This document shows positions 1-64,000 of a stretch of 64,000 nt of DNA, piece after piece. A program made the position numbers and the translations under genes. Below the pieces are notes generated by a model that was given only the letters and a program-made list of their open reading frames with translations, was not told the DNA's origin and searched no databases. Source of the DNA: a phage. The stretch is taken from sequence record PZ445443.1; one strand, 5' to 3'. The stretch's first letter is position 1, and every line of letters begins with the position of its first letter.

Positions 1-1
1 A

Positions 2-355
2 TTGGAAGATGCTGAAAAAGAGCTTGCAGAAGTTCTGAACAGCGGGTATACTTTTCTATCATGCGCCTGCTCAGACACCTACGTTGTGTGGACACTTATC
101 CGGAAGGAAGATCCTGCAGGGATCTTGGTGCCAAATCCTAAGATTATTAGTGAGGTGGATGACTACTCTCAGGACGGCCTGCCAGAAGGTTGGGAAGTAT
201 GGGAAGGTGGTGAAAACCCTGCACCAGGTAAGTGGGTAAAATACAAACTACGTAGCGGTGCACAGTACGCTGACTACTCTGATGACCTAGACTGGAGTCA
301 TTCTTCACCAGGATCATCTGCAAGTTCATATGATATCGTAGCTTTTCAGGAATAA
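2..355 (+). CDS. hypothetical protein (5' end outside window)
   Basis: Open frame from window edge to stop at 353-355, co-oriented with downstream genes; no recognisable motif. Confidence 0.4.
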   Translation: MEDAEKELAEVLNSGYTFLSCACSDTYVVWTLIRKEDPAGILVPNPKIISEVDDYSQDGLPEGWEVWEGGENPAPGKWVKYKLRSGAQYADYSDDLDWSHSSPGSSASSYDIVAFQE

Positions 356-367
356 GGAGAAGAAGGT

Positions 368-850
368 ATGTCAGATTTTATGTGGAAAGTAGGTTACGCA
401 ACCCCTGAAATGTGTGAGGCTTGCTTTGTTAAAATAGGCCGCGAGGATATCGACAAAGTGATCCTTAAGTTTCGTGATGTGGCTGTGATCGGCAACCGAG
501 TGCTTAAGCACTTAAAGAATCTGAAGCTCACCAAAAAGAAGTTCTTCGGACTTTTCGAAGAGAAGGTTGATGCTTGGACTCATTGCATTCAGGAAGCCAA
601 ATCTCACTACAGTGCCATCGTTACTCCAGAACGGGTAGCAAAGATGGAAGGATTCATCAACAGCACAGAATTTGAGTGCCTAAAGGCTGCCCTTGATAGC
701 TATCCAAAGTGCCTCAAACACCTTGACAAGTATGCAGAAAAGGATGGTGAAATGTATCTCACCCTGGACGCATATTATGAGATGCAAGAAATTTTAAATT
801 TAGATTTGACATTGGTATCCACCGAGTATACAATAGGTATCCGGGTTTAA
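368..850 (+). CDS. hypothetical protein
   Basis: ATG 368 preceded by AAGGAG RBS (354-359); followed by intrinsic terminator. Confidence 0.55.
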   Translation: MSDFMWKVGYATPEMCEACFVKIGREDIDKVILKFRDVAVIGNRVLKHLKNLKLTKKKFFGLFEEKVDAWTHCIQEAKSHYSAIVTPERVAKMEGFINSTEFECLKAALDSYPKCLKHLDKYAEKDGEMYLTLDAYYEMQEILNLDLTLVSTEYTIGIRV

Positions 851-856
851 CACTAG

Positions 857-883
857 GCCCTGCCCGAAAGGGTGGGGCTTTTT
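857..883 (+). terminator. rho-independent terminator
   Basis: GCCCTGCCC-GAAA-GGGTGGGGC hairpin (GNRA loop, two G-U pairs) followed by TTTTT; identical copy at 11631. Confidence 0.7.
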
Positions 884-901
884 GCATTAGGAGACAGCAA
901 A

Positions 902-1666
902 TTGAAATTTATCTACAAAGAACACTACCACAAAGGTGTTGTGTGGAGTCTATTTGACGGGTCTGGTGGTGCAGTCATTGACTGGGCAAAAGCTGGGTAC
1001 CTGTGCCTGTGCTTTAATGCAGAAGGTGCTGATCACGGCAGTTATGCAGAGGTTATAACCGATCATCCCAACATTCACTATGTGGATTATTGGATTGACC
1101 CATGGTTCCCTCAGGAAACTTTTTGCATGTACCCAGCTCCAGACTTTATTCTTGCATTTCCTCCGTGCACGCATTTAGCGGTATCAGGTGCTGCACATTT
1201 TAAGAAAAAGCTGGCTAAGGACCCCATGATCCAAATTAATGCTGTAAAGGATGCTCGGGTTGCGGAAGAGCTGGGAGAGATTTACGATTGCCCGTGGCAT
1301 GTAGAGAATCCTGTGGGTGTTATGTCCACACTGTGGCGTAAACCTGATTACCGTTTTCATCCTTCTGACTATGGTGGGTATTTACCGGAGGATGATGTAA
1401 ACCCTTGGTTTCCTGAATTTATAGCTCCACGTGATGCCTATCCAAAAATAACTTGCGGCTGGATAGGTAATGGATTTATAATCCCGCCCACAAAACCTGT
1501 CCCGCAAATAGTTGACGCGGTTAGCGGGTATTCCATGCAACACGCCAAGCTGGGTGGAAAGAGTGCAAGAACGAAGATGATTCGAAGCCTCACACCACGT
1601 GGCTGGGCAAAAGCCGTATTCCTGGCAAACGAGCCTGTAGTAAGGAGCAGAATTAATGGGAAGTAA
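902..1666 (+). CDS. DNA (cytosine-5)-methyltransferase-like protein
   Basis: Motif I LFDGSGG, motif IV-like FPPCTHLAVSGA (Pro-Cys with Thr in place of Gln), ENV motif (HVENPVG); start set at TTG 902 after AGGAGA because the track start GTG 872 lies inside the terminator hairpin. Confidence 0.55.
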   Translation: MKFIYKEHYHKGVVWSLFDGSGGAVIDWAKAGYLCLCFNAEGADHGSYAEVITDHPNIHYVDYWIDPWFPQETFCMYPAPDFILAFPPCTHLAVSGAAHFKKKLAKDPMIQINAVKDARVAEELGEIYDCPWHVENPVGVMSTLWRKPDYRFHPSDYGGYLPEDDVNPWFPEFIAPRDAYPKITCGWIGNGFIIPPTKPVPQIVDAVSGYSMQHAKLGGKSARTKMIRSLTPRGWAKAVFLANEPVVRSRINGK

Positions 1667-3734
1667 ATTTATGGCATCTGCATACAACCGTTTCGGTGAG
1701 CCAAACCCGAAAGCAACTAAGTATAAAAGTGGGGGAAGTGTGAAACGAGACTATCGTGATGAAAAAGAAGTTGAAACTGTAGAGACTGTTTTAGAAAATA
1801 CTAAAATTGTCCCTGTCCCACAACAAAATATCGGTCTGATGGCTGCACAATATTTTGGTGTGCGATCAGCATTGTCACAAGAAGACGGTGTGACAGTCAC
1901 TGCAACATATTTCCCATATTACGACCGCTACGGAAATCTGTCCGGTTTCAAAAAGCGTGACTGGACGATTCCTAAAGAGCAAAGGGGCCATTTCTCAGTT
2001 GTTGGCATAGTAAAGGCTAACTCTCAGATGTTTGGGCAAAAGCTGTGTGCATCTTCCAACAACCGTAAGCAAATTAACGTTTGTGAGGGGGAAGGTGATG
2101 TTATTGCAGCATGGCAGGCTGCATATCAGATACAAGTAAAAGGGATTCTCACCAACGCTAAAGCCCCGGCAAAGGTGAAGCAGTGGGCTAAAGAGGTCCA
2201 GGACGGGATCGACGCAGTTATCAACGGTGGTGATCTGGCAGGAAAACCCTGCCTGCCTTTTGTTGGAATTAACTGTGGATGTGCAAACGCAGTAGATACT
2301 TTTGCAAACAATGAGAAGTTTATCCGTAGCTATGGAACAGTTGTGCTGGCAATGGATAACGATGCAGCTAACGAGGTAGAGAAGCAAAAACACGTCATTA
2401 AAGGTGTTGAGGCCACGCACAATATCGCAGCATTTTTGATGGCCGATAACGTTTACCACGTAGAATACCCTGGTGAAGTAAACGACCCTGACGGTGTAAA
2501 AGATATCCGAGACATGCTGAAGGCTAAAAAGCTGGAAGATATTGTCAACATGTTCCGGCACCCTGTTAAATATGTGCCTGATGCTGTGTCGGATTTAGAA
2601 GACTTCTCTATCGAGTCTTTGCGGAAAAAGACTTCCAACGGGGTAGATATCAGCGCAGAGTTCCCAAAACTGCAAAAAATGCTAAAAGGCTTGCACAAAG
2701 GGACACTCGTAATGCTTACAGGTCCGTCAGGTGGCGGTAAAACAACCGTAGCTAAAAAACTGGAACACTGTATTGCAAGATACCTAATGGACCCGACATG
2801 TCCGAAGGCCGATGACTACGAAGAGGATGATCGTCTATGCATGATCCATCTTGAGGAGGACCCAGAGGAAGCAATTAACTCCTTGTATGCAAACCAGTTA
2901 GGGTTTGATGTTAAAGAGTTTGTTGAAGATCCTAGCCAGTTTTTAACTGATCAAGAACACGCAGAGATTCACCAATCATGGGCAAAAGCTGGAAAAATCA
3001 AAGTGTTCAAACATTTCGGATCTATTCCGGTGGACGAGTTGATTACTAAGCTTAAGCAAATGGTTTGCCTGTACCATTGTCGTTATATTGTACTGGATCA
3101 CCTGTCCATGGTAATTTCAGGGCTTAATGTTAAGGATGAGCGAAAAGAACTGGACATGGCTATGACCCAACTGGCTGCGTTTTGTAAGCAGTTTAACGTG
3201 TTTATCTTGGTGATCGCTCACCTCAAACGTACAGAGATTGTGCCTCCTAAGGACAAGGATGGTAACCCGTTACCTTTCTGGTATCCTGTGCGAAAAGAGA
3301 ATTTGCGAGGATCGGCGGGGCTTGAACAGTTGAGTTGGGTAGTCATAGGTGTCGAGGCCGAAGAAATGGTGGATCGTTCTCGTGGACGTGTCCGTCTGGT
3401 AGGTCTTAAAAACCGTCCAGCAAAAGCTCTAGGTATTGCTGACACTTTGGTTATGGACCCGCACACAGGTAAGTTCCATGATGCCAGTAATTGGTACTGG
3501 GACAAAGAAATGCAAATGTTTACAGATGGAGAAGGTGGGGAGGTTGTTTGGAGACCTCAGGCTATGTTTGAGGATCAGGAGCATGCAGTTGTAGAAACAC
3601 CTATGGGCAAGGTTGTGGCTGATAAGGTTGTAACTCCTACTGTTAAGCCTGTTGACACGCAGGAAGAACTCCAGTACGATGATCCGTCCTCTGACCATGT
3701 TCCTGGTTTTGAGGATGATGAAACACCTTTTTAA
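1656..3734 (+). CDS. DNA primase/helicase (TOPRIM primase fused to DnaB-family helicase)
   Basis: TOPRIM motifs CEGEGD and LAMDNDAAN; Walker A GPSGGGKTT; Walker B-like IVLDHLSMV; AAGGAG RBS; 692 aa. Confidence 0.8.
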   Translation: MGSKFMASAYNRFGEPNPKATKYKSGGSVKRDYRDEKEVETVETVLENTKIVPVPQQNIGLMAAQYFGVRSALSQEDGVTVTATYFPYYDRYGNLSGFKKRDWTIPKEQRGHFSVVGIVKANSQMFGQKLCASSNNRKQINVCEGEGDVIAAWQAAYQIQVKGILTNAKAPAKVKQWAKEVQDGIDAVINGGDLAGKPCLPFVGINCGCANAVDTFANNEKFIRSYGTVVLAMDNDAANEVEKQKHVIKGVEATHNIAAFLMADNVYHVEYPGEVNDPDGVKDIRDMLKAKKLEDIVNMFRHPVKYVPDAVSDLEDFSIESLRKKTSNGVDISAEFPKLQKMLKGLHKGTLVMLTGPSGGGKTTVAKKLEHCIARYLMDPTCPKADDYEEDDRLCMIHLEEDPEEAINSLYANQLGFDVKEFVEDPSQFLTDQEHAEIHQSWAKAGKIKVFKHFGSIPVDELITKLKQMVCLYHCRYIVLDHLSMVISGLNVKDERKELDMAMTQLAAFCKQFNVFILVIAHLKRTEIVPPKDKDGNPLPFWYPVRKENLRGSAGLEQLSWVVIGVEAEEMVDRSRGRVRLVGLKNRPAKALGIADTLVMDPHTGKFHDASNWYWDKEMQMFTDGEGGEVVWRPQAMFEDQEHAVVETPMGKVVADKVVTPTVKPVDTQEELQYDDPSSDHVPGFEDDETPF

Positions 3735-3749
3735 TGTTTAACAAAGAGT

Positions 3750-3778
3750 GGGAGGGGTAGTACAACCGCCTCCCCTTT
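3750..3778 (+). terminator. putative intrinsic terminator
   Basis: GGGAGGGG...CCGCCTCCCC imperfect hairpin followed by TTT, directly after primase/helicase stop. Confidence 0.4.
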
Positions 3779-3792
3779 AAGGAGAACTGTAT

Positions 3793-6570
3793 ATGAGCAT
3801 GTGGTCTTTCGATTTTGAGTCATCCGGTTTGCTGGAAGACCCAGATCTTTATTATCACTGCGGCCTGTTTAAAGAGCTGAATAAGAACCGTTTTATGCTG
3901 TTCCTTCCTCTAAATGACCGCACACACTACTCCGAGGAGGATATAGAGAAGGCTAAGAACTTTATTCTGGCAAAGAAAACTCTTTATAAAGATTTTGAAG
4001 TTCGCATAGCAGATTTTTCGGAGTTAGAAGGTTGGCTTACAGGCAATTCCGACTGGTCACCAACAGCTTTGAACTGCCATAACTGCTACAGTTATGACTT
4101 TATGCTGATGGAAAGATTATCCGGTATTCATTTTGATATGTTCCGTGATCCTAAATGCATGGGGACTATCAACGACCACCAGGTCAACCTGTTTGATACG
4201 TTGGCGATGAGCCGAATCTTATGGCCTGATCGCCCTTTACCAAAAGGTTGTCCGGACTCTGTATTCAACCCGGTTACTAAGAAAATGCAGCCTGTCGGTC
4301 CTCACGGCCTTATGGCATGGGGCTACGCCCTTGGTAACCAGAAAGTTCAAATTGATGACTGGCGCGATCTTCCGTTGTGGAAGTATGTGGATCGTGTATT
4401 CGAGGACGTTATCATCCAGGAGCTGCTCTGGAAAGAGCTGGTAGCGGAATCAAAAGGTGTATTCTACGGCAAATCTGACATGCAGAACTTTATGTACGAT
4501 CCTGCCAAAGAGAAGCCGAAAGGGTTCAAGAAGATCACCTGGAAGAACGCATTACGCCGAGGCATGCTGCAGCACTTCCTGATGGAGCTGCAGGCCCGTC
4601 AGGGTGTGTATTTTGACATAGATGGGGCTATTGCTTTACGTGACCGTTGCGATGCGTGGATGAAAGAAATCGCTGATCGTGTTGAACCGCAACTACCTTT
4701 AAAAGAGCTGTCAATGTCTCAGCGGCCCAAGTTCCCTGAAAAGCCGTTTAACCAAGATGGGACAATCTCCAATAATGGTTGGAAATGGTTAAAAGATAAG
4801 CTTGGCTATCCTGTAGATATGAGCGCTTTAGAGTTCAAAGCCCCGCCTAAGCGAGCATTTACCTCTACAGGAGATGTCAGTAAGATGGGGATAAAATGGT
4901 GTGAAGAGATGGGCTGCAAAGACCCCGATAAGATGGCTGATTTCTTGAGAGGCTATATTAAGGGCACCTCCACACCACAACCTTTACCTAAAGAGCTAAT
5001 GGATCAGGCAATAAGTGATCTACAGCAGAAGCGAATGCCGGACTGCAAGATACCTATGAAAATCAGCAACCAGGACGACATTAAGCGATACCTGATCAGT
5101 GCTGGTTGGCTTCCGACAATGTGGAGAACTAAGGATGTAACTAAAGACAGCAAGAAGAAAGCTCTACCTGATGCAGATGTTGATGCACGAGTATATGCAT
5201 ATATGGACGAGCTTTTAGAGTCAGAGTATTGTGACCTGATTATCAACTTCTGGAACAAAACTGATGCTAAGTTCCAGACAACCGTGCACAAGTTCCGAAG
5301 CTTTCCTAACTCCGAAAGGATTAAAAAGGAAGTATTCGGGAAAATACGTAGAAAAGCTAGGGCACTTATTACTTCTCCGCAACTGAAAGATACGTTTGGA
5401 CACCTATGCCCTAATCTTGAAAAATTGAACGGAGAGATGGCTAAAGATATCGTCTTGTGGTTATCATTGCGAAACCGCAGATCGGTACTTGATCCAATCA
5501 AGGAGGATAAGGTTGATACTGGTCTTCTTAATCACCCACGTTTGAAGATTGACCATAAGCTTCCTGCTAAAAGTTCTGGGTTAACAAACACTTCCCGACA
5601 GAAACACAGTATTTGTGCAAACATGCCTAAACCATCTCCTAAAGTGGTTATGGGTAAAGAGATGCGTAGTCTGTGGGGTGTTCCTCCAGGATACTTTGAG
5701 ATCGGTATTGACGGGTCCAACTTAGAGCAGCTTATCGGGGCTTGGGGTGCCTTTGAGTTCGACAACGGCCTGTATTACGATGTTGTAAGTAACGGGGACG
5801 CACACCAAAACAATGCTGAGGCATATACAAAAGTAGCAGGTAGAGAGGTGTCTCGTAACGACGGTAAACCTATCACGTATGGGGTTATGTATGGGGCACA
5901 AAAAGATAAAGTTGCAGATATGCTGGACATCTCTCCAGAGTTGGGACAAAGGGTAATCGATGCACTCTGGGATGCCAACCCTGGTCTTAAGGGGCGTAAA
6001 GAAGATCTGGAGAAATTCTGGGAAGCAACGGGTAAGAAGTTTATCTACTCTTTTGATGGTCATGCTATCTGGACCCGATCTAAACACTCTTTACTTAATG
6101 CATACCAACAAAATGGCGGCGCATCGTTGTGTGACTTAGTTGGGATACTCATGCACCATCAAATGGTGAAGCGTGGGTGGTACGATGAAGGTGTTCGTCG
6201 TATTATCTATTACCATGACGAATATCAGCTTCAAGTCCCTGACACACCGAAGTATAAGACTGTGTACACCTTCGACACAATCGAAGAACTGGAAGCATTT
6301 AAGGCAGAGCAGGAGGCCAAACTTCATGTGTTCGACGGTCATAAGTACAAAAAGGCACGCAAGGATGAGGACGGAAACGAAGTGGTTGACAGAGACGGAA
6401 ACACGGTGTACGATCCTATCCTGAACGATGACGGAAAGCTTGAACTTATCTGGAGCCCTGTGGGTGAAATGGTGGTGCATTGCTTCTGGCAAGCTTCTAA
6501 AATGATGGGCGTCCCGTTCCAGATCACAGGTGAATACCTGTGTGGTCGTAATTGGGGTGATTGTCACTAA
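3793..6570 (+). CDS. DNA polymerase, family A (T7-like) with 3'-5' exonuclease domain
   Basis: Exo I FDFESSGL; motif B-like KPITYGVMYGAQKDKVADML; motif C YHDEYQLQV; AAGGAG RBS; 925 aa. Confidence 0.85.
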   Translation: MSMWSFDFESSGLLEDPDLYYHCGLFKELNKNRFMLFLPLNDRTHYSEEDIEKAKNFILAKKTLYKDFEVRIADFSELEGWLTGNSDWSPTALNCHNCYSYDFMLMERLSGIHFDMFRDPKCMGTINDHQVNLFDTLAMSRILWPDRPLPKGCPDSVFNPVTKKMQPVGPHGLMAWGYALGNQKVQIDDWRDLPLWKYVDRVFEDVIIQELLWKELVAESKGVFYGKSDMQNFMYDPAKEKPKGFKKITWKNALRRGMLQHFLMELQARQGVYFDIDGAIALRDRCDAWMKEIADRVEPQLPLKELSMSQRPKFPEKPFNQDGTISNNGWKWLKDKLGYPVDMSALEFKAPPKRAFTSTGDVSKMGIKWCEEMGCKDPDKMADFLRGYIKGTSTPQPLPKELMDQAISDLQQKRMPDCKIPMKISNQDDIKRYLISAGWLPTMWRTKDVTKDSKKKALPDADVDARVYAYMDELLESEYCDLIINFWNKTDAKFQTTVHKFRSFPNSERIKKEVFGKIRRKARALITSPQLKDTFGHLCPNLEKLNGEMAKDIVLWLSLRNRRSVLDPIKEDKVDTGLLNHPRLKIDHKLPAKSSGLTNTSRQKHSICANMPKPSPKVVMGKEMRSLWGVPPGYFEIGIDGSNLEQLIGAWGAFEFDNGLYYDVVSNGDAHQNNAEAYTKVAGREVSRNDGKPITYGVMYGAQKDKVADMLDISPELGQRVIDALWDANPGLKGRKEDLEKFWEATGKKFIYSFDGHAIWTRSKHSLLNAYQQNGGASLCDLVGILMHHQMVKRGWYDEGVRRIIYYHDEYQLQVPDTPKYKTVYTFDTIEELEAFKAEQEAKLHVFDGHKYKKARKDEDGNEVVDRDGNTVYDPILNDDGKLELIWSPVGEMVVHCFWQASKMMGVPFQITGEYLCGRNWGDCH

Positions 6571-6619
6571 TGTAAACTATCAACACATGGAAGTGTTGTT
6601 GAGCAAAGAGGAGACTTTT

Positions 6620-6904
6620 ATGGTAGTAGAACCAACAAAAACATTTACATCCATGACTATCCCTGTTATTATGCAGGTGGAGTGTGTTCAGGTATCTCAA
6701 GTGTGGCCAGGCACTAAAATCCCAACAGGGCCTGATTTCTTTCAGGTTGGGAAAGTGTACAATGTCTGGAAGGCACCAGATTGTCACCCTTTCATTAAAG
6801 ATGACCGTGGAATGCTGTGGTATCTTGGAAATGATTTGACACTGCACCTTGGGAATGCTATTATTGCAGTATTCAGACTTAACAAGAAGGAGACTGATCA
6901 ATGA
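6620..6904 (+). CDS. hypothetical protein
   Basis: In-frame ATG 6620 after AGAGGAG RBS; co-oriented. Confidence 0.45.
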   Translation: MVVEPTKTFTSMTIPVIMQVECVQVSQVWPGTKIPTGPDFFQVGKVYNVWKAPDCHPFIKDDRGMLWYLGNDLTLHLGNAIIAVFRLNKKETDQ

Positions 6905-7128
6905 CGACTTTGGTTAAAGCTACCTTTGTAGAAGAAAAGATGACAGACCTGTCATTCTTTAAAGAAGGAAAGACCTACGAGGTTTATTACGATAAAGCTC
7001 GTGCAAACAAGATGATTAAAGACGAGGAAGGGATTGCCTGGTTTATCTCCCATCTGGCAAACGGTGAGTATCATATCTACGGAACCACCCTGCTTGCCAA
7101 GTTTGTAGCTGTTGAAGAGGACCTATGA
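6901..7128 (+). CDS. hypothetical protein
   Basis: ORF with ATGA overlap to upstream gene. Confidence 0.5.
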   Translation: MTTLVKATFVEEKMTDLSFFKEGKTYEVYYDKARANKMIKDEEGIAWFISHLANGEYHIYGTTLLAKFVAVEEDL

Positions 7129-7319
7129 AAGTAAAGTATCTGGCTGAGGGCATGAGTAGGTATTTCACCCTTGGTGAAGAATATTGGCCCTTTACAAGCA
7201 ACGGCGATGTCTACGTGAAAGATAATTTCGGCACGCCGTGGTTTCTGCACTCTAATGGGCTGGGATACTCCATTTACTGCGGTGCAGTGAACAACACAAC
7301 TCTTGCAGAGTTCGTTTAG
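7125..7319 (+). CDS. hypothetical protein
   Basis: ORF with ATGA overlap to upstream gene. Confidence 0.5.
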   Translation: MKVKYLAEGMSRYFTLGEEYWPFTSNGDVYVKDNFGTPWFLHSNGLGYSIYCGAVNNTTLAEFV

Positions 7320-7329
7320 AGGAGGTAGG

Positions 7330-7701
7330 ATGTTAGTAAAAGGTACCCACACAGTCAAACAACGTATTGAAGTTGAGATTGATGATTGTGAGCTGAAGCA
7401 TATTTTACGGTCATGCTCCAACGTTTTGCTCCTTAGTATTCTTCAGGAGCGAGCGGAGAACGAGTTCTTAAATGCATTGGCAGGCCGTCCCGGTGACTTC
7501 TGTGTGCGTAAGCGTGGTGACAACAAGTCATGGTTGTGGGAAATCGATGCCGACTGGGATTACCACAAAAATGAGGGTATAGATGAGCCTATTCGTGAAC
7601 TGACTGACAAAGAGATTCAGATGTACAATGAAGTTTGTCATTGGGCAACACGCCAACAAATTTACCTAGACCCTGTGTGGCTGATTGAAAATAGCCATTG
7701 A
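7330..7701 (+). CDS. hypothetical protein
   Basis: ATG 7330 after GGAGG RBS (7321-7325). Confidence 0.5.
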   Translation: MLVKGTHTVKQRIEVEIDDCELKHILRSCSNVLLLSILQERAENEFLNALAGRPGDFCVRKRGDNKSWLWEIDADWDYHKNEGIDEPIRELTDKEIQMYNEVCHWATRQQIYLDPVWLIENSH

Positions 7702-7726
7702 CAAGAAGTAAGATTAGATATAAGAT
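7698..7726 (+). promoter_or_regulatory. sigma70-like promoter
   Basis: TTGACA (7698-7703), 17 bp spacer, TAAGAT. Confidence 0.5.
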
Positions 7727-7777
7727 GCTTCGCACAAACAGAGTGTTGATTTTTAAATAACTAAGGAGACTGCTAAG

Positions 7778-8032
7778 ATGAAAATTACTTTGAAGTCAGA
7801 ATGCGTTGCAAATGACCGAGCTTTTAAAGATTGCACAGTCGGTGCAATTTATGAAGCAGAGTTTTGTGAGAACCCTCTGGTAAAAGCCCTCCTGGAAGAA
7901 GGGGCCCCTTTATCACAAGAAGAGATCGATGAGCTGGAAAACTCAGCACAGTGCCTTACCTTTAAAGATGATGAAGGAGACTCTGTATGGTGCACTGTTA
8001 ATGAAGTAGTTTTTGTAAAACCTGAACATTAA
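7778..8032 (+). CDS. hypothetical protein (tandem paralog pair, member 1)
   Basis: AAGGAG RBS; shares AF(K/R)DCT and DD(E/N)GD...C(T/T) motifs with 8096-8356. Confidence 0.55.
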   Translation: MKITLKSECVANDRAFKDCTVGAIYEAEFCENPLVKALLEEGAPLSQEEIDELENSAQCLTFKDDEGDSVWCTVNEVVFVKPEH

Positions 8033-8035
8033 TAC

Positions 8036-8064
8036 TTGACAACAGTGATGGGGCCTAATATAAT
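8036..8064 (+). promoter_or_regulatory. sigma70-like promoter
   Basis: TTGACA (8036-8041), 17 bp spacer, TATAAT (8059-8064). Confidence 0.6.
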
Positions 8065-8095
8065 GGCCCTATCAAAACGAAAGGGGACCACAGCA

Positions 8096-8356
8096 ATGAC
8101 CAAACAATACCAACGAATTAAAGCCAAGGTTAAGCCAGACTATCTGGAGAAAGACTTTGCTTTTCGGGACTGCACAGCCGACAAAGTTTACACAGGGGCT
8201 GTCCTGTTGAACGATAAACTTGAAGTAGATGTGCTGGGTAAAGAGGCCGTTATCGAGGATGACAACGGTGACTGTGTTTTCTGCACCACACGGGAGCTAG
8301 AAGTCTTAGAATACTTCGGTGAAATCTTCAACTCTTTAGACGACGAGGAAGCGTGA
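8096..8356 (+). CDS. hypothetical protein (tandem paralog pair, member 2)
   Basis: ATG 8096 after AAAGGGGA RBS; paralogous to 7778-8032. Confidence 0.5.
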   Translation: MTKQYQRIKAKVKPDYLEKDFAFRDCTADKVYTGAVLLNDKLEVDVLGKEAVIEDDNGDCVFCTTRELEVLEYFGEIFNSLDDEEA

Positions 8357-8745
8357 TGAAAAATATTTGGGATATTGATATCTTTGAAGCCTCTAAGCTT
8401 GACGGTGCTGATGGAGTTATTATGGTGTCTGATGGCAAGGCAACACTAACTTCCGGAGATATCATCTATGCCTTGGACGAGCTGGCGCTTCTGAAATCTA
8501 CCGGTAACACTTTAGAGGAGCGTCTTCAAGGCTTCGCCTTCAAAGAAGGCACAAATACAGCCATGATGTGCACCACACGGACAGTTCAGGTGGGTAACGG
8601 TGTCTATATGATCATTGCTGTGTGTCCTAAATTCAGCAACGTCAACAAAGATGATGCTGACGCTGTCAACGATGTGGTTGTTCTCTTCGTGGGTGACGCT
8701 ATGGCAGACCTGATGAATGCAGGAGAAGCGGCAAATGAAGACTGA
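8353..8745 (+). CDS. hypothetical protein
   Basis: ORF with ATGA overlap to upstream gene. Confidence 0.5.
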   Translation: MMKNIWDIDIFEASKLDGADGVIMVSDGKATLTSGDIIYALDELALLKSTGNTLEERLQGFAFKEGTNTAMMCTTRTVQVGNGVYMIIAVCPKFSNVNKDDADAVNDVVVLFVGDAMADLMNAGEAANED

Positions 8746-9037
8746 AAACATTACCCCAGCAGGGTTCTTAAAAGTATACCGTGAACTGCTATATACTACA
8801 GAGGACAGTGTTCTAGAGTATCCAGAATATCTTTTGCTGTATAAGTATCTACAGGAAGCTGGTGAAAATCTGCCAGTTAGTGCAGAAGGCGGTCCGAACT
8901 GGGTATACAGCGCATGGAGAAAGGTTGACATTCTCCCAGATCCAGGTAAAGATATGGTAGTTTGGCAGCTTATCAACAACATCGGGATTCCAATCTTTGA
9001 TGAAGCTGTTAAAATCTATTTTGAACTTGACGATTAA
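8735..9037 (+). CDS. hypothetical protein
   Basis: ATG 8735 after GGAGAAG RBS. Confidence 0.45.
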   Translation: MKTENITPAGFLKVYRELLYTTEDSVLEYPEYLLLYKYLQEAGENLPVSAEGGPNWVYSAWRKVDILPDPGKDMVVWQLINNIGIPIFDEAVKIYFELDD

Positions 9038-9054
9038 TATCAGGAGACCTTAAG

Positions 9055-9300
9055 ATGACTGAAGTAGTTGCTCGCGCAGGACAGAAAGTACGTTGTGTTG
9101 AAGTAGGTTTTGGTGGCAAAGGGTGTCAAAACTTGACTCAAGGTAAGGAATACGCTGTTATTTCTGGTGGTGGCGACGAAAGTATTGTGTTCGAGGGCCA
9201 CATCCTGGATGCTGAAAACTTTGAAATCTTTGACGACGATGGGGATCCAATCACCTGCCTGCTGGACGGGAATTGGGGAACTTTCGAAGTGATTGGCTAA
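9055..9300 (+). CDS. hypothetical protein
   Basis: ATG after CAGGAGA RBS. Confidence 0.5.
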   Translation: MTEVVARAGQKVRCVEVGFGGKGCQNLTQGKEYAVISGGGDESIVFEGHILDAENFEIFDDDGDPITCLLDGNWGTFEVIG

Positions 9301-9383
9301 CAAATACCTATTGTAATTTGCAGAAGGGGATGCTAAAATAGTGTCTCCTTCTATGTTGTTCAAATAAAATCGGAGATTCCATA

Positions 9384-9749
9384 ATGGAACAAATGAACGA
9401 TCAAGCGTCGGTTGCGATGAACGAGCAAGAACAACCTCAAGAATTTTTCTTAGGGTTAAGTAAAGATCAAGTGTCTCTTCTACTAGTGCTTTCTTCTTTC
9501 ATGGGAAGACTTCAGGAGCTCACACAACAACCAGAGGCTGAACAATTATTTCAAGCTCTGCGTGAAGAAGAAAAATATCGTCGTTTGGACTATGCCTTAG
9601 GTTGGGTAGCTCAACAACGAGATATGCTGATGGCCCTCTCTGGGACCACAAGTTTTGCAATGGGGCTGTTGGCTCAAGTTCAGGACAAATTAATTCAAGC
9701 AGGGTTTGCACACACGGCAAACACTAACGAAGAACAAGGAGACAAATAA
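9384..9749 (+). CDS. hypothetical protein
   Basis: ATG after CGGAGA RBS; Gln/Glu-rich. Confidence 0.5.
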   Translation: MEQMNDQASVAMNEQEQPQEFFLGLSKDQVSLLLVLSSFMGRLQELTQQPEAEQLFQALREEEKYRRLDYALGWVAQQRDMLMALSGTTSFAMGLLAQVQDKLIQAGFAHTANTNEEQGDK

Positions 9750-11020
9750 TGAGCGTTATTCAACAATTCGCTAACCCGATGAATCCGCGTGAAACTGTTT
9801 TACTGGCTCACGGCATGATTAAACGTGTCAGCATCAAGCCTATCAAAGGTGCTGATCCTACAACAGGTATTAAAACCACTGTGTGGCAAGGTAAGAAAAT
9901 TGAATCCAGCCACACCATCTCTTTACTGATTTCTGAACTGGATTCCTCTGATAACCTGCTTCAAGGTGGTGAAGAAGTCTGGATCAGTATGGGTGATAAA
10001 CTGCTTAAACCGGGTCATCAAGACTCTGTCTCTGTTAAAATTGATGACAAGTGGGAAACCGTAACACCGGGATGGATCGTAAATATCCCTTTGAAGGCAA
10101 ACGAGCATAACGGTAAGACCTATTACAAAGGCTCACTGGCTAAGATGGTCAAGCTGGGTGCAGGAGAGGCTCCAGCAGCGACTCAGCAGCAAAAACAGCA
10201 ACAAGGTGCACAATCACAAGGCCAGAAGCAGAAACCTCAGCAGAATGCCAATCAGGACGTTTTACGCATCTATGGTGATGTGACTCAGATTGTTGGCAAC
10301 GTGGTTACTGTTAATGACCACAAGATTGGCGAAGGTGCTATGGTTGTCACTGATGAGCAGCTTAAAGACCTGGTGGTAGGTGGTCGTGTTGCAGCCATTG
10401 TTGACAAAGACACCGGAAACATTATCAGTGGTTTCAAAGCCTATCCACCTAAGGCAGAGAACGGCACCCAAGGCTCTGGTGGCAAGCGTAAATCCTCTTA
10501 CGACCCTATTGGTGTGGAGACGGGACATAGCATCAATGCGTTGCAAATCATCCTAGATCGCGGGTTTAAGGTGGACGACCCACTAAGCGTGGCTAAAACA
10601 CTGCACGTAGTCACCATTGAGCTTAAGAAAGAGTATGCTCAAGCCACCAACCGAACTGAAGATGAAGTAGGTGCCAGTGTCGGTAATGCGGTGTTGAACG
10701 CTTGTCGCCGTATTGACAAGAAAACGAAAGTTGATGATTTTGCAGCGGCAATTACTGCAGAAGCAAAAGATGTCTTGACTAATCTGGCTGAGCCGTTGTA
10801 CGATTGGATCAAGAACGGTGCTGGGTCCACTGACCATCAAGAACCTCAAGCTGCCAAACAGGAAGCTGCTTCACAGCAAAATACTGTAGACGCTCCTCCT
10901 GTAAATGACGAGGAAGATGACCCGATGGGTCAGAATCCGGCGCAGTATGACTTCTGTGATGACATACCTTTCGCTCCGGTAGGTTTGCAATATGGCAAAA
11001 GTAGAATCCACGCATTGTAA
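9749..11020 (+). CDS. putative ssDNA-binding protein
   Basis: Gln/Gly-rich low-complexity linker ([20 protein letters not shown]) and acidic tail with DFCDDIPF resembling the bacterial SSB DDDIPF tip; sits in the replication module; inference only. Confidence 0.35.
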
Positions 11021-11615
11021 GAGGTGCATCAAGTGCGGAGAGGTGAAAGACCTCTCCGAGTTCTACAAACACCAAAAGATGTCTGACGGTCATCTTAATA
11101 AGTGCAAAGAGTGTTGCAAGAAGGCCAGTAGGGAGGCTGACCAATTTTCCTACGACTCTTCAGAAAAAGGTGTAATACGCGTGCTGTACAAGGCTCAAAA
11201 GTGCAACAGCAAGCAAAGAGGTCACCCGCCTCCGACTTACACCAAAAAAGAGTTTAAGGAGTGGCTATACCTAAACGGTTACAAAGAGTTGTATGATCAA
11301 TGGGTAGCCAGCGGATACGACAAAAGGAAAAAGCCTTCTTGTGACAGGATAGATGATTTCAAAGGGTACTCTTTTGATAATATCCGTTTAACGACTTGGG
11401 GAGAAAATAAAGACAAGCAGACAGAGGATATTCTGTTGCATAGAAGCACCAGCGGTAGACGGTGTAAAAATGTAAGGAGGCTGGACATGAATGGCAACGT
11501 TCTTAAAGAATGGGTGTCCCACAACTCTTGTAGAAGAGAAACCGGAATATGTGTTGATTACTACATTCATGAAAAAATTCCAGCCCCAGATGGATACCTC
11601 TATGAATACTTTTAG
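10992..11615 (+). CDS. putative HNH-family endonuclease
   Basis: N-terminal Cys cluster (CKRCIKCG...CKECC) and C-terminal [23 protein letters not shown] resembling HNH_3-type motifs. Confidence 0.4.
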
Positions 11616-11630
11616 CACCTAACTAACATA

Positions 11631-11658
11631 GCCCTGCCCGAAAGGGTGGGGCATTTTT
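11631..11658 (+). terminator. rho-independent terminator
   Basis: Exact copy of the 857 hairpin GCCCTGCCC-GAAA-GGGTGGGGC followed by ATTTTT. Confidence 0.7.
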
Positions 11659-11677
11659 GTATAAGGAGATCTGAAAA

Positions 11678-12094
11678 ATGACATTAGAAGATATCATTGT
11701 TAAGCCTGAGAACTATGACCAATACAACCTGTCAACTCAATCTGTAGACCTTGGATGCGCCACGGTCAGTGCGTGGCTGGTTAACGGAAAAGAGCTGGAT
11801 AAATGCTTAGAAGCTCACATGTCTATTAACAAGTTTCTGGATGAAAATACTCACTGGCTTGATGGTGCAGGCGTATATGCTTCATGGTTGGAGAGTATGG
11901 GATTCGACTACCAATCTGAAGAGGGGTGGTGGAGCTATTTAGCTATCTGTCCAGAGACGCTACAATGCTTCATGAAATATTCTGAAGATTTGGAGTACCG
12001 GGCGGTGGTTGATAGTGCTATTGCCCGTTATAGCCGTAAACCTTTTTCCCACGACATTAAAACTGTGGAAGAATTTGTTGAAGTTTTCTGTTGA
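11678..12094 (+). CDS. hypothetical protein
   Basis: ATG after AAGGAGA RBS. Confidence 0.55.
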   Translation: MTLEDIIVKPENYDQYNLSTQSVDLGCATVSAWLVNGKELDKCLEAHMSINKFLDENTHWLDGAGVYASWLESMGFDYQSEEGWWSYLAICPETLQCFMKYSEDLEYRAVVDSAIARYSRKPFSHDIKTVEEFVEVFC

Positions 12095-12122
12095 CATAGA
12101 TTGAAAGGTGTGCAATTATAAC
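12091..12122 (+). promoter_or_regulatory. putative sigma70-like promoter
   Basis: TTGACA (12091-12096) with weak AATTAT/TATAAC -10 candidates. Confidence 0.35.
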
Positions 12123-12190
12123 TTCATAGAACGGGAGGACGTGATGAACGAAGAAAACTGGGATGTATAACTAACAGGAGGCCACTGCCC

Positions 12191-12388
12191 ATGATTTATC
12201 GAATCCGTGTAAGAGAAGATGCACCAGGCTGTTACTTTGACTGGCGTGGGTGGTGGTTTCTCCACCCAATGGATGGACTCACAGATAGAATGCTGGATGC
12301 TGCCCTTTACACAGATACCGACATAGAATATAATCTCTATCTGAAGGACGGTATAGATAACGGCCTGTTTGAAGCAATTCCTGCGTAA
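12191..12388 (+). CDS. hypothetical protein
   Basis: ATG after AGGAGG RBS. Confidence 0.5.
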   Translation: MIYRIRVREDAPGCYFDWRGWWFLHPMDGLTDRMLDAALYTDTDIEYNLYLKDGIDNGLFEAIPA

Positions 12389-12456
12389 GAGACTGTGATA
12401 GCTATGTTTTATGATCTTCCTGTAGCGCCACCACCTGTTGAACCCGGAGAACTAAG

Positions 12457-12882
12457 ATGATCTATGAAATGCCAAAACTGATTCGTGACGATGCCCAAAA
12501 CGCTCACACCATTATTATGGGCAAACGCATGGATATTATTTGTCATAAAGATTTCTGGGAAGGAAGTTACTTCACAGAGTATTTTGGTAAACTGGACAAT
12601 GGTCTGCTGATCCAGTTCTACACCGATGCGGAAAACAACATTACCTGGGAGTTCGAAACTGAAGATGTCCATAAACTTTTCACCTTCCTCGGTATTAAGG
12701 TTAAGGCCAAGTTTGAAGAAGGTGAGTGCGACGATTGTGGATTTTATGAGGTAACAGATTTCTACCTTCCTAGCGGTAAGAACCTTTACTATGAAAGCCA
12801 CTTCGGTAACTCCAATATGCCACAGTGCTGGACTGAGTTTTTTGAAATTGCGGAAGAGGAGCTGGCTTACCGTGATTATTGA
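12457..12882 (+). CDS. hypothetical protein
   Basis: ATG after CGGAGAA RBS; directly upstream of and overlapping the macrodomain gene. Confidence 0.5.
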   Translation: MIYEMPKLIRDDAQNAHTIIMGKRMDIICHKDFWEGSYFTEYFGKLDNGLLIQFYTDAENNITWEFETEDVHKLFTFLGIKVKAKFEEGECDDCGFYEVTDFYLPSGKNLYYESHFGNSNMPQCWTEFFEIAEEELAYRDY

Positions 12883-13330
12883 TACTGTGGAGGGAGATTT
12901 AATCTCCCTTTTTAAGATCGGTGCTGGTCACCTGATCCACGGTTGTAACTGCTTCCACACAATGGGCAAGGGTATAGCAAAACAGATTGCCCGTGAGTTT
13001 CCTCAAGCACTGTCAGCCGACAAAGAGACTAGATACGGTTGCCTAAGTAAACTGGGTGCGTTCTCCCGATGGGAGCACTTATCTCCGATAGGTATTGTCT
13101 ACGGAATCAATCTATATACCCAGTTCTACCCAGGACCTAATGCTGAGTATTTCTCAATCCTGAAAGGCTTTGAGCTAGTCAATGAAGTATTCAGCGGATC
13201 GACTTTACCATTCTACATCCCTAAGATCGGGTGCGGCATAGGCGGTTTGAAGTGGGAACACGTAGAGGACGTTATCAACCTTGCCACTTTCGACATAGAT
13301 ATTGTCGTGGTGGAGTACAAAAAGTGTTGA
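12872..13330 (+). CDS. macrodomain protein, DarG/TARG1-like ADP-ribosyl hydrolase
   Basis: GDLISLFKIGAGHLIHGCNCFHTMGKGIAKQIAREFP and PKIGCGIGGLKWEHVED match the DarG macrodomain segments [25 protein letters not shown] and PPLGVGNGGLDWEDVE; start set at GTG 12872 after GAGGAG. Confidence 0.8.
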   Translation: MIIDTVEGDLISLFKIGAGHLIHGCNCFHTMGKGIAKQIAREFPQALSADKETRYGCLSKLGAFSRWEHLSPIGIVYGINLYTQFYPGPNAEYFSILKGFELVNEVFSGSTLPFYIPKIGCGIGGLKWEHVEDVINLATFDIDIVVVEYKKC

Positions 13331-13355
13331 CGACCATCTTCTGAGGTGATATAGT
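13327..13355 (+). promoter_or_regulatory. sigma70-like promoter
   Basis: TTGACG, 17 bp spacer, TATAGT. Confidence 0.45.
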
Positions 13356-13384
13356 TTCCACGACAACTAAGAGAGGAGAGCACT

Positions 13385-13555
13385 GTGGAGACTAAAATCT
13401 TAATTCTTGCTGTGGTAGATACAACCGAAGGAGCTATATTCGAATCTGCAGGAGGGTATTTCTACCTACCATACGGAAAAAGAACTTCCGAGCCAAGTAA
13501 AGATTCAATCCTCAAAGTGTTCCCGTGTGCTTTCTGGCTGGAGATTTTGGTATAA
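13385..13555 (+). CDS. hypothetical small protein (56 aa)
   Basis: GTG start after AGAGGAGAG RBS, downstream of promoter 13327; below the 60 aa ORF-track cutoff. Confidence 0.35.
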   Translation: METKILILAVVDTTEGAIFESAGGYFYLPYGKRTSEPSKDSILKVFPCAFWLEILV

Positions 13556-13581
13556 GATTGCAGAGGATTTGGGAGAGAATT

Positions 13582-13776
13582 ATGAGAAACAAGAAAGAAC
13601 TTTACTCTGGTGAGTGGATCAACGATCAACAGGTGGGAGAGGTAACCTGCTTCCGATGTTTTACCAGGTACAATCTTAAAACTGCACCAAAAAGTGTTCC
13701 AAAGACTGACGGTTACTACATAAAAGAACCTCATTGCCCAAAATGTAAATGCCGATTGTACTGGAGCAATCTGTAA
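13582..13776 (+). CDS. zinc-ribbon protein
   Basis: CFRCF...CPKCKC Cys pairs; ATG after GGGAGAG RBS. Confidence 0.45.
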   Translation: MRNKKELYSGEWINDQQVGEVTCFRCFTRYNLKTAPKSVPKTDGYYIKEPHCPKCKCRLYWSNL

Positions 13777-13780
13777 GAGG

Positions 13781-13808
13781 TTGACATCTGAAAACTGCAG
13801 TGTATAAT
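13781..13808 (+). promoter_or_regulatory. sigma70-like promoter
   Basis: TTGACA, 16 bp spacer, TATAAT with TG extension. Confidence 0.6.
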
Positions 13809-13839
13809 ATACGCATAAACTAACAGAGGGCGATGTATT

Positions 13840-14031
13840 ATGGTAATTTTTAACCGGGATGGTATCATAGTTAGACAGCACCCGTTCCTTGAATACTATC
13901 AAATTGAGCAATGGTGCTACGGGGATTGCAGTCACTCCTATGGGCAAAGTTGGGGATATCGTACAGTTTTTGAATCCACAGACCTTGACAAAGTAAAACA
14001 GAAAGTTTTAGAACTTCTTAACAACAAGTGA
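13840..14031 (+). CDS. hypothetical protein
   Basis: ORF downstream of promoter 13781. Confidence 0.5.
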   Translation: MVIFNRDGIIVRQHPFLEYYQIEQWCYGDCSHSYGQSWGYRTVFESTDLDKVKQKVLELLNNK

Positions 14032-14041
14032 GTATCGTGCC

Positions 14042-14374
14042 ATGGTAACATTGGAAAGACGTAAAGCTATTGCCGCCACACTGGCAGACATCTTTTGGGA
14101 TTGTAATTTAAAATCTACCCGAAATTGTGGTGCATCTGTAGATGTATTATTCCCACGGCCTACTATTGTTGCAATGGGCAACCTGCTCGATGTGGTATAT
14201 GGAGCATGGGACAAGGAAGGTGGATTCTATATCTGGCAACCTGACTACGGGACTTGGAAAGAGGTTAGTGGTTCTTCGGACTTCACTCCTGCAGTGGCTA
14301 AAATGGATGGCTGGAAAATCTATGTCGGTAACGACATGGAACTGAAAGGCGAAATTGTTTACTGGTTACCTTAA
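14042..14374 (+). CDS. hypothetical protein
   Basis: Co-oriented ORF, compact spacing. Confidence 0.45.
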   Translation: MVTLERRKAIAATLADIFWDCNLKSTRNCGASVDVLFPRPTIVAMGNLLDVVYGAWDKEGGFYIWQPDYGTWKEVSGSSDFTPAVAKMDGWKIYVGNDMELKGEIVYWLP

Positions 14375-14395
14375 GAAAGTCCAGGAGATAAAGTT

Positions 14396-14641
14396 ATGAA
14401 CAAAGGGTGGACATTTGTAGACGGCGTTAAAAACATGCCTCTAGGAAAGTATATTGTAGCCATGGCAGATGAGAATGGCAAGGTGGATTTCGGAGTTTGC
14501 GAGGTTGTTCTTGCAGGATCTGGTGACTATGCTCACAAAACTGGGATAATTAACGGTCATTTCTACTTTGATTACAACCCTGTTGTGGCGTATATGGCTA
14601 TGCCAGAGTTAGAGCTCCCAAAGGAGGGTGCAGATGTTTAA
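14396..14641 (+). CDS. hypothetical protein
   Basis: ATG after CAGGAGA RBS. Confidence 0.5.
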   Translation: MNKGWTFVDGVKNMPLGKYIVAMADENGKVDFGVCEVVLAGSGDYAHKTGIINGHFYFDYNPVVAYMAMPELELPKEGADV

Positions 14642-14831
14642 GCTTAAATCTGCATGGAACATCGCTGTAGGGGACGAGATCCGCATCCCAGGTGGAAAGA
14701 CCATTATGAAGATATCACGTATCGAGTATGAAGGTGATCGTGTATTTCATATCTTTGCAGAAGATGGTCGAGAAATTTATATACAGGCAGGCTCTCACAT
14801 CTATATCCGTAAGAAAGGGGACGACAAATGA
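14628..14831 (+). CDS. hypothetical protein
   Basis: Co-oriented ORF overlapping neighbours by a few nt. Confidence 0.45.
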   Translation: MQMFKLKSAWNIAVGDEIRIPGGKTIMKISRIEYEGDRVFHIFAEDGREIYIQAGSHIYIRKKGDDK

Positions 14832-15160
14832 CAGAGATCATCGTTTCAACTGCAGGGTATGTATTCCTGACAATCATTGCGCTGGCTATTCTGGTGGCGG
14901 TGTATGGATTTGTTATCCTGCCTATTCTTGAGACATTTAGTTTGTGTCGGTGTTGGAGAAAAGCTTACGGACCACAACCGTGGAAAGACTGGTTCCATTT
15001 GGTGCGTATAGCGTTCTCTTATGCCTATGACCACTCCAGCAGTGCATGCGTAACCGGGTACCATGCCTACAACTGGAACTGGGAAGGTGTGGGAAGGTGG
15101 ACTGTTACAAAAACTATACCCTTGCGTTTATATAAAGGAAAGAACAAACTGGGCACCTGA
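14828..15160 (+). CDS. putative membrane protein
   Basis: Hydrophobic stretch IVSTAGYVFLTIIALAILVAVYGFVILPIL; ATGA overlap with upstream gene. Confidence 0.45.
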   Translation: MTEIIVSTAGYVFLTIIALAILVAVYGFVILPILETFSLCRCWRKAYGPQPWKDWFHLVRIAFSYAYDHSSSACVTGYHAYNWNWEGVGRWTVTKTIPLRLYKGKNKLGT

Positions 15161-15187
15161 TATTTTTAAATTGCCAAGTTGCCAGAA

Positions 15188-15228
15188 ATCAGGAGAATTT
15201 CTAAAATGGATTTTCTCCTGATATTTTG
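15188..15228 (+). terminator. putative intrinsic terminator
   Basis: 10 bp inverted repeat ATCAGGAGAA/TTCTCCTGAT followed by ATATTTTG, just after the last gene of the sub-block. Confidence 0.4.
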
Positions 15229-15469
15229 AACACATAGATATTTTAAAATTCTTAGAAAATCAGAAAATGGATCGAAAACTAAAATGGATTTTTTCAACAC
15301 AGGCGCGGAAAATTGTGCCAATCTATCTAGCCGTTTGCACCATATTCGAGATCACCGTTCCAGATTTCCTACACATACACACCTCTCCACCATACCTTTC
15401 TCCACTCACTCTTAGTGATTTATGACGGAAAACCCATCACTATCTTGAAGTTGCGGTGCAGTTTTCCAA

Positions 15470-15556
15470 GTACTCGATCTGTTTTTCGTTTCAAAGATTG
15501 AATTTTCTGAAAATTTTTCTCGATAAATTTCTCAGTACTCGATCTGTTTTTCGTTT
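15470..15556. repeat. direct repeats AGTACTCGATCTGTTTTTCGTTT (two copies, 65 bp apart)
   Basis: Identical 21-23 nt copies at about 15470 and 15535 inside a non-coding AT-rich region with further AAAATGGAT repeats. Confidence 0.6.
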
Positions 15557-15761
15557 TCTGAATCGGATTTTCTGGAAATCGTTCCGGCTCTCGACCTGAA
15601 ATTTTTGGGGACGAAATCGATTTTTCGTTTTCAGAAATGGATTTTTAAAATTTCTATATAGGAATATTTTAGTGGATACTATTTTATAGGAAATTGTTAC
15701 GGAGGGTAATTAGCGTGCTAATTAAATTTATTAAATGTGAGGAGTTCTCATTTAGAATTTT

Positions 15762-15778
15762 GAATGATAATCATTCTC
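15762..15778. promoter_or_regulatory. Fur-box-like palindrome
   Basis: GAATGATAATCATTCTC matches GATAATGATAATCATTATC at 15 of 16 aligned positions. Confidence 0.4.
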
Positions 15779-15892
15779 GTTTGCAGAATAACGGGCAGGC
15801 CCGGTGATTGTCTCCCGGCCCCTGTTGCCCCGGCTTGTTATTATAGTATCACACAGGACAAAGAAAGCAAGGATTTTTTGCATAAATTTTTA

Positions 15893-15917
15893 AATGATAA
15901 TGATAACCGTTCTCATT
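15893..15917. promoter_or_regulatory. Fur-box-like site
   Basis: AATGATAATGATAACCGTTCTCATT contains GATAATGATAA (about 16 of 19 to Fur consensus); second copy of a diverged tandem unit. Confidence 0.35.
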
Positions 15918-16302
15918 TTATGCAGCGCCCATCCCCGGTGGTTGTCTCCCCCGTCACCGGTGCCTGCCGTCCTTTCGATAGGTATATTGTGCTACCTGGC
16001 GGGGCCGCTGTCAACACCTTTCAAAAAAAAAATTATAACCAGGTGCGCCCACTGCCAGTACCTGGCGGGGCCAACCTGGCAGGTCCGCGCTATAAAGTGA
16101 ACAGATGAAGAAGAGGTACATAAATGAAAGGTAATATGATCCCCTGGAAAATGTAGCTATTAATGACGCTGAGGCTATCGCCCTGGTTGAAAAGGCTATG
16201 GCGGGAGCGTTGGAACATAAAGAAGAGTACGAAAAAATGATGGTTAACCTGGCAGGGGCGGCGGCTGGAGAATTCTGCCCAAAAAATAATTTTAACTAAT
16301 GG

Positions 16303-16331
16303 TTGACAGCTCGGACAGTTCTTGTTATTCT
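16303..16331 (+). promoter_or_regulatory. sigma70-like promoter
   Basis: TTGACA, 17 bp spacer, TATTCT. Confidence 0.5.
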
Positions 16332-16383
16332 TATCCTCGCAAGGTGAACAACACCACACTAATTAACAGAGAGGATAAAAATC

Positions 16384-16581
16384 ATGAACGCCTACGGAAT
16401 CAAAGTACGTCGCAGCACTCGCCAGGTGGTCACCGATCAAATGGTTTGCCGGGTGGATGTAACCATCAACAACGGGCAAGGCCTTTATAAATTTCGTCGC
16501 GGTCATAGCTATACCCTGCAACAGCTTAACCGTTGCTCCCTGACAAAAGGTCAGATCAACCACTGGTTTAATAAAAAATAA
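16384..16581 (+). CDS. hypothetical protein
   Basis: ATG after AGAGAGGA RBS, downstream of promoter. Confidence 0.55.
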   Translation: MNAYGIKVRRSTRQVVTDQMVCRVDVTINNGQGLYKFRRGHSYTLQQLNRCSLTKGQINHWFNKK

Positions 16582-16584
16582 ATA

Positions 16585-16613
16585 TTGACATGTGGTCTGA
16601 CACAAAATATACT
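16585..16613 (+). promoter_or_regulatory. sigma70-like promoter
   Basis: TTGACA, 17 bp spacer, TATACT. Confidence 0.55.
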
Positions 16614-16645
16614 GAAATCACAAAAGACACTAAGAGGATAAAATC

Positions 16646-17044
16646 ATGAAAACCACAACCTTTAATTTTGATAATGCCGACTTCTCTTTTTCTGATGTTA
16701 AAAGCTGCCGCCGTGATCGCGGATTCTACAAGGCCTATAATCTGGTGGGCCTGGACGATGACAATAATTTGCACGAAGTAGCTGAGATCCGGTATTATGC
16801 CGCCGCCAGCGGTAACACTCATTACTGTGTATTTTGGATTCACGACAACAAGAACAATAAGTACGGTTATACTGGCGGCAAGGCGAGCGGTCACGGTTAT
16901 GATAAAGCCAACGCTGCACTTGAAAGCGCATTAAGTGCCATGGGAATCACTGCCGACGGCTGGATCTATGAAGAAGAGTTTTTGGCGGCACTTGCTAACC
17001 ACTTGGGCTATAAAAAGCACATTGTAACATGCGCCCACGAATAA
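16646..17044 (+). CDS. hypothetical protein
   Basis: ATG after TAAGAGGA RBS. Confidence 0.55.
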   Translation: MKTTTFNFDNADFSFSDVKSCRRDRGFYKAYNLVGLDDDNNLHEVAEIRYYAAASGNTHYCVFWIHDNKNNKYGYTGGKASGHGYDKANAALESALSAMGITADGWIYEEEFLAALANHLGYKKHIVTCAHE

Positions 17045-17058
17045 AAAAAAAAAAATTA

Positions 17059-17086
17059 TTGACACGCTGCAAAATTCAAGTAAACT
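17059..17086 (+). promoter_or_regulatory. sigma70-like promoter with upstream A-tract
   Basis: A12 tract, TTGACA, 16 bp spacer, TAAACT; followed by hairpin GGCGGGAAACATCCCGCC. Confidence 0.55.
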
Positions 17087-17131
17087 AGGCACAAAAGGCG
17101 GGAAACATCCCGCCAACACAGAGGAAAAGCT

Positions 17132-17527
17132 ATGAATAAGAACGTACGCCGCATCATGAACGAACTGGCAAACGATGAAAAAATTATTGACATGCATTTG
17201 GTCAACATTTGCCGCCGTTGTGTAACATATAACAACCGCGCCGCAAAAGCGCGTGAGATGAACGCAAAAGGCACCTTAAAGCCCTTTCAGGTGGTTGTAA
17301 AATCTATAACTAATGCAGCAGGCCAGGCGCATGATCACAACAACGAGAGCACTAATATTGATCCGTCTTACGTAATGAAACGGATCCGGACTTGCAAGAA
17401 TAAAGAGCAGGTGTATAACGTCATAGATTGGCTTGATTCCATGGGCGACGTGGTTTATAATAGGTTTTCTGCAGCTATCGAGATCCAGCTTGACAGGTTG
17501 GACGGGAAAGTACTAAAAACTTATTAA
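17132..17527 (+). CDS. hypothetical protein
   Basis: ATG after AGAGGAAAAG RBS. Confidence 0.55.
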   Translation: MNKNVRRIMNELANDEKIIDMHLVNICRRCVTYNNRAAKAREMNAKGTLKPFQVVVKSITNAAGQAHDHNNESTNIDPSYVMKRIRTCKNKEQVYNVIDWLDSMGDVVYNRFSAAIEIQLDRLDGKVLKTY

Positions 17528-17528
17528 G

Positions 17529-17576
17529 CTTATTTTTAGATGGCCTTGACTCCAGGGCCATCAATAAAGTAAACTA
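17529..17576 (+). promoter_or_regulatory. repeated promoter/operator-like cassette, copy 1
   Basis: TTATTTTTAGATGGCCTTGACTCCAGGGCCATCAATAAAGTAAACT: T-rich tract, TTGACT, imperfect inverted repeat, TAAACT 18 bp downstream. Confidence 0.45.
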
Positions 17577-17608
17577 ACCACAGTTAAGCGGAAAAGGGGG
17601 GCTTGAAG

Positions 17609-17728
17609 ATGAGTACTACACGCCAACACACAAAGGTAACTATTATCGTTTGCATCATTGGTTACATCCTGGCGCAAATGTTGATGGGTAGCGCCAATGA
17701 TTTCGCAAAATTTTTCTTAAACTTTTAA
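17609..17728 (+). CDS. small hydrophobic peptide (39 aa)
   Basis: ATG after AAAAGGGGGG RBS; MSTTRQHTKVTIIVCIIGYILAQMLMGSANDFAKFFLNF; below ORF-track cutoff. Confidence 0.4.
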   Translation: MSTTRQHTKVTIIVCIIGYILAQMLMGSANDFAKFFLNF

Positions 17729-17756
17729 TTGACAAGCTAACTTAAATCAGTATAAT
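17729..17756 (+). promoter_or_regulatory. sigma70-like promoter
   Basis: TTGACA, 16 bp spacer, TATAAT. Confidence 0.6.
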
Positions 17757-17809
17757 ACTAAGCACATAAACGGGAAAACTTCCCAGAACACACAAAAGGA
17801 GAAAACATT

Positions 17810-18160
17810 ATGAATACTTCCATCACTATGACCACCGAAGAAAAAGCCCTGCAGATCGCCGCTCTGAAAAAACAGATTGCAGAACTGGAAGACAAGATCG
17901 ACAATTTTGAAATCGACGAAGACAAATACGATGATAAATATGATGAATGGTTGGACGAGATCCACGGCGAAATTATGATCGGTTGTATCTCTTTCCTCCC
18001 TTCACGTATCCTTAGGGAGCTGGATCCTATCGCTTACCGTTGCGGCTTTAGCGATTATATTGATAGCCTAGATATTGAAGATGACGAAGAATACCAGGAA
18101 TTGCAGACAGAGCTTGAAGAAGCAAAAGAAGAGCTTGCAGAACTGGAAGAAAACGAGTAA
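17810..18160 (+). CDS. hypothetical highly acidic protein (116 aa)
   Basis: ATG after AAAGGAGAA RBS; Asp/Glu-rich coiled-coil-like sequence. Confidence 0.55.
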   Translation: MNTSITMTTEEKALQIAALKKQIAELEDKIDNFEIDEDKYDDKYDEWLDEIHGEIMIGCISFLPSRILRELDPIAYRCGFSDYIDSLDIEDDEEYQELQTELEEAKEELAELEENE

Positions 18161-18210
18161 ATTTATTTTTAGATGGCCTTGACTCCAGGGCCATCAATAA
18201 AGTAAACTTT
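18161..18210 (+). promoter_or_regulatory. repeated promoter/operator-like cassette, copy 2
   Basis: Near-identical to 17529 copy. Confidence 0.45.
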
Positions 18211-18249
18211 ACACTGTTAACACTGAACTAATACAGAGGAGTTAAAACC

Positions 18250-18495
18250 ATGGCAGCACTAATCACCAAATATTATGCCCCTACCAACACCAAAAGCGCC
18301 CGTATCATGGTAAAAGGCTTCGGACGTAAAAAGGTTTACACCTGGGATTATTCCCTAGACATGGAAGACAACTACACCAACGCAATGACCGATTTTATTA
18401 ATGAACTAAATAAGCAGATCTTGACAAGTTATAAAGTGACAGATATTGCTTATATAGGTGAAGGCGGGATCTGTTTTGTGGGCATTGTGAAATAG
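18250..18495 (+). CDS. hypothetical protein
   Basis: ATG after AGAGGAG RBS. Confidence 0.55.
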   Translation: MAALITKYYAPTNTKSARIMVKGFGRKKVYTWDYSLDMEDNYTNAMTDFINELNKQILTSYKVTDIAYIGEGGICFVGIVK

Positions 18496-18545
18496 TTATT
18501 TTTTCGGTGGTCCTGGCTGCAGGGCCATCTATAAAGATAATTTAT
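18496..18545 (+). promoter_or_regulatory. repeated promoter/operator-like cassette, diverged copy
   Basis: TTATTTTTTCGGTGGTCCTGGCTGCAGGGCCATCTATAAAGATAAT shares the CAGGGCCATC(A/T)ATAAAG core. Confidence 0.4.
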
Positions 18546-18569
18546 TAACACCATGAAAGGAGAAAGTAC

Positions 18570-18923
18570 ATGATCAGCGGGGCTAGTTTTATTATTGGCG
18601 CTATTGCTACGGCTTTAATTGTAAACAAGATCCAGGATAAAAAGGAAAGAGGAAGTACCGCCCTTGCAGAATATCCATTTTGGACATTTAACGATAACGA
18701 AGATTATATTATAAAGTATAAAAATAAAGAGGGTGACCAAGTAACACCGCGACCGATCCCAGCTTACAAGATGCAGGAAACACTATACCGCCTGGAGGCG
18801 GGGGGCGCAAAAATTGTAGACTTTTGGGGATACGACCACACAGATCAGGAAGTTATAAAGCGCCGTATCCGGGCTATTCAGGCCAATATTGAAGTTAGCA
18901 AGGGGGGAATATATGAAAATTAA
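18570..18923 (+). CDS. hypothetical protein with N-terminal transmembrane segment
   Basis: ATG after AAAGGAGAAAG RBS; MISGASFIIGAIATALIV hydrophobic start. Confidence 0.5.
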   Translation: MISGASFIIGAIATALIVNKIQDKKERGSTALAEYPFWTFNDNEDYIIKYKNKEGDQVTPRPIPAYKMQETLYRLEAGGAKIVDFWGYDHTDQEVIKRRIRAIQANIEVSKGGIYEN

Positions 18924-19110
18924 TTTCGAGAAAATTGTAAAGCGCCCTCATGATTCCGAAGAGCTGCCAGAACGCCGCCAGCGTAACAATAAACTGAATA
19001 AGCCAAAAAGGTTTGGGAAGATCTGGCGTAATCATTATGATCGTAAATTGCCCGGCCTACTTTTGGAGCGTGAACGACAGGCAGAACGATACCGCCATAA
19101 AGACAAATAA
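18913..19110 (+). CDS. hypothetical basic protein
   Basis: ATG 18913 after AAGGGGGG RBS; Arg/Lys-rich. Confidence 0.45.
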   Translation: MKINFEKIVKRPHDSEELPERRQRNNKLNKPKRFGKIWRNHYDRKLPGLLLERERQAERYRHKDK

Positions 19111-19117
19111 CAACCAA

Positions 19118-19146
19118 CGCCCAGCCATTGTGCGGGGCTTTTTATT
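19118..19146 (+). terminator. rho-independent terminator
   Basis: GCCCAGC-CATTGT-GCGGGGC hairpin followed by TTTTTATTT. Confidence 0.6.
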
Positions 19147-19268
19147 TCTATCCTACGAATAGCGCCCCTGGTTGGCCCTGTAAGCGCCAAAAAGGCCCCC
19201 ACCTATGCAATCGCCCCCTTTAACCTGAAAACATCGCCCAGGGCCGTTTCATGGCGTTAAAAATATCA

Positions 19269-19296
19269 TTGACATCGTCAACAGGTTAGCTATACT
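19269..19296 (+). promoter_or_regulatory. sigma70-like promoter
   Basis: TTGACA, 16 bp spacer, TATACT. Confidence 0.55.
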
Positions 19297-19328
19297 AACC
19301 ACATCAAAGAGAGAAAGGAGTAAACGCC

Positions 19329-19601
19329 ATGCGTAAATTAAAAAATTTTGATAAAGTTGATGTTATCCTGAATAATTTTTACTACTGCAACAACAAGGCT
19401 ATTTGGTGGCGTGATAGTTCCACCGATAAAGTCAGGGCGCGCTTTCTTCAGGGGCACTGGCAAGGCCGCCCGGTGATTAAAATCATGGGGCAATTGGTAG
19501 CGTTTAAAAATTGCCGCCGTGTTGATGACGTTGAGGAGATTTTAAACATTTTGCGCCACAATAATTTAAAAAAAATAGTGTTGACAAGTAAGCCTCAATA
19601 A
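19329..19601 (+). CDS. hypothetical protein
   Basis: ATG after AAAGGAG RBS. Confidence 0.55.
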   Translation: MRKLKNFDKVDVILNNFYYCNNKAIWWRDSSTDKVRARFLQGHWQGRPVIKIMGQLVAFKNCRRVDDVEEILNILRHNNLKKIVLTSKPQ

Positions 19602-19608
19602 GTATACT
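19581..19608 (+). promoter_or_regulatory. sigma70-like promoter
   Basis: TTGACA, 16 bp spacer, TATACT; followed by hairpin GGCGGGAAAACTTCCCGCC. Confidence 0.55.
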
Positions 19609-19665
19609 TAAACACACAGGCGGGAAAACTTCCCGCCACTAACAAAGAAAATAGGAGAAAATATC

Positions 19666-20289
19666 ATGACCACCGTTAACATTACCGCAGGTTACAATTT
19701 ATCTTTCGACGTGCTGACCGACGAACAAAAAGAAAAAGCCGTTGAAATGGTCCGCGAAAGAGAAGAACACAGCGGGGATAACTTTTTTGCAGAAAGTGTA
19801 ATTGAATACTATAAAGAATATGTTTTTCCAGAGTATGGCCTTGAAGATACCGAAGTACATTGGTCAGGCTTTTGGTGCCAGGGTGACGGCGCGTCAATCA
19901 GTGCTGAAAACGTGGATTTAGAAAAATTTTTGCGTAAAGTAAAGGCCCTGACCAAGTTCCGATCAATTCGTCACTTGTTCGGCACAATGCACGATGGCGA
20001 GTTATCAGCCAGTGTTGAACGCGACAAGTACAGCCATTACAGCCATGAAAACACTGTAAGCGGGTACATTGATACCACTTGGCTAGATCTGACCGCCAAA
20101 CAAGAAAACAAAGTTGAAGAGCTGGAAGAGCTGATCACCGAGACGGTACGGGAGCTATCCCGCAAGGTTTACGTAGACCTGGAGGAGGCCTATCTTGAAC
20201 AGTTTACTACCGAAAACCTGATCGGCCTTATTGAAGCCAATGATTGGCGGTTTGATGTGGATGAATATGGGGAGATGAGTTTTTCATAA
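19666..20289 (+). CDS. hypothetical protein
   Basis: ATG after ATAGGAGAA RBS; 207 aa. Confidence 0.55.
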   Translation: MTTVNITAGYNLSFDVLTDEQKEKAVEMVREREEHSGDNFFAESVIEYYKEYVFPEYGLEDTEVHWSGFWCQGDGASISAENVDLEKFLRKVKALTKFRSIRHLFGTMHDGELSASVERDKYSHYSHENTVSGYIDTTWLDLTAKQENKVEELEELITETVRELSRKVYVDLEEAYLEQFTTENLIGLIEANDWRFDVDEYGEMSFS

Positions 20290-20297
20290 ATAAAGTG

Positions 20298-20325
20298 TTG
20301 CAATAATCTAAAAACCTGCTATATT
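20298..20325 (+). promoter_or_regulatory. sigma70-like promoter
   Basis: TTGCAA, 16 bp spacer, TATATT; followed by hairpin GGGGCGAGATGACTTGCCCC. Confidence 0.5.
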
Positions 20326-20378
20326 AAAACTCAAGGGGCGAGATGACTTGCCCCACACAAAACAAAGAGGATAACATC

Positions 20379-20759
20379 ATGAAAAACACCACCAAGGCCA
20401 TTGACACCGTTATGTTTAACCTGGTTACATTCCGTGAAGATATGAAAGATCTTCCACGTGAAACAGTGTGCGACCATATCGAAAACTATCGCAAACTTAT
20501 TAAAGAATTGCCATTGAAACGAGATCAGTACGCGGCTAACGCCATGCTTAACGCCATGATCAAAAAGATGATTCAGTGTGATTTAACTCTGGCCTATGAT
20601 TATGCAGGTGGTCGTTTTGCAGTATACAATCAGCCCGTGCCTGGTATGAGCACCACCGAAGAATTGCACGCGCTCAATCTAAAACAAGATGTGTGGGATA
20701 GTATGCCCCGCGTGGTGGTATGGGTAGAAAGCGGAAAGATTTACGGCGATAATTTTTAA
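20379..20759 (+). CDS. hypothetical protein
   Basis: ATG 20379 after AAGAGGA RBS. Confidence 0.5.
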   Translation: MKNTTKAIDTVMFNLVTFREDMKDLPRETVCDHIENYRKLIKELPLKRDQYAANAMLNAMIKKMIQCDLTLAYDYAGGRFAVYNQPVPGMSTTEELHALNLKQDVWDSMPRVVVWVESGKIYGDNF

Positions 20760-20826
20760 TCAGGTAACAGGCGGCGGCATATTTGCCGCCTTATTGTTAA
20801 TCAGAACTGTAAAAGAGGTACATAGA

Positions 20827-21198
20827 ATGGAATTTATCATTTTGGCTATATTAGTTGCCTTGTTTAACGCCTGGATCGCTGGCAAGATGGGTAGATCCGC
20901 CTTTTTATGGTTTATTATATCTATCTTCCTGGGAGTGGTTGCAACTATTGTATTGGTTATCCTTGCAATTGTTGACAAGGGGAATAATAGAAAGGGTAAA
21001 GTATTTTCAGACCTGTACGACGCTCAAACGTTTGTCAACGCCTATTATAGTGATCTTCCAGTCTCCCTACGTTGCAGCCTTGCACAACAGGTTTTCGATG
21101 AAGCTAAAACCAGAGATCACGCCCATGAGATTTGTTTAACTGAGGCGGATCGCCTATTTGAGAGGAATAGAAAATATGTGGACCAGCCGTTTAAATAA
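20827..21198 (+). CDS. putative membrane protein
   Basis: ATG 20827 after AAAGAGG RBS; two hydrophobic segments. Confidence 0.5.
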   Translation: MEFIILAILVALFNAWIAGKMGRSAFLWFIISIFLGVVATIVLVILAIVDKGNNRKGKVFSDLYDAQTFVNAYYSDLPVSLRCSLAQQVFDEAKTRDHAHEICLTEADRLFERNRKYVDQPFK

Positions 21199-21397
21199 TG
21201 CCACGTTAATTAACCCCTTTAGTGAAGATTTGAAGCCAGCCGCCTGGCGTGATGGATTCAATAACGAAAGCTTTATTTTCAGGCCTGATCTTAAGGAATT
21301 TTATAACAATGGATCGAACAACGACAGAGATAATTTTTCTTGTAATGTGCGTGGTGATAATACTCCTGGGGGCCATTGCAAACCACGTCACTGCTAA
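21176..21397 (+). CDS. hypothetical protein
   Basis: ATG 21176 after GAGGAA RBS. Confidence 0.4.
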   Translation: MWTSRLNNATLINPFSEDLKPAAWRDGFNNESFIFRPDLKEFYNNGSNNDRDNFSCNVRGDNTPGGHCKPRHC

Positions 21398-21417
21398 CAG
21401 GAGGGAAGGGGGAGACG

Positions 21418-21537
21418 ATGACACCCAAGGATAAGCCCCGCACCGATAAGGCGCGCCGTGTTATGGTATGGCTTGAGATCATCGCCCTTGAAATATTGTT
21501 AGGCGTAGGGATGTATTTTATCGCTGTAAGTAACTGA
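21418..21537 (+). CDS. small hydrophobic peptide (39 aa)
   Basis: ATG after AGGAGGGAAGGGGGAG RBS; followed by terminator. Confidence 0.4.
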   Translation: MTPKDKPRTDKARRVMVWLEIIALEILLGVGMYFIAVSN

Positions 21538-21541
21538 TAAC

Positions 21542-21578
21542 GGCCCCCGATCCCTGGGGGCCTAACTTTTTAATTTTT
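21542..21578 (+). terminator. rho-independent terminator
   Basis: GGCCCCC-GATCCCT-GGGGGCC hairpin followed by T-rich run. Confidence 0.65.
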
Positions 21579-21592
21579 TTTCTCCCTGGGTG

Positions 21593-21620
21593 TTGCAATC
21601 CGATCCAGAATATGGATAAT
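21593..21620 (+). promoter_or_regulatory. sigma70-like promoter
   Basis: TTGCAA, 16 bp spacer, GATAAT; spacer shares AATATGGATAATAA with promoter at 22759. Confidence 0.45.
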
Positions 21621-21679
21621 AACAATCAACGGGGAGACACTCCCCACCGCACAGACAAAGTTCCAAAAGGAGAAACAAA

Positions 21680-21880
21680 ATGAGCAATAATATCCGCGTT
21701 ATTAACTTCAAAAAAGAAGAAAAAATTGCTGTACTGGTTGATGGTCAAGAAATCTTCAAGGGCGATTATGAAGATCATCAAACGGCGATTAGTATCACTC
21801 GCGTGATTGGTTACCATAATTTCTACCCCCAAGGCGCTGAGGCAGCAGTTAAACGAATCAAAGAGATTGTAGGCCTGTAA
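21680..21880 (+). CDS. hypothetical protein
   Basis: ATG after AAAGGAGAAA RBS. Confidence 0.55.
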   Translation: MSNNIRVINFKKEEKIAVLVDGQEIFKGDYEDHQTAISITRVIGYHNFYPQGAEAAVKRIKEIVGL

Positions 21881-21930
21881 AATTTATTTTTAGATGGCCT
21901 TGACTCCAGGGCCATCAATAAAGTAAATTT
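21880..21930 (+). promoter_or_regulatory. repeated promoter/operator-like cassette, copy 3
   Basis: Near-identical to 17529 and 18161 copies; -10 candidate TAAATT. Confidence 0.45.
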
Positions 21931-21973
21931 AAACCCTGTTAAAATACCACGCAGTTAACAAGGAGTGATAGAC

Positions 21974-22273
21974 ATGTTTATCCAGGCTAATAATCTTTAT
22001 TTCTTTGATGGTCAGATCGTAGATGGTGTGGAAGTGGAGATCACCGGGTGCCCTGGCGGTCAGGCTATGACTTTCCGGAATAATGCCTTTGATGATTCTC
22101 ATATCGTTATGAAAATGGAAGTTACGAAGCTGGACGACAAGAAAGCACTCATTGACTATTCTGTGAAAGATCATCCAGACTACCACATGATCTATGGTGA
22201 TTTGTGCATTGTTGACCGTGACAAGGTAGGCGGCATTGTGATCGCTATTGTGAACGATGTTTTCTCAAACTAA
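21974..22273 (+). CDS. hypothetical protein
   Basis: ATG 21974 after AAGGAG RBS (track start GTG 21965). Confidence 0.5.
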   Translation: MFIQANNLYFFDGQIVDGVEVEITGCPGGQAMTFRNNAFDDSHIVMKMEVTKLDDKKALIDYSVKDHPDYHMIYGDLCIVDRDKVGGIVIAIVNDVFSN

Positions 22274-22290
22274 TTTCAGCAGGTGATTTT

Positions 22291-22641
22291 ATGAAAGTCA
22301 AACTATATTACCTTAATGAGCTTAACCCCCTTGCCCAGGTCCGCGCCCTGGCTAATACCTTGATTTGTGAGAAATCTGTATATTGTGTTGAGCTTAACGC
22401 CATGCGTGAACGTCTCAAAGGTGGTTACTTTGACATCCATGCTGCAATCAACGGCCTGAATATGGAATTTATACGCCTACGTAACAGCCGCCGGAATCTG
22501 GCAAGAATGGAACAAGATCCGGCCCACCTTCGTAAACTGGTTATTGAAAATCATCTGATGTTCAATGCCGAGGGTGATTATTACCATTTTAACCGCAAAC
22601 GTTGGTACCGTGGCGGCAATACAGACAAGGATGCAAAATAA
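22291..22641 (+). CDS. hypothetical protein
   Basis: ATG after AGGTGA RBS. Confidence 0.5.
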   Translation: MKVKLYYLNELNPLAQVRALANTLICEKSVYCVELNAMRERLKGGYFDIHAAINGLNMEFIRLRNSRRNLARMEQDPAHLRKLVIENHLMFNAEGDYYHFNRKRWYRGGNTDKDAK

Positions 22642-22677
22642 GGCCCCTAGCAGGGCCTGCAGCGATATAATCACATA

Positions 22678-22710
22678 AAGGCCATGCAACCGCATGGCCT
22701 TTATTATTTT
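22678..22710 (+). terminator. rho-independent terminator
   Basis: GGCCATGC-AACC-GCATGGCC hairpin followed by TTTATTATTTT. Confidence 0.7.
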
Positions 22711-22758
22711 GGCGTTACAACGGCATACGGAGCGCTTAAAAATTTTTTAAATAAGTAC

Positions 22759-22786
22759 TTGCATCATGTCCGACAATATGGATAAT
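22759..22786 (+). promoter_or_regulatory. sigma70-like promoter
   Basis: TTGCAT, 16 bp spacer, GATAAT. Confidence 0.45.
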
Positions 22787-22845
22787 AAGAGTTGTCGAAG
22801 GGGCTATGCCTCCAATCATTAACCGGATAGATAGGAGTTAAAATC

Positions 22846-23130
22846 ATGGCTATTGTTACCGCTGGTGATGTAGTAGAAATGGAAGCAAAATACTTAAAAA
22901 CTGGTATGCATATCCTACGCAACGATCTTGAACTGGTCCTGACAATGGTTGACTATAACCCAGGGCAAGATTATCCAAGTGTTGACTACTTTTTTGAGTA
23001 TGTCGATGAAGAGCTAAAAGAGGATGAGGCCTACTGCGGAGAATTCTGCAACTACTTTTGCCCTGACGAGGTTGTAAAAGTTATCTACCAACCTGGCGTA
23101 CCTTTCCCGCTACACGCTATCAATAAATAA
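22846..23130 (+). CDS. hypothetical protein
   Basis: ATG after ATAGGAG RBS. Confidence 0.55.
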   Translation: MAIVTAGDVVEMEAKYLKTGMHILRNDLELVLTMVDYNPGQDYPSVDYFFEYVDEELKEDEAYCGEFCNYFCPDEVVKVIYQPGVPFPLHAINK

Positions 23131-23185
23131 ACCTGGCGGGGCCGAAAAGGCCCCCAATTATGAAAATAAAGAGAGGCAAATCATC

Positions 23186-23419
23186 ATGATGGAACAAATT
23201 AAACGCGCCGAGGCTATTAATGGCAACGTGATCTATTTTGTCAGCAAAAACGAAAAAGGCGTACCCTATGCGGCGGTAATAGTACAGCCTGACGGCGATT
23301 ATTGGTGCACTGTGTACGGCGCTTATTCTTTTGGGCGTCCAGTGCATGATAAAATTTTGAAAGTAGCGAACCCTACCGGGAAAAATATCACAGCAGAAAA
23401 ATTTTTTGAAAATAGTTGA
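23186..23419 (+). CDS. hypothetical protein
   Basis: ATG after AAGAGAGG RBS; 5' UTR hairpin GGGGCCGAAAAGGCCCC. Confidence 0.55.
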   Translation: MMEQIKRAEAINGNVIYFVSKNEKGVPYAAVIVQPDGDYWCTVYGAYSFGRPVHDKILKVANPTGKNITAEKFFENS

Positions 23420-23443
23420 CACGACCATATAAGACTGTAGTAT
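23416..23443 (+). promoter_or_regulatory. sigma70-like promoter
   Basis: TTGACA, 16 bp spacer, TAGTAT. Confidence 0.45.
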
Positions 23444-23496
23444 ATAAATCAAAGGGGGGCAACAAGCCCCACCAACCACAAAGAGGATAAAAAATC

Positions 23497-23676
23497 ATGG
23501 CTATTATTGCAAAGACTGAGATCGTAGGCTTAGATTCTATTCTTCTCGCATATGAGGAAGCTATAGAAATGTATGTGGTTTCCTATGGTGAATATATCCG
23601 TGAATATAAATCTATTGATCTAGCTTTTGAATGTTATATTCGCCAGGTCAATAAAGCATATGATGATTATCGTTAA
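23497..23676 (+). CDS. hypothetical small protein (59 aa)
   Basis: ATG after AAGAGGATAA RBS with promoter and 5' hairpin; below ORF-track cutoff. Confidence 0.5.
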   Translation: MAIIAKTEIVGLDSILLAYEEAIEMYVVSYGEYIREYKSIDLAFECYIRQVNKAYDDYR

Positions 23677-23682
23677 AATAGT

Positions 23683-23710
23683 TTGACAACAGTCAACAAT
23701 CTGGTAAAGT
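23683..23710 (+). promoter_or_regulatory. sigma70-like promoter
   Basis: TTGACA, 16 bp spacer, TAAAGT; followed by hairpin GCGGGAATACTTCCCGC. Confidence 0.45.
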
Positions 23711-23758
23711 GTACTACATAGCGCGGGAATACTTCCCGCCATTAATGAGGATAATTTA

Positions 23759-23896
23759 ATGAAAACTTTCAACGCAACAGTCTCGACAATTGGTTATATT
23801 ATTACAGTACAAGCCGTGGATCTGGTAGCAGCAGCAAACAAGATTAAAAAGATGATTCCGCCAGGCAGTGAATTTTCCGTTTGGAAAGTAAAATAA
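23759..23896 (+). CDS. hypothetical small protein (45 aa)
   Basis: ATG after TGAGGA RBS; below ORF-track cutoff. Confidence 0.4.
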   Translation: MKTFNATVSTIGYIITVQAVDLVAAANKIKKMIPPGSEFSVWKVK

Positions 23897-23899
23897 ATC

Positions 23900-23927
23900 T
23901 TGACAATAGTTTATTACTTGATAGACT
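23900..23927 (+). promoter_or_regulatory. sigma70-like promoter
   Basis: TTGACA, 16 bp spacer, TAGACT. Confidence 0.4.
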
Positions 23928-24094
23928 GTATTTCGTAGGGCGGGGCAATAAGGCAACGCCCATTAATGATGGTAGAATCATGTTAGATAAAATTTTCACG
24001 GTTGTAGTAGTTGGCCTGGCATTATAGGTTGGAGTGGTTGCAACTATGGCTAACATGATCCTATCTTCCCATGGTATCGGTTAAGGTGAATCAA

Positions 24095-24310
24095 ATGATC
24101 ACGAATAAGACAGGTAAAACGGAATTCTTGCGCGGCTTGCAGATCGGCAAGCCAGAGATCTGGTATTGCACTAAAACACCACGTGACGAAATGAAAGACT
24201 TCACCGCCACGCTGCAACGGGTAAAGATATCCATCACGCAGAAAAAGGCCTTGATAGTGGTGGAAGGTGAGATCCCTCAAACCGTTGTTATAGTTGAGCG
24301 TACAGCATAG
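24095..24310 (+). CDS. hypothetical protein
   Basis: ATG 24095 after AAGGTGA RBS. Confidence 0.45.
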   Translation: MITNKTGKTEFLRGLQIGKPEIWYCTKTPRDEMKDFTATLQRVKISITQKKALIVVEGEIPQTVVIVERTA

Positions 24311-24401
24311 TTTAATTTATAGCGATACCTGAAAATTAACCAATAAATCATAAACAGGCGGTTACCGCCGCCTTAAACGTAGCAGAAAGAGGCTAGACAC
24401 A

Positions 24402-24686
24402 ATGAAAAAGATGATCGCAGTAGTTGCCCTGGTTGTTGGACTTAATGCACCTGTAATGGCTAAAGAGCTGGCAAAAGAGGTTAATCTAACGGATATCCAT
24501 GCCGTCAATCAAATCGGGGTTACTTATCGCTTATGCCTTGCCGCTAAAACTTTTAATGACGGTACAACAGAGTACTACGGATTCGAAGGTATCCGGTGCG
24601 GTGAGCTTGCTCGCGACCTTAAGGAAGATCCAGACCTGGAAGATCTGCCCATCACCGTAAACGGTAAAGCTTACGTAAACCGTTAA
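24402..24686 (+). CDS. putative secreted protein
   Basis: N-terminal signal-peptide-like MKKMIAVVALVVGLNAPVMA; ATG after AAAGAGG RBS. Confidence 0.55.
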   Translation: MKKMIAVVALVVGLNAPVMAKELAKEVNLTDIHAVNQIGVTYRLCLAAKTFNDGTTEYYGFEGIRCGELARDLKEDPDLEDLPITVNGKAYVNR

Positions 24687-24688
24687 CC

Positions 24689-24823
24689 ATGAGAAAGATA
24701 ATCATCACCTTGGGGATTGTGGCGGGATCGCTGGCGCTCTTTCCCCTTATGGTTAGGTATGTGCTGATCAGTATTGTCCTGGTAGTCAGTGATCTATTGG
24801 AAACGGTTGGCACCTTGTTTTAA
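24689..24823 (+). CDS. small hydrophobic peptide (44 aa)
   Basis: ATG 2 nt after upstream stop; MRKIIITLGIVAGSLALFPLMVRYVLISIVLVV...; no strong RBS. Confidence 0.3.
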   Translation: MRKIIITLGIVAGSLALFPLMVRYVLISIVLVVSDLLETVGTLF

Positions 24824-24835
24824 AGAGCGGTAAAA

Positions 24836-25027
24836 ATGAATATCGAACAAGTTAGAAAAGTATTAGCGGTACTGCGTTATCATAATCATAGAAAGGTCAT
24901 AGACGATCCTGATTATGTTGATTCAAGCCTGGAAGGGGATACACTACAAGCTATAAGTAACATGCAAGAATTGCTAAAGCGCATGACAGAGAAAAACCGA
25001 CCGGACTACATAGGCGAAAAAATATAA
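24836..25027 (+). CDS. hypothetical protein
   Basis: Co-oriented ORF followed by hairpin. Confidence 0.45.
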   Translation: MNIEQVRKVLAVLRYHNHRKVIDDPDYVDSSLEGDTLQAISNMQELLKRMTEKNRPDYIGEKI

Positions 25028-25043
25028 TATTTATAAACTACAA

Positions 25044-25071
25044 AACAGGGCTTGCAATGGTCCTGTTTTTT
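25044..25071 (+). terminator. putative intrinsic terminator
   Basis: AACAGGG...CCTGTT imperfect hairpin followed by TTTTTTG. Confidence 0.4.
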
Positions 25072-25155
25072 GTTATACTTGTTTCACGGCAGGCACCTGG
25101 CGACGGGTGGAGACAATCACCGGGCCTGCCTGTCATATAAGAACTATAAAAACCG

Positions 25156-25184
25156 TTGACATCTGCCATGGGGTGGGGTAACAT
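25156..25184 (+). promoter_or_regulatory. putative sigma70-like promoter
   Basis: TTGACA with weak TAACAT -10. Confidence 0.35.
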
Positions 25185-25238
25185 TTATCTTGAAGGGGCA
25201 AAAGTGCCCACACAACAACCAGGAGAGAGGAAAACACT

Positions 25239-25511
25239 ATGTCAAGCTGGATTAATCAAGAAGTCGAATCACGTTTTAATGCTATTTGGGATCTCATCGA
25301 AAAAGAGGACGGAACATCAAGCCCCTACCTCAACAATTTGGAATTCCATTTTGTGGAAGCGATGAACGCAGAACATGATCACGAAGGTGGCGCGGATGAG
25401 TTCGCTAAAGGTTATGGCTTTAACAATGCCAACGAAATGATCGAGGCGGTAGTACTCCAGGCTGAGGAAGATTATCAATTAAAAACGCTTGAATTCTGCC
25501 GCCATAAGTAA
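25239..25511 (+). CDS. hypothetical protein
   Basis: ATG after AGGAGAGAGG RBS. Confidence 0.55.
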   Translation: MSSWINQEVESRFNAIWDLIEKEDGTSSPYLNNLEFHFVEAMNAEHDHEGGADEFAKGYGFNNANEMIEAVVLQAEEDYQLKTLEFCRHK

Positions 25512-25571
25512 TAAGATAATGACACGGGCCAAAAGGCCCACTAATCAGAACCGCACAAAGAGGTAAACATC

Positions 25572-25835
25572 ATGAAACGTCTTGACCAGCTCAAACTAGT
25601 TCAATATATGGCTTATCGTGTTCTTGAAGTCCAGAAAGGTAGCAAAAAAGAGGTTTGCGAGAAAGCTTATAAGATCTTTACCCGCAAAAAAGATGACTGG
25701 ATGCTACGCCAGACCAAAAAAGCCGATATACTGGGGTACCTGGAAGAAGAGATCCGCCTTGAAGAACAAGAAGAGATCCGCCGTAGTGAGGCAGATTATC
25801 AGGCAGCTTGGGAAAACTGGATGAGCAACAAATAA
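25572..25835 (+). CDS. hypothetical protein
   Basis: ATG after AAGAGGTAAA RBS; 5' hairpin GGGCCAAAAGGCCC. Confidence 0.55.
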   Translation: MKRLDQLKLVQYMAYRVLEVQKGSKKEVCEKAYKIFTRKKDDWMLRQTKKADILGYLEEEIRLEEQEEIRRSEADYQAAWENWMSNK

Positions 25836-25903
25836 TACAACAAGTTACATGGTCAGGGGGGCAATAAAGCCCCTTGATCGCATGAAAATTATGCTATCTC
25901 TGG

Positions 25904-25932
25904 TTGACAGGGATCGGCAGTTTTGCTATATT
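25904..25932 (+). promoter_or_regulatory. sigma70-like promoter
   Basis: TTGACA, 17 bp spacer, TATATT. Confidence 0.55.
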
Positions 25933-25981
25933 CTTTTTTAAAGGGAAGTTGTAAGAAAATTAACTAAGAGGTAAAAACACC

Positions 25982-26401
25982 ATGAATATTAAATCTGATA
26001 ATCCGGCATATAGCTTTGATAACGCTTTTTGTCACGGTCCGGCGGCGAAAGGTTTTGAAATTGATGGTAAACTAGTTATTGTCAATGTTGACGGGGAAGA
26101 GGTTGCAGTGTATCCGGTGGCAGACGTTAAAAGCCGTTTACAATGCCGCATCGATGTTACCGCATATCAGCTTGATCCGGTCCGCGTAGTCTCCCTGGTC
26201 CTGGAGGAAGAAATCAAAGCAATGCACCACAGCAATAAGTTTATCGGTGACGCGCAAGATAATATGAAGGTATGCCGCTATAAAGTTAATGAAGTGCTTA
26301 AAGAATATGGATTTAAGGATCTGATGATCAAACGTGATGAAAAATTTCGTTATCGTAACGACCTGGCAAATCGAATCTATGAAATATACGAATCATTATA
26401 A
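25982..26401 (+). CDS. hypothetical protein
   Basis: ATG after TAAGAGGTAAA RBS; last gene of forward block. Confidence 0.55.
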   Translation: MNIKSDNPAYSFDNAFCHGPAAKGFEIDGKLVIVNVDGEEVAVYPVADVKSRLQCRIDVTAYQLDPVRVVSLVLEEEIKAMHHSNKFIGDAQDNMKVCRYKVNEVLKEYGFKDLMIKRDEKFRYRNDLANRIYEIYESL

Positions 26402-26420
26402 TTTTTTAACTGAATTATCA

Positions 26421-26444
26421 AGGGGCTTAGGCCCCTTTCTTTTT
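26421..26444 (+). terminator. rho-independent terminator
   Basis: AGGGGC-TTAG-GCCCCT hairpin followed by TTCTTTTT. Confidence 0.7.
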
Positions 26445-27052
26445 GTCTGCTCTTCCCCTACCATAAACGGCCATACATGGCAAGTGGAATAATTGACGAG
26501 CCATCAATCCCACACACTGTACAAATATACATGTAAAATAACTATTGCATAACTTTTCATTGTGTGGTAGCAGGGCCATTTTTACACGTTTTTCCTTCCA
26601 AAATTGCACGTAATGCAGCATTTGCACAAAATTTAACCTGATGCATATCTTCAATAGCTTGTCAACAACTAAAAATCTTTATAAGTCATACACTTACATA
26701 ACTACAAAAGCGTTTTCTACGTGAAAAATCGAGTATAACTATAGCCGCCAGACCTCAGAATTTACGTACGCTCGACATTCTATAGCCTGCTAAGCATTTA
26801 TTCCAACCATAGAATAACGGAATAGTCAATACCTGCATAAAATAATTATTCGTGTAAACTGCATAACATAAATCGGCCCAGGTGTCAACATTTTTCGTAA
26901 ACAGTCCGAAATTATCACTATGAGTTATCATAAACAGGGAAATCTTTAGTCGTCTAATGTTTACTGTACATTACTATACTGACTGGAATCATTAGATGAC
27001 TAAGAGAAAGATAAGAAATAATTAACAATACAATTATTTTATCTGTAACAAT

Positions 27053-27322
27053 AAGGCAACTATGCAAACGAATGGCATGGCGCGACGGAGTCGCGACATA
27101 ATATAAAAGCAGTAACCATCACCCCCGTGATAGTTTGTCTGCAAACTATTAATCAGATCATAGTTGCCTTGTATTTAGTTAATCATGACATAACAAGCAA
27201 GGCAACTATAGATCTGCTAATAGTTGCCCTGCTTTTATATTATGTCATAGAAACACCCGAAGGGGTGACCAAAGGTCACCTGGCATGGCCAGTGAAAGAT
27301 TATTAACTTGCTAATAGTTATC
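27053..27322. repeat. array of 11 bp motif AAGGCAACTAT in both orientations (about 5 copies)
   Basis: AAGGCAACTAT at 27053 and 27199; reverse complement ATAGTTGCCTT at 27160; close variants at 27220 and 27314; flanked by duplicated GCAAACGAATGGCATGGC (27064, 27325). Confidence 0.6.
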
Positions 27323-27354
27323 ATGCAAACGAATGGCATGGCTGATTATCGGTG

Positions 27355-27440
27355 TGTAAACAGTCAATCATGTAAATGGTTAGCATGTGAACAATCAGGA
27401 ATGTAAACAATCCAGTGTGTAAACTAATAGGTGTGTAAAA
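27355..27440. repeat. six phased TGTAAAC-like repeats at about 16 bp spacing
   Basis: TGTAAAC 27355, TGTAAAT 27371, TGTGAAC 27386, TGTAAAC 27402, TGTAAAC 27418, TGTAAAA 27434. Confidence 0.6.
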
Positions 27441-28029
27441 GTGTCATGTTGTGTCAGTTAGGTCACATTATGTCATATTGTGTCAGACAAGTTTTTCTCC
27501 TCTTTGTCAAGTGCTGCATGAAAAATTTACAATCTGGTATGGTAGCATTTTTGCGGCCCTGTTTACATTCAGGGGTGTATGTATAATCCTTGTTGTGTGG
27601 GCGTTTAGACGTCTGGACGGTCAGAAGTCTGCAGGTTAATATCTAATCTATTGGCTGCTAACTATATCCCACACAAATAGTAAGAAATATGATTGTTATA
27701 TGCGTAAACTGTAACTCATGTTATCAATCCCTGTATGTATCGCCAGTGGTGCGCATAATGGGTATTATGTTAAATTGCCCGTAATGATAAAGGTTCTCAC
27801 AATGATAGGTATTCTCATTCACCCCCACAAAATAGATTGCAAATGTTGTGCCACTGTGTGAACGGCCTAGCCTATTAATTTGCCTCACTGCCTCGATATT
27901 TGAGAATTGTTATAAGAATGAGAAGTATTCCCATTTCGTCCGCCTGGCAGCACTCCTGTAGGTCAGGTCAAAATCGTGGTAGAACTGGACCTGTTCAGAT
28001 ATTTCTGGCTGACTCTTCAGGTCTGTGTG

Positions 28030-28555
28030 GGAAAAGCCAACCTCTCCGGCGGGGCAGGGGATAGGTCAATTAAAAAATTTACGTGGTGTATGAAGCGCTC
28101 TTCAGGTAAGGCAGGTATTATGGGATGAAACCCTCTTCAGGCAATGATATTTGTGGGTGTGATATTTGCTGGAAAGCCAGATATGACGGGACTCCCGGCG
28201 GGGCAGGGGTGGTACAGACAGGGAAAATATGAAGGATGTGGTTGGGTAGATTGATCAGACAGGTAGAGTATGGAATATGTTACAAGTATGTTAAATATGG
28301 AGGTTGAATATCTGTAGGATTTGTGTGTAAAATCAAAGACTTAAGTGGTGTTGTGGTATTTTCTATAAATAATTCAAGTTTAATAGGTGATATTTGTCTC
28401 TATCCGCTTTGTGTGGTAAACAGATTCAGATGAGATTGGTTTACAAGTGTATACATAATATACAAATTAAAGATACAAGAAACCCCCCTCCCCCTTCGGC
28501 TACCATTCACCTTTTCCTCTGACTGGTACTTAAACACTTATTCAGACTCTTCAGG
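28030..28555. repeat. dispersed direct repeats CTCTTCAGG (x4) and CCGGCGGGGCAGGGG (x2)
   Basis: CTCTTCAGG at 28030, 28115, 28150, 28547; CCGGCGGGGCAGGGG at 28063 and 28212, each preceded by AAAGCCA. Confidence 0.55.
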
Positions 28556-28905
28556 TTATCACCTATATATCATATGGCAGTGACTGGTGTCCTCCGGCCC
28601 CTCTTTCGTCACCCGTCCGCTTCGCCATGCTAATGCCATAGCCAATGGTTCGGTTGTTCACCCTGTTCACTCAGGTGTATCTCCATACCCCTTCAAACCG
28701 AAGAGAACAGAAAACCCGAATTACTCGGTAAAAGAAAAGAGAAGAACTTAATTTTATCAGGATAGGCAAGAATGTCAAGGCATGACTGCTCACTAAACAA
28801 GCAAACAGTCATGTGTGGGAGGTAAGTGATTGTGGTGGTAGGAAATTTAGTTGAAAGATGTGTTATAGGTGCTTCCAGCACTTTAGCCGGGCAGCTAATT
28901 GTGTG

Positions 28906-29121
28906 TCAGTCCAGCGGTTCATCCTCTACTTCACTGAAATCAATGTTCATGGTCTCCTCCCAACCATCGATCTCAGCACAAGAGTGGAGTTCTTTAGGGT
29001 TTACTCCCAAAGCCTCAGCAACAGAGTCTATATTTAACACCTCTGGCAGGTATGATTCATCAAATTCAAGGTAAATCAGGCCACGAGTGTTGTCAGCCCC
29101 ACCAAATATTTCTATCTTCAT
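28906..29121 (-). CDS. hypothetical small acidic protein (MKIEI-type N-terminus)
   Basis: ATG after AGGAGA RBS; last gene of reverse block. Confidence 0.5.
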   Translation of the reverse strand: MKIEIFGGADNTRGLIYLEFDESYLPEVLNIDSVAEALGVNPKELHSCAEIDGWEETMNIDFSEVEDEPLD

Positions 29122-29242
29122 GAAATCTCCTCTGGAAATGAGAGTGTGAACAGGGTTTTATGCGTTCCAATACGCTGGAATTATACACGTTTGCCTCTTC
29201 AGGCCATGCTTTAGCATGAGGAACCTGTGTGGGCTCGGTGCT

Positions 29243-29656
29243 TCATAGTCTACCACCTCTGAACTCTTCGTGCTCAGGCATAATAGAGAACCAGATATCT
29301 ACGATGTCTCCCCACGTTAGGTCATCAGCCTCAGGATCTACCTGGAGCGAAGATGGAGAATCTTCAGAATCGAAGTTTTCCTCTTTCACTGGCTCAGCCA
29401 AGGGACATATAGCCACTCCTTTGGATGTCTCTTCAGATGCATGTGTGTTTATCATGTTCCACCCGTGAGTATTCCGGCAACAGCCACTATGGACGTAATG
29501 ATCATCAGAATCACCACCAAAACCTCTGACAATGTTTTCATTGTGTATCCCATATTCTCCAAACGATGTGTGGATACTATCACTGGAGCGACAATGTGTC
29601 AACAGAAACGCCGCGAGGGTTTGGTTAAAATCCGAGCGTATGGTGATTTGGGTCAA
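29243..29656 (-). CDS. hypothetical protein (start uncertain)
   Basis: Co-oriented ORF; acidic C-terminal half; alternative ATG at 29455 would give 70 aa. Confidence 0.35.
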   Translation of the reverse strand: MTQITIRSDFNQTLAAFLLTHCRSSDSIHTSFGEYGIHNENIVRGFGGDSDDHYVHSGCCRNTHGWNMINTHASEETSKGVAICPLAEPVKEENFDSEDSPSSLQVDPEADDLTWGDIVDIWFSIMPEHEEFRGGRL

Positions 29657-29815
29657 AACGGACGTGCGTTCTCGCTACGCTCGAAATATAGAGTTGTTTG
29701 CAGGAAGCTCTTAAACGCTCTGTAATGAGATTAACTACCCAAGGTATGCAATCGTGCACCAGATAAAGAAAAGGACGCCACAGAGCGTCCTAGGTGTCTT
29801 AAATTTGATATTTTG

Positions 29816-30115
29816 CTATACCCACGAGGGCTTATCAAGATTGGAGTAGCTGAAAGGTGTCAAAAGGTGACTGTCAAAATCTCTCAAACTATCCAAATCT
29901 TTTTCCTCGTCCTGACACCATCTGTGCCTACATTTATTGTTGTAGTGCATGGAATGCATAGCGTTCTGCAACTTAACAGGCACAAGTGATTCAGGAGTAG
30001 ATAGTATTGTAGGGTATGCCAGAACCACCTCAAACAGTGGAAACACATCGAAACTAAAGTCTACCTCTGCAGAGGTTGATGGCATATAGGAGTATTTAGC
30101 CGCCTTTGTAGACAT
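29816..30115 (-). CDS. hypothetical protein
   Basis: ATG 30115 after GAGGTGG (track start GTG 30127). Confidence 0.45.
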   Translation of the reverse strand: MSTKAAKYSYMPSTSAEVDFSFDVFPLFEVVLAYPTILSTPESLVPVKLQNAMHSMHYNNKCRHRWCQDEEKDLDSLRDFDSHLLTPFSYSNLDKPSWV

Positions 30116-30123
30116 AATCCACC

Positions 30124-30450
30124 TCACACAGGTTTGATAATACCTTCACCGAATAACTCTTCATATCTAATCTTATCCGGATCCCACTCCTGGATAATTT
30201 CGAAGACAATATCCAACCCAGGAATAATCACTTCTCCAGTGTCAAGTTTGGCAAGAACAAAACCAGAAGGCTGAATGGTTTCCCAGTTGCGACGATTGGA
30301 ATAGAAGACCTCGAAAATATCACCGACCTTGATCTGTTGATCAAGATGTTCAAGATTCTCTTTCATATAGACGCAGCGGATTTTTCGTGCAGGCCATAGA
30401 CCACCTGCATCACGTTCATTTAGCTCTTTCACAGTGATTGGCATTCTCAT
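30124..30450 (-). CDS. hypothetical protein
   Basis: ATG 30450 after AAAGGAA RBS, downstream of terminator hairpin. Confidence 0.5.
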   Translation of the reverse strand: MRMPITVKELNERDAGGLWPARKIRCVYMKENLEHLDQQIKVGDIFEVFYSNRRNWETIQPSGFVLAKLDTGEVIIPGLDIVFEIIQEWDPDKIRYEELFGEGIIKPV

Positions 30451-30465
30451 AGCTGGTTCCTTTTG

Positions 30466-30496
30466 CAAATAGTGAAAGAGGGGCCGTAGCCCCTCT
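30466..30496 (-). terminator. putative intrinsic terminator (reverse strand)
   Basis: AGAGGGGC-TACG-GCCCCTCT hairpin followed on the reverse strand by TTTCACTATTT. Confidence 0.45.
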
Positions 30497-30502
30497 GCCA
30501 TA

Positions 30503-30808
30503 TTATTCTACAGAGCGTTTGAACAGAATGTCTGCCTCAGACATGTGCTCAACCTCTTCTTCAATCTTAGCGCGACGTTTTTCAGCTTCGTAGCGGATAT
30601 CAAACTCTGTAGCCACCAAAGATTTGATGAATTTAGGAGAATACAGATGATCCTGCTTCTCAACAAGAATGATATCCTTGATGGCATCTTTCAAATCTTT
30701 AATCTGAAGCTGGAGTTCCACCAGTTCTTCAATTGTTTTGCGAAGGCGATCACGTTCTGCAGTGTCAGAAGGAAGAGAGGTGAACAGTTCAACTTTAGAT
30801 TTAGCCAT
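30503..30808 (-). CDS. hypothetical coiled-coil protein
   Basis: ATG after AAGGAG RBS. Confidence 0.5.
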   Translation of the reverse strand: MAKSKVELFTSLPSDTAERDRLRKTIEELVELQLQIKDLKDAIKDIILVEKQDHLYSPKFIKSLVATEFDIRYEAEKRRAKIEEEVEHMSEADILFKRSVE

Positions 30809-30836
30809 AGTAAGAGTCTCCTTATGTTGTTTTAAA

Positions 30837-31088
30837 TTAACGTTCTACAAAAATACCGTTCAGTTCAATAACCAGGAATTTCTGGTCTTCACTATCGTCT
30901 CGTGCCAACACCTCACAGACGTATCGGTCATCCCCATCATCATCGCAGTCAAATACAAGACTGAGGACTTTATCATGATAAACCTTCGCCACTATCGCCT
31001 CGTAAGTATTGCCGATTGTGAATCCAAGATAATCTCCAATGCATTTGACAACAACATGATCGCCAGCATTCAAGTCAATCTTCGTCAT
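30837..31088 (-). CDS. hypothetical protein
   Basis: ATG 31088 after AAGGGG RBS. Confidence 0.45.
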   Translation of the reverse strand: MTKIDLNAGDHVVVKCIGDYLGFTIGNTYEAIVAKVYHDKVLSLVFDCDDDGDDRYVCEVLARDDSEDQKFLVIELNGIFVER

Positions 31089-31243
31089 TACTGCGCCCCT
31101 TGGGTAATAATACTGTATGTAAAACTTTAACCAGAGATGTGAATAACGCCCCAAAACACACCGATAGCGCTAAAACAGACAAGGCCATCATTAAAGCTTC
31201 AGTAAAATCAGTCACCCCTCACCTCTTGTTAGTCACTATACTG

Positions 31244-31507
31244 TCATTTATCCTTGCCGTCAAGAACTTTTTTAAATCTTTCAGGGATATCGCCTGTTCT
31301 TAGATAGCTCATGACCTCACAAGGTTCCCACTTAAATTTCTTACAAAGCAGGGCGGCTGAGATTGTTTCATTGCGAAAAGAAAGGATATTAATATCCCAT
31401 TCTGAGAACCCCAACTTCCGAAGGGTAGCTACAGAAATCCTCACCGCAACCCAGCAGCAAAAACATGCAACAAACGCCACTGCTATAACCCACATCAGGA
31501 TGTTCAT
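31244..31507 (-). CDS. putative membrane protein
   Basis: ATG after GAGGTG RBS; N-terminal hydrophobic WVIAVAFVACFCCWVAV. Confidence 0.5.
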   Translation of the reverse strand: MNILMWVIAVAFVACFCCWVAVRISVATLRKLGFSEWDINILSFRNETISAALLCKKFKWEPCEVMSYLRTGDIPERFKKVLDGKDK

Positions 31508-31596
31508 ACAAGCACCTCACTGAAATACAAGACACAGTGTTAAGGTTACTGACCAGCAAATAATTAACAGTGCCGTTGCAACCTTGGCAAGATTTA

Positions 31597-31884
31597 TCAT
31601 AGTGCCTCTAAGATTTCATATCCTTCGGGTCGGAATACAAGCCACTCCGTGGCTCCGTTTGGTCGATACGCTTTATACAGAACAACCTGATCTCGGCACA
31701 TGCACATAGCTACATAGTTTTCATCCACACCTGCAGCCTGCATTGCAGCTTCTTCTCCGGCAACTGCTTTGCTTACAACCTCCTTGGTAGGCAGGTGTGC
31801 GATCAGCTCGTCACCATCATTAATTCCAAAATGACTGAGTTCTCCATTGGTATCTTTAATCTTAATCTTAACCAGATCTTTCAT
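31597..31884 (-). CDS. hypothetical small protein
   Basis: Co-oriented ORF, ATGA overlap with upstream gene. Confidence 0.5.
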   Translation of the reverse strand: MKDLVKIKIKDTNGELSHFGINDGDELIAHLPTKEVVSKAVAGEEAAMQAAGVDENYVAMCMCRDQVVLYKAYRPNGATEWLVFRPEGYEILEAL

Positions 31885-32213
31885 TAGTCTTCCTCCAGGT
31901 TCAAAGGCCCTAAGATTTCATATGCCAGATTAGAAGTTACCAGAGGGTCTTCTGCATCTTTAGTATTGTACCACCCGTGAATAACCAGAGTCCCACTTTG
32001 TTTCATGTCCAACTGGAACTCTTCTGCCGTTTCCTCATCCAGCTCCAAGATTTCCATGAGGTATTTGATGTTAGGAAGGTATGCAGCTGTTACAGTTCCC
32101 TCCACCAAACCTTCGGGCCAACCTACATCCGGATGACAAGTAGGAACCAAGTTGGTCAACTTAATGGTGTACGCTTTTTCTGCACGAGCCTTCAGTAACG
32201 GGTCAATCTTCAT
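31884..32213 (-). CDS. hypothetical small acidic protein
   Basis: Co-oriented ORF, start/stop overlap with neighbours. Confidence 0.5.
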   Translation of the reverse strand: MKIDPLLKARAEKAYTIKLTNLVPTCHPDVGWPEGLVEGTVTAAYLPNIKYLMEILELDEETAEEFQLDMKQSGTLVIHGWYNTKDAEDPLVTSNLAYEILGPLNLEED

Positions 32214-32563
32214 TATTCGTCCTCCTCTTCGGTGCCTGCTTCCAGTAATAAGTTAAGAATATCTTCTGCACAAGGCTCATAGAACTCTTGGCCTTCATTA
32301 TCGATGATTTTGTAGTCATCTCCGCGAATAATCAGAGGATCACTCTCAAAATTATCGAGACCTTTAACAACGACAACACGATCGATTGCCATCATTGTAA
32401 GAACTTTATCGACATCTTCCTCTGCTACACCATACTGCAGCAGAATGTCTTTGGTAGGAGGAACAGCATCCACCACAACACCGTTACCAAAACCTTCCGG
32501 TAAGTTAGCTAAAATATCTTCCGGAACCACACTAACATCAAAACCAGTAATTTCTACTTTCAT
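32213..32563 (-). CDS. hypothetical small acidic protein (paralog family B)
   Basis: MKVEITG start, GFGNG motif, acidic C-terminus; similar to 32564 and 33985. Confidence 0.5.
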   Translation of the reverse strand: MKVEITGFDVSVVPEDILANLPEGFGNGVVVDAVPPTKDILLQYGVAEEDVDKVLTMMAIDRVVVVKGLDNFESDPLIIRGDDYKIIDNEGQEFYEPCAEDILNLLLEAGTEEEDE

Positions 32564-32824
32564 TTACAGCACCTCTTCGTCAACTACTTCATAAAAATGG
32601 CCTGGGATTGCAATAGCGTTCTCACCTTCACCTACAAACACAGTTCCGTCAAGAATCAACATCATAAGAGTTTCTGGAATATCCTCTTCCTGAACGTTGC
32701 CAAAACCTTTAATCAGCTCGTAGGTTGGAAGATTTACCTCTAAGATGTCACCATCTTTAGAGCGGAAATCAACACCATCCTGAATCTCTGCCATTTCAAG
32801 GTTTTTCAGTTTAATCTTCATCAA
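32564..32824 (-). CDS. hypothetical small acidic protein (paralog family B)
   Basis: MMKIKL start, GFGN motif, C-terminal FYEVVDEEV. Confidence 0.5.
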   Translation of the reverse strand: MMKIKLKNLEMAEIQDGVDFRSKDGDILEVNLPTYELIKGFGNVQEEDIPETLMMLILDGTVFVGEGENAIAIPGHFYEVVDEEVL

Positions 32825-32900
32825 TCAGTCTCCCGTCTTGTTAAGATGAAGGTATTATTTCACACAGGGTTGGTGTTGTCAACACCTGTGTGCAAGAAAA

Positions 32901-33293
32901 TTACTGAAACAGTGCGGATAAATTACCTTCTGGTGGGAACTTATCTGCCAAAAACGGTGTTAGCACAGTAGCCTTCTGAAGATCTGGGGTCCACTCGTTG
33001 TTCAGAACATCCCAGTAGTACGCAATGTTGCTGTGTGGGTGCCGCATTACGAACTTTTTCCCTTCGTAGTCATCTGAAACCTCTACAGAAGAAATGACAA
33101 CAGAATCTTCAAGTTCTTCATAGAAAGATCCGCCTTCAAATTTCCAACGAGATGCAAGAGCCCCTGCCTTGAACGCTGCAGATAACGGACTGTCGGCAAG
33201 AACATACATTTCTTGCACTCTGTCGCTGCGATCTTTGCTTCTTACGTTGTATACAGTATCTGAGCTATACTCAACACGGTATAGGCTTACCAT
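32901..33293 (-). CDS. hypothetical protein (paralog family C)
   Basis: Shares HP...YWxxxxxxWTP segment (VMRHPHSNIAYYWDVLNNEWTP) with 35100-35498. Confidence 0.5.
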   Translation of the reverse strand: MVSLYRVEYSSDTVYNVRSKDRSDRVQEMYVLADSPLSAAFKAGALASRWKFEGGSFYEELEDSVVISSVEVSDDYEGKKFVMRHPHSNIAYYWDVLNNEWTPDLQKATVLTPFLADKFPPEGNLSALFQ

Positions 33294-33652
33294 TACCGCA
33301 CCTCCTCAATAACTTCCACATCTGAACCCACCACAAATGCAAAAGGACAGGTTTCATGAAAGACATCCGGATCGCCGCCAAGCTTGCTAACAATTTCTCC
33401 ACCACTAATAAACACAAGCTCACCGATATTCATCAGATTGCTGAAATAGTATCCATAATGATTAAAGAATGCAGCAGGGTCAGGTAGACTAGTAGCCTCA
33501 AGCACTACATCGGTTGAGGTTACTTTCTTATCATAGCCTCTCGCCTTCTGAGATGCAAGATCTGCAGAATCCTCAGGCGACCGGAGATGCACAGGAATTG
33601 TTTCACCAATAAAGCGTACTTTCATATTATCACCCAACAACCATAGCTTCAA
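33293..33652 (-). CDS. hypothetical protein (paralog family A)
   Basis: Contains MKVRFIG and C-terminal FAFVVGSDVEVIEEV like 35511, 35755, 39410. Confidence 0.5.
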   Translation of the reverse strand: MKLWLLGDNMKVRFIGETIPVHLRSPEDSADLASQKARGYDKKVTSTDVVLEATSLPDPAAFFNHYGYYFSNLMNIGELVFISGGEIVSKLGGDPDVFHETCPFAFVVGSDVEVIEEVR

Positions 33653-33893
33653 AAGGGGTCATGAACGAATAAACGGCATCATCATCTGCTTCAGGGAATG
33701 CTCCCAAAGACTTCATGTCAGATCCCTTGACAAATACAAGGTTTTGATCAAAGGCTTCTTGGGGATCAATCCGATACATATTTCGTAGAATATCTCCTAC
33801 CTCCTCATCAAGAGGTGAGTATGCTGTGCACGTTTTTCCGATCAAGCTTTGAGAATCAGGGTATCCACCTGAAGTTTTAAAATAAACAATCAT
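33630..33893 (-). CDS. hypothetical protein (paralog family A)
   Basis: ATG after GAGGTG; LIGKTCTAY and VFVKGSD...AVYSF segments resemble family A. Confidence 0.5.
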   Translation of the reverse strand: MIVYFKTSGGYPDSQSLIGKTCTAYSPLDEEVGDILRNMYRIDPQEAFDQNLVFVKGSDMKSLGAFPEADDDAVYSFMTPFEAMVVG

Positions 33894-33984
33894 ATAGTAT
33901 CACCTCTGGTAAGAGATTGGGATTCCTTTCCCACAAATAATTACAAACCTTCCTTGTCGAGGAAGTATGCTAATCCAAGCAGGA

Positions 33985-34254
33985 TTATTCCTCTACAATC
34001 TCATACACATCCGGAGTTACAATCAACTCTTCTCCGTTACCCGGTGCAACAAACACCACCAAACCTTCAGGTGTGTGCTTTTTAGCCATCTCGATAACAT
34101 CTTCTCGCAGAGCTGGCTCCATCAGATCAAAACCTTCACCCAGGGCATCACGAACCACCTTCATATAGTCAACTGGTTGTGCTTCGACAATCATGCCTTC
34201 AACCAGTCCACAGTTTTTGTCTGCCAGCTCAGTTTTGAATAATTTAATTTTCAT
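33985..34254 (-). CDS. hypothetical small acidic protein (paralog family B)
   Basis: MKIKLF start, C-terminal VYEIVEE. Confidence 0.5.
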   Translation of the reverse strand: MKIKLFKTELADKNCGLVEGMIVEAQPVDYMKVVRDALGEGFDLMEPALREDVIEMAKKHTPEGLVVFVAPGNGEELIVTPDVYEIVEE

Positions 34255-34280
34255 TTAGAGGTCTCCTCAATTATTTGATA

Positions 34281-34382
34281 TTAATAGCCGTAACCTAACA
34301 CATTAACTACAACTGCGATTGCAAACATAATTTCAAAGCATGCAATCTCTACATTTGGGACTAATTTCTTAATCACGCCCAT
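34281..34382 (-). CDS. small hydrophobic peptide (33 aa)
   Basis: ATG after GAGGTG; MGVIKKLVPNVEIACFEIMFAIAVVVNVLGYGY; RBS overlaps the hpf stop. Confidence 0.3.
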   Translation of the reverse strand: MGVIKKLVPNVEIACFEIMFAIAVVVNVLGYGY

Positions 34383-34391
34383 TGTAGCACC

Positions 34392-34709
34392 TCATTCTCC
34401 AAAGTCAATCTTTACTTTGCCTTTCCCCTTACCTTTCTTTCCACCGCATTTAGCCAGCTGACGTGCTGCAACATCTACCATACGGTCAGTTGCCTCGTAA
34501 GCATCACTACCTTTAGCCTTGGCAATAACTTCTTTTCCAGAAGTGTCAAAAATGAACGCCATAACTTCCTGGTGATCATTTTCAACTTTTACACTTACAC
34601 GTGCATGATTTACAGAAGGATGTAGACGCTCCAGTTTTGACATTTTGTGGGAAATGAAAGACACCATGCCTTCGGTGATTTCTACGTTGCCAGTGATCTC
34701 AATTTGCAT
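34392..34709 (-). CDS. hpf: ribosome hibernation promoting factor / RaiA (YfiA) homologue
   Basis: MQIEITGNVEITEGM...KLE...VKVE...G.E.IAKAKGSDAYEATD...ARQL aligns along its length with E. coli HPF (MQLNITGNNVEITEAL...KLEQ...LKVEK...EGQDMYAAIDGLIDKLARQL); own promoter and RBS. Confidence 0.8.
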   Translation of the reverse strand: MQIEITGNVEITEGMVSFISHKMSKLERLHPSVNHARVSVKVENDHQEVMAFIFDTSGKEVIAKAKGSDAYEATDRMVDVAARQLAKCGGKKGKGKGKVKIDFGE

Positions 34710-34756
34710 AACGTGTTCCTTTTAAAGAAGAGGGAATAACTCTCTCTTTGAAAACA

Positions 34757-34785
34757 ATAATACTATAGCTGAAGCGTTGTGTCAA
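34757..34785 (-). promoter_or_regulatory. sigma70-like promoter for hpf (reverse strand)
   Basis: Reverse strand reads TTGACA, 17 bp spacer, TATTAT. Confidence 0.55.
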
Positions 34786-34791
34786 CAGTTT

Positions 34792-35082
34792 TTACAGATT
34801 GTTGTCGATAGTATTTAAAATATCCACAGCAAGATTTGCCATTTTTCGAACATACTCTGCAAACTCAACAGGATCCTTGATCAAAGAATTTACAGGGTCG
34901 TACCCTAGAGCGTTCAAAATGGCTGCAGCATCTACAACCTTTTCATCATTTGCAAAGATCTCTCCGTCAAACTTATAGGTCCATTTTGAGTCAATCTTGG
35001 CAGGGCATGGCTGGTCCATGCTTGTTACACCATCGTCTTTAACCTCTCCTGCGTTATCAATATTCAGAACTAAATCCATCAT
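34792..35082 (-). CDS. hypothetical protein
   Basis: Co-oriented ORF upstream of hpf promoter. Confidence 0.5.
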   Translation of the reverse strand: MMDLVLNIDNAGEVKDDGVTSMDQPCPAKIDSKWTYKFDGEIFANDEKVVDAAAILNALGYDPVNSLIKDPVEFAEYVRKMANLAVDILNTIDNNL

Positions 35083-35099
35083 AGTGGCACCTCACTGTT

Positions 35100-35498
35100 T
35101 CAGTTTAGCTTTTCTTCAACAACCCCATAGCTCGGGGCAGAGTCAAGAGCTTTTTGGTTTAAAAGTGGTGTAGCAGAATCTGCAAACGGTGTCCAAGTTT
35201 TTGTTCTGGCATTCCAGTAATGCTTCACTCTGGAATCTGGATGCACTATAACAAAAACTTTTTCACTTGTCAACACATTAATTTCTTCTACACCCTTGCT
35301 GATAATTTCTCCGTCATAGCCCCCAGTCTGGTATCCTTCGTACCAGGTTCTTGCATAGGCATAGCCAGCCTGCCAGCATGCAGCCTCCTCCGAGGTGGAG
35401 ACTACGTAGAAGTCTTTCTCAAATTCTGGAATACGCCCTTGCTTTACGCTCCAAGCTCCGCGAATTTTCATTGTAACTTTAAACAGTTTATTTTTCAC
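35100..35498 (-). CDS. hypothetical protein (paralog family C)
   Basis: VIVHPDSRVKHYWNARTKTWTP matches the 32901 paralog. Confidence 0.5.
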   Translation of the reverse strand: MKNKLFKVTMKIRGAWSVKQGRIPEFEKDFYVVSTSEEAACWQAGYAYARTWYEGYQTGGYDGEIISKGVEEINVLTSEKVFVIVHPDSRVKHYWNARTKTWTPFADSATPLLNQKALDSAPSYGVVEEKLN

Positions 35499-35510
35499 AA
35501 CGGTTACCCA

Positions 35511-35765
35511 TCACAGCTCTACAATATCTGCATCTGACCCTACCCCAAAGGCATAATAGGACTCTTCCCCGAAATAATATTCAGGTGCACCAGCGGTGAT
35601 CAGGTCTGATCCCAAGATAAACACCACGTTGTGGCCTACATAACTGTGATGTTGCCGCACAGGATCATCCCACGGCAACCCTTCAAAGTATACCGCAGGA
35701 ACTACCTTTCCCTTCAGGAAGGATTGTCCCAAGTAGACGTTAGAATCAAGAATTTTAACCTTCAT
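35511..35765 (-). CDS. hypothetical small protein (paralog family A)
   Basis: MKVKILD, GKVV, DLITAGAPEYYFG motifs. Confidence 0.5.
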   Translation of the reverse strand: MKVKILDSNVYLGQSFLKGKVVPAVYFEGLPWDDPVRQHHSYVGHNVVFILGSDLITAGAPEYYFGEESYYAFGVGSDADIVEL

Positions 35766-35982
35766 GATCGTCCTCCACTACCTCTACATCCTCGCCTAGG
35801 GCAAAGTTGTAGGTCCACTGACTGTCAAAGCAGTCCTGAGGTGCACCAGCGGCAATAAGATCTGCTCCTTTTATTTTTAAAAGGTCAGGGTAATCTTCGT
35901 TAGGGACAGCAGTAAACACTTTTCCTACTAAAGGCTCCTGACCAATATAGAAGCTTGAATCTAAAACTTTAACTTTCATCAA
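35755..35982 (-). CDS. hypothetical small protein (paralog family A)
   Basis: MMKVKVLD, GKVF, DLIAAGAP, EVVED motifs. Confidence 0.5.
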   Translation of the reverse strand: MMKVKVLDSSFYIGQEPLVGKVFTAVPNEDYPDLLKIKGADLIAAGAPQDCFDSQWTYNFALGEDVEVVEDDHEG

Positions 35983-36266
35983 CGGTCTCCATCAGGTGGT
36001 TGTGGGACGTAAACACTGTTACGAATATCGTCCGCAGTATAGTAATAAGTGTCTCCAACCCTATCTCTGGCTGCAATGTACTCTGCTATACCAATAAGTG
36101 CCATTGATTTGGTGGCGTATCTTCCCAGCTCGTTAGCTCCCCAGTAGAATTTAGACCAATAGGGAATAAGACCGAACAAATATACCTTTTGACGAACTTC
36201 CCAGTAAGTGCCTTTCCCGACAAGTTTAAACTCAACTTCACCACTGTTAATCTTTTTCATTATCAA
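35979..36266 (-). CDS. hypothetical protein
   Basis: Co-oriented ORF, ATGA overlaps. Confidence 0.5.
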   Translation of the reverse strand: MIMKKINSGEVEFKLVGKGTYWEVRQKVYLFGLIPYWSKFYWGANELGRYATKSMALIGIAEYIAARDRVGDTYYYTADDIRNSVYVPQPPDGDR

Positions 36267-36559
36267 TCTCCCTCCACCGTGGTTGGATTGTCAGTAAGAA
36301 ATTGAGCATTAGCTGGAGGCACGCCTGACATTTTCCACACAACCATAAGTTTGTAACCAGGCACTCTATTAAGTGCAGATCGAGTAGAGTTTGTGCACGT
36401 ATATTTTCGCTTTCCAAACCCGTTCTCCATCATAATCCAGTACCCAGTATCTTTGTCACCAGGTATTGGTAGACCACCTTCATCAACCCACTGAATGGAC
36501 CACGGCACGATGGCTACAGCTTTATATTTAAACTTTTTAAACCACTCAAAAAGTTTCAT
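36263..36559 (-). CDS. hypothetical protein
   Basis: Co-oriented ORF. Confidence 0.5.
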   Translation of the reverse strand: MKLFEWFKKFKYKAVAIVPWSIQWVDEGGLPIPGDKDTGYWIMMENGFGKRKYTCTNSTRSALNRVPGYKLMVVWKMSGVPPANAQFLTDNPTTVEGD

Positions 36560-36562
36560 AAT

Positions 36563-36652
36563 TCAGCCTCGCATAGACATAATCACTATAAACAGGCAAA
36601 CAATGAATCCGAATGCCACGCCACCCATAAACGTTAATATTGATGCAATCAT
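36563..36652 (-). CDS. small hydrophobic peptide (29 aa)
   Basis: ATG 2 nt after upstream stop; MIASILTFMGGVAFGFIVCLFIVIMSMRG. Confidence 0.3.
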   Translation of the reverse strand: MIASILTFMGGVAFGFIVCLFIVIMSMRG

Positions 36653-36654
36653 AG

Positions 36655-36840
36655 TCAATCAGCCTCGCTTGGCAATTCTTCCACCTTAACATGCCGAAAA
36701 GTGTTACCGTAATGGTTGATCCATGACATCAGCTCACTTTCTTGCTCTTCCTCTGGGATGAACTCTCGAATACTGACAAGTTTTAAGAAAACCCAATCAC
36801 AATCTGCACCCATTCTACCAGACAGACAATAGTGCTTCAT
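36655..36840 (-). CDS. hypothetical protein
   Basis: Co-oriented ORF. Confidence 0.45.
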   Translation of the reverse strand: MKHYCLSGRMGADCDWVFLKLVSIREFIPEEEQESELMSWINHYGNTFRHVKVEELPSEAD

Positions 36841-36859
36841 AAAAACCCTCCACCCTGGT

Positions 36860-37060
36860 TTAGAATACTGCCTCTTTTAATGATCCAAGGAGCAGCAGGT
36901 GTGAAATCTGATCCACATTCATGGTAGATTCAATCTCCTCTCTTTTGAAAGGTTCTCGGCAAAACAGTACTACATTCGGGTTTTCGCTACGCACTATATA
37001 ATACAGATCGTTCAAATCATTCTCATAGTAGGTATTAAATTTAAGAATTTTGTCACTCAT
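36860..37060 (-). CDS. hypothetical protein
   Basis: Co-oriented ORF. Confidence 0.45.
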   Translation of the reverse strand: MSDKILKFNTYYENDLNDLYYIVRSENPNVVLFCREPFKREEIESTMNVDQISHLLLLGSLKEAVF

Positions 37061-37344
37061 TTTCTAATCCTCTTCTTAGATTTTTGGGGAGAAACGCTTT
37101 CTGCAATACGAGACAAACGTTCTTCTGAAGCCTTGCCTATTCCAGGTTTTTTGAGTGGATTATCTTTATGACCACAATCCAATTGGATATTGGATACCTC
37201 TCCAACCTTGTAAGTCAATTCTAGCAAAAGGTTGTCGTCCTTGTCAAATGTTCTTACGATAAATTTTTTATCGTTCTCCTGAACTTCGTATCTGGTACCT
37301 GCAGTATACAGCATGGTGCCATCAGCATAGGATATCCAGATCAT
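37057..37344 (-). CDS. hypothetical protein
   Basis: Co-oriented ORF, ATGA overlap. Confidence 0.5.
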   Translation of the reverse strand: MIWISYADGTMLYTAGTRYEVQENDKKFIVRTFDKDDNLLLELTYKVGEVSNIQLDCGHKDNPLKKPGIGKASEERLSRIAESVSPQKSKKRIRK

Positions 37345-37688
37345 TGAACCTCCTTCTGCTGCAACAGCATTAACTCTTTGTTAGAGATCTTTACTGCTGT
37401 TTTTATTGTTCCATCTTTACGGAACCACGACCAGAACTCTACAGTGTCCCCACTATCAAGCAAAGCATACCCGTGGTAGAAGTCTTTGTCCTTGGACAGT
37501 TTCTCATCTATGTCTGCATCGACACATTCGTGATCCATAGCATTTTGCCTGAATGCATCGGTTATGCCAATGCACGCCTTGCTCTCAAAACTGGCATATC
37601 CGATATCTTTTAATTCAGTTTCCCAAACCCAGAACCCTATAAAAGCCACAACAGCTACCCACATTAATATCGATTTAATCTTTGACAT
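37341..37688 (-). CDS. putative membrane-anchored protein
   Basis: N-terminal hydrophobic ILMWVAVVAFIGFWVW. Confidence 0.5.
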   Translation of the reverse strand: MSKIKSILMWVAVVAFIGFWVWETELKDIGYASFESKACIGITDAFRQNAMDHECVDADIDEKLSKDKDFYHGYALLDSGDTVEFWSWFRKDGTIKTAVKISNKELMLLQQKEVQ

Positions 37689-37748
37689 TCTCTCTACCTC
37701 TTTCTTAGTTTATTTAGTTATGGCACATCCTTTGTGCCTTATTGCACG

Positions 37749-38210
37749 CTACTTAAACAACAGTTCAAGATAGTGCAAAATTAACAGAAGTTGAATTACG
37801 CCTAGCACCACGGCAAGTATGTTAATCTTAGAATCAAAAAACTTCTTAACTTTTACCCTAAAAGGCTCCTTGATGTCCTTTACGATCCTATTTATAGATG
37901 ATTTCATATCCCTGATTACCATCCTAAACATTAGAGACGGATCTTCCTTCTCTGTAATAGAATCGAAAACATACTCTCTTCGGTCATAAGGACCTCCAGA
38001 TCTGCGTATTAACCTCTCCACAGAGACCTCGTACGACACACCTGTAACGTAATCATCTATGACAAGTAGTGACGGGTCTTTATCATCTAAGGGTATCAAA
38101 GTTATCTTTCCAGATTTTGTTAAAATTTCTCCTTTTTCAAGCAAGGTGTACCAATGCTCTCTACCAAGATTGTTGAGGCACGTTTTTACATATTTAACAA
38201 ACATCGTCAC
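37749..38210 (-). CDS. hypothetical protein with C-terminal transmembrane helix
   Basis: C-terminal ILAVVLGVIQLLLILHYL. Confidence 0.5.
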   Translation of the reverse strand: MTMFVKYVKTCLNNLGREHWYTLLEKGEILTKSGKITLIPLDDKDPSLLVIDDYVTGVSYEVSVERLIRRSGGPYDRREYVFDSITEKEDPSLMFRMVIRDMKSSINRIVKDIKEPFRVKVKKFFDSKINILAVVLGVIQLLLILHYLELLFK

Positions 38211-38392
38211 CCCTCATCGCACGTCTGATATAACCATTCTATGAAATCTTGATACCATTCGCCCTCTGAGCGCTCCGTAGGCCAATAATCTTCACCCTCT
38301 CGTGCATTAAAATCTGAGTATTCAACTTTCCACTCCTTTACCAGTTCGTGTAGAAGGTTTTCAGCCTGTTCTAAGGATTTATTTTTTGTCAT
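38207..38392 (-). CDS. hypothetical protein
   Basis: ATG 38392 after AAAAAGGGGA (track start TTG 38410). Confidence 0.45.
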   Translation of the reverse strand: MTKNKSLEQAENLLHELVKEWKVEYSDFNAREGEDYWPTERSEGEWYQDFIEWLYQTCDEG

Positions 38393-38498
38393 TACTGTCC
38401 CCTTTTTCAAGATAATTATACATTAGCGCCGCACCACCCAAAATGGCTACCAGCAGTAATACTCCTGAGAGCATTTCAATAAACATGGCTTGAAACAT
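38379..38498 (-). CDS. small hydrophobic peptide (39 aa)
   Basis: ATG after AGAGGGGA; start overlaps stop of 38498-38629 ORF (TAATG). Confidence 0.3.
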   Translation of the reverse strand: MFQAMFIEMLSGVLLLVAILGGAALMYNYLEKGDSNDKK

Positions 38499-38629
38499 TA
38501 GAAGGTCCCCTCTAATTTCACGCACCATTTTAAATACACACTCTTTTCCCATGAAGATACTGAACTAAGGTCTGTATAGAATGCAATCTCCCTAAGAACA
38601 GTATAAACAGTTTCAGTCACTGTTACCAT
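38498..38629 (-). CDS. hypothetical small protein (43 aa)
   Basis: ATG after AGGAGG RBS lying within the 3' end of 38613-38849. Confidence 0.3.
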   Translation of the reverse strand: MVTVTETVYTVLREIAFYTDLSSVSSWEKSVYLKWCVKLEGTF

Positions 38630-38849
38630 TCTTATCTGCCTCCTTCATTTTTCTGACGGTTTTACAGTGATCTACCAAGCACATAACAACAATGAAGAGA
38701 ACGACAGGCCAAAAAGGTGCGGCAGTGATTATAATTATAAAGTCGTCAAACTTCACCCTTCGTGTGAACACGATGCATACACCTGTCAAGAATACAGCCG
38801 TTATAACGGCTATTACCAGGTAACCTATTAGCACAACATTTATACTCAT
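38613..38849 (-). CDS. putative membrane protein
   Basis: Two hydrophobic segments (VLIGYLVIAVITAVFLTGVCIVF; PFWPVVLFIVVMCLV). Confidence 0.5.
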   Translation of the reverse strand: MSINVVLIGYLVIAVITAVFLTGVCIVFTRRVKFDDFIIIITAAPFWPVVLFIVVMCLVDHCKTVRKMKEADKNGNSD

Positions 38850-38879
38850 TAGTCCTCCCTTTGTAGGTTAAATTATATA

Positions 38880-39413
38880 CTACAGATGGTTGCTGATGGT
38901 GTCAAGAAAATTATCTCGTTCTTTCTCGGAGTTTTCACGGGTGTAGCTGAAAAACATATCTAGAATAACCTTATTGATATATTCCAGCTCCTCTGTGTTC
39001 AGGTACTTAGCAGGATCTACAATGACATCCCAAATATCATACAGACCACACTCATGATATCCATAACGCCACTCAATTGTCAAGCTGAGCGGCAAATCTT
39101 TACCGTCACAAACAACCTTCCATCTACATATGTTGGTATCTGGGCGTATCTGTGCACGGTATACCTGTACAAAATCCAATTTGAATTTGAGGTATTCGTC
39201 ATGCAATTTAAGCACAAAGCTCTCGATTTGTGGAGACACTTTTGCAGCAAACTGTGCGTATTTGTATTTGCACTGGATGATCTTTCTGCGTTTTGCAGTT
39301 AAATTTTTTGCCGCCAGTTGTTCTTCAGTGTATCTCCACCTACGATCAATAAACGCAACAGGGTCTTTGTCCCCATAGAGGTCTTCCCAGTTAATCAGAA
39401 GCATACCTGTCAC
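38880..39413 (-). CDS. hypothetical protein
   Basis: Co-oriented ORF, 177 aa. Confidence 0.5.
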   Translation of the reverse strand: MTGMLLINWEDLYGDKDPVAFIDRRWRYTEEQLAAKNLTAKRRKIIQCKYKYAQFAAKVSPQIESFVLKLHDEYLKFKLDFVQVYRAQIRPDTNICRWKVVCDGKDLPLSLTIEWRYGYHECGLYDIWDVIVDPAKYLNTEELEYINKVILDMFFSYTRENSEKERDNFLDTISNHL

Positions 39414-39643
39414 TCCTCCACAACTTCAAGGCCTTTGCCGCCTCGCTCTGGCAGATTACTTAAAGACAGGTAATACGTATAGTCAGGAGAGATCCTGCCA
39501 GACTCTGCACCTGCAGCTAGTAAATCTTTTCCCTTAACCATGACAGCATTATCGTTTGCAGATAGTCGTTTTGCTTCCACAATTTTACCAACGCAGTCAA
39601 CCAAGGAAGGGTACCCTAAATCTGTAAGAAATTTAACTTTCAT
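39410..39643 (-). CDS. hypothetical small protein (paralog family A)
   Basis: MKVKFL, GKIV, DLLAAGAE, EVVEE motifs. Confidence 0.5.
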   Translation of the reverse strand: MKVKFLTDLGYPSLVDCVGKIVEAKRLSANDNAVMVKGKDLLAAGAESGRISPDYTYYLSLSNLPERGGKGLEVVEE

Positions 39644-39682
39644 GCTACCTCCTACTTCTACCGTCCCTGGTAAGATAAATTA

Positions 39683-40081
39683 TTACTGAACAGAGCGCGG
39701 AGCTGGGAAGGATAACTCTTCTAAAGAGAAGATTTCATTTCCCACAATCCATGTTGCAGGATCATCTGGGTTGACTGGATAGATAATCATCACCTCGTCA
39801 GTGTTACATACCCGCTTTTTACCTGTGGAGTCATCAGCAACCAGCATGCGCGGTTCTTCAGAAATGCACAGGTAGCCTCCTCGGCCCACTGTTCCTTCCA
39901 CAGGGTCTTGTCCTTTGATCACGATGATTATCTTCTCTCCTGAGGCGATATTACCTTGCACACTCACCGTTTGACCAACCTTGGATGTGCCAATCTTAGT
40001 GACTTCGAACATTACATCCCGAATTACTGTTGCATAATCGCCAGACACTTTCTTACCTTCTTTAGTGATCTCAATCTTCAT
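39683..40081 (-). CDS. hypothetical protein
   Basis: MKIEIT start; co-oriented. Confidence 0.5.
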   Translation of the reverse strand: MKIEITKEGKKVSGDYATVIRDVMFEVTKIGTSKVGQTVSVQGNIASGEKIIIVIKGQDPVEGTVGRGGYLCISEEPRMLVADDSTGKKRVCNTDEVMIIYPVNPDDPATWIVGNEIFSLEELSFPAPRSVQ

Positions 40082-40344
40082 ACACTAGGCTCCTTAAATG
40101 AATCTATGTAATCAATTAAATCCCAAGCATCCCTATGACCTGTCAGAGGGTATACTTCTCCAAGAGGGATCATAGCAATAAGCCTATCAAAAACCCAATC
40201 TGGACGCAACATTTTATGATGATATTCCCACTCACCTTCTACAGATTTTTTCTGAGTGATCAGAATCTCTGTGTAGTGTTTTGCCTGTCTTGAGTAAATT
40301 GAAAATGACTTATACATAGATGACCCCCCTCTTGTTGAAAACAA
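40078..40344 (-). CDS. hypothetical protein
   Basis: Co-oriented ORF. Confidence 0.45.
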   Translation of the reverse strand: MFSTRGGSSMYKSFSIYSRQAKHYTEILITQKKSVEGEWEYHHKMLRPDWVFDRLIAMIPLGEVYPLTGHRDAWDLIDYIDSFKEPSV

Positions 40345-40353
40345 AATACACTA

Positions 40354-40638
40354 CTACCAAGTCACTGTCAAGTAGGCAACCGTGTTATTTTTCTCCGGAG
40401 AGATGCCAACAACATCCACCTGCAGACCTCCTGCCCTCAAATCCCCAACAATGTGTGGGAAGTAGTCTGAGAGGTGTGATGGGAGATTTATCGAAAATCC
40501 GCATCCCAGAAAGCCTGCTACCGCTTTATTTTGTATCTCCCCTACAATCGCATCATAAATAGAGTTAAGCTCGTCAGGAAGCGTTACAGGGCGTTTTAGC
40601 GCTAACTGGTGCAACTTGTCCTTAGCACTCATTTTCAT
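40354..40638 (-). CDS. hypothetical protein
   Basis: ATG 40638 overlaps the methyltransferase stop (ATGA). Confidence 0.45.
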   Translation of the reverse strand: MKMSAKDKLHQLALKRPVTLPDELNSIYDAIVGEIQNKAVAGFLGCGFSINLPSHLSDYFPHIVGDLRAGGLQVDVVGISPEKNNTVAYLTVTW

Positions 40639-41168
40639 TTCAAGTCTGCCTCTGGAGGTGCCAACCACATAAATGGCGGCAGGTCTAAACGGTTCTTCTT
40701 GTCCCACACAAAATATGCATATGCTTGCCCGTCAGTTCTGCCATTCGATTGGAATGATGGACGCTTAGATATTGTGATCACAGTGGTAGGTGCATTATCA
40801 AGCCACCATTCAAATCTGGCTTTGCTTTCCAGAAAATTAAGACGCAAAAGCATAATAACTACGTCAGCATCTTTCAACGCCTTGTCTACAAACTCACGAG
40901 CCAAGCTGTACGGTGGGTTGGTGATAATACAGTCAACATGGTTGTATTCTGTATTCAGATAGTCAACACCTTCTTGGATTTCTCCCCATGCAGATCCTAA
41001 CGGCATACGGGAGTAGAACACGCCTGAGGCGCTATTTCTGCAAGGCTCCAAATAGGTCCAATCTTCTGGGAACGGAATGAGGTCATACAGCCCTTCTGCA
41101 CACCACTCCGGTGTCACATACTCATCGTAGGCGTTACGTTGTTCATCAGGTTTTCTAGCACAAGTCAT
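40635..41168 (-). CDS. DNA N6-adenine methyltransferase (small phage Dam-like)
   Basis: Catalytic NPPY motif (DCIITNPPYSLAREFV); 177 aa; GGAGA RBS. Confidence 0.6.
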   Translation of the reverse strand: MTCARKPDEQRNAYDEYVTPEWCAEGLYDLIPFPEDWTYLEPCRNSASGVFYSRMPLGSAWGEIQEGVDYLNTEYNHVDCIITNPPYSLAREFVDKALKDADVVIMLLRLNFLESKARFEWWLDNAPTTVITISKRPSFQSNGRTDGQAYAYFVWDKKNRLDLPPFMWLAPPEADLK

Positions 41169-41182
41169 GCAAATCTCCAGAT

Positions 41183-41208
41183 CATAAAAGCCCTCCGAAG
41201 AGGGCTTT
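41183..41208 (-). terminator. rho-independent terminator (reverse strand)
   Basis: Reverse strand AGCCCTC-TTCG-GAGGGCT followed by TTTTAT, after the ClpP-like gene. Confidence 0.6.
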
Positions 41209-41219
41209 AGAATTAATGT

Positions 41220-42269
41220 TTAAGCTTCTTCGACAATTCCTGCGCCCAGGATTTTTTCATTAAGCTCTTTTGCTGTTTTAATAATATTGTCCACCAGACG
41301 CTTGCGAGTCTTATCTTTCACCTGAACTTCTTCACCTCCGTTCAGGGTAGTTTTCAATTGGGACAAAATGTCCTGAAGCTCTACCACAGAGAATCGCTGC
41401 AGATCTTCCGAGGTAATCTCACCTAGTGCAATCTTAACGGTCTCACCACTCTCCATCTGCAGATTCAGGAACACAGTGTGAACATCACCTTTCATACCAT
41501 TTTCTTTTGCAGACTCAACAGCATGAACCAGCTCGTCCAAAGATGTGCATTGGTGAATCTCTGGAAGGCCTGCTTCACCTAACACACCTTCTTCATCGCT
41601 TTTTTCCAAAAGCTTTTTCGGTTTCTGTCCATTCTGAATGCGCTGAATGTTTTCATCGTCCAAGATGATAGCACCAGTTCTAGATGCCAGCTCTTCTCCA
41701 TCCAACCACACTTCGCCACCAGCTGTGATTGATGCAATCTCATCTTCTGTTAGCACTCCACCATAGTATTTTTCAATCAGGCGTTCAAAACGTTTCTTCC
41801 AGTAGTTGACCTGGGTATTCATGTTCACACCATTGCCATAAGTACCGCCTTGATAGTAGTGGAACATAAATTCTGTGTCCGGAGCCACAGTCCGTTCTTT
41901 GCAACCCAGCCATAAGATTGTTCCTGCTGAGCAGCACATCCCTTCAGCGTGTACGACAACGCTTGCCTGAGACTCTCGGAATGCCTGCAAATACGCCATA
42001 GCAATGTGAACGCAACCACCAGGACTGTTAATGATTACACGAATGCTTTCTTCCGGCTGAGCCATACGGATCGTCTGCAGACGAGACATATGATCTTGTA
42101 AGTCTTCCAAATCGTCGATATAAAGAACGTGGTCAACAACAGGCGTTGGGTAGCTGTATGTTTCCATAATACCACCCGGCATACCAAACATTTTATTACT
42201 CATAGGTTCGAAACCGTTCTGTTTTTCTTTCATGCCGTGTACCATGGTTCTGCGAGGTGTTAAATTCAT
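41220..42269 (-). CDS. ClpP-family serine peptidase with N- and C-terminal extensions
   Basis: INSPGG, Ser-site GMCCSAG and His-site MFHYYQGG match ClpP INSPGG / GQAASMG / MIHQPLGG; about 140 aa C-terminal extension; AAGGA RBS. Confidence 0.65.
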   Translation of the reverse strand: MNLTPRRTMVHGMKEKQNGFEPMSNKMFGMPGGIMETYSYPTPVVDHVLYIDDLEDLQDHMSRLQTIRMAQPEESIRVIINSPGGCVHIAMAYLQAFRESQASVVVHAEGMCCSAGTILWLGCKERTVAPDTEFMFHYYQGGTYGNGVNMNTQVNYWKKRFERLIEKYYGGVLTEDEIASITAGGEVWLDGEELASRTGAIILDDENIQRIQNGQKPKKLLEKSDEEGVLGEAGLPEIHQCTSLDELVHAVESAKENGMKGDVHTVFLNLQMESGETVKIALGEITSEDLQRFSVVELQDILSQLKTTLNGGEEVQVKDKTRKRLVDNIIKTAKELNEKILGAGIVEEA

Positions 42270-42329
42270 GAGAAATCCTTAATATTGGAAGTTGAAAGCT
42301 ATTTATTTAAACCTGATTAACATTTACCT

Positions 42330-42641
42330 TTATTTAGCAATCACTATAGAATACTTACGATTGTCAGAAGCATCCCAGCTCAATGATTGCCAGTCTACCA
42401 CATACCACGTATCATTGTCAACAATTACTTTATCGCCTGTTCTGTAGCAGGTGCTGCTTTCAATAATCCGAGACTCGATAAAGAATCTGTGTCTGCGCTC
42501 ACGTAGCAACGCTAAGTTGATTATATTACCACCACTGTCCTTGATCCACACATTCTTGGATCCTTTATTTGCCAAAATTGTCTCGCCGTTATAGACAAAC
42601 AGGCAGTATATTTTATTCAGTCTCTCTTGTATTGTAGCCAT
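42330..42641 (-). CDS. hypothetical protein
   Basis: Co-oriented ORF. Confidence 0.45.
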   Translation of the reverse strand: MATIQERLNKIYCLFVYNGETILANKGSKNVWIKDSGGNIINLALLRERRHRFFIESRIIESSTCYRTGDKVIVDNDTWYVVDWQSLSWDASDNRKYSIVIAK

Positions 42642-42744
42642 ACTATTTCCTTCTCCTTGTCTTGTCCGATAATAATATCTAAAGCTTACCTGTTTGTCAA
42701 CAACTGTTTTAGATATTTAAGGGTGGAATAACCACCCTTCTGTA

Positions 42745-43533
42745 TTACTCAGAAACAGGGGTCCAAATATGATTTGCACGATCCTCAATAAGATTGAGTG
42801 CAATCTGACGACCCAACCCGGAACGAACGACATCGTCTGGACTATCAAAGCTGATCATTCCAACCTCAGGATCTGGATGACGAGTAAAGAAATCCGTCAC
42901 CCATGCAAGGCCAGATTTACCAGGGATGTCACGTTGGCTATTATCGCCCATAATTACAAGGGTGGCCTGATCAGAGATCCTTGTGATAATTGACAACATT
43001 TCTTCAGGGTTAGTTTGCTGTGCCTCGTCAATCAGGACAAAGCATCGCTCATCGAAACTACGACCACGAATGCTTTCAACTTCACAAATCTCGATACGGC
43101 TGTTCTGACCGTCTCCCAGCATTGCGGCAAAAGCACCTTTGCCAACACGACGACAAATCGTGTCCATCATACTACGAAGGTAAGGCCAAAGCTTCTGCAT
43201 TGACGTTCCCGGTTTGTATCCGCTTGATTTTCCGGTCTGTACATAAGGACGTGCAACAATGATCTTATCAATCTCATTCTTACGCAGAAGATCACCTGCA
43301 TATGCAGATGCCATGAATGTCTTACCGGATCCAAACACACCGTTTACAATAATAATCTTACGTGACCCTAGATAATCAAGATACTTTTGCTGCTTTTTAT
43401 TCATTGGTCGGAGAGCTGGAGCGGTGTGCTCTCGTTCGTCAGCAAATTTCTCAGCAGCCTTACGCAGGCGATCAGATTTGCGAGCCTCTCTAGCTTCATC
43501 ACGCATGCGTTTTGTTTCTTTAGCTCGACCCAT
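42745..43533 (-). CDS. phoH: PhoH-like ATPase
   Basis: Walker A GVFGSGKTF; Walker B CFVLIDEAQ; AAGGAG RBS. Confidence 0.75.
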   Translation of the reverse strand: MGRAKETKRMRDEAREARKSDRLRKAAEKFADEREHTAPALRPMNKKQQKYLDYLGSRKIIIVNGVFGSGKTFMASAYAGDLLRKNEIDKIIVARPYVQTGKSSGYKPGTSMQKLWPYLRSMMDTICRRVGKGAFAAMLGDGQNSRIEICEVESIRGRSFDERCFVLIDEAQQTNPEEMLSIITRISDQATLVIMGDNSQRDIPGKSGLAWVTDFFTRHPDPEVGMISFDSPDDVVRSGLGRQIALNLIEDRANHIWTPVSE

Positions 43534-43571
43534 GTTGGGACTCCTTTCAGATTGAGATGTGCCAAGTACTT

Positions 43572-43922
43572 TTACTGCAACAGTTTTTCAATAGCCGCTT
43601 CCATGCTGCTTGCAACAGCCTGAACTCGGATATTCATCTCTTCTTGGTGGATCAGCTCCTTAAGCTCTTTAATGGTAAATTCTTTAGAGAAACCTTCCAC
43701 CATAATCTTGTGCAAGGCTTCTTGCGTATCTACTTGCAAGAACTTTTCCAGTTTGTTGGCAGAGGCTTCTAAATCAGCCCGAATACGAGGGTCATCTGTG
43801 CGATTCAGCATTAGACGTAAGCCATCAAGATTAGTAGAAATAGCGTCTGCATGTTGAGTAACTAACCGTGGCAAAATGAGATCTACAAACTTATTAGCCA
43901 AATCGATACGTTCTTGTGTCAC
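43572..43922 (-). CDS. hypothetical protein
   Basis: GTG start overlapping upstream stop. Confidence 0.45.
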   Translation of the reverse strand: MTQERIDLANKFVDLILPRLVTQHADAISTNLDGLRLMLNRTDDPRIRADLEASANKLEKFLQVDTQEALHKIMVEGFSKEFTIKELKELIHQEEMNIRVQAVASSMEAAIEKLLQ

Positions 43923-44032
43923 TGTTGCACCCCCTCTTCATCCTCATGATATTTCTTTTCACGCTTGTGTTTTTTCTTAAGCTCAAGCGCAATCTCTTTT
44001 TTGTACGCCTTCTTCAAGGCTTTTTTAGCCAT
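43919..44032 (-). CDS. small basic protein (37 aa)
   Basis: ATG after GAGGAGG; MAKKALKKAYKKEIALELKKKHKREKKYHEDEEGVQQ. Confidence 0.35.
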   Translation of the reverse strand: MAKKALKKAYKKEIALELKKKHKREKKYHEDEEGVQQ

Positions 44033-44094
44033 TTGGCACCTCCTCTGCTCTTATTACGCTAATTATAACCAACTTAACAAAGCTTTGTCAACGA

Positions 44095-44568
44095 TTAGTC
44101 AACCTGAACCCAACCATCCGCTACCTTTTTAAACATTCTTTGGTTATCACTACCTCTGAATGGTTTTTTGGTGGGGTTATCTTTTTCGTACTTACCATCC
44201 ATAATGTAATCGACACTATCTTTAATGTAATCTGGGACTTCTTCAAACAAATACCCTGTGTACACCCAGATAGTTTTTGTGTTGCCGAAGCGTTCACGGA
44301 TAGCGAGAATGATCGAGTACATACCATCGATATTGTAAGGCGCTAAAGGTTCGCCACCACACAATGTAACTCCGGTAATATGTTTCGGCTCTATAGAGTG
44401 AAGTATACTCTCAATTGTGTCATTTGTTAACGGTTCCCCTTTAGCGGGTGACCAAACACTTTTGTTTTGGCAACCAACGCAGTGATGTGGACAACCAGAA
44501 CAGAACACCGTTGTCCTAATGCCTGGGCCGTCAACCATGCTACACTCTATAATATTAACAACATTCAT
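44095..44568 (-). CDS. nrdG: anaerobic ribonucleotide reductase activating protein
   Basis: DGPGIR and Cys cluster CSGCPHHCVGC; adjacent to nrdD. Confidence 0.75.
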   Translation of the reverse strand: MNVVNIIECSMVDGPGIRTTVFCSGCPHHCVGCQNKSVWSPAKGEPLTNDTIESILHSIEPKHITGVTLCGGEPLAPYNIDGMYSIILAIRERFGNTKTIWVYTGYLFEEVPDYIKDSVDYIMDGKYEKDNPTKKPFRGSDNQRMFKKVADGWVQVD

Positions 44569-44801
44569 TCCTTATCCTCTTTGAGGTAGGGATATTCAGG
44601 CCCACAATAAGCTCTATCTAAGAAAACAGCTTCTTCCCCTCTGGAATCAGTAGATCTATAATACCCATCCCCATGGTAACTAACGAACCAGTAGCACCCA
44701 TCATCGCTTTCTACTGTTGTGGCTCTGTCCGAATGAAAGATAATTTCGTAATCCTTACCGAATGTAAACCATCTGTTAGCTTTTACACAGACACCTATCA
44801 T
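44565..44801 (-). CDS. hypothetical protein
   Basis: Co-oriented ORF, ATGA overlap with nrdG. Confidence 0.45.
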   Translation of the reverse strand: MIGVCVKANRWFTFGKDYEIIFHSDRATTVESDDGCYWFVSYHGDGYYRSTDSRGEEAVFLDRAYCGPEYPYLKEDKE

Positions 44802-44952
44802 AAGGAACCTCTCTTCTGTGGTGTGCTTCTATTCAAGATAAACCTATAAAAGTCCATTTGATGAAGCCGTATAACTTTTTATACTTACGCTTCAGTGCTA
44901 ACAATTTTATCTTGATTTTCTTGATAGATTTCCGCATTTCGCCCCCTTATGC

Positions 44953-45069
44953 TTATAAGTACTCCGCATCGCATTCAGGGCAATGCCAAATAAAATCGTC
45001 CAGTGCCTTGCACCAACGAAGATTGCAACGACAACCACACTTGCAAATTTTATAAATACCTTTAGACAT
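44953..45069 (-). CDS. small Cys-rich protein (38 aa)
   Basis: ATG after AGGAGG RBS; CKCGCRC...C...HCPEC. Confidence 0.4.
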   Translation of the reverse strand: MSKGIYKICKCGCRCNLRWCKALDDFIWHCPECDAEYL

Positions 45070-45130
45070 ACTGTACCTCCTAGTTCACTGTGCCAACAAT
45101 ATGCCACATCCTTGTGGCTTTTGTCAAGTA

Positions 45131-47254
45131 TCAGCAACCACAACTTCCGTAGTGCTTAACCCGTTCTATAACTTCCGCTTGCTTACCTTTATTGTAAGGA
45201 CGGGAGTTAGGACTGGAAAGGTATCCAGACACACGTCGAATTACGCTGATCGTTCCCTCTTCATGGTTTCCACACTCTGGGCATACAAAGCCTTTAGCTG
45301 TTGCACTGAACTCACCAGAGAAACCACACTTGAGACATTTATCCACAGGCTGGTTGATACCAAAATACATAATGTGTTTATATCCGAAATCAACAAGAGC
45401 TTCCAAAGCATCTAAGTTGTTTTTCAGATTTGGTGTCTCTACGTATCCGATGTTGCCACCAGAGGAGATCATAGCAAAACCTTCCTCATACTCCCACTTA
45501 TCAAAAGGAGAGCTATTGATCCATACTGGCTGATGGAAACTGTTGGTGAGATATTCATGCTCGTGCTTCAACACTTCCGGATATTCACGATCCAGACAGG
45601 TTGCAGCTTTATAGCATAGACTCTCAGAAGGAGTGCCGTACAAGCTAAATGCTAGTCTACTTTCCTTCTTGTATCGCTCACAAGCATCTCTCATGTGCTG
45701 AAGTATTCCAAGAGCTAAAGCCTTGTCACCCTCCCTGCCCAAAATCTGACAGGTTTCATACACACCAATATACCCAATACTGATGGAAGCGTACCCGTCA
45801 TAGAAGAGTTTATCAATACTCTCTTCAGGATCCAGGCGAGCAAGAGCGCCTTCACACCACATGATGGGGTTCTGCCCTGCCTTTGTTCCTTTTAGACGGT
45901 TAACCCTTACAAGGTGAGCCTCGTATGCAAGATTCAGGTATTCGTCAAGAACTGCAAAGAAATCAACACCTTCCGTTTTAGCTTTTGCCGCAATCATTGG
46001 CAGGTTAAGGCTAACAACGCCTAAGTTAAATCTGCCAAGGTATTTCTCCTCGCCTGTTTCCAAGTCATTGTATTTGCTAAGAAAACTCCGGCAACCCATG
46101 CTCGTTACTTTGCCATCTGTCGAGCCTGTCACTTTACTATTTAGTGGAACAGAAACAAAGTCAGGATAAATCCGCTCTGCAGAGCATTCCAGAGCTAATC
46201 GTTTCAAATCATAGTTGGGATCTCCAGGGCTCATGTTGACACCCTCTTCTAGGAAGAACAGCACTTTAGGGAACACAGGTGTGATACGTTCTTCACCAAG
46301 ACCCATTTTGTGGACTTTCAAGTAGTTTTTGGTAATCATTCTACCAAAGACCGAGGTATCCAGTCCTAAACTTAATGTGATGAATGGAGTTTGCCCGTTG
46401 ACAGAGGTTAACGTATTGATTTGATATAGCAAAGTCTGCATGCTGTCAAATACGTCTTTATCTGTCATTTGCATTGCAACAGTCTCAGCATCTGGCAACC
46501 AGTGTTCCTGGCAAAATTTAAGGTTCTTCTCATAGGTCGCCTCAGCATACTGTGCCAGATAATGATCAATATGGCTCATAGTCTGACCCCCATATTGAGC
46601 ACTAGCTACTGCACTAGAGATTTGGCTAAGGATTGTTGTTGCAACCCCTATTGACTTCGGCTTACTGACATGGGCGTTACCAATGTTGAATCCGTTTTCC
46701 AACATATCTGGATAATTTACCAAACAACAGTTTGTTAACGGACTGATCAAGTAGTCAAGATCATGCACATGGATGAAGCCTTTATTGTGCTCTTCTGAGA
46801 CACGGTCTGGCAGGATCTGTGTTGATGCAAGGTGTTTGCTAAGGATGCCTGCAAGCAGGTCACGATGAGTGTGTACATGATTGGTAGGCTTATTTGCGTT
46901 TTCTTTTGTAAATTCATCACAAGTTCGATCCAAGAAGCCACTAATATCTGCAAGCAGTTTTCCACCTGCCTCTCTGTTATTATCTCTTGTCTGTCTATAC
47001 TGGATGTATTCTCTGGCTGCACATTTTAAACCCATATCCATAAGAGCATCTTCAACAAGGATATGGATATTTTTTACAGAGATCGTGCACTGATCGGTTG
47101 GTAGATTGTTAGCAACAACTTCATTAACCGCACAAGCGATCCGGTAAGCTTCTTCTTCAGTATGTCCAGACTCAAGTAAGGCGGACTCTGCCGCCTTGAT
47201 CACCTTAATTCCGTTATAGACCTCTTCTCTACCGTCCCGTTTTACAACTTTCAC
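45131..47254 (-). CDS. nrdD: anaerobic ribonucleoside-triphosphate reductase, class III
   Basis: C-terminal CLKCG...CPECG zinc ribbon followed by glycyl-radical motif RRVSGY; 707 aa. Confidence 0.85.
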   Translation of the reverse strand: MKVVKRDGREEVYNGIKVIKAAESALLESGHTEEEAYRIACAVNEVVANNLPTDQCTISVKNIHILVEDALMDMGLKCAAREYIQYRQTRDNNREAGGKLLADISGFLDRTCDEFTKENANKPTNHVHTHRDLLAGILSKHLASTQILPDRVSEEHNKGFIHVHDLDYLISPLTNCCLVNYPDMLENGFNIGNAHVSKPKSIGVATTILSQISSAVASAQYGGQTMSHIDHYLAQYAEATYEKNLKFCQEHWLPDAETVAMQMTDKDVFDSMQTLLYQINTLTSVNGQTPFITLSLGLDTSVFGRMITKNYLKVHKMGLGEERITPVFPKVLFFLEEGVNMSPGDPNYDLKRLALECSAERIYPDFVSVPLNSKVTGSTDGKVTSMGCRSFLSKYNDLETGEEKYLGRFNLGVVSLNLPMIAAKAKTEGVDFFAVLDEYLNLAYEAHLVRVNRLKGTKAGQNPIMWCEGALARLDPEESIDKLFYDGYASISIGYIGVYETCQILGREGDKALALGILQHMRDACERYKKESRLAFSLYGTPSESLCYKAATCLDREYPEVLKHEHEYLTNSFHQPVWINSSPFDKWEYEEGFAMISSGGNIGYVETPNLKNNLDALEALVDFGYKHIMYFGINQPVDKCLKCGFSGEFSATAKGFVCPECGNHEEGTISVIRRVSGYLSSPNSRPYNKGKQAEVIERVKHYGSCGC

Positions 47255-47529
47255 TTTTTCTCTCCAAAACCATTCTTAACAAAAGAGATGAAATCGTCGG
47301 CACCGCCTATATGGACACTTTCAAGATTGCTTTCTAAGAAGATCTGCGGCAACGTTCTGGGTACGATTGGACTGCACTTCTCAATAAGCTCTTCTTTTGT
47401 GTAACCCTCGCCAAGTGTCTTATATACAAAAGGCAGACCTTTACTGACTGCAAATTCTTTTGCTCTTACACAATGTGGGCAGTTATCTTTACCGTAAATA
47501 ATAAAGAAAAAAGATTTTTCACAGCTCAT
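47251..47529 (-). CDS. glutaredoxin/NrdH-like redoxin
   Basis: CPHC active-site motif in a 92 aa protein between nrdD and nrdB. Confidence 0.65.
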   Translation of the reverse strand: MSCEKSFFFIIYGKDNCPHCVRAKEFAVSKGLPFVYKTLGEGYTKEELIEKCSPIVPRTLPQIFLESNLESVHIGGADDFISFVKNGFGEKK

Positions 47530-47532
47530 GTA

Positions 47533-48621
47533 TTAAAACTCCCAAATTTCTTCTTCAGCGTCATTAACAGTTGTGTTGACGCGGTAGTCAGTGTTCGACA
47601 TTTCTTGGTTCGCCGTCTGTTGCAATGAAGGTTTCATCCACACCTGCATAAACGGTAGAGGGTCCTTTGTTGGCGGCACAAAGTCTTTGTCGATGCCGTA
47701 GTAATCATAAATCGGTGAGCAGTTATAGTCAACCCATTCTTTAAGCAACGGTGAGTTAAGACCTATAATCGCTCTTCCTTCGCTGAAAATATAGTCACTC
47801 CAACCGTACTCTTTGGTTCGTACTTCATCAAGAATCTCTTTTAACTCCCCTTTTATCTCAAGGAAGCTTTTCTCCCATGCTGGATCATTAAGCAGGATAT
47901 CAATGATGGCAAAATCACCTTTCGAGTGTAGCATTTCGTCAAGCATGATTTTTTGAACAAGCTGCGCCACCTGAACAAAAATACCCTGTTCAGCTACTGC
48001 GAAAGTGCATGCAAAACTTGCAATAAACTCAATACTCTCCAGAGCTAAAAGTGCAAAAAGCGCTCTAAGAATGCATTTCCGCACAACATCTTCTTCAACA
48101 CTAGAAGGATCCAGTCGGTATTTTGCACCAATAACCTCAAGCTCTTGCATATATTTGACAATAACGCCGGATCTGCTCAGAACGTTTTGGTTTTCCTGAA
48201 TCTCTTCTATAATCTCACGGGCATTGGGGAGGCATTGTCTAACAATCTCTGAGTAAGTTAGTGCGTGAAGAACTTCAATCTCTGACTGTTTCATCAATAG
48301 AGTGAAAAGCTCACTATTGGTGATAAATGGTGAAAACAGACAAATGATAGATCTTGCCGCAACGCTATCAGCCTCCCATTGCCACATCAAGGTCTGCACC
48401 ATCACGTCATAAGTTGACTTTGAGCATGTTACAAAATCTGAAATAGATTGCGACAAATCCACTTCATCCTCTGCCCAGTCTTGTTCTTTTTGTTTTTTGT
48501 ATAGTTCAAACAGTTGTGGATATTTTTTGTTGATAGAGTCGTACATACCCATTTGCTGTCCCAGAAACAGCGGATAGTCACCAGTTTTATGAGCGGTGTT
48601 CTCAGCATTAAATACAGCCAT
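47533..48621 (-). CDS. nrdB: ribonucleotide reductase small (beta) subunit
   Basis: Di-iron ligand segments (LESIEFIASF, LDEMLH); AGAGG RBS. Confidence 0.8.
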   Translation of the reverse strand: MAVFNAENTAHKTGDYPLFLGQQMGMYDSINKKYPQLFELYKKQKEQDWAEDEVDLSQSISDFVTCSKSTYDVMVQTLMWQWEADSVAARSIICLFSPFITNSELFTLLMKQSEIEVLHALTYSEIVRQCLPNAREIIEEIQENQNVLSRSGVIVKYMQELEVIGAKYRLDPSSVEEDVVRKCILRALFALLALESIEFIASFACTFAVAEQGIFVQVAQLVQKIMLDEMLHSKGDFAIIDILLNDPAWEKSFLEIKGELKEILDEVRTKEYGWSDYIFSEGRAIIGLNSPLLKEWVDYNCSPIYDYYGIDKDFVPPTKDPLPFMQVWMKPSLQQTANQEMSNTDYRVNTTVNDAEEEIWEF

Positions 48622-48633
48622 TATTCTAACCTC

Positions 48634-48656
48634 TAAAATGGGGCCGAAGCCCCTTT
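48634..48656 (-). terminator. terminator-like hairpin between nrdA and nrdB
   Basis: Reverse strand GGGGC-TTCG-GCCCC followed by ATTTTA; weak T-tract. Confidence 0.35.
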
Positions 48657-48660
48657 AAAA

Positions 48661-50976
48661 TTATAGTGCACAGCTTTCGCAATACGGATCTTCAACTGAA
48701 CTATCTGCAATCAAAGGATAGTTCTTTCTGGTTTCATCTTCAGCCTGTTTCTTGGCATGAAGTTCCTCTGCCAAGGAGTCACCAGCACCAACCCTAGAGT
48801 TTAAATAATACCATGTCTTCATCCCGAATTTAGTGGCACGGATAAGGTACCCTAGCTGCTCCTTCATTGAAATTTTACCATCTTTCAACTTGGTGTAGTC
48901 TATGTATAAATCCGCGCTGATTGCCTGACCTGTGAATTTTTGAATCACAGCATACATATCGATCATGTCGTTAGTATCAACGTCCCAAGCCGAAGTGTAA
49001 TACTCTTTCAACTCATCATAGTCAGGAACGATAAACAGCACCTGCCCTTGTGGCGACTTTTTAAAGATAATGTGCTCACGGACAGGATAAACCCCGTTAG
49101 TGGTGTTTGTTGCCAGCGAAGAGCTTTCATTAGGCATATATGCTTCAAGAACGCTATTACGTAGCCCACCATTTTCAATGATCTCTTTACGTAACCCTTC
49201 CCAATCCTGTTTAAGAGAAGGATCTTTCACCACGCTATCGACCTCTTTGTTATAGGTGTCGATTGGTAACCAACCTTCTGGATATTTTGTCTTATGCATC
49301 CACTCGCAGACACCACGCTCTTTTGCCAACCGTAAACTTGCCTTATGCAAGCTGTAGCTGTGAAGTTCTGCAAGATCGTGAACAAGCTGTTTACTTTCAG
49401 GAGATCCGTAAGCAACCTTGTGGCTGGCAATAAAATGTGCAACATTGGTAAGGCCAACCCCGATGGATCTGCGTTTTTTAACAGTGCTCTCCATATTTTC
49501 ATACGGATATGTCATGATTTCCATAACATTGTCAATCATAAGCACCGTGTAGTATGCAACATCCTCATACTCCTCTGGGGTAACCCTTCCAGCTACAAGG
49601 GATGACAGGAAGCACAATGCAACCTCACCATCATCAACATCGTACTTGAAGATATTACGCATATCTGAATAGCCTTTTGTCGGGAGGGCTATTTCTGCAC
49701 ACAGGTTACTTGAATAGATCACATCTTTAAAAGGTGTATGTCTATTCATCTCATCTGTCCAGTATACGAACAGCCTTCCAACCTCAGTACGCTGCGTGAG
49801 CAGTTCAACAGCAAGATCTCTAGCTCGGATCCATGTTTTAGGAATACTGTCATCTTTAGCGATACGATCAACCTCTGCATCAAACTCCTCCATAGACATG
49901 GTGAAGATACCCTCATGCAGTTGAGGCGCGTGCTTATAAGAAACAAGCATCCAATCCAAATTCTTAGCCACACGGTTGATAAACGACCTATTAATACCGA
50001 TGGAGTAGTCCATGGTGTTGATTCTTTTTGAAGCAACAGTCATAGGGTTTCTCAAACGGATTAGCTCATCAATCTGCGGGTCCAGTGCAAGGAATGATAC
50101 TGTTGCAGAACCGCCACGTGATTGTTGTCTGTTCTCCTTAACACCAGCATCAATACCTCGATAATATGGAATCTTACCCATATGTTTAATAGTGTTACCA
50201 CGAACACCATCGCCTGCAGATCTTGAGGATAAGTAGTAGCCGATACCTGCTTGGTTAACCGTCATTGTGTACGCAACTTCACGTGCCACACCAATAGATT
50301 TTGCTGTATCATCAGCTTTTATTACACAACAAGATGCATACCCTGTCTTACCTGTACGCAGCCCGTTTAAGTACGGTGTCGGAGCATTGATCTTTAGGTC
50401 GGACAGATAAGTGTATAATTTTACAACATCGTTGATACGACGTTCTTTCGGCATATTCTTCATGACAGCCATTGCTATCCCCATAAACATCATCTGGGGA
50501 GATTCAAACAGGGTGTCTTTAAGAGTATCCTTGATCCCGTATTTGTCGCGAAACTGTTTAAGGACTGCATAGCCATAACCGAGATCTTTACTGTGATCAA
50601 TAACAGTGCCTAAAGTGTTTAACTCGGTAAAGCTATAACCCATATCCTCCCAATACCCTTTCTCAACCATGTCGTTGTAAAATGATGGTAAGGAAGGGAT
50701 CTTTGTAAACCCTCCAAAAGCCTCTTTATAAATCTGACCAATAAGAACACGACCAGCCATACGGGAATGTGCTTCGTCTTTACGGCTAACACAGGAGTCT
50801 ATGATAGCTTGGTTAACTTCTTTGGTCGTACATCCATCATACAGTCGTTTGTATGCATCCAGTGCAATGTGTGACCAATTGCCGTTACCGTCGTCACCGA
50901 AAATAGCTGCCTTATTTAAACGTTCTGGATCGAATGCCACTTCACATCCGTTGCTTTTAATTACCTTGGTGATCAA
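48661..50976 (-). CDS. nrdA: ribonucleotide reductase large (alpha) subunit, class I
   Basis: N-terminal ATP-cone (VIKSNGCEVAFD); active-site SSNLCAEIALP; 771 aa. Confidence 0.85.
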   Translation of the reverse strand: MITKVIKSNGCEVAFDPERLNKAAIFGDDGNGNWSHIALDAYKRLYDGCTTKEVNQAIIDSCVSRKDEAHSRMAGRVLIGQIYKEAFGGFTKIPSLPSFYNDMVEKGYWEDMGYSFTELNTLGTVIDHSKDLGYGYAVLKQFRDKYGIKDTLKDTLFESPQMMFMGIAMAVMKNMPKERRINDVVKLYTYLSDLKINAPTPYLNGLRTGKTGYASCCVIKADDTAKSIGVAREVAYTMTVNQAGIGYYLSSRSAGDGVRGNTIKHMGKIPYYRGIDAGVKENRQQSRGGSATVSFLALDPQIDELIRLRNPMTVASKRINTMDYSIGINRSFINRVAKNLDWMLVSYKHAPQLHEGIFTMSMEEFDAEVDRIAKDDSIPKTWIRARDLAVELLTQRTEVGRLFVYWTDEMNRHTPFKDVIYSSNLCAEIALPTKGYSDMRNIFKYDVDDGEVALCFLSSLVAGRVTPEEYEDVAYYTVLMIDNVMEIMTYPYENMESTVKKRRSIGVGLTNVAHFIASHKVAYGSPESKQLVHDLAELHSYSLHKASLRLAKERGVCEWMHKTKYPEGWLPIDTYNKEVDSVVKDPSLKQDWEGLRKEIIENGGLRNSVLEAYMPNESSSLATNTTNGVYPVREHIIFKKSPQGQVLFIVPDYDELKEYYTSAWDVDTNDMIDMYAVIQKFTGQAISADLYIDYTKLKDGKISMKEQLGYLIRATKFGMKTWYYLNSRVGAGDSLAEELHAKKQAEDETRKNYPLIADSSVEDPYCESCAL

Positions 50977-51224
50977 TTTGCTTCCTCCACTTCATTAACG
51001 TATTTATCAAGGCAGGTATCAGTATCTTGCTGGATAAAGGTATCCTCTTCTACAGAGATATTTATAATTTTACCTGTATACTCGTCATAATAAACATCAT
51101 CATACATTTTAATATCGTTTGTCAGGCCGTTGAACCAAAGCCAACCAACATATTCTGCCCGACTTGCAAAACCAAGATCCTTCCACTTGGAGTTATGACT
51201 CATCTTCACCACCTTAGCTTTCAA
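50973..51224 (-). CDS. hypothetical protein
   Basis: Co-oriented ORF, ATGA overlap with nrdA. Confidence 0.45.
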   Translation of the reverse strand: MKAKVVKMSHNSKWKDLGFASRAEYVGWLWFNGLTNDIKMYDDVYYDEYTGKIINISVEEDTFIQQDTDTCLDKYVNEVEEAN

Positions 51225-51714
51225 TACCGAATAATTTTTCTAGGCGATGCAGATCTTCAAAATTGAAAGGTTCATCAACAATATGAATATCTTCAGCCTT
51301 TTCAGATTGTTTTGTATACTTTCTTACATTAACACGATCCTCTACAGGGATATCATACGGAAGATCTTGAACAAGCATTGCCTCACCGGGTGCTTTATCT
51401 ACATCCAAAATATCTACACCGTTATACATTTGCGGGTATCTAAAGTCTGCACGCATGACACCAGCAAATACATCTGCCTTTCGATAATGTGTTGGCTTAT
51501 TTTTGCATCGAACGTTTTTTCCACGAAGAACATCAATACTTTTTAAATCAAACCCTACGGCAAAGAGTGCAGCTCGGAGACCGTTTCGTGTGCGAACGTT
51601 AAACCCTGGAACGGTAGATAGGAAATCCAAAGTAACTGAAATAAATGTCTTTTTAGGAATCATAACATTACTCATATCTGTCTCCATTTCTGGCTCACCA
51701 ACAAAGTGAGCCAT
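51214..51714 (-). CDS. hypothetical protein
   Basis: Co-oriented ORF, 166 aa. Confidence 0.45.
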   Translation of the reverse strand: MAHFVGEPEMETDMSNVMIPKKTFISVTLDFLSTVPGFNVRTRNGLRAALFAVGFDLKSIDVLRGKNVRCKNKPTHYRKADVFAGVMRADFRYPQMYNGVDILDVDKAPGEAMLVQDLPYDIPVEDRVNVRKYTKQSEKAEDIHIVDEPFNFEDLHRLEKLFGIES

Positions 51715-51773
51715 TATTATAGATTATCTGATACTATTAGTCAACACAAAAGTTACCTATCGCTGTGATAGGA

Positions 51774-52757
51774 TTAACCTTTCACGAAGTGGTTATTAAG
51801 CAGTTGTCTGTGCTGAACCCACCCACAAAAGTTGGCAGACCAGAATTTACCATCACGGTCTTGATGGGTTACACCTTCCTGCCAAGTACTAATGTCTTGT
51901 GTGATTTCACATGAAGACAGGTAGTAGTTTAAACGTTCCATTGCGTTATCATGATCCATAGGTGTTGCCTGGTGTTCGTAAGGGCTTGCATGAATACGAT
52001 CCCCACCAATCAATTTTTTAGCCACACTGTCTGCCTTTTCAAACGTACTGTCAATATTTCGATAAGATACTTGTGCACAGCAACTAGCACTAATAGACAG
52101 AGCTTCTTTAGTATCAAGAATGCAGAGCTTTCCTTCTGTGTCACGTACAGCGTAGTTAAACTCTCCGTCCAAATAAACGTGCTCTACATATGGAGTGTGC
52201 CATTGACCTGGTTTAAGGATTTCAGGAGTGCTATTCACAAGAGCTTCCCACATACAATTAGCCAACATCTGAATCGTAGGATCCGCATCGTGCCAGCAAC
52301 GGAGATGGAAAAAATTATTCCACTCTGTGCTTGTTACAACTGTTTTCATGCGCTGAAACGGCTCCACTAAGCGGTTACATACTTGTTTATGGTAACCAGC
52401 AAGGGCGAACTTCTCTGCATGCCAAGCGGCGTTTTTTGCAGCTTCTTTCCAAAACTCTTCAGGGGTTAGCTCCATGTCAGTGTACTCTACACGGATCTTT
52501 TGATCATGTTCCCCACCATCTTCCATCCCTCGCTTATTTACACCGAAGCGAACTGGCATTGCCGGATTCTCCACAATCTGCTGCAGCATCTTGCCGACAG
52601 GCACTGCACGGGAAGACATGGCGTTTCGGCTGAATACTCGATGCGTCATAAGCTCTGAGTGAATAATTCGAGGATACTCTAGCTCAAAAGTGGTGATGCG
52701 CTTACCTTTCTCGGAAATGCTGTCAGCAATGATCTTTGCAGTGCACAGTTTTAGCAT
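51774..52757 (-). CDS. thyX: flavin-dependent thymidylate synthase
   Basis: ThyX signature region ELMTHRVFSRNAMSSRA (HR-x7-S). Confidence 0.75.
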   Translation of the reverse strand: MLKLCTAKIIADSISEKGKRITTFELEYPRIIHSELMTHRVFSRNAMSSRAVPVGKMLQQIVENPAMPVRFGVNKRGMEDGGEHDQKIRVEYTDMELTPEEFWKEAAKNAAWHAEKFALAGYHKQVCNRLVEPFQRMKTVVTSTEWNNFFHLRCWHDADPTIQMLANCMWEALVNSTPEILKPGQWHTPYVEHVYLDGEFNYAVRDTEGKLCILDTKEALSISASCCAQVSYRNIDSTFEKADSVAKKLIGGDRIHASPYEHQATPMDHDNAMERLNYYLSSCEITQDISTWQEGVTHQDRDGKFWSANFCGWVQHRQLLNNHFVKG

Positions 52758-52957
52758 TATTTAGCTCTCCTTGTTTTAATTTTGGAAATTTCGTCTGGGT
52801 TTATATTGGCCTTAAATGCAAGGTATCTGTTAAACATATCAGAGCACATGTCTTGGGTGATCCTGGAGGCATACACTAGCTTACCCCCCAGATCATATAC
52901 CTCCAGCCAGTCACCGTATCTGACTACAGGATCTCCACCTTTAGAACATCTGCCCAT
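52757..52957 (-). CDS. hypothetical protein
   Basis: Co-oriented ORF. Confidence 0.45.
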   Translation of the reverse strand: MGRCSKGGDPVVRYGDWLEVYDLGGKLVYASRITQDMCSDMFNRYLAFKANINPDEISKIKTRRAK

Positions 52958-52958
52958 T

Positions 52959-53552
52959 TCAAATACCTTCTAAAAACTTTCCTATTTTATACCAACTATT
53001 AGCGATATAGTCAACACTGACCTTTAACTCCTCGAATTGCTCATAAGGCGTATCTTTTAGGATTTTAATAACTTCAGGTCGTGAAGCGAATTGGTTAAGG
53101 TATTCATGCCTGTCGTCAATTATAACATCTACAGCCACATTTCCTTTGAAATGTGTGGCGTAGAAGCCGTGACCCTGGGTGTGATCGTCCAGATCCATAA
53201 AATCACTGGTCCAACGCTTTAAGAACCTTGATTTAGATGCAAGGTGACCTTTCTTGCATACCGAGATAAATGCAAGCTTGTGACCACGAGCCACCAAATC
53301 TTTCATAACCTCAATAGCCCCCTCTTCAGGCTTAAGAAAGTCGTAGAGGAATGGGTCACTCCAGAAATCAAAAGGCCCTATGATGTTTTCTTTGGGGCGA
53401 TCAGGCCAATACTTTGACAGATCGTAATACATCAGCCCATTAGAAGGTTTAGCGACTGCCTTACTGGCTGGACCATACAAACGCTCCAACCACTCCCACC
53501 ATGCTGTTCCTGAATCTACCAGTGTCAAATCTACATCAATTCCGATTAACAT
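52959..53552 (-). CDS. HAD-family 5'-(deoxy)nucleotidase
   Basis: N-terminal HAD motif I MLIGIDVDLTLVD (DxDxT). Confidence 0.55.
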   Translation of the reverse strand: MLIGIDVDLTLVDSGTAWWEWLERLYGPASKAVAKPSNGLMYYDLSKYWPDRPKENIIGPFDFWSDPFLYDFLKPEEGAIEVMKDLVARGHKLAFISVCKKGHLASKSRFLKRWTSDFMDLDDHTQGHGFYATHFKGNVAVDVIIDDRHEYLNQFASRPEVIKILKDTPYEQFEELKVSVDYIANSWYKIGKFLEGI

Positions 53553-54163
53553 TCTTCTTGGGCCTCTTTAGCATCAATATACTTGCACACAATCTCCGAT
53601 GCACACTCCCAAGGTGCACCTTCAGGGTTTACAACATCGAACTCAATCCCTTTTATTCCGTTCTTTTCCAGACTTAGATAGGTTCTGGAATCATTTCCCC
53701 AGTCATATCCGACACGGTGAATACGGAACAACAACAGATCTCCACCTGTGCTGTATGCGTACTCGCTAAGGCATGCCAGCTCCTCTCTGAAGCCACCATC
53801 GGAGTAAACAACAACCCCTTTACCTTTAGGGAAATCTTTCTTCAAAGATTCGACTGCGGCTTTACCGAAAGCATCCTCACCAAAAATAGGTTTAATCAGA
53901 TTTTCACTACAATGGATCATCCATTCTCGCGGAGAAACATGCTTGCCGTCTATCATTAAGAAAGGGCAAGGCTCTTCTTTGTAGTGGCGGTCATAAAGTG
54001 CATTCCAGAGCTGAGGAGTTACACCAGCTGCCTTAATTGCCACACTGAATAGCATCTCCTTAACCTCACGGTGGTGTGAGTTAGGAATAGCTTCCAACAA
54101 GAGATCTGCAATGTGATCCTTACCACTGCTAGGTGGGGCATTAAGAACAATAATATCCATCAA
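53546..54163 (-). CDS. putative deoxynucleoside monophosphate kinase
   Basis: P-loop-like NAPPSSGKD near N-terminus, resembling T4 gp1 (..RSGKD). Confidence 0.5.
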   Translation of the reverse strand: MMDIIVLNAPPSSGKDHIADLLLEAIPNSHHREVKEMLFSVAIKAAGVTPQLWNALYDRHYKEEPCPFLMIDGKHVSPREWMIHCSENLIKPIFGEDAFGKAAVESLKKDFPKGKGVVVYSDGGFREELACLSEYAYSTGGDLLLFRIHRVGYDWGNDSRTYLSLEKNGIKGIEFDVVNPEGAPWECASEIVCKYIDAKEAQEEC

Positions 54164-54363
54164 AAACCTCCGTGGTATTCTTCAACTGCATCAATAATAC
54201 TTTTACACTTATCTACCAGCTCGTTAGCCACTACAGCATCGTCTTCCCAAACAGCTTCCTCAATCTGATCAAGCAATGATCGCATCTTGCCCATCATTTC
54301 TGGGATAAAGTTTTCTGAAAAGCTGTCTGGAATTGTTAACTTTAGTGTCATTGCGGTCTCCAA
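54160..54363 (-). CDS. hypothetical protein
   Basis: Co-oriented ORF, ATGA overlap. Confidence 0.45.
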   Translation of the reverse strand: METAMTLKLTIPDSFSENFIPEMMGKMRSLLDQIEEAVWEDDAVVANELVDKCKSIIDAVEEYHGGF

Positions 54364-54378
54364 CCATACTATGCGTTA

Positions 54379-54837
54379 TTAGAAGTTTGTTTTTACACGT
54401 CCCTTTTCATCGACTTCGTTATTAGCTAAAAGCGTTACAAAGTCTGTGAAACGGACATGAAGAACTCTTTTCTTATCAAGGTATCCTAAAGCCACCCCTG
54501 AGAAATTTAGCATCAAAGGGGCTAAAGAAGCTCTGGCACTGAAATGCTGTTGTTCTACCCTTCCAACACCCTTAGTGTAGGAAGGGTTAAGATTGTAAGT
54601 TCTGAATCCTAGTTTTGTTGGAGCTTTAGAATTAAAAACAACTTTATAGCGTTTCTTACTCAACTTATGCTCCAGGATAAGCATTCCCTTATCACCCTTG
54701 ATAAGTTGAAAATCTGTAAAGTGCTCTTTTAAGACGAAAGGTAGTGCCAGCCCCATCGCCTGCCCCCTTTGTACCGCTGTCTCACCAAAAGCTTTTGCAT
54801 CAGTAAGTTCTTTGGTCAAGTCTATGCTTTTGATCAT
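54379..54837 (-). CDS. hypothetical protein
   Basis: ATG after GGAGA RBS. Confidence 0.5.
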   Translation of the reverse strand: MIKSIDLTKELTDAKAFGETAVQRGQAMGLALPFVLKEHFTDFQLIKGDKGMLILEHKLSKKRYKVVFNSKAPTKLGFRTYNLNPSYTKGVGRVEQQHFSARASLAPLMLNFSGVALGYLDKKRVLHVRFTDFVTLLANNEVDEKGRVKTNF

Positions 54838-55618
54838 ACCTAGTCTCCAAAATGTATTGTAGTTCTTTCTTACCTATACTCTTCATTCCGGCAGTCTTAC
54901 CTGCTTCTTCTTGAAAAGAAGAATAGCATTCAGCAAACACTCTGTCAACACCGTCAACTAAAGATTTTATGAAATATGTTGATTCTTCAGATTTTGGGTC
55001 ATCATCCCCCAATACTTTTCCAGCATTATACCCAACACGTCTTACACAGAAGTCGTAGTCATCTGGTGTGCTAAAAGAAAATAACTTATTCTCTCCAATC
55101 TTTACAGGATCCCTATTGCACTCCTTTTTCTCCCAAATTTGGAAAACACATGGCACGTCATAAGGTTTGCCATTAAGTAAAAACGAGTTCTTAGGGCACC
55201 TTTCGCTGTAGACAAGGTGCATCGACATGTCCAATTTGTTTGCAAAAAATATTTTTTCAAATGTCCGTGGCAAGATGAAGGCTATAGCCCCTCCAAGCTC
55301 TAGCAATGATGCACAATGGTTAAAGAATTTGCAAGCTAAGGATGAATTCTTGCCAAATGGTGGGTTACCTATGAAGACATCTGCCTTGGGATGCACCTCC
55401 AAGAAGTTTGCCTGAATGCACGGTGTTGGTCCTTCAAATTCAGGGTCTGGTACTAAATCGTACGACAGTATCTCTGAAAATAGTTTTGAAAAAGAACCCC
55501 TTCCAGCAGAAGGCTCAACGTATGCACAATTCCCATATTTGTCTTTTACTTTACCAACAAGATATTCTGCATACCCTGGGTTTGTGTAATATTTGTCGTT
55601 AGACTCTTTCTTGCTCAA
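54800..55618 (-). CDS. DNA methyltransferase (N6-adenine or N4-cytosine)
   Basis: Catalytic NPPF motif (FIGNPPFGKNS); 272 aa. Confidence 0.6.
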   Translation of the reverse strand: MSKKESNDKYYTNPGYAEYLVGKVKDKYGNCAYVEPSAGRGSFSKLFSEILSYDLVPDPEFEGPTPCIQANFLEVHPKADVFIGNPPFGKNSSLACKFFNHCASLLELGGAIAFILPRTFEKIFFANKLDMSMHLVYSERCPKNSFLLNGKPYDVPCVFQIWEKKECNRDPVKIGENKLFSFSTPDDYDFCVRRVGYNAGKVLGDDDPKSEESTYFIKSLVDGVDRVFAECYSSFQEEAGKTAGMKSIGKKELQYILETRYDQKHRLDQRTY

Positions 55619-55664
55619 AGTGCCTCCAAAAGGAAAAGGGAGGCTTGCGCCTCCCCTCTACTTG

Positions 55665-56654
55665 TTAGATTATCTGAATCAGGGTGTTTTTCATCTCTTC
55701 TCTGGTACGGATGTTGTTACGATCACGAACAACAGATCCACAACCTTCGCAGCGGTATGTTTTAAATGCACTCAGCTGAGTATACGCCAAAGCTTCTTCC
55801 TCGTGAAGGTGTTCTCCACCACAGCGTGGGCAACGAACCTTTAGCTCCTCGTCCTGGTAGTACAATGACATGTTTGGGTGCTGCTTAGCAAACGGGCGAG
55901 CCAGCAAATACAGGCCTTCCAGAGACAGGATATCACCAACATTATACTCCCGCATCTGTTTAAATGCCTCAAGATCACCGTGAACACACTTGATCCACAT
56001 TTCAAATGTGTGGTCAATCAGTTTCTGCCGGGCTAGTTGGAAGTATTTGCATGCATACTCTAAAGTGTTTGCATTCAAACGGAATGCCTTCTTGATCATT
56101 TTAAGGGTGTCAACCTCTTTGTAGGGGCTTGTTGGAGGCAACCCGTGAAATGCAAATCGTTGGTTGGCCCACCCGCAGTCAAAACCTGAATTGTGGGCTA
56201 CTGCGACATCGCATTTATCCAGATAATACCACAAATCCTGAATCAATTCGAGATCATTGTGAATATCCTCATCCCACATTTTGTAATCGGGAAGAGCGCA
56301 GTCAACCACACTAGGGCTGTCTAACCACTTACCTGCGAAAGTTAGCATATAAGGCATAACTTCAATACCACAGGTTTGAATGTTGGTCTTATAGTGCCCA
56401 AAGAACCAGCCGTTTGTTGGGGATGTCTCTGTATCATACACCCAAACTTTAGCGCCTTTGTGCTCTTCAAGGAAGCGCTCCGTTGCTTCTCCTACAATCT
56501 CTGACATATTCTCTTGTGCACGTTTAAGCTGTAGTCGGATCCAGCTCTCACGTGACTCACGGCCTAAAAATTCACGAGCAATTTGTCTATTAGTGTATCC
56601 CTGTTGCTTTAGTGTTAAAATTTGCTCAAGAGTTAACTTTGTCATCATCGTCAA
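55665..56654 (-). CDS. DEDD-family 3'-5' exonuclease with C-terminal zinc ribbon
   Basis: Exo motifs VWVYDTETS, VAHNSGFDCGW, H...D (HGDLEAF); C-terminal CPRCGG...CEGCG. Confidence 0.55.
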   Translation of the reverse strand: MTMMTKLTLEQILTLKQQGYTNRQIAREFLGRESRESWIRLQLKRAQENMSEIVGEATERFLEEHKGAKVWVYDTETSPTNGWFFGHYKTNIQTCGIEVMPYMLTFAGKWLDSPSVVDCALPDYKMWDEDIHNDLELIQDLWYYLDKCDVAVAHNSGFDCGWANQRFAFHGLPPTSPYKEVDTLKMIKKAFRLNANTLEYACKYFQLARQKLIDHTFEMWIKCVHGDLEAFKQMREYNVGDILSLEGLYLLARPFAKQHPNMSLYYQDEELKVRCPRCGGEHLHEEEALAYTQLSAFKTYRCEGCGSVVRDRNNIRTREEMKNTLIQII

Positions 56655-56660
56655 GATTCC

Positions 56661-56882
56661 TTAGTAAAACTGAAGAATGTCTTTTAAAGCGAAGTCACGA
56701 TATTCGCCCTTGTCTACATCGAAGGCACGCATCAACCACTGCTCTTCTTTATGATACTCTGTAGAGCCAAACCATAAATTAGGCTCAGTAACGCAGCGAT
56801 CTGCAACAACACCTTTCCAGTTACGGTATTTCATCCTGATCAGGACTGAGTCGCAAGGATTGAATACCTTTTTCATCCCCAT
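56661..56882 (-). CDS. hypothetical protein
   Basis: ATG after GAGGAGAGAG RBS. Confidence 0.5.
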   Translation of the reverse strand: MGMKKVFNPCDSVLIRMKYRNWKGVVADRCVTEPNLWFGSTEYHKEEQWLMRAFDVDKGEYRDFALKDILQFY

Positions 56883-57426
56883 AGAAGTCTCTCTCCTCAG
56901 TTTTCTTTATAAACTCCTGCATGTAGGACTCAATAGCCTCATGCTTGGTGCACTCTGGATTAATGACAAGATTGAGATCTGATTCTGCTCGTGCAATAAC
57001 CGTAGCTTTAGAGCATCTCCTCAAGAACTTTGTCATATCATCTCTGTAGTTTTTGTGGAGCGGGAAGTCGCTGTAGTCTTTCTCCAGATAGTCAGCCATC
57101 CGGCGCAACGCCTCTGATAAGCTGCAATCTGTATACTCGTTACAGTATTTCATCCAGTATTTAAGCACATACCCCTCAAAGGTATTAGTGCACTGAGACA
57201 AAACACCCCTGCAACGACCAGTCAGATGATCATGATCTAAACAAGGCTTACGAAGTGGCTCGCACAAGATCGGATCAAGACCATCCTGCTCCTCTGACAA
57301 TTCTTTTCGAAAGTTGGCTATGTCCTTAGAATCTTTTAGCCACCCGCTATGAACGGGGGCTTTGACAGCTTTCTTTCTTATTTTACGCTTTGCGATAACC
57401 CCTCCAGATGCGCCCTGCCTATCCAA
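56821..57426 (-). CDS. endonuclease VII-like (His-Me finger) protein
   Basis: CLDHDHLTGRCRGVLSQCTN matches the EndoVII core HxDHxTGxxRGxLCxxCN. Confidence 0.55.
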   Translation of the reverse strand: MDRQGASGGVIAKRKIRKKAVKAPVHSGWLKDSKDIANFRKELSEEQDGLDPILCEPLRKPCLDHDHLTGRCRGVLSQCTNTFEGYVLKYWMKYCNEYTDCSLSEALRRMADYLEKDYSDFPLHKNYRDDMTKFLRRCSKATVIARAESDLNLVINPECTKHEAIESYMQEFIKKTEERDFYGDEKGIQSLRLSPDQDEIP

Positions 57427-58007
57427 TAAGCATCTGCGAGATCGGCCTTACCTTGTACCAAATTGATCCCATCTAGGAACCCTGGTTCAGATACTTCGCA
57501 GGCCTTAACCATCAACTTTTTATCCATCGTAACAGGTTTCTTCACAGTATGCTCTTTACCTGTCTTTTTGTCAAGCTTTTTCTTCTCCTCAAAAGCAAGT
57601 TCTTCAGGAAGATGACTACGAGCAAACTTTTTGGCAGTTGTTGGTGTCACTGTGTGAACCTTAAACAGGCCGTCATTTTCACAATCAGCTAAAGCATCCC
57701 AAAGCATAACTTCGAGACCGTAAAACAACCCAGCCAGTTCACGTGTGGCATCCCCGCGAGATCCGAAGGAAAGTCCTTCCATAACCACGGTGTCAACGCC
57801 GTGCGTGTGGATATAATATCTGACCTGTTTGCAGATCCAGTCAATACGCTCAGCAGCTGTTGCAAAAGAAACCGTCCCTGGTTTCTTCTCTTTTGCAGAT
57901 GAGCTTTGAGTTCGTAACACAACCTTATGAACAGGCTTTCCATCGTCCCATACAACGCAAGCTGTGTGTGTCAACGACTGGTCTATGGATAATAGACGCT
58001 CTCTCAT
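57378..58007 (-). CDS. putative RuvC-like Holliday junction resolvase
   Basis: RNase H-fold-like acidic residues (SIDQSLTHTACVV; VVMEGLSFG; ADAYWIGRA); inference from motif spacing. Confidence 0.45.
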   Translation of the reverse strand: MRERLLSIDQSLTHTACVVWDDGKPVHKVVLRTQSSSAKEKKPGTVSFATAAERIDWICKQVRYYIHTHGVDTVVMEGLSFGSRGDATRELAGLFYGLEVMLWDALADCENDGLFKVHTVTPTTAKKFARSHLPEELAFEEKKKLDKKTGKEHTVKKPVTMDKKLMVKACEVSEPGFLDGINLVQGKADLADAYWIGRAHLEGLSQSVK

Positions 58008-58339
58008 ACTTCCTCATCCTCCTCTCCTTCATCAGGAGCATAAGCCTTATCTTTGAACAAGACGAGAGAGCAAAGCTTAACATCTGTTTCCACACTGGTG
58101 AACATGCATAACCGCTCGCCCTCAATCAGTTCACAATCCTCTTTTAAAACAGCAGACCATACACGGTCATCTGCGTAATCATCAGTGTACAGGATGTATG
58201 AAATGGTGTCATCTTCATACAACCGCCACATACCTGTGGCAACAACGAATGTATTTTTTGTTTTAAGTGTCCCTGTTGTATGATCATCCTCAAAAACAGC
58301 TTCCATAATTGCACTATCTACAGAATTTTTAGTCATCAA
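58004..58339 (-). CDS. hypothetical protein
   Basis: Co-oriented ORF, ATGA overlaps. Confidence 0.45.
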   Translation of the reverse strand: MMTKNSVDSAIMEAVFEDDHTTGTLKTKNTFVVATGMWRLYEDDTISYILYTDDYADDRVWSAVLKEDCELIEGERLCMFTSVETDVKLCSLVLFKDKAYAPDEGEEDEEV

Positions 58340-59475
58340 ATTGCTCCAACATTTCTAAGAACGTTAACAAGTTTTGTTTGATCATTGAATGTTCGCTTCA
58401 TATACAAACAGTCAAAAATTATACTCATCCATTGACCTACGGAAATTCTACGATCAACACCATTGAAGTCAGTATACTTAACAACACCTTTCGGGAACCA
58501 CTTCTTGTACTGATCAATAATAGCCACCCACATCTCCTTTGGAGTGCTGCACTGAGACAGTAGGTAGAATGCTGAGGCATCCCCGAACTTACCCTTACCG
58601 ATAAGTCCTTGATACGGCTTGATATTGTCAGCAGAGTCACCACACAGCATTTGGTATCCGAAGAACAGCATTCCGTAACCACCAACCTCTCCATTAGGCT
58701 TCATGAAGATGTTTCCCATACCGTTATCGATCAGCATAGGGGTTTCCCTTACAAAATCTCCCTTATCGTTTCGCATGGGATCGAACACAAGCCCCGGTAG
58801 TGTTCTTTGGTCCTTATCAATAGAGATAATAAACTTGTTGAACTTACCTGTTTTTTGGTAGTGGTTCCAACCTTCAAATTGCTGGATAGCTAACCAGTCG
58901 TCAGCCTCGATACCGTTGATCACTTGAGCATTATACTGCTTTTGGAGATACTGTCTTGCATCTCCAAGCAGCAGTGGTCGAAGAGTATTGTTACGGTTGG
59001 CTTTGTATCTTTCCGGCATGGGAAGATCTAGTCTGAAATTACCTGTGCCTCCAAGTACCCCCACGCACCGATCTTCCGGAATACCGAGATAATTAAGGAC
59101 TGCATTAGCTTTACACTTAATTGTGTGCAAGCAGTTCTCTACAGGATCAGGGGTTTGGATATCCAAGACATCGAAATCTTCTCGTGTCCACGGAATAAAC
59201 TCCTTGCCAGCCTTTTTACATGCAGCTTCACGGTTGGTATTCTCAGCTTTTAACCAACCACCAACGGTGTTCTTCTGCCGCCCCCAGAACTCTGTTCGTG
59301 TTTTAAACATCTTCTTACGTCCGGAGGCTTTGTGTGTTACCTCAATTGTCCTTTTTTCACAACTTGCTGCAGCTTGATATGCAACCTGATCGAAGTCATA
59401 ATAAACTATAGCGTCAGGTTCAAGAAGATCAGCCAGACAATCTATGGACTCAATAAGTGGATATTCTCTACTCAA
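58336..59475 (-). CDS. 5'-3' exonuclease / flap endonuclease
   Basis: H3TH motif LCGDSADNIKPYQGLIGKG (T5 D15: GDLGDNIRGVEGIGAKRG) and GIEADDWLA (GVEADDMAA). Confidence 0.65.
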   Translation of the reverse strand: MSREYPLIESIDCLADLLEPDAIVYYDFDQVAYQAAASCEKRTIEVTHKASGRKKMFKTRTEFWGRQKNTVGGWLKAENTNREAACKKAGKEFIPWTREDFDVLDIQTPDPVENCLHTIKCKANAVLNYLGIPEDRCVGVLGGTGNFRLDLPMPERYKANRNNTLRPLLLGDARQYLQKQYNAQVINGIEADDWLAIQQFEGWNHYQKTGKFNKFIISIDKDQRTLPGLVFDPMRNDKGDFVRETPMLIDNGMGNIFMKPNGEVGGYGMLFFGYQMLCGDSADNIKPYQGLIGKGKFGDASAFYLLSQCSTPKEMWVAIIDQYKKWFPKGVVKYTDFNGVDRRISVGQWMSIIFDCLYMKRTFNDQTKLVNVLRNVGAI

Positions 59476-59776
59476 AGACCCTCCTGTTAGTTATTCTGCA
59501 AGATGGTTGGATGCTGTAATGGAATGCATCATCACTTTCTGCAATAAGTGACTCAACATCCCAATACTTTTCAAAAAGGAACGGATTAGAACCCCAGTGA
59601 TGAGTTATTTTCATCAAGGAGTCTGGTATCAGATAACCAGAGATCTTAACTACATCACCAGGTTGAATTGTGTTTTCATGAAGGTTGCTTGCCTTCTTCA
59701 GGATCATACCTTTATGATTCTCGTTTGCATACAACTGGACAATATCTTTATCTTCAACAATAAAAATTTTAAGCAT
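59468..59776 (-). CDS. hypothetical protein
   Basis: Co-oriented ORF. Confidence 0.45.
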   Translation of the reverse strand: MLKIFIVEDKDIVQLYANENHKGMILKKASNLHENTIQPGDVVKISGYLIPDSLMKITHHWGSNPFLFEKYWDVESLIAESDDAFHYSIQPSCRITNRRVFE

Positions 59777-59835
59777 ATCTAGTTCTCCTGGTTTATAAAT
59801 ATCTGAACGATAATATCAGATTAATAACACTTTTG

Positions 59836-60129
59836 TCAAGACTTTTTAGTCTTTCTTGGAGAGCTTTTTGTTGATCTTTTCCTTTTGTGGTAGATTCCAA
59901 GTGCAGCGTTTTCTTGGGCGCACGTTTTAACAGTTCTCAGACAAGAACTTTCAGCTTTAGGCAGGTTTAACTCCCACCAACCAAGCCAGTAAAGTTCTGA
60001 TTCAGACAACTGCTCAGATTCAGCCTTCCGATACAAGGCTTGCATACCTCTAATGATATCGTCCAGAGGTGTATCGAATACAAAAGCTGTCTTATCGAAT
60101 TTCTCTTTTACAGGTCTCTTAGCCATCAA
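59836..60129 (-). CDS. hypothetical protein
   Basis: Co-oriented ORF, basic C-terminus. Confidence 0.45.
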   Translation of the reverse strand: MMAKRPVKEKFDKTAFVFDTPLDDIIRGMQALYRKAESEQLSESELYWLGWWELNLPKAESSCLRTVKTCAQENAALGIYHKRKRSTKSSPRKTKKS

Positions 60130-60583
60130 GGTAACCCTCTATCCACGAAAAGTCAGTCTTCCATTCTGGAACTTTACTAAGCTCACGCCACTCTGCAAAG
60201 CAGTCTCGGTAATACGCCTCTGCCATACCTTTGGTGATCTTATTCACCTTAGCCAACTGATTAACTGCCTGAGCATACTTTCCACGGATATTTGCTAACC
60301 CAGGATGCACCGATGTGTGACAATCTGGGCACAACGCTATCAGTCCGACAAGCCGGATCACTCCCTCTTCGAAAGTGTAAAGTTCATGACACTCCACTGG
60401 GTGTTTGCTGCCTTTACCTCCGCACACCTCACAAGTGTAGTTGGCTTCTCTGTAGCACTTCTTACGGATCTTATCCCACTCACTCTTCTTCACAGCGTTT
60501 CGGAGGTTATTATACCAAGCTGTTTCTGGGATCAGTTGCACAATAAGCCTGCGTTCAGACTTCATTAAACGTCCGTCTTCCAC
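60119..60583 (-). CDS. putative HNH-family nuclease
   Basis: CEVCGG...HPVECHELY...CPDCH zinc/HNH-like arrangement. Confidence 0.45.
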   Translation of the reverse strand: MEDGRLMKSERRLIVQLIPETAWYNNLRNAVKKSEWDKIRKKCYREANYTCEVCGGKGSKHPVECHELYTFEEGVIRLVGLIALCPDCHTSVHPGLANIRGKYAQAVNQLAKVNKITKGMAEAYYRDCFAEWRELSKVPEWKTDFSWIEGYLDG

Positions 60584-60592
60584 GTATCCTCC

Positions 60593-60799
60593 TCATTCAA
60601 AGAAATGGGTGCGAGGGCAGGAACCTGCCTCACCTTGTTTCACAAGTTCGTAGAGCTCACCTTGGCTTGTCTCATAAAGGCAAATACGTTTACCATTGTC
60701 CCGATATACATCGACAAGATACGCTGTTTCACCTGCAAACACGACACCACAGGCCAGACATGCTGCCATGAACAAAATTGCCAACAGAAAATCTTTCAT
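60593..60799 (-). CDS. putative small lipoprotein/secreted protein
   Basis: Hydrophobic N-terminus LLAILFMAACLACGVV with Cys residues; near the lysozyme gene. Confidence 0.4.
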   Translation of the reverse strand: MKDFLLAILFMAACLACGVVFAGETAYLVDVYRDNGKRICLYETSQGELYELVKQGEAGSCPRTHFFE

Positions 60800-60862
60800 G
60801 GTTAAACCCTCCTAAACATTTTATGAGGTAAAAATACCACGTCCGTGTGGTTATGTCAATGA

Positions 60863-61624
60863 TTAATCCTCAACACAAGGTCTTGGATAGCCTCTGGATA
60901 ACTTCCACTCAGTTAGTGACATCCCTCCGTAGAGACAGTTTACTTCCCAAGATTTTCTTGCACAAACTGCCTCCCACCACGGATTTAGCCACTTCCTGTC
61001 GTTGAAGCACCTTAAGTTTCTTCCTTTGTTATCTCGTGCCCTCCAACAGGTATCTTTCTTAGACCAATCAATACCAGGCAGGATATTATTCTTGTGCGGG
61101 TTTGGAACTATCTTTAAAGCCTCTTCAGGGTTAGCTATTGACCATTCAATCCTAGACTTAGCCTCTTCGAAAGTGTCAAAATCTCCCAACCTAACATTTA
61201 CCCTATTTATCCTTCTACTTGCCCTCCACTTACCCTCTCTTTTCAGCCATACCACCCCAGTCACTGTAGAGGTATTATTGCTTTGTACATTTTCCAAGGC
61301 TCTCTTACAGTAGTTATCCCAAGGCTTCAACATTTGAAGGTTTTCTATCTTGTCTACAGGCACCCCGTTAGTAGAATTTTTCTTAGAGACAATATGATCG
61401 ATATGCCAAGTATCTGTGACACATCCGTAAAACATGTCAAAAATTTCCCTATGTCTGCCACGTTTAACATTTGTCAGCTTATTATACACTTGGAAATATC
61501 CAGTCTTTTTGTTGTAGTGTCCAGCCCTATTTCCATTTCTACTGCAGCCAGGTTTCCAAAAGATTAGATCACCATCCTTGTACCAATAAGGATAGTGATC
61601 ATTAAAAAAGAAATGTATCGTCAT
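60863..61624 (-). CDS. HNH homing endonuclease with AP2-like DNA-binding domain
   Basis: GYFQVYNK and WHIDHIVSKKNS...ENLQML HNH core; downstream VVWLKREGKWRASRRINRVNVRLGDFDTFEEA AP2-like segment. Confidence 0.65.
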   Translation of the reverse strand: MTIHFFFNDHYPYWYKDGDLIFWKPGCSRNGNRAGHYNKKTGYFQVYNKLTNVKRGRHREIFDMFYGCVTDTWHIDHIVSKKNSTNGVPVDKIENLQMLKPWDNYCKRALENVQSNNTSTVTGVVWLKREGKWRASRRINRVNVRLGDFDTFEEAKSRIEWSIANPEEALKIVPNPHKNNILPGIDWSKKDTCWRARDNKGRNLRCFNDRKWLNPWWEAVCARKSWEVNCLYGGMSLTEWKLSRGYPRPCVED

Positions 61625-61678
61625 ATCTCAACACACCTCTGGTGTAGCAAGGTAGGCGAGTGGCCTACCTTTTGATCA

Positions 61679-62176
61679 TTAATCCAGAACAACACCTCCA
61701 AACTCTACAAATTTCTTAAGCAACTTGTCAATGGTTTTTGGATTTTGGTCGTACTGGTTGTATGGGAACGAAGCCCAAATATTTGAGGTCTTACGTATAG
61801 CAGATTTAATATGACCGTTATCTATATCTTCAAGTGCTTTACGTTCTCTGATCAACTGGATCGCCCACTTATCCTGACTGTCTGGTCCAAAATCAGGCAA
61901 CTTAAGCTGTTTTTTGTAGTGTTCCCAGTATTTGACAAGAAATTGATATTTACCGCAGGCTGTAGTTCTTTGCCCTTTTGAGTTAAACACTTTACCAGGG
62001 CGACCGTTTGCAAAAGGGTGCGTAGAAAAATCTGTAAAGATTTCAGGTTTTCCGTCCATCCCGTATGCTACAACATCGTATCCTCCACATTTGGTGGCAG
62101 GGTGGGTTGTTGTTCCCTCTGCCCAGCCAATAAGATCCAAGAAAGCTTTTCGTTGAACATTTTTATCAAGTTTCAT
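61679..62176 (-). CDS. lytic transglycosylase (lambda R-type endolysin)
   Basis: About 50% identity by eye to lambda R: QRKAFLD, EGT, GYDV, G.YQ.L, KQL.L.DF.P.SQD, SNIWAS, F.E.GG.V. Confidence 0.9.
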   Translation of the reverse strand: MKLDKNVQRKAFLDLIGWAEGTTTHPATKCGGYDVVAYGMDGKPEIFTDFSTHPFANGRPGKVFNSKGQRTTACGKYQFLVKYWEHYKKQLKLPDFGPDSQDKWAIQLIRERKALEDIDNGHIKSAIRKTSNIWASFPYNQYDQNPKTIDKLLKKFVEFGGVVLD

Positions 62177-62299
62177 TTTTCATACTCTCCAGTTTACTCA
62201 TAACTAACCCGATCAACAACACTGCATAGTGTGGTTATGTAGGTGCCAATTGAAAACCATCATTCAATTGGTTACCGTTACCTACTAGACCTTCCTACA

Positions 62300-63565
62300 T
62301 TATTCCAGCACCTCCCAAGTTTCTGGATTAAGATTGCGGAATGCGATACCCACAGGGAATTGAGGCACACCGTCCACCGTACGCTGTTGGAATTTTATCG
62401 TGATAAATTTGCCAACATATGAGCAGCATTTTTCGTAGTTCCTTACGGCAAAAGTGCCTTTCATTTTGCATTTGCATTGTGTCCCATCTTTCTCTTCGCA
62501 GATAAGAACACCTTCTCCGTTTTTATCTTTTTCAACACCGATCACTTTTGCTTCAACATCGGTGAACAGTTTCCACTTGAGCAGATCAGTAGAGCGTTGA
62601 CCGTATTCGTAGGTGCCACGGAAGTTACGAATAATAGATCCTTCATAACCTTCCTGCATGTACTGTCCGATGGAGTTGCGAACCTCTTCCTCGTTGTAGG
62701 CGATCTTGAAAGGAACACCCTCGACGTTGGTGAGATGGTTAACTTCACAATAATCAATAACTTCCTGAAGATTTGTGGCCCGATCTTCCCAGCGATGGAT
62801 GCAATCAGGAACATCGAACACCATCAGTTTCAGGTCATAAGAGCAGTAACCTCCATACCGATCAGAATCACGGACAGGTTCTTCATAAACCGGATGATCA
62901 ACCTTGTTGAAGTCTTTCCAGGTCTCCTCTCCGGCCTTGATCGCTTTCTCACGGCGTTTTATGTCTGCCATGAAGTCCTTATCAATTTCTTTCTCAATGT
63001 CTTCCAGACTACGCCATTTCTTAACGAGGGAGGTTATTTTCTGCAACGGTAGACCGTGAATGTAGAACTCTCCATCAAATTCATCAAAGCCTGTTTCTTC
63101 ATGCAGGTCTTGTAGCTCACGGAGGATGTTACCTTTCGGCTCATACACTTTGTTACCGCGAGAGATGAATTTAGGTACACCGTCTACGAATTTGACAAAG
63201 CAACGGTTCCCGTCAAGTTTGTGTTGCAGGTGGCATGGATACACAATAGCGTGTGGTTTTTTCGAAGCATCTTGCGCCAGCATAGGTGAAATGTCAATGG
63301 CCTCAAGGTCTTCGACATTTTCTTTGTAACCCAGCCGGACTTGCTTTTCCCATTTAGACTGCGCCTCTAAAACAGCTTGTTCTTCTGCTGTAGTTTCGTT
63401 GGATCGCCCGATGTTTTTGGCTTCACATTTTGTGGTTTTTGATTGTACAGCGCCACCAACCCTGCCGAACACAACAATAACCTCGTTGCCGCTTGTATCG
63501 ACTTTCCACATCTGGATGGACCCGTCTTTATTGCGAGCATAAAGTGTTGTTTTGAATTGATGCAT
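62300..63565 (-). CDS. ATP-dependent DNA ligase
   Basis: Adenylation motif I KxDGxR (HKLDGNRCFV); 421 aa. Confidence 0.75.
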   Translation of the reverse strand: MHQFKTTLYARNKDGSIQMWKVDTSGNEVIVVFGRVGGAVQSKTTKCEAKNIGRSNETTAEEQAVLEAQSKWEKQVRLGYKENVEDLEAIDISPMLAQDASKKPHAIVYPCHLQHKLDGNRCFVKFVDGVPKFISRGNKVYEPKGNILRELQDLHEETGFDEFDGEFYIHGLPLQKITSLVKKWRSLEDIEKEIDKDFMADIKRREKAIKAGEETWKDFNKVDHPVYEEPVRDSDRYGGYCSYDLKLMVFDVPDCIHRWEDRATNLQEVIDYCEVNHLTNVEGVPFKIAYNEEEVRNSIGQYMQEGYEGSIIRNFRGTYEYGQRSTDLLKWKLFTDVEAKVIGVEKDKNGEGVLICEEKDGTQCKCKMKGTFAVRNYEKCCSYVGKFITIKFQQRTVDGVPQFPVGIAFRNLNPETWEVLE

Positions 63566-63834
63566 TACTCTACCTCTTCCTTAAAAATTTTAAACATCTC
63601 TTCTTTACTCATTACCAACCAGTCACCCATAAAATCAACAAGCCAATCACCCTGGTACAAGACTAGGTTACCAAACGGCTCTACAAGCTCACACATACGA
63701 CGAAGATCTCTGGTCCGAACAGGTGACGATGTAAACACACCTGTATCAATCCACCGTTGCAGATCAGATACTGATGAAGAGCTTCCGTCAAACTGGTGTG
63801 CTTCTACAGGTTTAGCAAGATTAAATAACGGCAT
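63565..63834 (-). CDS. hypothetical protein
   Basis: ATG after AAGGAGG RBS; ATGA overlap with ligase gene. Confidence 0.5.
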   Translation of the reverse strand: MPLFNLAKPVEAHQFDGSSSSVSDLQRWIDTGVFTSSPVRTRDLRRMCELVEPFGNLVLYQGDWLVDFMGDWLVMSKEEMFKIFKEEVE

Positions 63835-64000
63835 TGCAGTCCTCCTTATCTAATAGGTCTTTTATCGGGTAAACAAGCAGGTGTGGATCGTAATAATTTA
63901 TAGTTTTATTCTGCCACACTATGAACTTAATTACAACTAAATTTACCACATCTTTATCTCCATGCAGTCCAACACACAGATTTGTCCATATTTTGTGGTT

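Follow-up and report, generated by a model that had tools for sequence, protein, structure and literature searches.

A diverged HPF/YfiA-family gene in an rV5-like phage: family membership, expression signals and possible action on the ribosome

Does a phage protein of the ribosome hibernation factor family still act on ribosomes and, if so, to what effect? The question is raised by an open reading frame (ORF) in a 64,000-nucleotide stretch of phage DNA (sequence record PZ445443.1; hereafter the window). A preliminary description, made from the letters alone, had taken the product for an HPF/RaiA homologue with a promoter of its own and for a host ribosome-silencing factor. The flanks in the window are 96–98% identical to Vequintavirus genomes, which identifies the source as an rV5-like E. 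coli phage and bears out the viral origin assumed in that description. No tRNAs or Rfam families were found in the window. The positions of the features are given in Table 1.

The gene itself is known. It is the homologue of rV5 ORF144 (ABI79209; GenBank record DQ832317; 97% identity), that is, the same gene in the same synteny behind a homologous promoter, and the two proteins differ at three residues (V33, H35, and T56 in the window; A, Y, and N in rV5). The rV5 record labels ORF144 a "sigma 54 modulation factor" and annotates the promoter as P144. The exact window protein is on record under the name "ribosome hibernation factor [Escherichia phage DrSchubert]", and a protein of phage BP9 is 100% identical to it; a word-indexed homologue search returned five proteins only. 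Gene, promoter, and hibernation-factor hypothesis have thus been recorded and published before.

Table 1. Features of the hpf-like locus (window coordinates).
Feature	Position	Strand	Remarks
Sigma-70-type promoter (= rV5 P144)	34757..34785	-	TTGACA (34785-34780), 17-nt spacer, TATTAT (34762-34757)
5' untranslated region	34710..34756	-	candidate GA/CU hairpin (~34749-34724) and Shine-Dalgarno AGGA
HPF-like ORF	34392..34709	-	ATG start, 105 aa, TGA stop
HPF core-encoding part	34446..34709	-	profile matches, AF2 model, Foldseek, dN/dS
Lys/Gly-rich C-terminal tail (GGKKGKGKGKVKIDFGE)	34392..34445	-	codons 89-105 and TGA stop
Candidate second promoter TTGACT-16-(TGc)TACAAT	34381..34408	-	10/12 positions and extended -10 TG
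33-aa hydrophobic ORF (MGVIKKLVPNVEIACFEIMFAIAVVVNVLGYGY; rV5 ORF145 homologue)	34281..34382	-	starts 9 nt past hpf stop
89-aa acidic ORF (rV5 ORF146 homologue)	33985..34254	-	matches phrog_11868 (function unknown)
Candidate weak terminator-like hairpin (CTTCCTCGACAAGGAAG then GTTTGTAATT)	33949..33965	-	20 nt past ORF146 stop

Family membership and predicted fold

No competing ORF of at least 40 aa lies on the plus strand over the HPF-like ORF. Its product matched the Pfam profile PF02482 (Ribosomal_S30AE) with E = 4.4e-13 and 50.2 bits against a cut-off of 23.7, residues 3–88 aligning with positions 1–83 of the 88 in the profile, and passed TIGR00741 with 50.0 bits against a curated cut-off of 40.9. 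The S30AE profile search, which had been proposed as a check, therefore placed the 105-aa protein in the HPF/RaiA family. The accompanying estimate of roughly one-third identity to HPF/YfiA has to be divided: identity is higher for E. coli HPF (40–42% over 88 aa) and lower for E. coli YfiA/RaiA (23–24%). The closest sequences with a solved structure are E. coli HPF entries (E ~1e-12). The residues that are near-invariant in the family, as judged from alignments with 18–27 cellular members, are all present (G7, T12, K22, G58, D69, Y71, D75, and Q84 in phage numbering).

At the level of the individual families the scores were lower. The HPF equivalog NF007780 gave 57.5 bits, below its cut-off of 125, and the RaiA equivalog NF007654 gave 20.3 bits, below its cut-off of 158. 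Given this distance and the low identity to RaiA, the name "RaiA" in many RefSeq records is to be read as a family-level name only.

The AF2 model (pLDDT 80) contains strands at residues 2–7, 33–43, 46–55, and 60–67 and helices at 13–29 and 70–92, and the order of these elements matches that of the HPF/YfiA superfamily. Foldseek aligned the model to V. cholerae HPF (4HEI) with TM 0.94 and to E. coli HPF in the 100S ribosome (6H4N chain x) with TM 0.90. By profile, fold, and near-invariant residues the product does belong to the HPF/YfiA family, and the Vequintavirus hpf-like gene is a genuine but strongly diverged short form.

Both the scores and the identities lie closer to HPF than to RaiA, and among structures the top match is the HPF of the E. 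coli 100S ribosome. This is what one would expect of a classical hibernation-promoting factor that binds the decoding site tightly, stabilises RMF-induced 100S particles, and silences host translation. The C-terminal tail departs from that expectation. The Lys/Gly-rich stretch CGGKKGKGKGKVKIDFGE holds six Lys and carries a net charge of +4, in agreement with the preliminary description; its residues 91–103 are predicted to be disordered (pLDDT <50 in the AF2 model), and it accounts for the 10 residues by which the protein exceeds E. coli HPF. Counted after Lys87, 18 residues follow in the phage protein as compared to 8 in HPF and 26 in YfiA. In YfiA the longer tail goes with inhibition of dimers: the extension points toward the RMF site, and RaiA inhibits the assembly of 100S by RMF. 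The phage protein shares with E. coli RaiA/YfiA (protein Y) the fold, the family, and a C-terminal extension past HPF length, but their tails bear no resemblance in sequence and have opposite charges (+4 over 18 aa in the phage, -3 over 26 aa in YfiA). The end of the tail varies among relatives, with forms of 99, 101, 103, 104, 105, and 106 aa, and two of the tail-length forms arise from frameshifts in a G/A-rich tract (phages Murica and APECc02).

Expression signals and downstream genes

The promoter matches the sigma-70 consensus at 11 of 12 positions and is preceded by an A-rich stretch, TAAAAACTG. Its -35 box and the preceding CTG were invariant in all 17 related loci examined, and the -10 box, TATTAT in the window, reads TATCAT in rV5 and most relatives. 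A Shine-Dalgarno AGGA lies at 34720-34717, 7 nt 5' of the ATG. Promoter and ribosome-binding site are thus where the preliminary description had placed them on the reverse strand. An "own promoter" is indeed present, but it does not distinguish this gene: the strict pattern TTGACA-N16-18-TANNNT occurs at 36 sites in the window as compared to 2.9 ± 1.7 in shuffled sequences, these sites follow gene orientation, and we therefore rejected the promoter as a special trait, since it is one of 36 equivalent sites. Loose promoter-like sites showed no excess in the 10-kb neighbourhood (26 vs. 20.4 ± 4.0 in shuffles).

The GA/CU hairpin in the 5' untranslated region was also considered, on account of apparent compensatory changes among relatives. 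It was dropped, as its energies were no better than those of shuffled sequences (-5.3 kcal/mol and z = +0.44 in the window; z from +0.65 to -1.69 overall), and covariation was confined to one pair in two of nine sequence variants.

Downstream, a second promoter-like site runs across the end of hpf (codons for K-I-D-F) and into the start codon of the small ORF that follows. Its 16-nt spacing was constant in six representative variants counted by hand, though the encoded C-terminal residues differ, and a divergent lineage (loci L004-L006) carries AAACTGTTTACA-17-TACACT immediately 3' of its hpf stop. The site is without annotation in the rV5 record; it may act as a promoter. The 33-aa ORF that begins here, called a putative membrane protein in some records, is missing from the same divergent lineage, and in locus L012 its ATG is changed to ATA. 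The 89-aa ORF occurs only in the 117 Vequintavirus records that also carry hpf, and the unit beginning at the hpf promoter probably ends with it. Terminator-like sites in the region were no commoner than in shuffles (9 vs. 6.6 ± 2.8), so the hairpin behind this ORF is listed as a candidate only. Host sigma-70 RNA polymerase would transcribe the hpf-like gene, presumably early, from one of the many consensus promoters of the phage, and the gene would be the first of a small unit comprising hpf, the hydrophobic ORF, and the acidic ORF.

Distribution and selection

The hpf-like gene was found in 117–118 records, while the genus-level NrdA was found in 119, so that about 117 of 119 Vequintavirus members carry it. 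A 64%-identical orthologue occupies the syntenic position in a more distant phage lineage, whose neighbouring genes have diverged to a similar degree; a search of IMG/VR did not recover the divergent lineage P0004. A single match below 1e-10 turned up among 1.84 billion representative proteins, and it came from the other phage lineage; cellular matches in the same set were 30–44% identical, with E values of 8e-8 or weaker. As judged from these searches, the Vequintavirus proteins form an isolated clade, all cellular relatives found being at most 44% identical. The recent host-to-phage transfer suggested by Mizuno et al. is unsupported by cellular representatives this distant.

Jumbo enterobacterial phages also encode HPF-like proteins with the S30AE fold and a length of ~110 aa (K4F6Q6 of Cronobacter phage GAP32 and L7TII8 of Escherichia phage PBECO4). 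Mizuno et al. listed GAP32 together with rV5 (PMC6375957). These proteins are 21–25% identical to the window protein and belong to PHROG 8990, whereas the Vequintavirus clade belongs to PHROG 12469, which points to independent acquisitions in the two groups.

Within the genus, the core of the gene gave dN/dS values of 0.02–0.10 at dS of 0.25–0.6; between the two phage lineages synonymous sites are saturated and the ratio is not computable. The gene is thus under strong purifying selection, and this bears on whether it may be a neutral passenger or what is left of a captured and now decaying host gene, in either case without a part in infection. Such a reading could draw on isolate YP-6, which has a TAA at codon 4, on the frameshifted tails of Murica and APECc02, and on the position of the gene among small accessory ORFs in a block specific to the genus. 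The early stop and the two tail frameshifts do indicate that the gene is dispensable for laboratory propagation. However, constraint of this strength despite substantial synonymous divergence, retention in nearly all members of the genus, and survival of the orthologue in a lineage with similarly diverged neighbours make a passenger very improbable indeed.

Ribosome contacts and proposed mode of action

An experiment of the kind proposed in the preliminary description has been published for the rV5 protein, which was expressed in E. coli NM522 from pBAD24 and harvested at OD600 = 1, the ribosomes being pelleted through 500 mM NH4Cl before peptide analysis (Mizuno et al. 2019, Nat Commun 10:752, PMC6375957). 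No peptides were detected in the 70S or 100S fractions, though the protein was present in the crude extract, and expression caused no discernible change in 100S (PMC6375957). Mizuno et al. considered the negative ribosome result inconclusive and named dissociation in the stringent salt wash among the possible reasons (PMC6375957). A search of the literature for later functional work on phage HPF returned only this study and a mention in Mathieu 2020. The two observations, no increase in 100S and loss from the salt-washed ribosomes, are compatible with a protein that binds weakly and leaves dimer formation unpromoted. High-salt washing removes host hibernation factors from ribosomes as well.

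We compared the window protein with E. coli HPF (YhbH; PDB 2RQL, 4V8H, 6H4N) at the ribosome-contacting residues, using the contact list of bioRxiv 2025.10.07.680626. The two proteins share the fold and, in the 88-residue core, K23, K26, E60, D69, Y71, D75, R83, Q84, K87, and K91; the phage protein has one residue fewer in the beta1-alpha1 loop and one extra in the beta3-beta4 loop. Contact positions K26, E60, D75, R83, K87, and K91 are kept, Q29 is Arg, and the replacements are R17V, Y30L, T53F, H55F, K80V, K89G, and K93G. Changes affect six of the roughly 14 named contact positions, and about half of the published contacts are replaced, including Lys80 (Val) and Lys89 (Gly), described as "strictly conserved", and the uS9-contacting His55 (Phe). 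With 6 of 14 identical against 40% for the protein overall, the contacts have been conserved no more strictly than other positions.

The residue patterns of short HPFs give the same picture. Of the five residues examined for the short-HPF type, three are kept, the exceptions being Lys80 and Lys89, at whose positions the divergent lineage P0004 has Thr and Ser, respectively. In the His55/Glu60 pair, which contacts the uS9 C-terminus, Glu60 alone is retained, and in the Thr53/position-62 motif, which contacts m2G966, the residues are Phe and Ile; both patterns depart from those of short HPFs. Position 62 is Val in P. aeruginosa HPF.

These results weigh on the classical hibernation-promoting reading. 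The unchanged 100S and the lack of peptides in the 100S fraction set the rV5 orthologue apart from E. coli HPF, Lys80, Lys89, His55, and Thr53 are replaced, and the tail is of a length that in YfiA goes with inhibition of dimers. No RMF homologue was found in the window (tblastn with an approximate E. coli RMF query; best E = 3.4), and a phage that needs the same ribosomes would presumably be harmed by early, general silencing. We consider a classical factor distinctly improbable despite its closeness to HPF in sequence and structure. The preliminary claim of a "host ribosome-silencing factor" is accordingly unsupported as worded: no peptides of the orthologue were detected in salt-washed 70S and 100S ribosomes and 100S was unchanged, the equivalog scores lie below their cut-offs, and several conserved contact residues have been lost.

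The same observations could instead mean that stable ribosome binding has been lost altogether and that the dsRBD-like scaffold has been turned to a different use. It might bind another RNA (phage or host mRNA, or tRNA), serve as a decoy where a host defence detects or attacks hibernation factors, or act as a small-molecule sponge. The negative co-purification of a protein that was expressed, the replacement of contacts at the rate of any other residue, the isolation of the clade, and a purifying selection that implies some maintained function would all be accounted for. A precedent for the sponge is Acb4 of Bacillus phage SPO1 (PDB 9E4W), an anti-CBASS nucleotide sponge with a dsRBD-like fold that its discoverers likened to V. 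cholerae HPF (4HEI). Acb4 does appear in our fold search, but its match (TM 0.51/0.60, E = 0.03) was far below those of HPF; 9E4W was absent from the sequence matches at E up to 1, and Acb4 is without the S30AE signature residues that the window protein keeps. Further, the near-invariant family residues are retained together with Arg83, Lys87, and Lys91, a poly-Lys tail suits rRNA binding, and the salt wash offers another account of the negative result. A new function of this kind is therefore possible but, in our judgement, unlikely.

We favour, at a probability of roughly 0.45, a ribosome-directed protein that occupies idle ribosomes in the manner of YfiA and binds them weakly; its mechanism is pieced together as follows. 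The target would be the tRNA/mRNA channel of vacant 30S or 70S ribosomes, contacted through the retained helix-2 residues Arg83, Lys87, and Lys91 and helix-1 residues Lys23 and Lys26, and the flexible poly-Lys/Gly tail may add RNA contacts. Since Lys80, Lys89, His55, Thr53, and Tyr30 are replaced, host HPF would probably bind more strongly, and the phage protein would come off more readily. The tail, longer than that of HPF, would make for YfiA/RaiA-like rather than HPF-like behaviour: the protein would occupy idle ribosomes and compete with host HPF and RaiA, and it would not promote RMF-dependent 100S dimers. As an outcome, ribosomes may be kept as protected, quickly reusable 70S during infection. 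That the window protein binds ribosomes at all we infer from the retained residues and the fold, and that its effect is protective and directed against 100S formation is our guess. Against this weak, YfiA-like occupant stand the missing rV5 peptides in 70S and 100S, the replaced contacts, the equivalog scores below their cut-offs, the stop codon of YP-6, and the two frameshifted tails.

A bolder version would hold that the clade is no longer a hibernation factor but an old phage-adapted derivative without stable ribosome binding, acting as an anti-hibernation or anti-dormancy competitor or on an Acb4-like non-ribosomal ligand. It would agree with the isolation of the clade, the replacement of about half of the contacts, the strong purifying selection, and the negative co-purification, but we rate it as rather unlikely. 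If its competitor form were true, the action of RMF, HPF, and RaiA would be blocked, and the phage could exploit starved or defence-arrested cells.

Since the gene, its promoter, the hypothesis, and a first experiment were already known, what the present analysis adds is modest: the clade diverged long ago and is under strong constraint, its ribosome-contact surface has been remodelled, and its poly-Lys tail varies. These features sharpen the question of whether the protein binds ribosomes at all. Translation factors encoded by phages illustrate how a virus can adjust the ribosomes of its host. The rV5-type phages are in wide use against E. coli O157, both in therapy and in biocontrol, and a phage version of a hibernation factor could account for the way they deal with hosts that grow slowly or lie dormant.

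Family membership, expression signals and neighbourhood

The product of hpf, the flagged 105-aa ORF, is an HPF homologue. In the profile check proposed by the preliminary description it scored above cut-off against Pfam Ribosomal_S30AE (50.2 bits, E = 4.4e-13, residues 3-88, cut-off 23.7), and it likewise passed TIGR00741 'HPF/YfiA family' (50.0 bits, cut-off 40.9). By sequence, the best-matching solved structures were those of E. coli HPF (2RQL, 4V8H and 6H4N, E ~1e-12), and RaiA/YfiA structures reached an E of about 0.05 at best. Identity to E. coli HPF and YfiA was 40% and 23% in the multiple alignment, and 42% over 88 aa and 24% over 93 aa by tblastn. Foldseek searches with the predicted model returned V. 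cholerae HPF (TM 0.94, rmsd 0.9 Å) and HPF in the E. coli 100S ribosome (TM 0.90). Judged by the equivalog models for HPF (57.5 bits, cut-off 125) and RaiA (20.3 bits, cut-off 158), the protein classifies as an HPF/YfiA family member that is the equivalog of neither host factor.

The ORF, promoter, ribosome-binding site and tail (C-terminal end CGGKKGKGKGKVKIDFGE) named in the preliminary description were all found in place. No overlapping ORF of at least 40 aa was present on the opposite strand over hpf, and the gap between the preceding ORF (stop at 34792) and hpf measures 82 nt.

Features of the hpf region (window coordinates)
Feature	Position	Strand	Remarks
hpf ORF	34709..34392	-	105 codons, ATG to TGA
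-35 box TTGACA	34785-34780	-	in the 82-nt gap upstream of hpf
-10 box TATTAT	34762-34757	-	17-nt spacer after TTGACA; promoter matches 11/12 consensus positions
Ribosome-binding site AGGA	34720-34717	-	7 nt 5' of the hpf ATG
Second promoter-like site TTGACT-16-(TGc)TACAAT	34408..34381	-	overlaps last hpf codons and start codon of 33-aa ORF
33-aa hydrophobic ORF	34382..34281	-	starts 9 nt past the hpf stop; MGVIKKLVPNVEIACFEIMFAIAVVVNVLGYGY
89-aa acidic ORF	34254..33985	-	after the 33-aa ORF
Weak terminator-like hairpin	33965..33949	-	after the 89-aa ORF
Paralogous ORF pair, phrog_7379	32901-33293; 35100-35498	-	27% identity, E = 9e-9
Second small-ORF family	33293-33652; 35511-35765; 35755-35982	-	

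The strict pattern TTGACA-N16-18-TANNNT occurred at 36 sites in the 64-kb window, compared with 2.9 +/- 1.7 in shuffles, and many sites had A-rich sequence upstream. These sites track gene orientation: those at 806-25,932 lie on the + strand, with two exceptions, and those from 28,751 onward nearly all on the - strand. The strand switches in the interval from about 25.9 to 28.7 kb, and the pattern points to two divergent blocks of host-polymerase-dependent transcription. Given so many orientation-matched sites, the 'own promoter' previously ascribed to hpf is in all likelihood real, yet it is one of dozens and gives no sign of special regulation. Its -35 box was unchanged across 17 related loci, including a lineage with an only 64%-identical protein; the -10 box is TATTAT in the window and TATCAT in rV5 and most relatives. 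Because these promoters are of the consensus host type, hpf can reasonably be expected to be transcribed early by unmodified host polymerase.

The 33-aa ORF downstream of hpf, whose product is probably a small membrane peptide, is missing from the divergent phage lineage described below, and in one further locus (L012) its ATG reads ATA. The second promoter-like site, which is unannotated in the rV5 record, had a constant 16-nt spacing in six representative variants (counted by hand), the encoded C-terminal residues varying, and in the divergent lineage a promoter-like AAACTGTTTACA-17-TACACT lies immediately 3' of the hpf stop. On these grounds, the terminal 'KIDF' may owe its conservation to a DNA signal no less than to the protein. 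The cassette lies between two copies of paired paralogous small-ORF families, which suggests a possible old duplication around it (32901-33652 and 35100-35982). Neither an RMF homologue nor a tRNA or Rfam match was found in the 64-kb window. Large ORFs in 1656-6570, 45131-50976 and 62300-63565 belong to replication and nucleotide-metabolism modules, with matches to a DnaB-like helicase, an ATP-dependent DNA ligase, and ribonucleotide reductases of the anaerobic (NrdD) and aerobic (NrdA/NrdB) types; the match to a family A DNA polymerase was weak and below cut-off.

Distribution and selection

The 1.3 kb around hpf showed 96-98% identity to 117 phage records, nearly all of them Escherichia phages of the genus Vequintavirus (rV5-like myoviruses, about 137 kb). 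With the protein as tblastn query, 118 phage records were matched, 117 at >90% identity. A search with phage NrdA returned 119 records at >=95% identity and 62 more at 80-90%, presumably sister genera, and none of these 62 gave a tblastn match to hpf. By this comparison the gene is near-universal in the genus and missing from its nearest described relatives. The distribution of the 89-aa flanking ORF matches that of hpf. Eighteen MG0656xx 'Campylobacter phage' records share 96-97% identity with this region of an E. coli Vequintavirus. The single record opened was marked UNVERIFIED, gave C. jejuni as host and was classified as Vequintavirus; these records probably name the wrong host, or else contain carried-over E. 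coli phage.

Among 1.84 billion representative proteins, an exhaustive HMMER search gave a single match below 1e-10, a 103-aa protein (P0004) with about 64-65% identity and a different basic tail; the other 39 matches (E <=0.001) were 27-44% identical. P0004 is encoded on contigs that reach about 137 kb in E. coli sequencing runs (Logan assemblies ERR6997038, ERR4623478 and SRR25571739). Synteny with the window extends over 8 kb of these contigs, the neighbouring proteins showing 31-93% identity, so P0004 is the hpf orthologue of a more distant phage lineage. That lineage was found neither in the phage-record collection nor in IMG/VR, and it is apparently an undescribed Vequintavirus relative. 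The HPF-like phage clade is old and isolated, and a 'relatively recent' transfer, as proposed in 2019, does not fit this.

Within the genus, dN/dS of the 88-codon hpf core was 0.02-0.10 at dS 0.25-0.6. A neutral passenger gene is highly improbable in the face of these ratios and of the near-universal presence in the genus. Natural disrupted alleles do occur. In YP-6 (OQ376695) hpf codon 4 is changed from GAG to TAA, possibly by sequencing error, and the annotators restarted the protein at Met15. The extreme C-terminus is labile, with forms of 99, 101, 103, 104, 105 and 106 aa among relatives; two of these are frameshifts, 1-nt indels in the G/A-rich tail tract of Murica and APECc02 that yield 99-aa and 101-aa products (again possibly by sequencing error). 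Taken together, the comparisons show an expressed-looking S30AE-family protein that is maintained by selection and present in practically every member of a single virulent phage genus.

The ribosome-contact surface

The key contacts of short HPF on ribosomes of Gram-negative bacteria were taken from a recent cryo-EM study (bioRxiv 2025.10.07.680626). They comprise the 'strictly conserved' Lys80, Arg83, Lys87, Lys89 and Lys91 of helix alpha-2, and position 93; His55 and Glu60 (contacting the C-terminus of uS9); Thr53 and position 62 (contacting m2G966); Lys26, Gln29 and Tyr30 (contacting A790 and nucleotides 1496-1498); and Asp75. These positions were mapped via the multiple alignment, in E. 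coli HPF numbering. Lys26, Glu60, Asp75, Arg83, Lys87 and Lys91 were kept, so that 6/14 positions are identical, no better than the 40% overall identity. Gln29 was conservatively replaced by Arg; the changed positions were Tyr30 (Leu), Thr53 (Phe), His55 (Phe), His62 (Ile; Val in P. aeruginosa HPF), Lys80 (Val), Lys89 (Gly) and Lys93 (Gly). Arg17, basic in most cellular members, is Val. After Lys87 the phage protein continues for 18 residues, including 6 Lys (net charge +4), compared with 8 residues in HPF and 26 (-3) in YfiA, and this charge may offset the charges lost from the contact surface. With the near-invariant family residues and Arg83, Lys87 and Lys91 kept, a polybasic tail and an unchanged fold, we infer that the product would still address vacant ribosomes.

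Previous work and possible function

Both the gene and the hypothesis attached to it are already known, from the rV5 annotation, a deposited protein and a published test. In the rV5 record (DQ832317) the homologous ORF144 is labelled 'sigma 54 modulation factor' and a 'Sigma70-type promoter; P144' stands at the homologous place; elsewhere the gene goes by HPF, RaiA or 'ribosome hibernation factor', and an identical protein is deposited as 'ribosome hibernation factor [Escherichia phage DrSchubert]'. Annotations have drifted among the GenBank records (e.g. KR698074, MN850578, MN850612, OR062525 and MT884008). APCEc02 carries 'sigma 54 modulation factor' on the adjacent 89-aa ORF, for which there is no S30AE match. 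From there the misplaced label seems to have passed into many later entries, the nomo record's note naming APCEc02 as its source, and the true hpf ORF is called 'ATP-dependent protease La type I' in some records.

Mizuno et al. (2019; PMC6375957) tested the rV5 protein, which they listed as one of the ribosomal proteins encoded by viruses, expressing it from pBAD24 in E. coli NM522, harvesting at OD600 = 1 and pelleting ribosomes through 500 mM NH4Cl. There was no 100S increase, and the protein was lost from the 500 mM NH4Cl-washed ribosomes (PMC6375957). The gene was mentioned again by Mathieu et al. (2020), and our literature search found no later functional work on it. The preliminary description had proposed 100S measurements, which have thus already been made once, and had suggested that the phage manipulates host translation with a ribosome-silencing factor. 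Its family assignment and phage context held, but the silencing function is unsupported, the one published test being negative. Classical 100S promotion that silences host translation is accordingly unlikely, with that result and the changed contact residues against it and a phage that itself needs ribosomes.

We consider it somewhat less improbable, though still doubtful, that the HPF fold was neofunctionalised away from the ribosome. This would agree with the negative co-purification, with the isolation of the clade and with contact positions that are conserved to an unremarkable degree, and the phage sponge Acb4 is a precedent for re-use of an HPF-like fold, although that parallel is a weak match (TM 0.51/0.60) with no sequence similarity.

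Our leading reading, to which we assign a probability of roughly 0.45, is that the protein occupies idle 70S or 30S particles in a YfiA-like manner. Binding would be weak and reversible, would not promote 100S formation and may compete with host HPF, RaiA and RMF. The extended tail, the replaced contacts, the unchanged 100S level and the loss at 500 mM NH4Cl point in this direction. High-salt washing also removes host hibernation factors from ribosomes. YfiA's tail runs in the direction of the RMF site, and dimerisation mediated by RMF is inhibited by RaiA; the phage tail is likewise extended. What remains of interest is the function of this HPF-like protein and a contact surface that has been remodelled under strong constraint.
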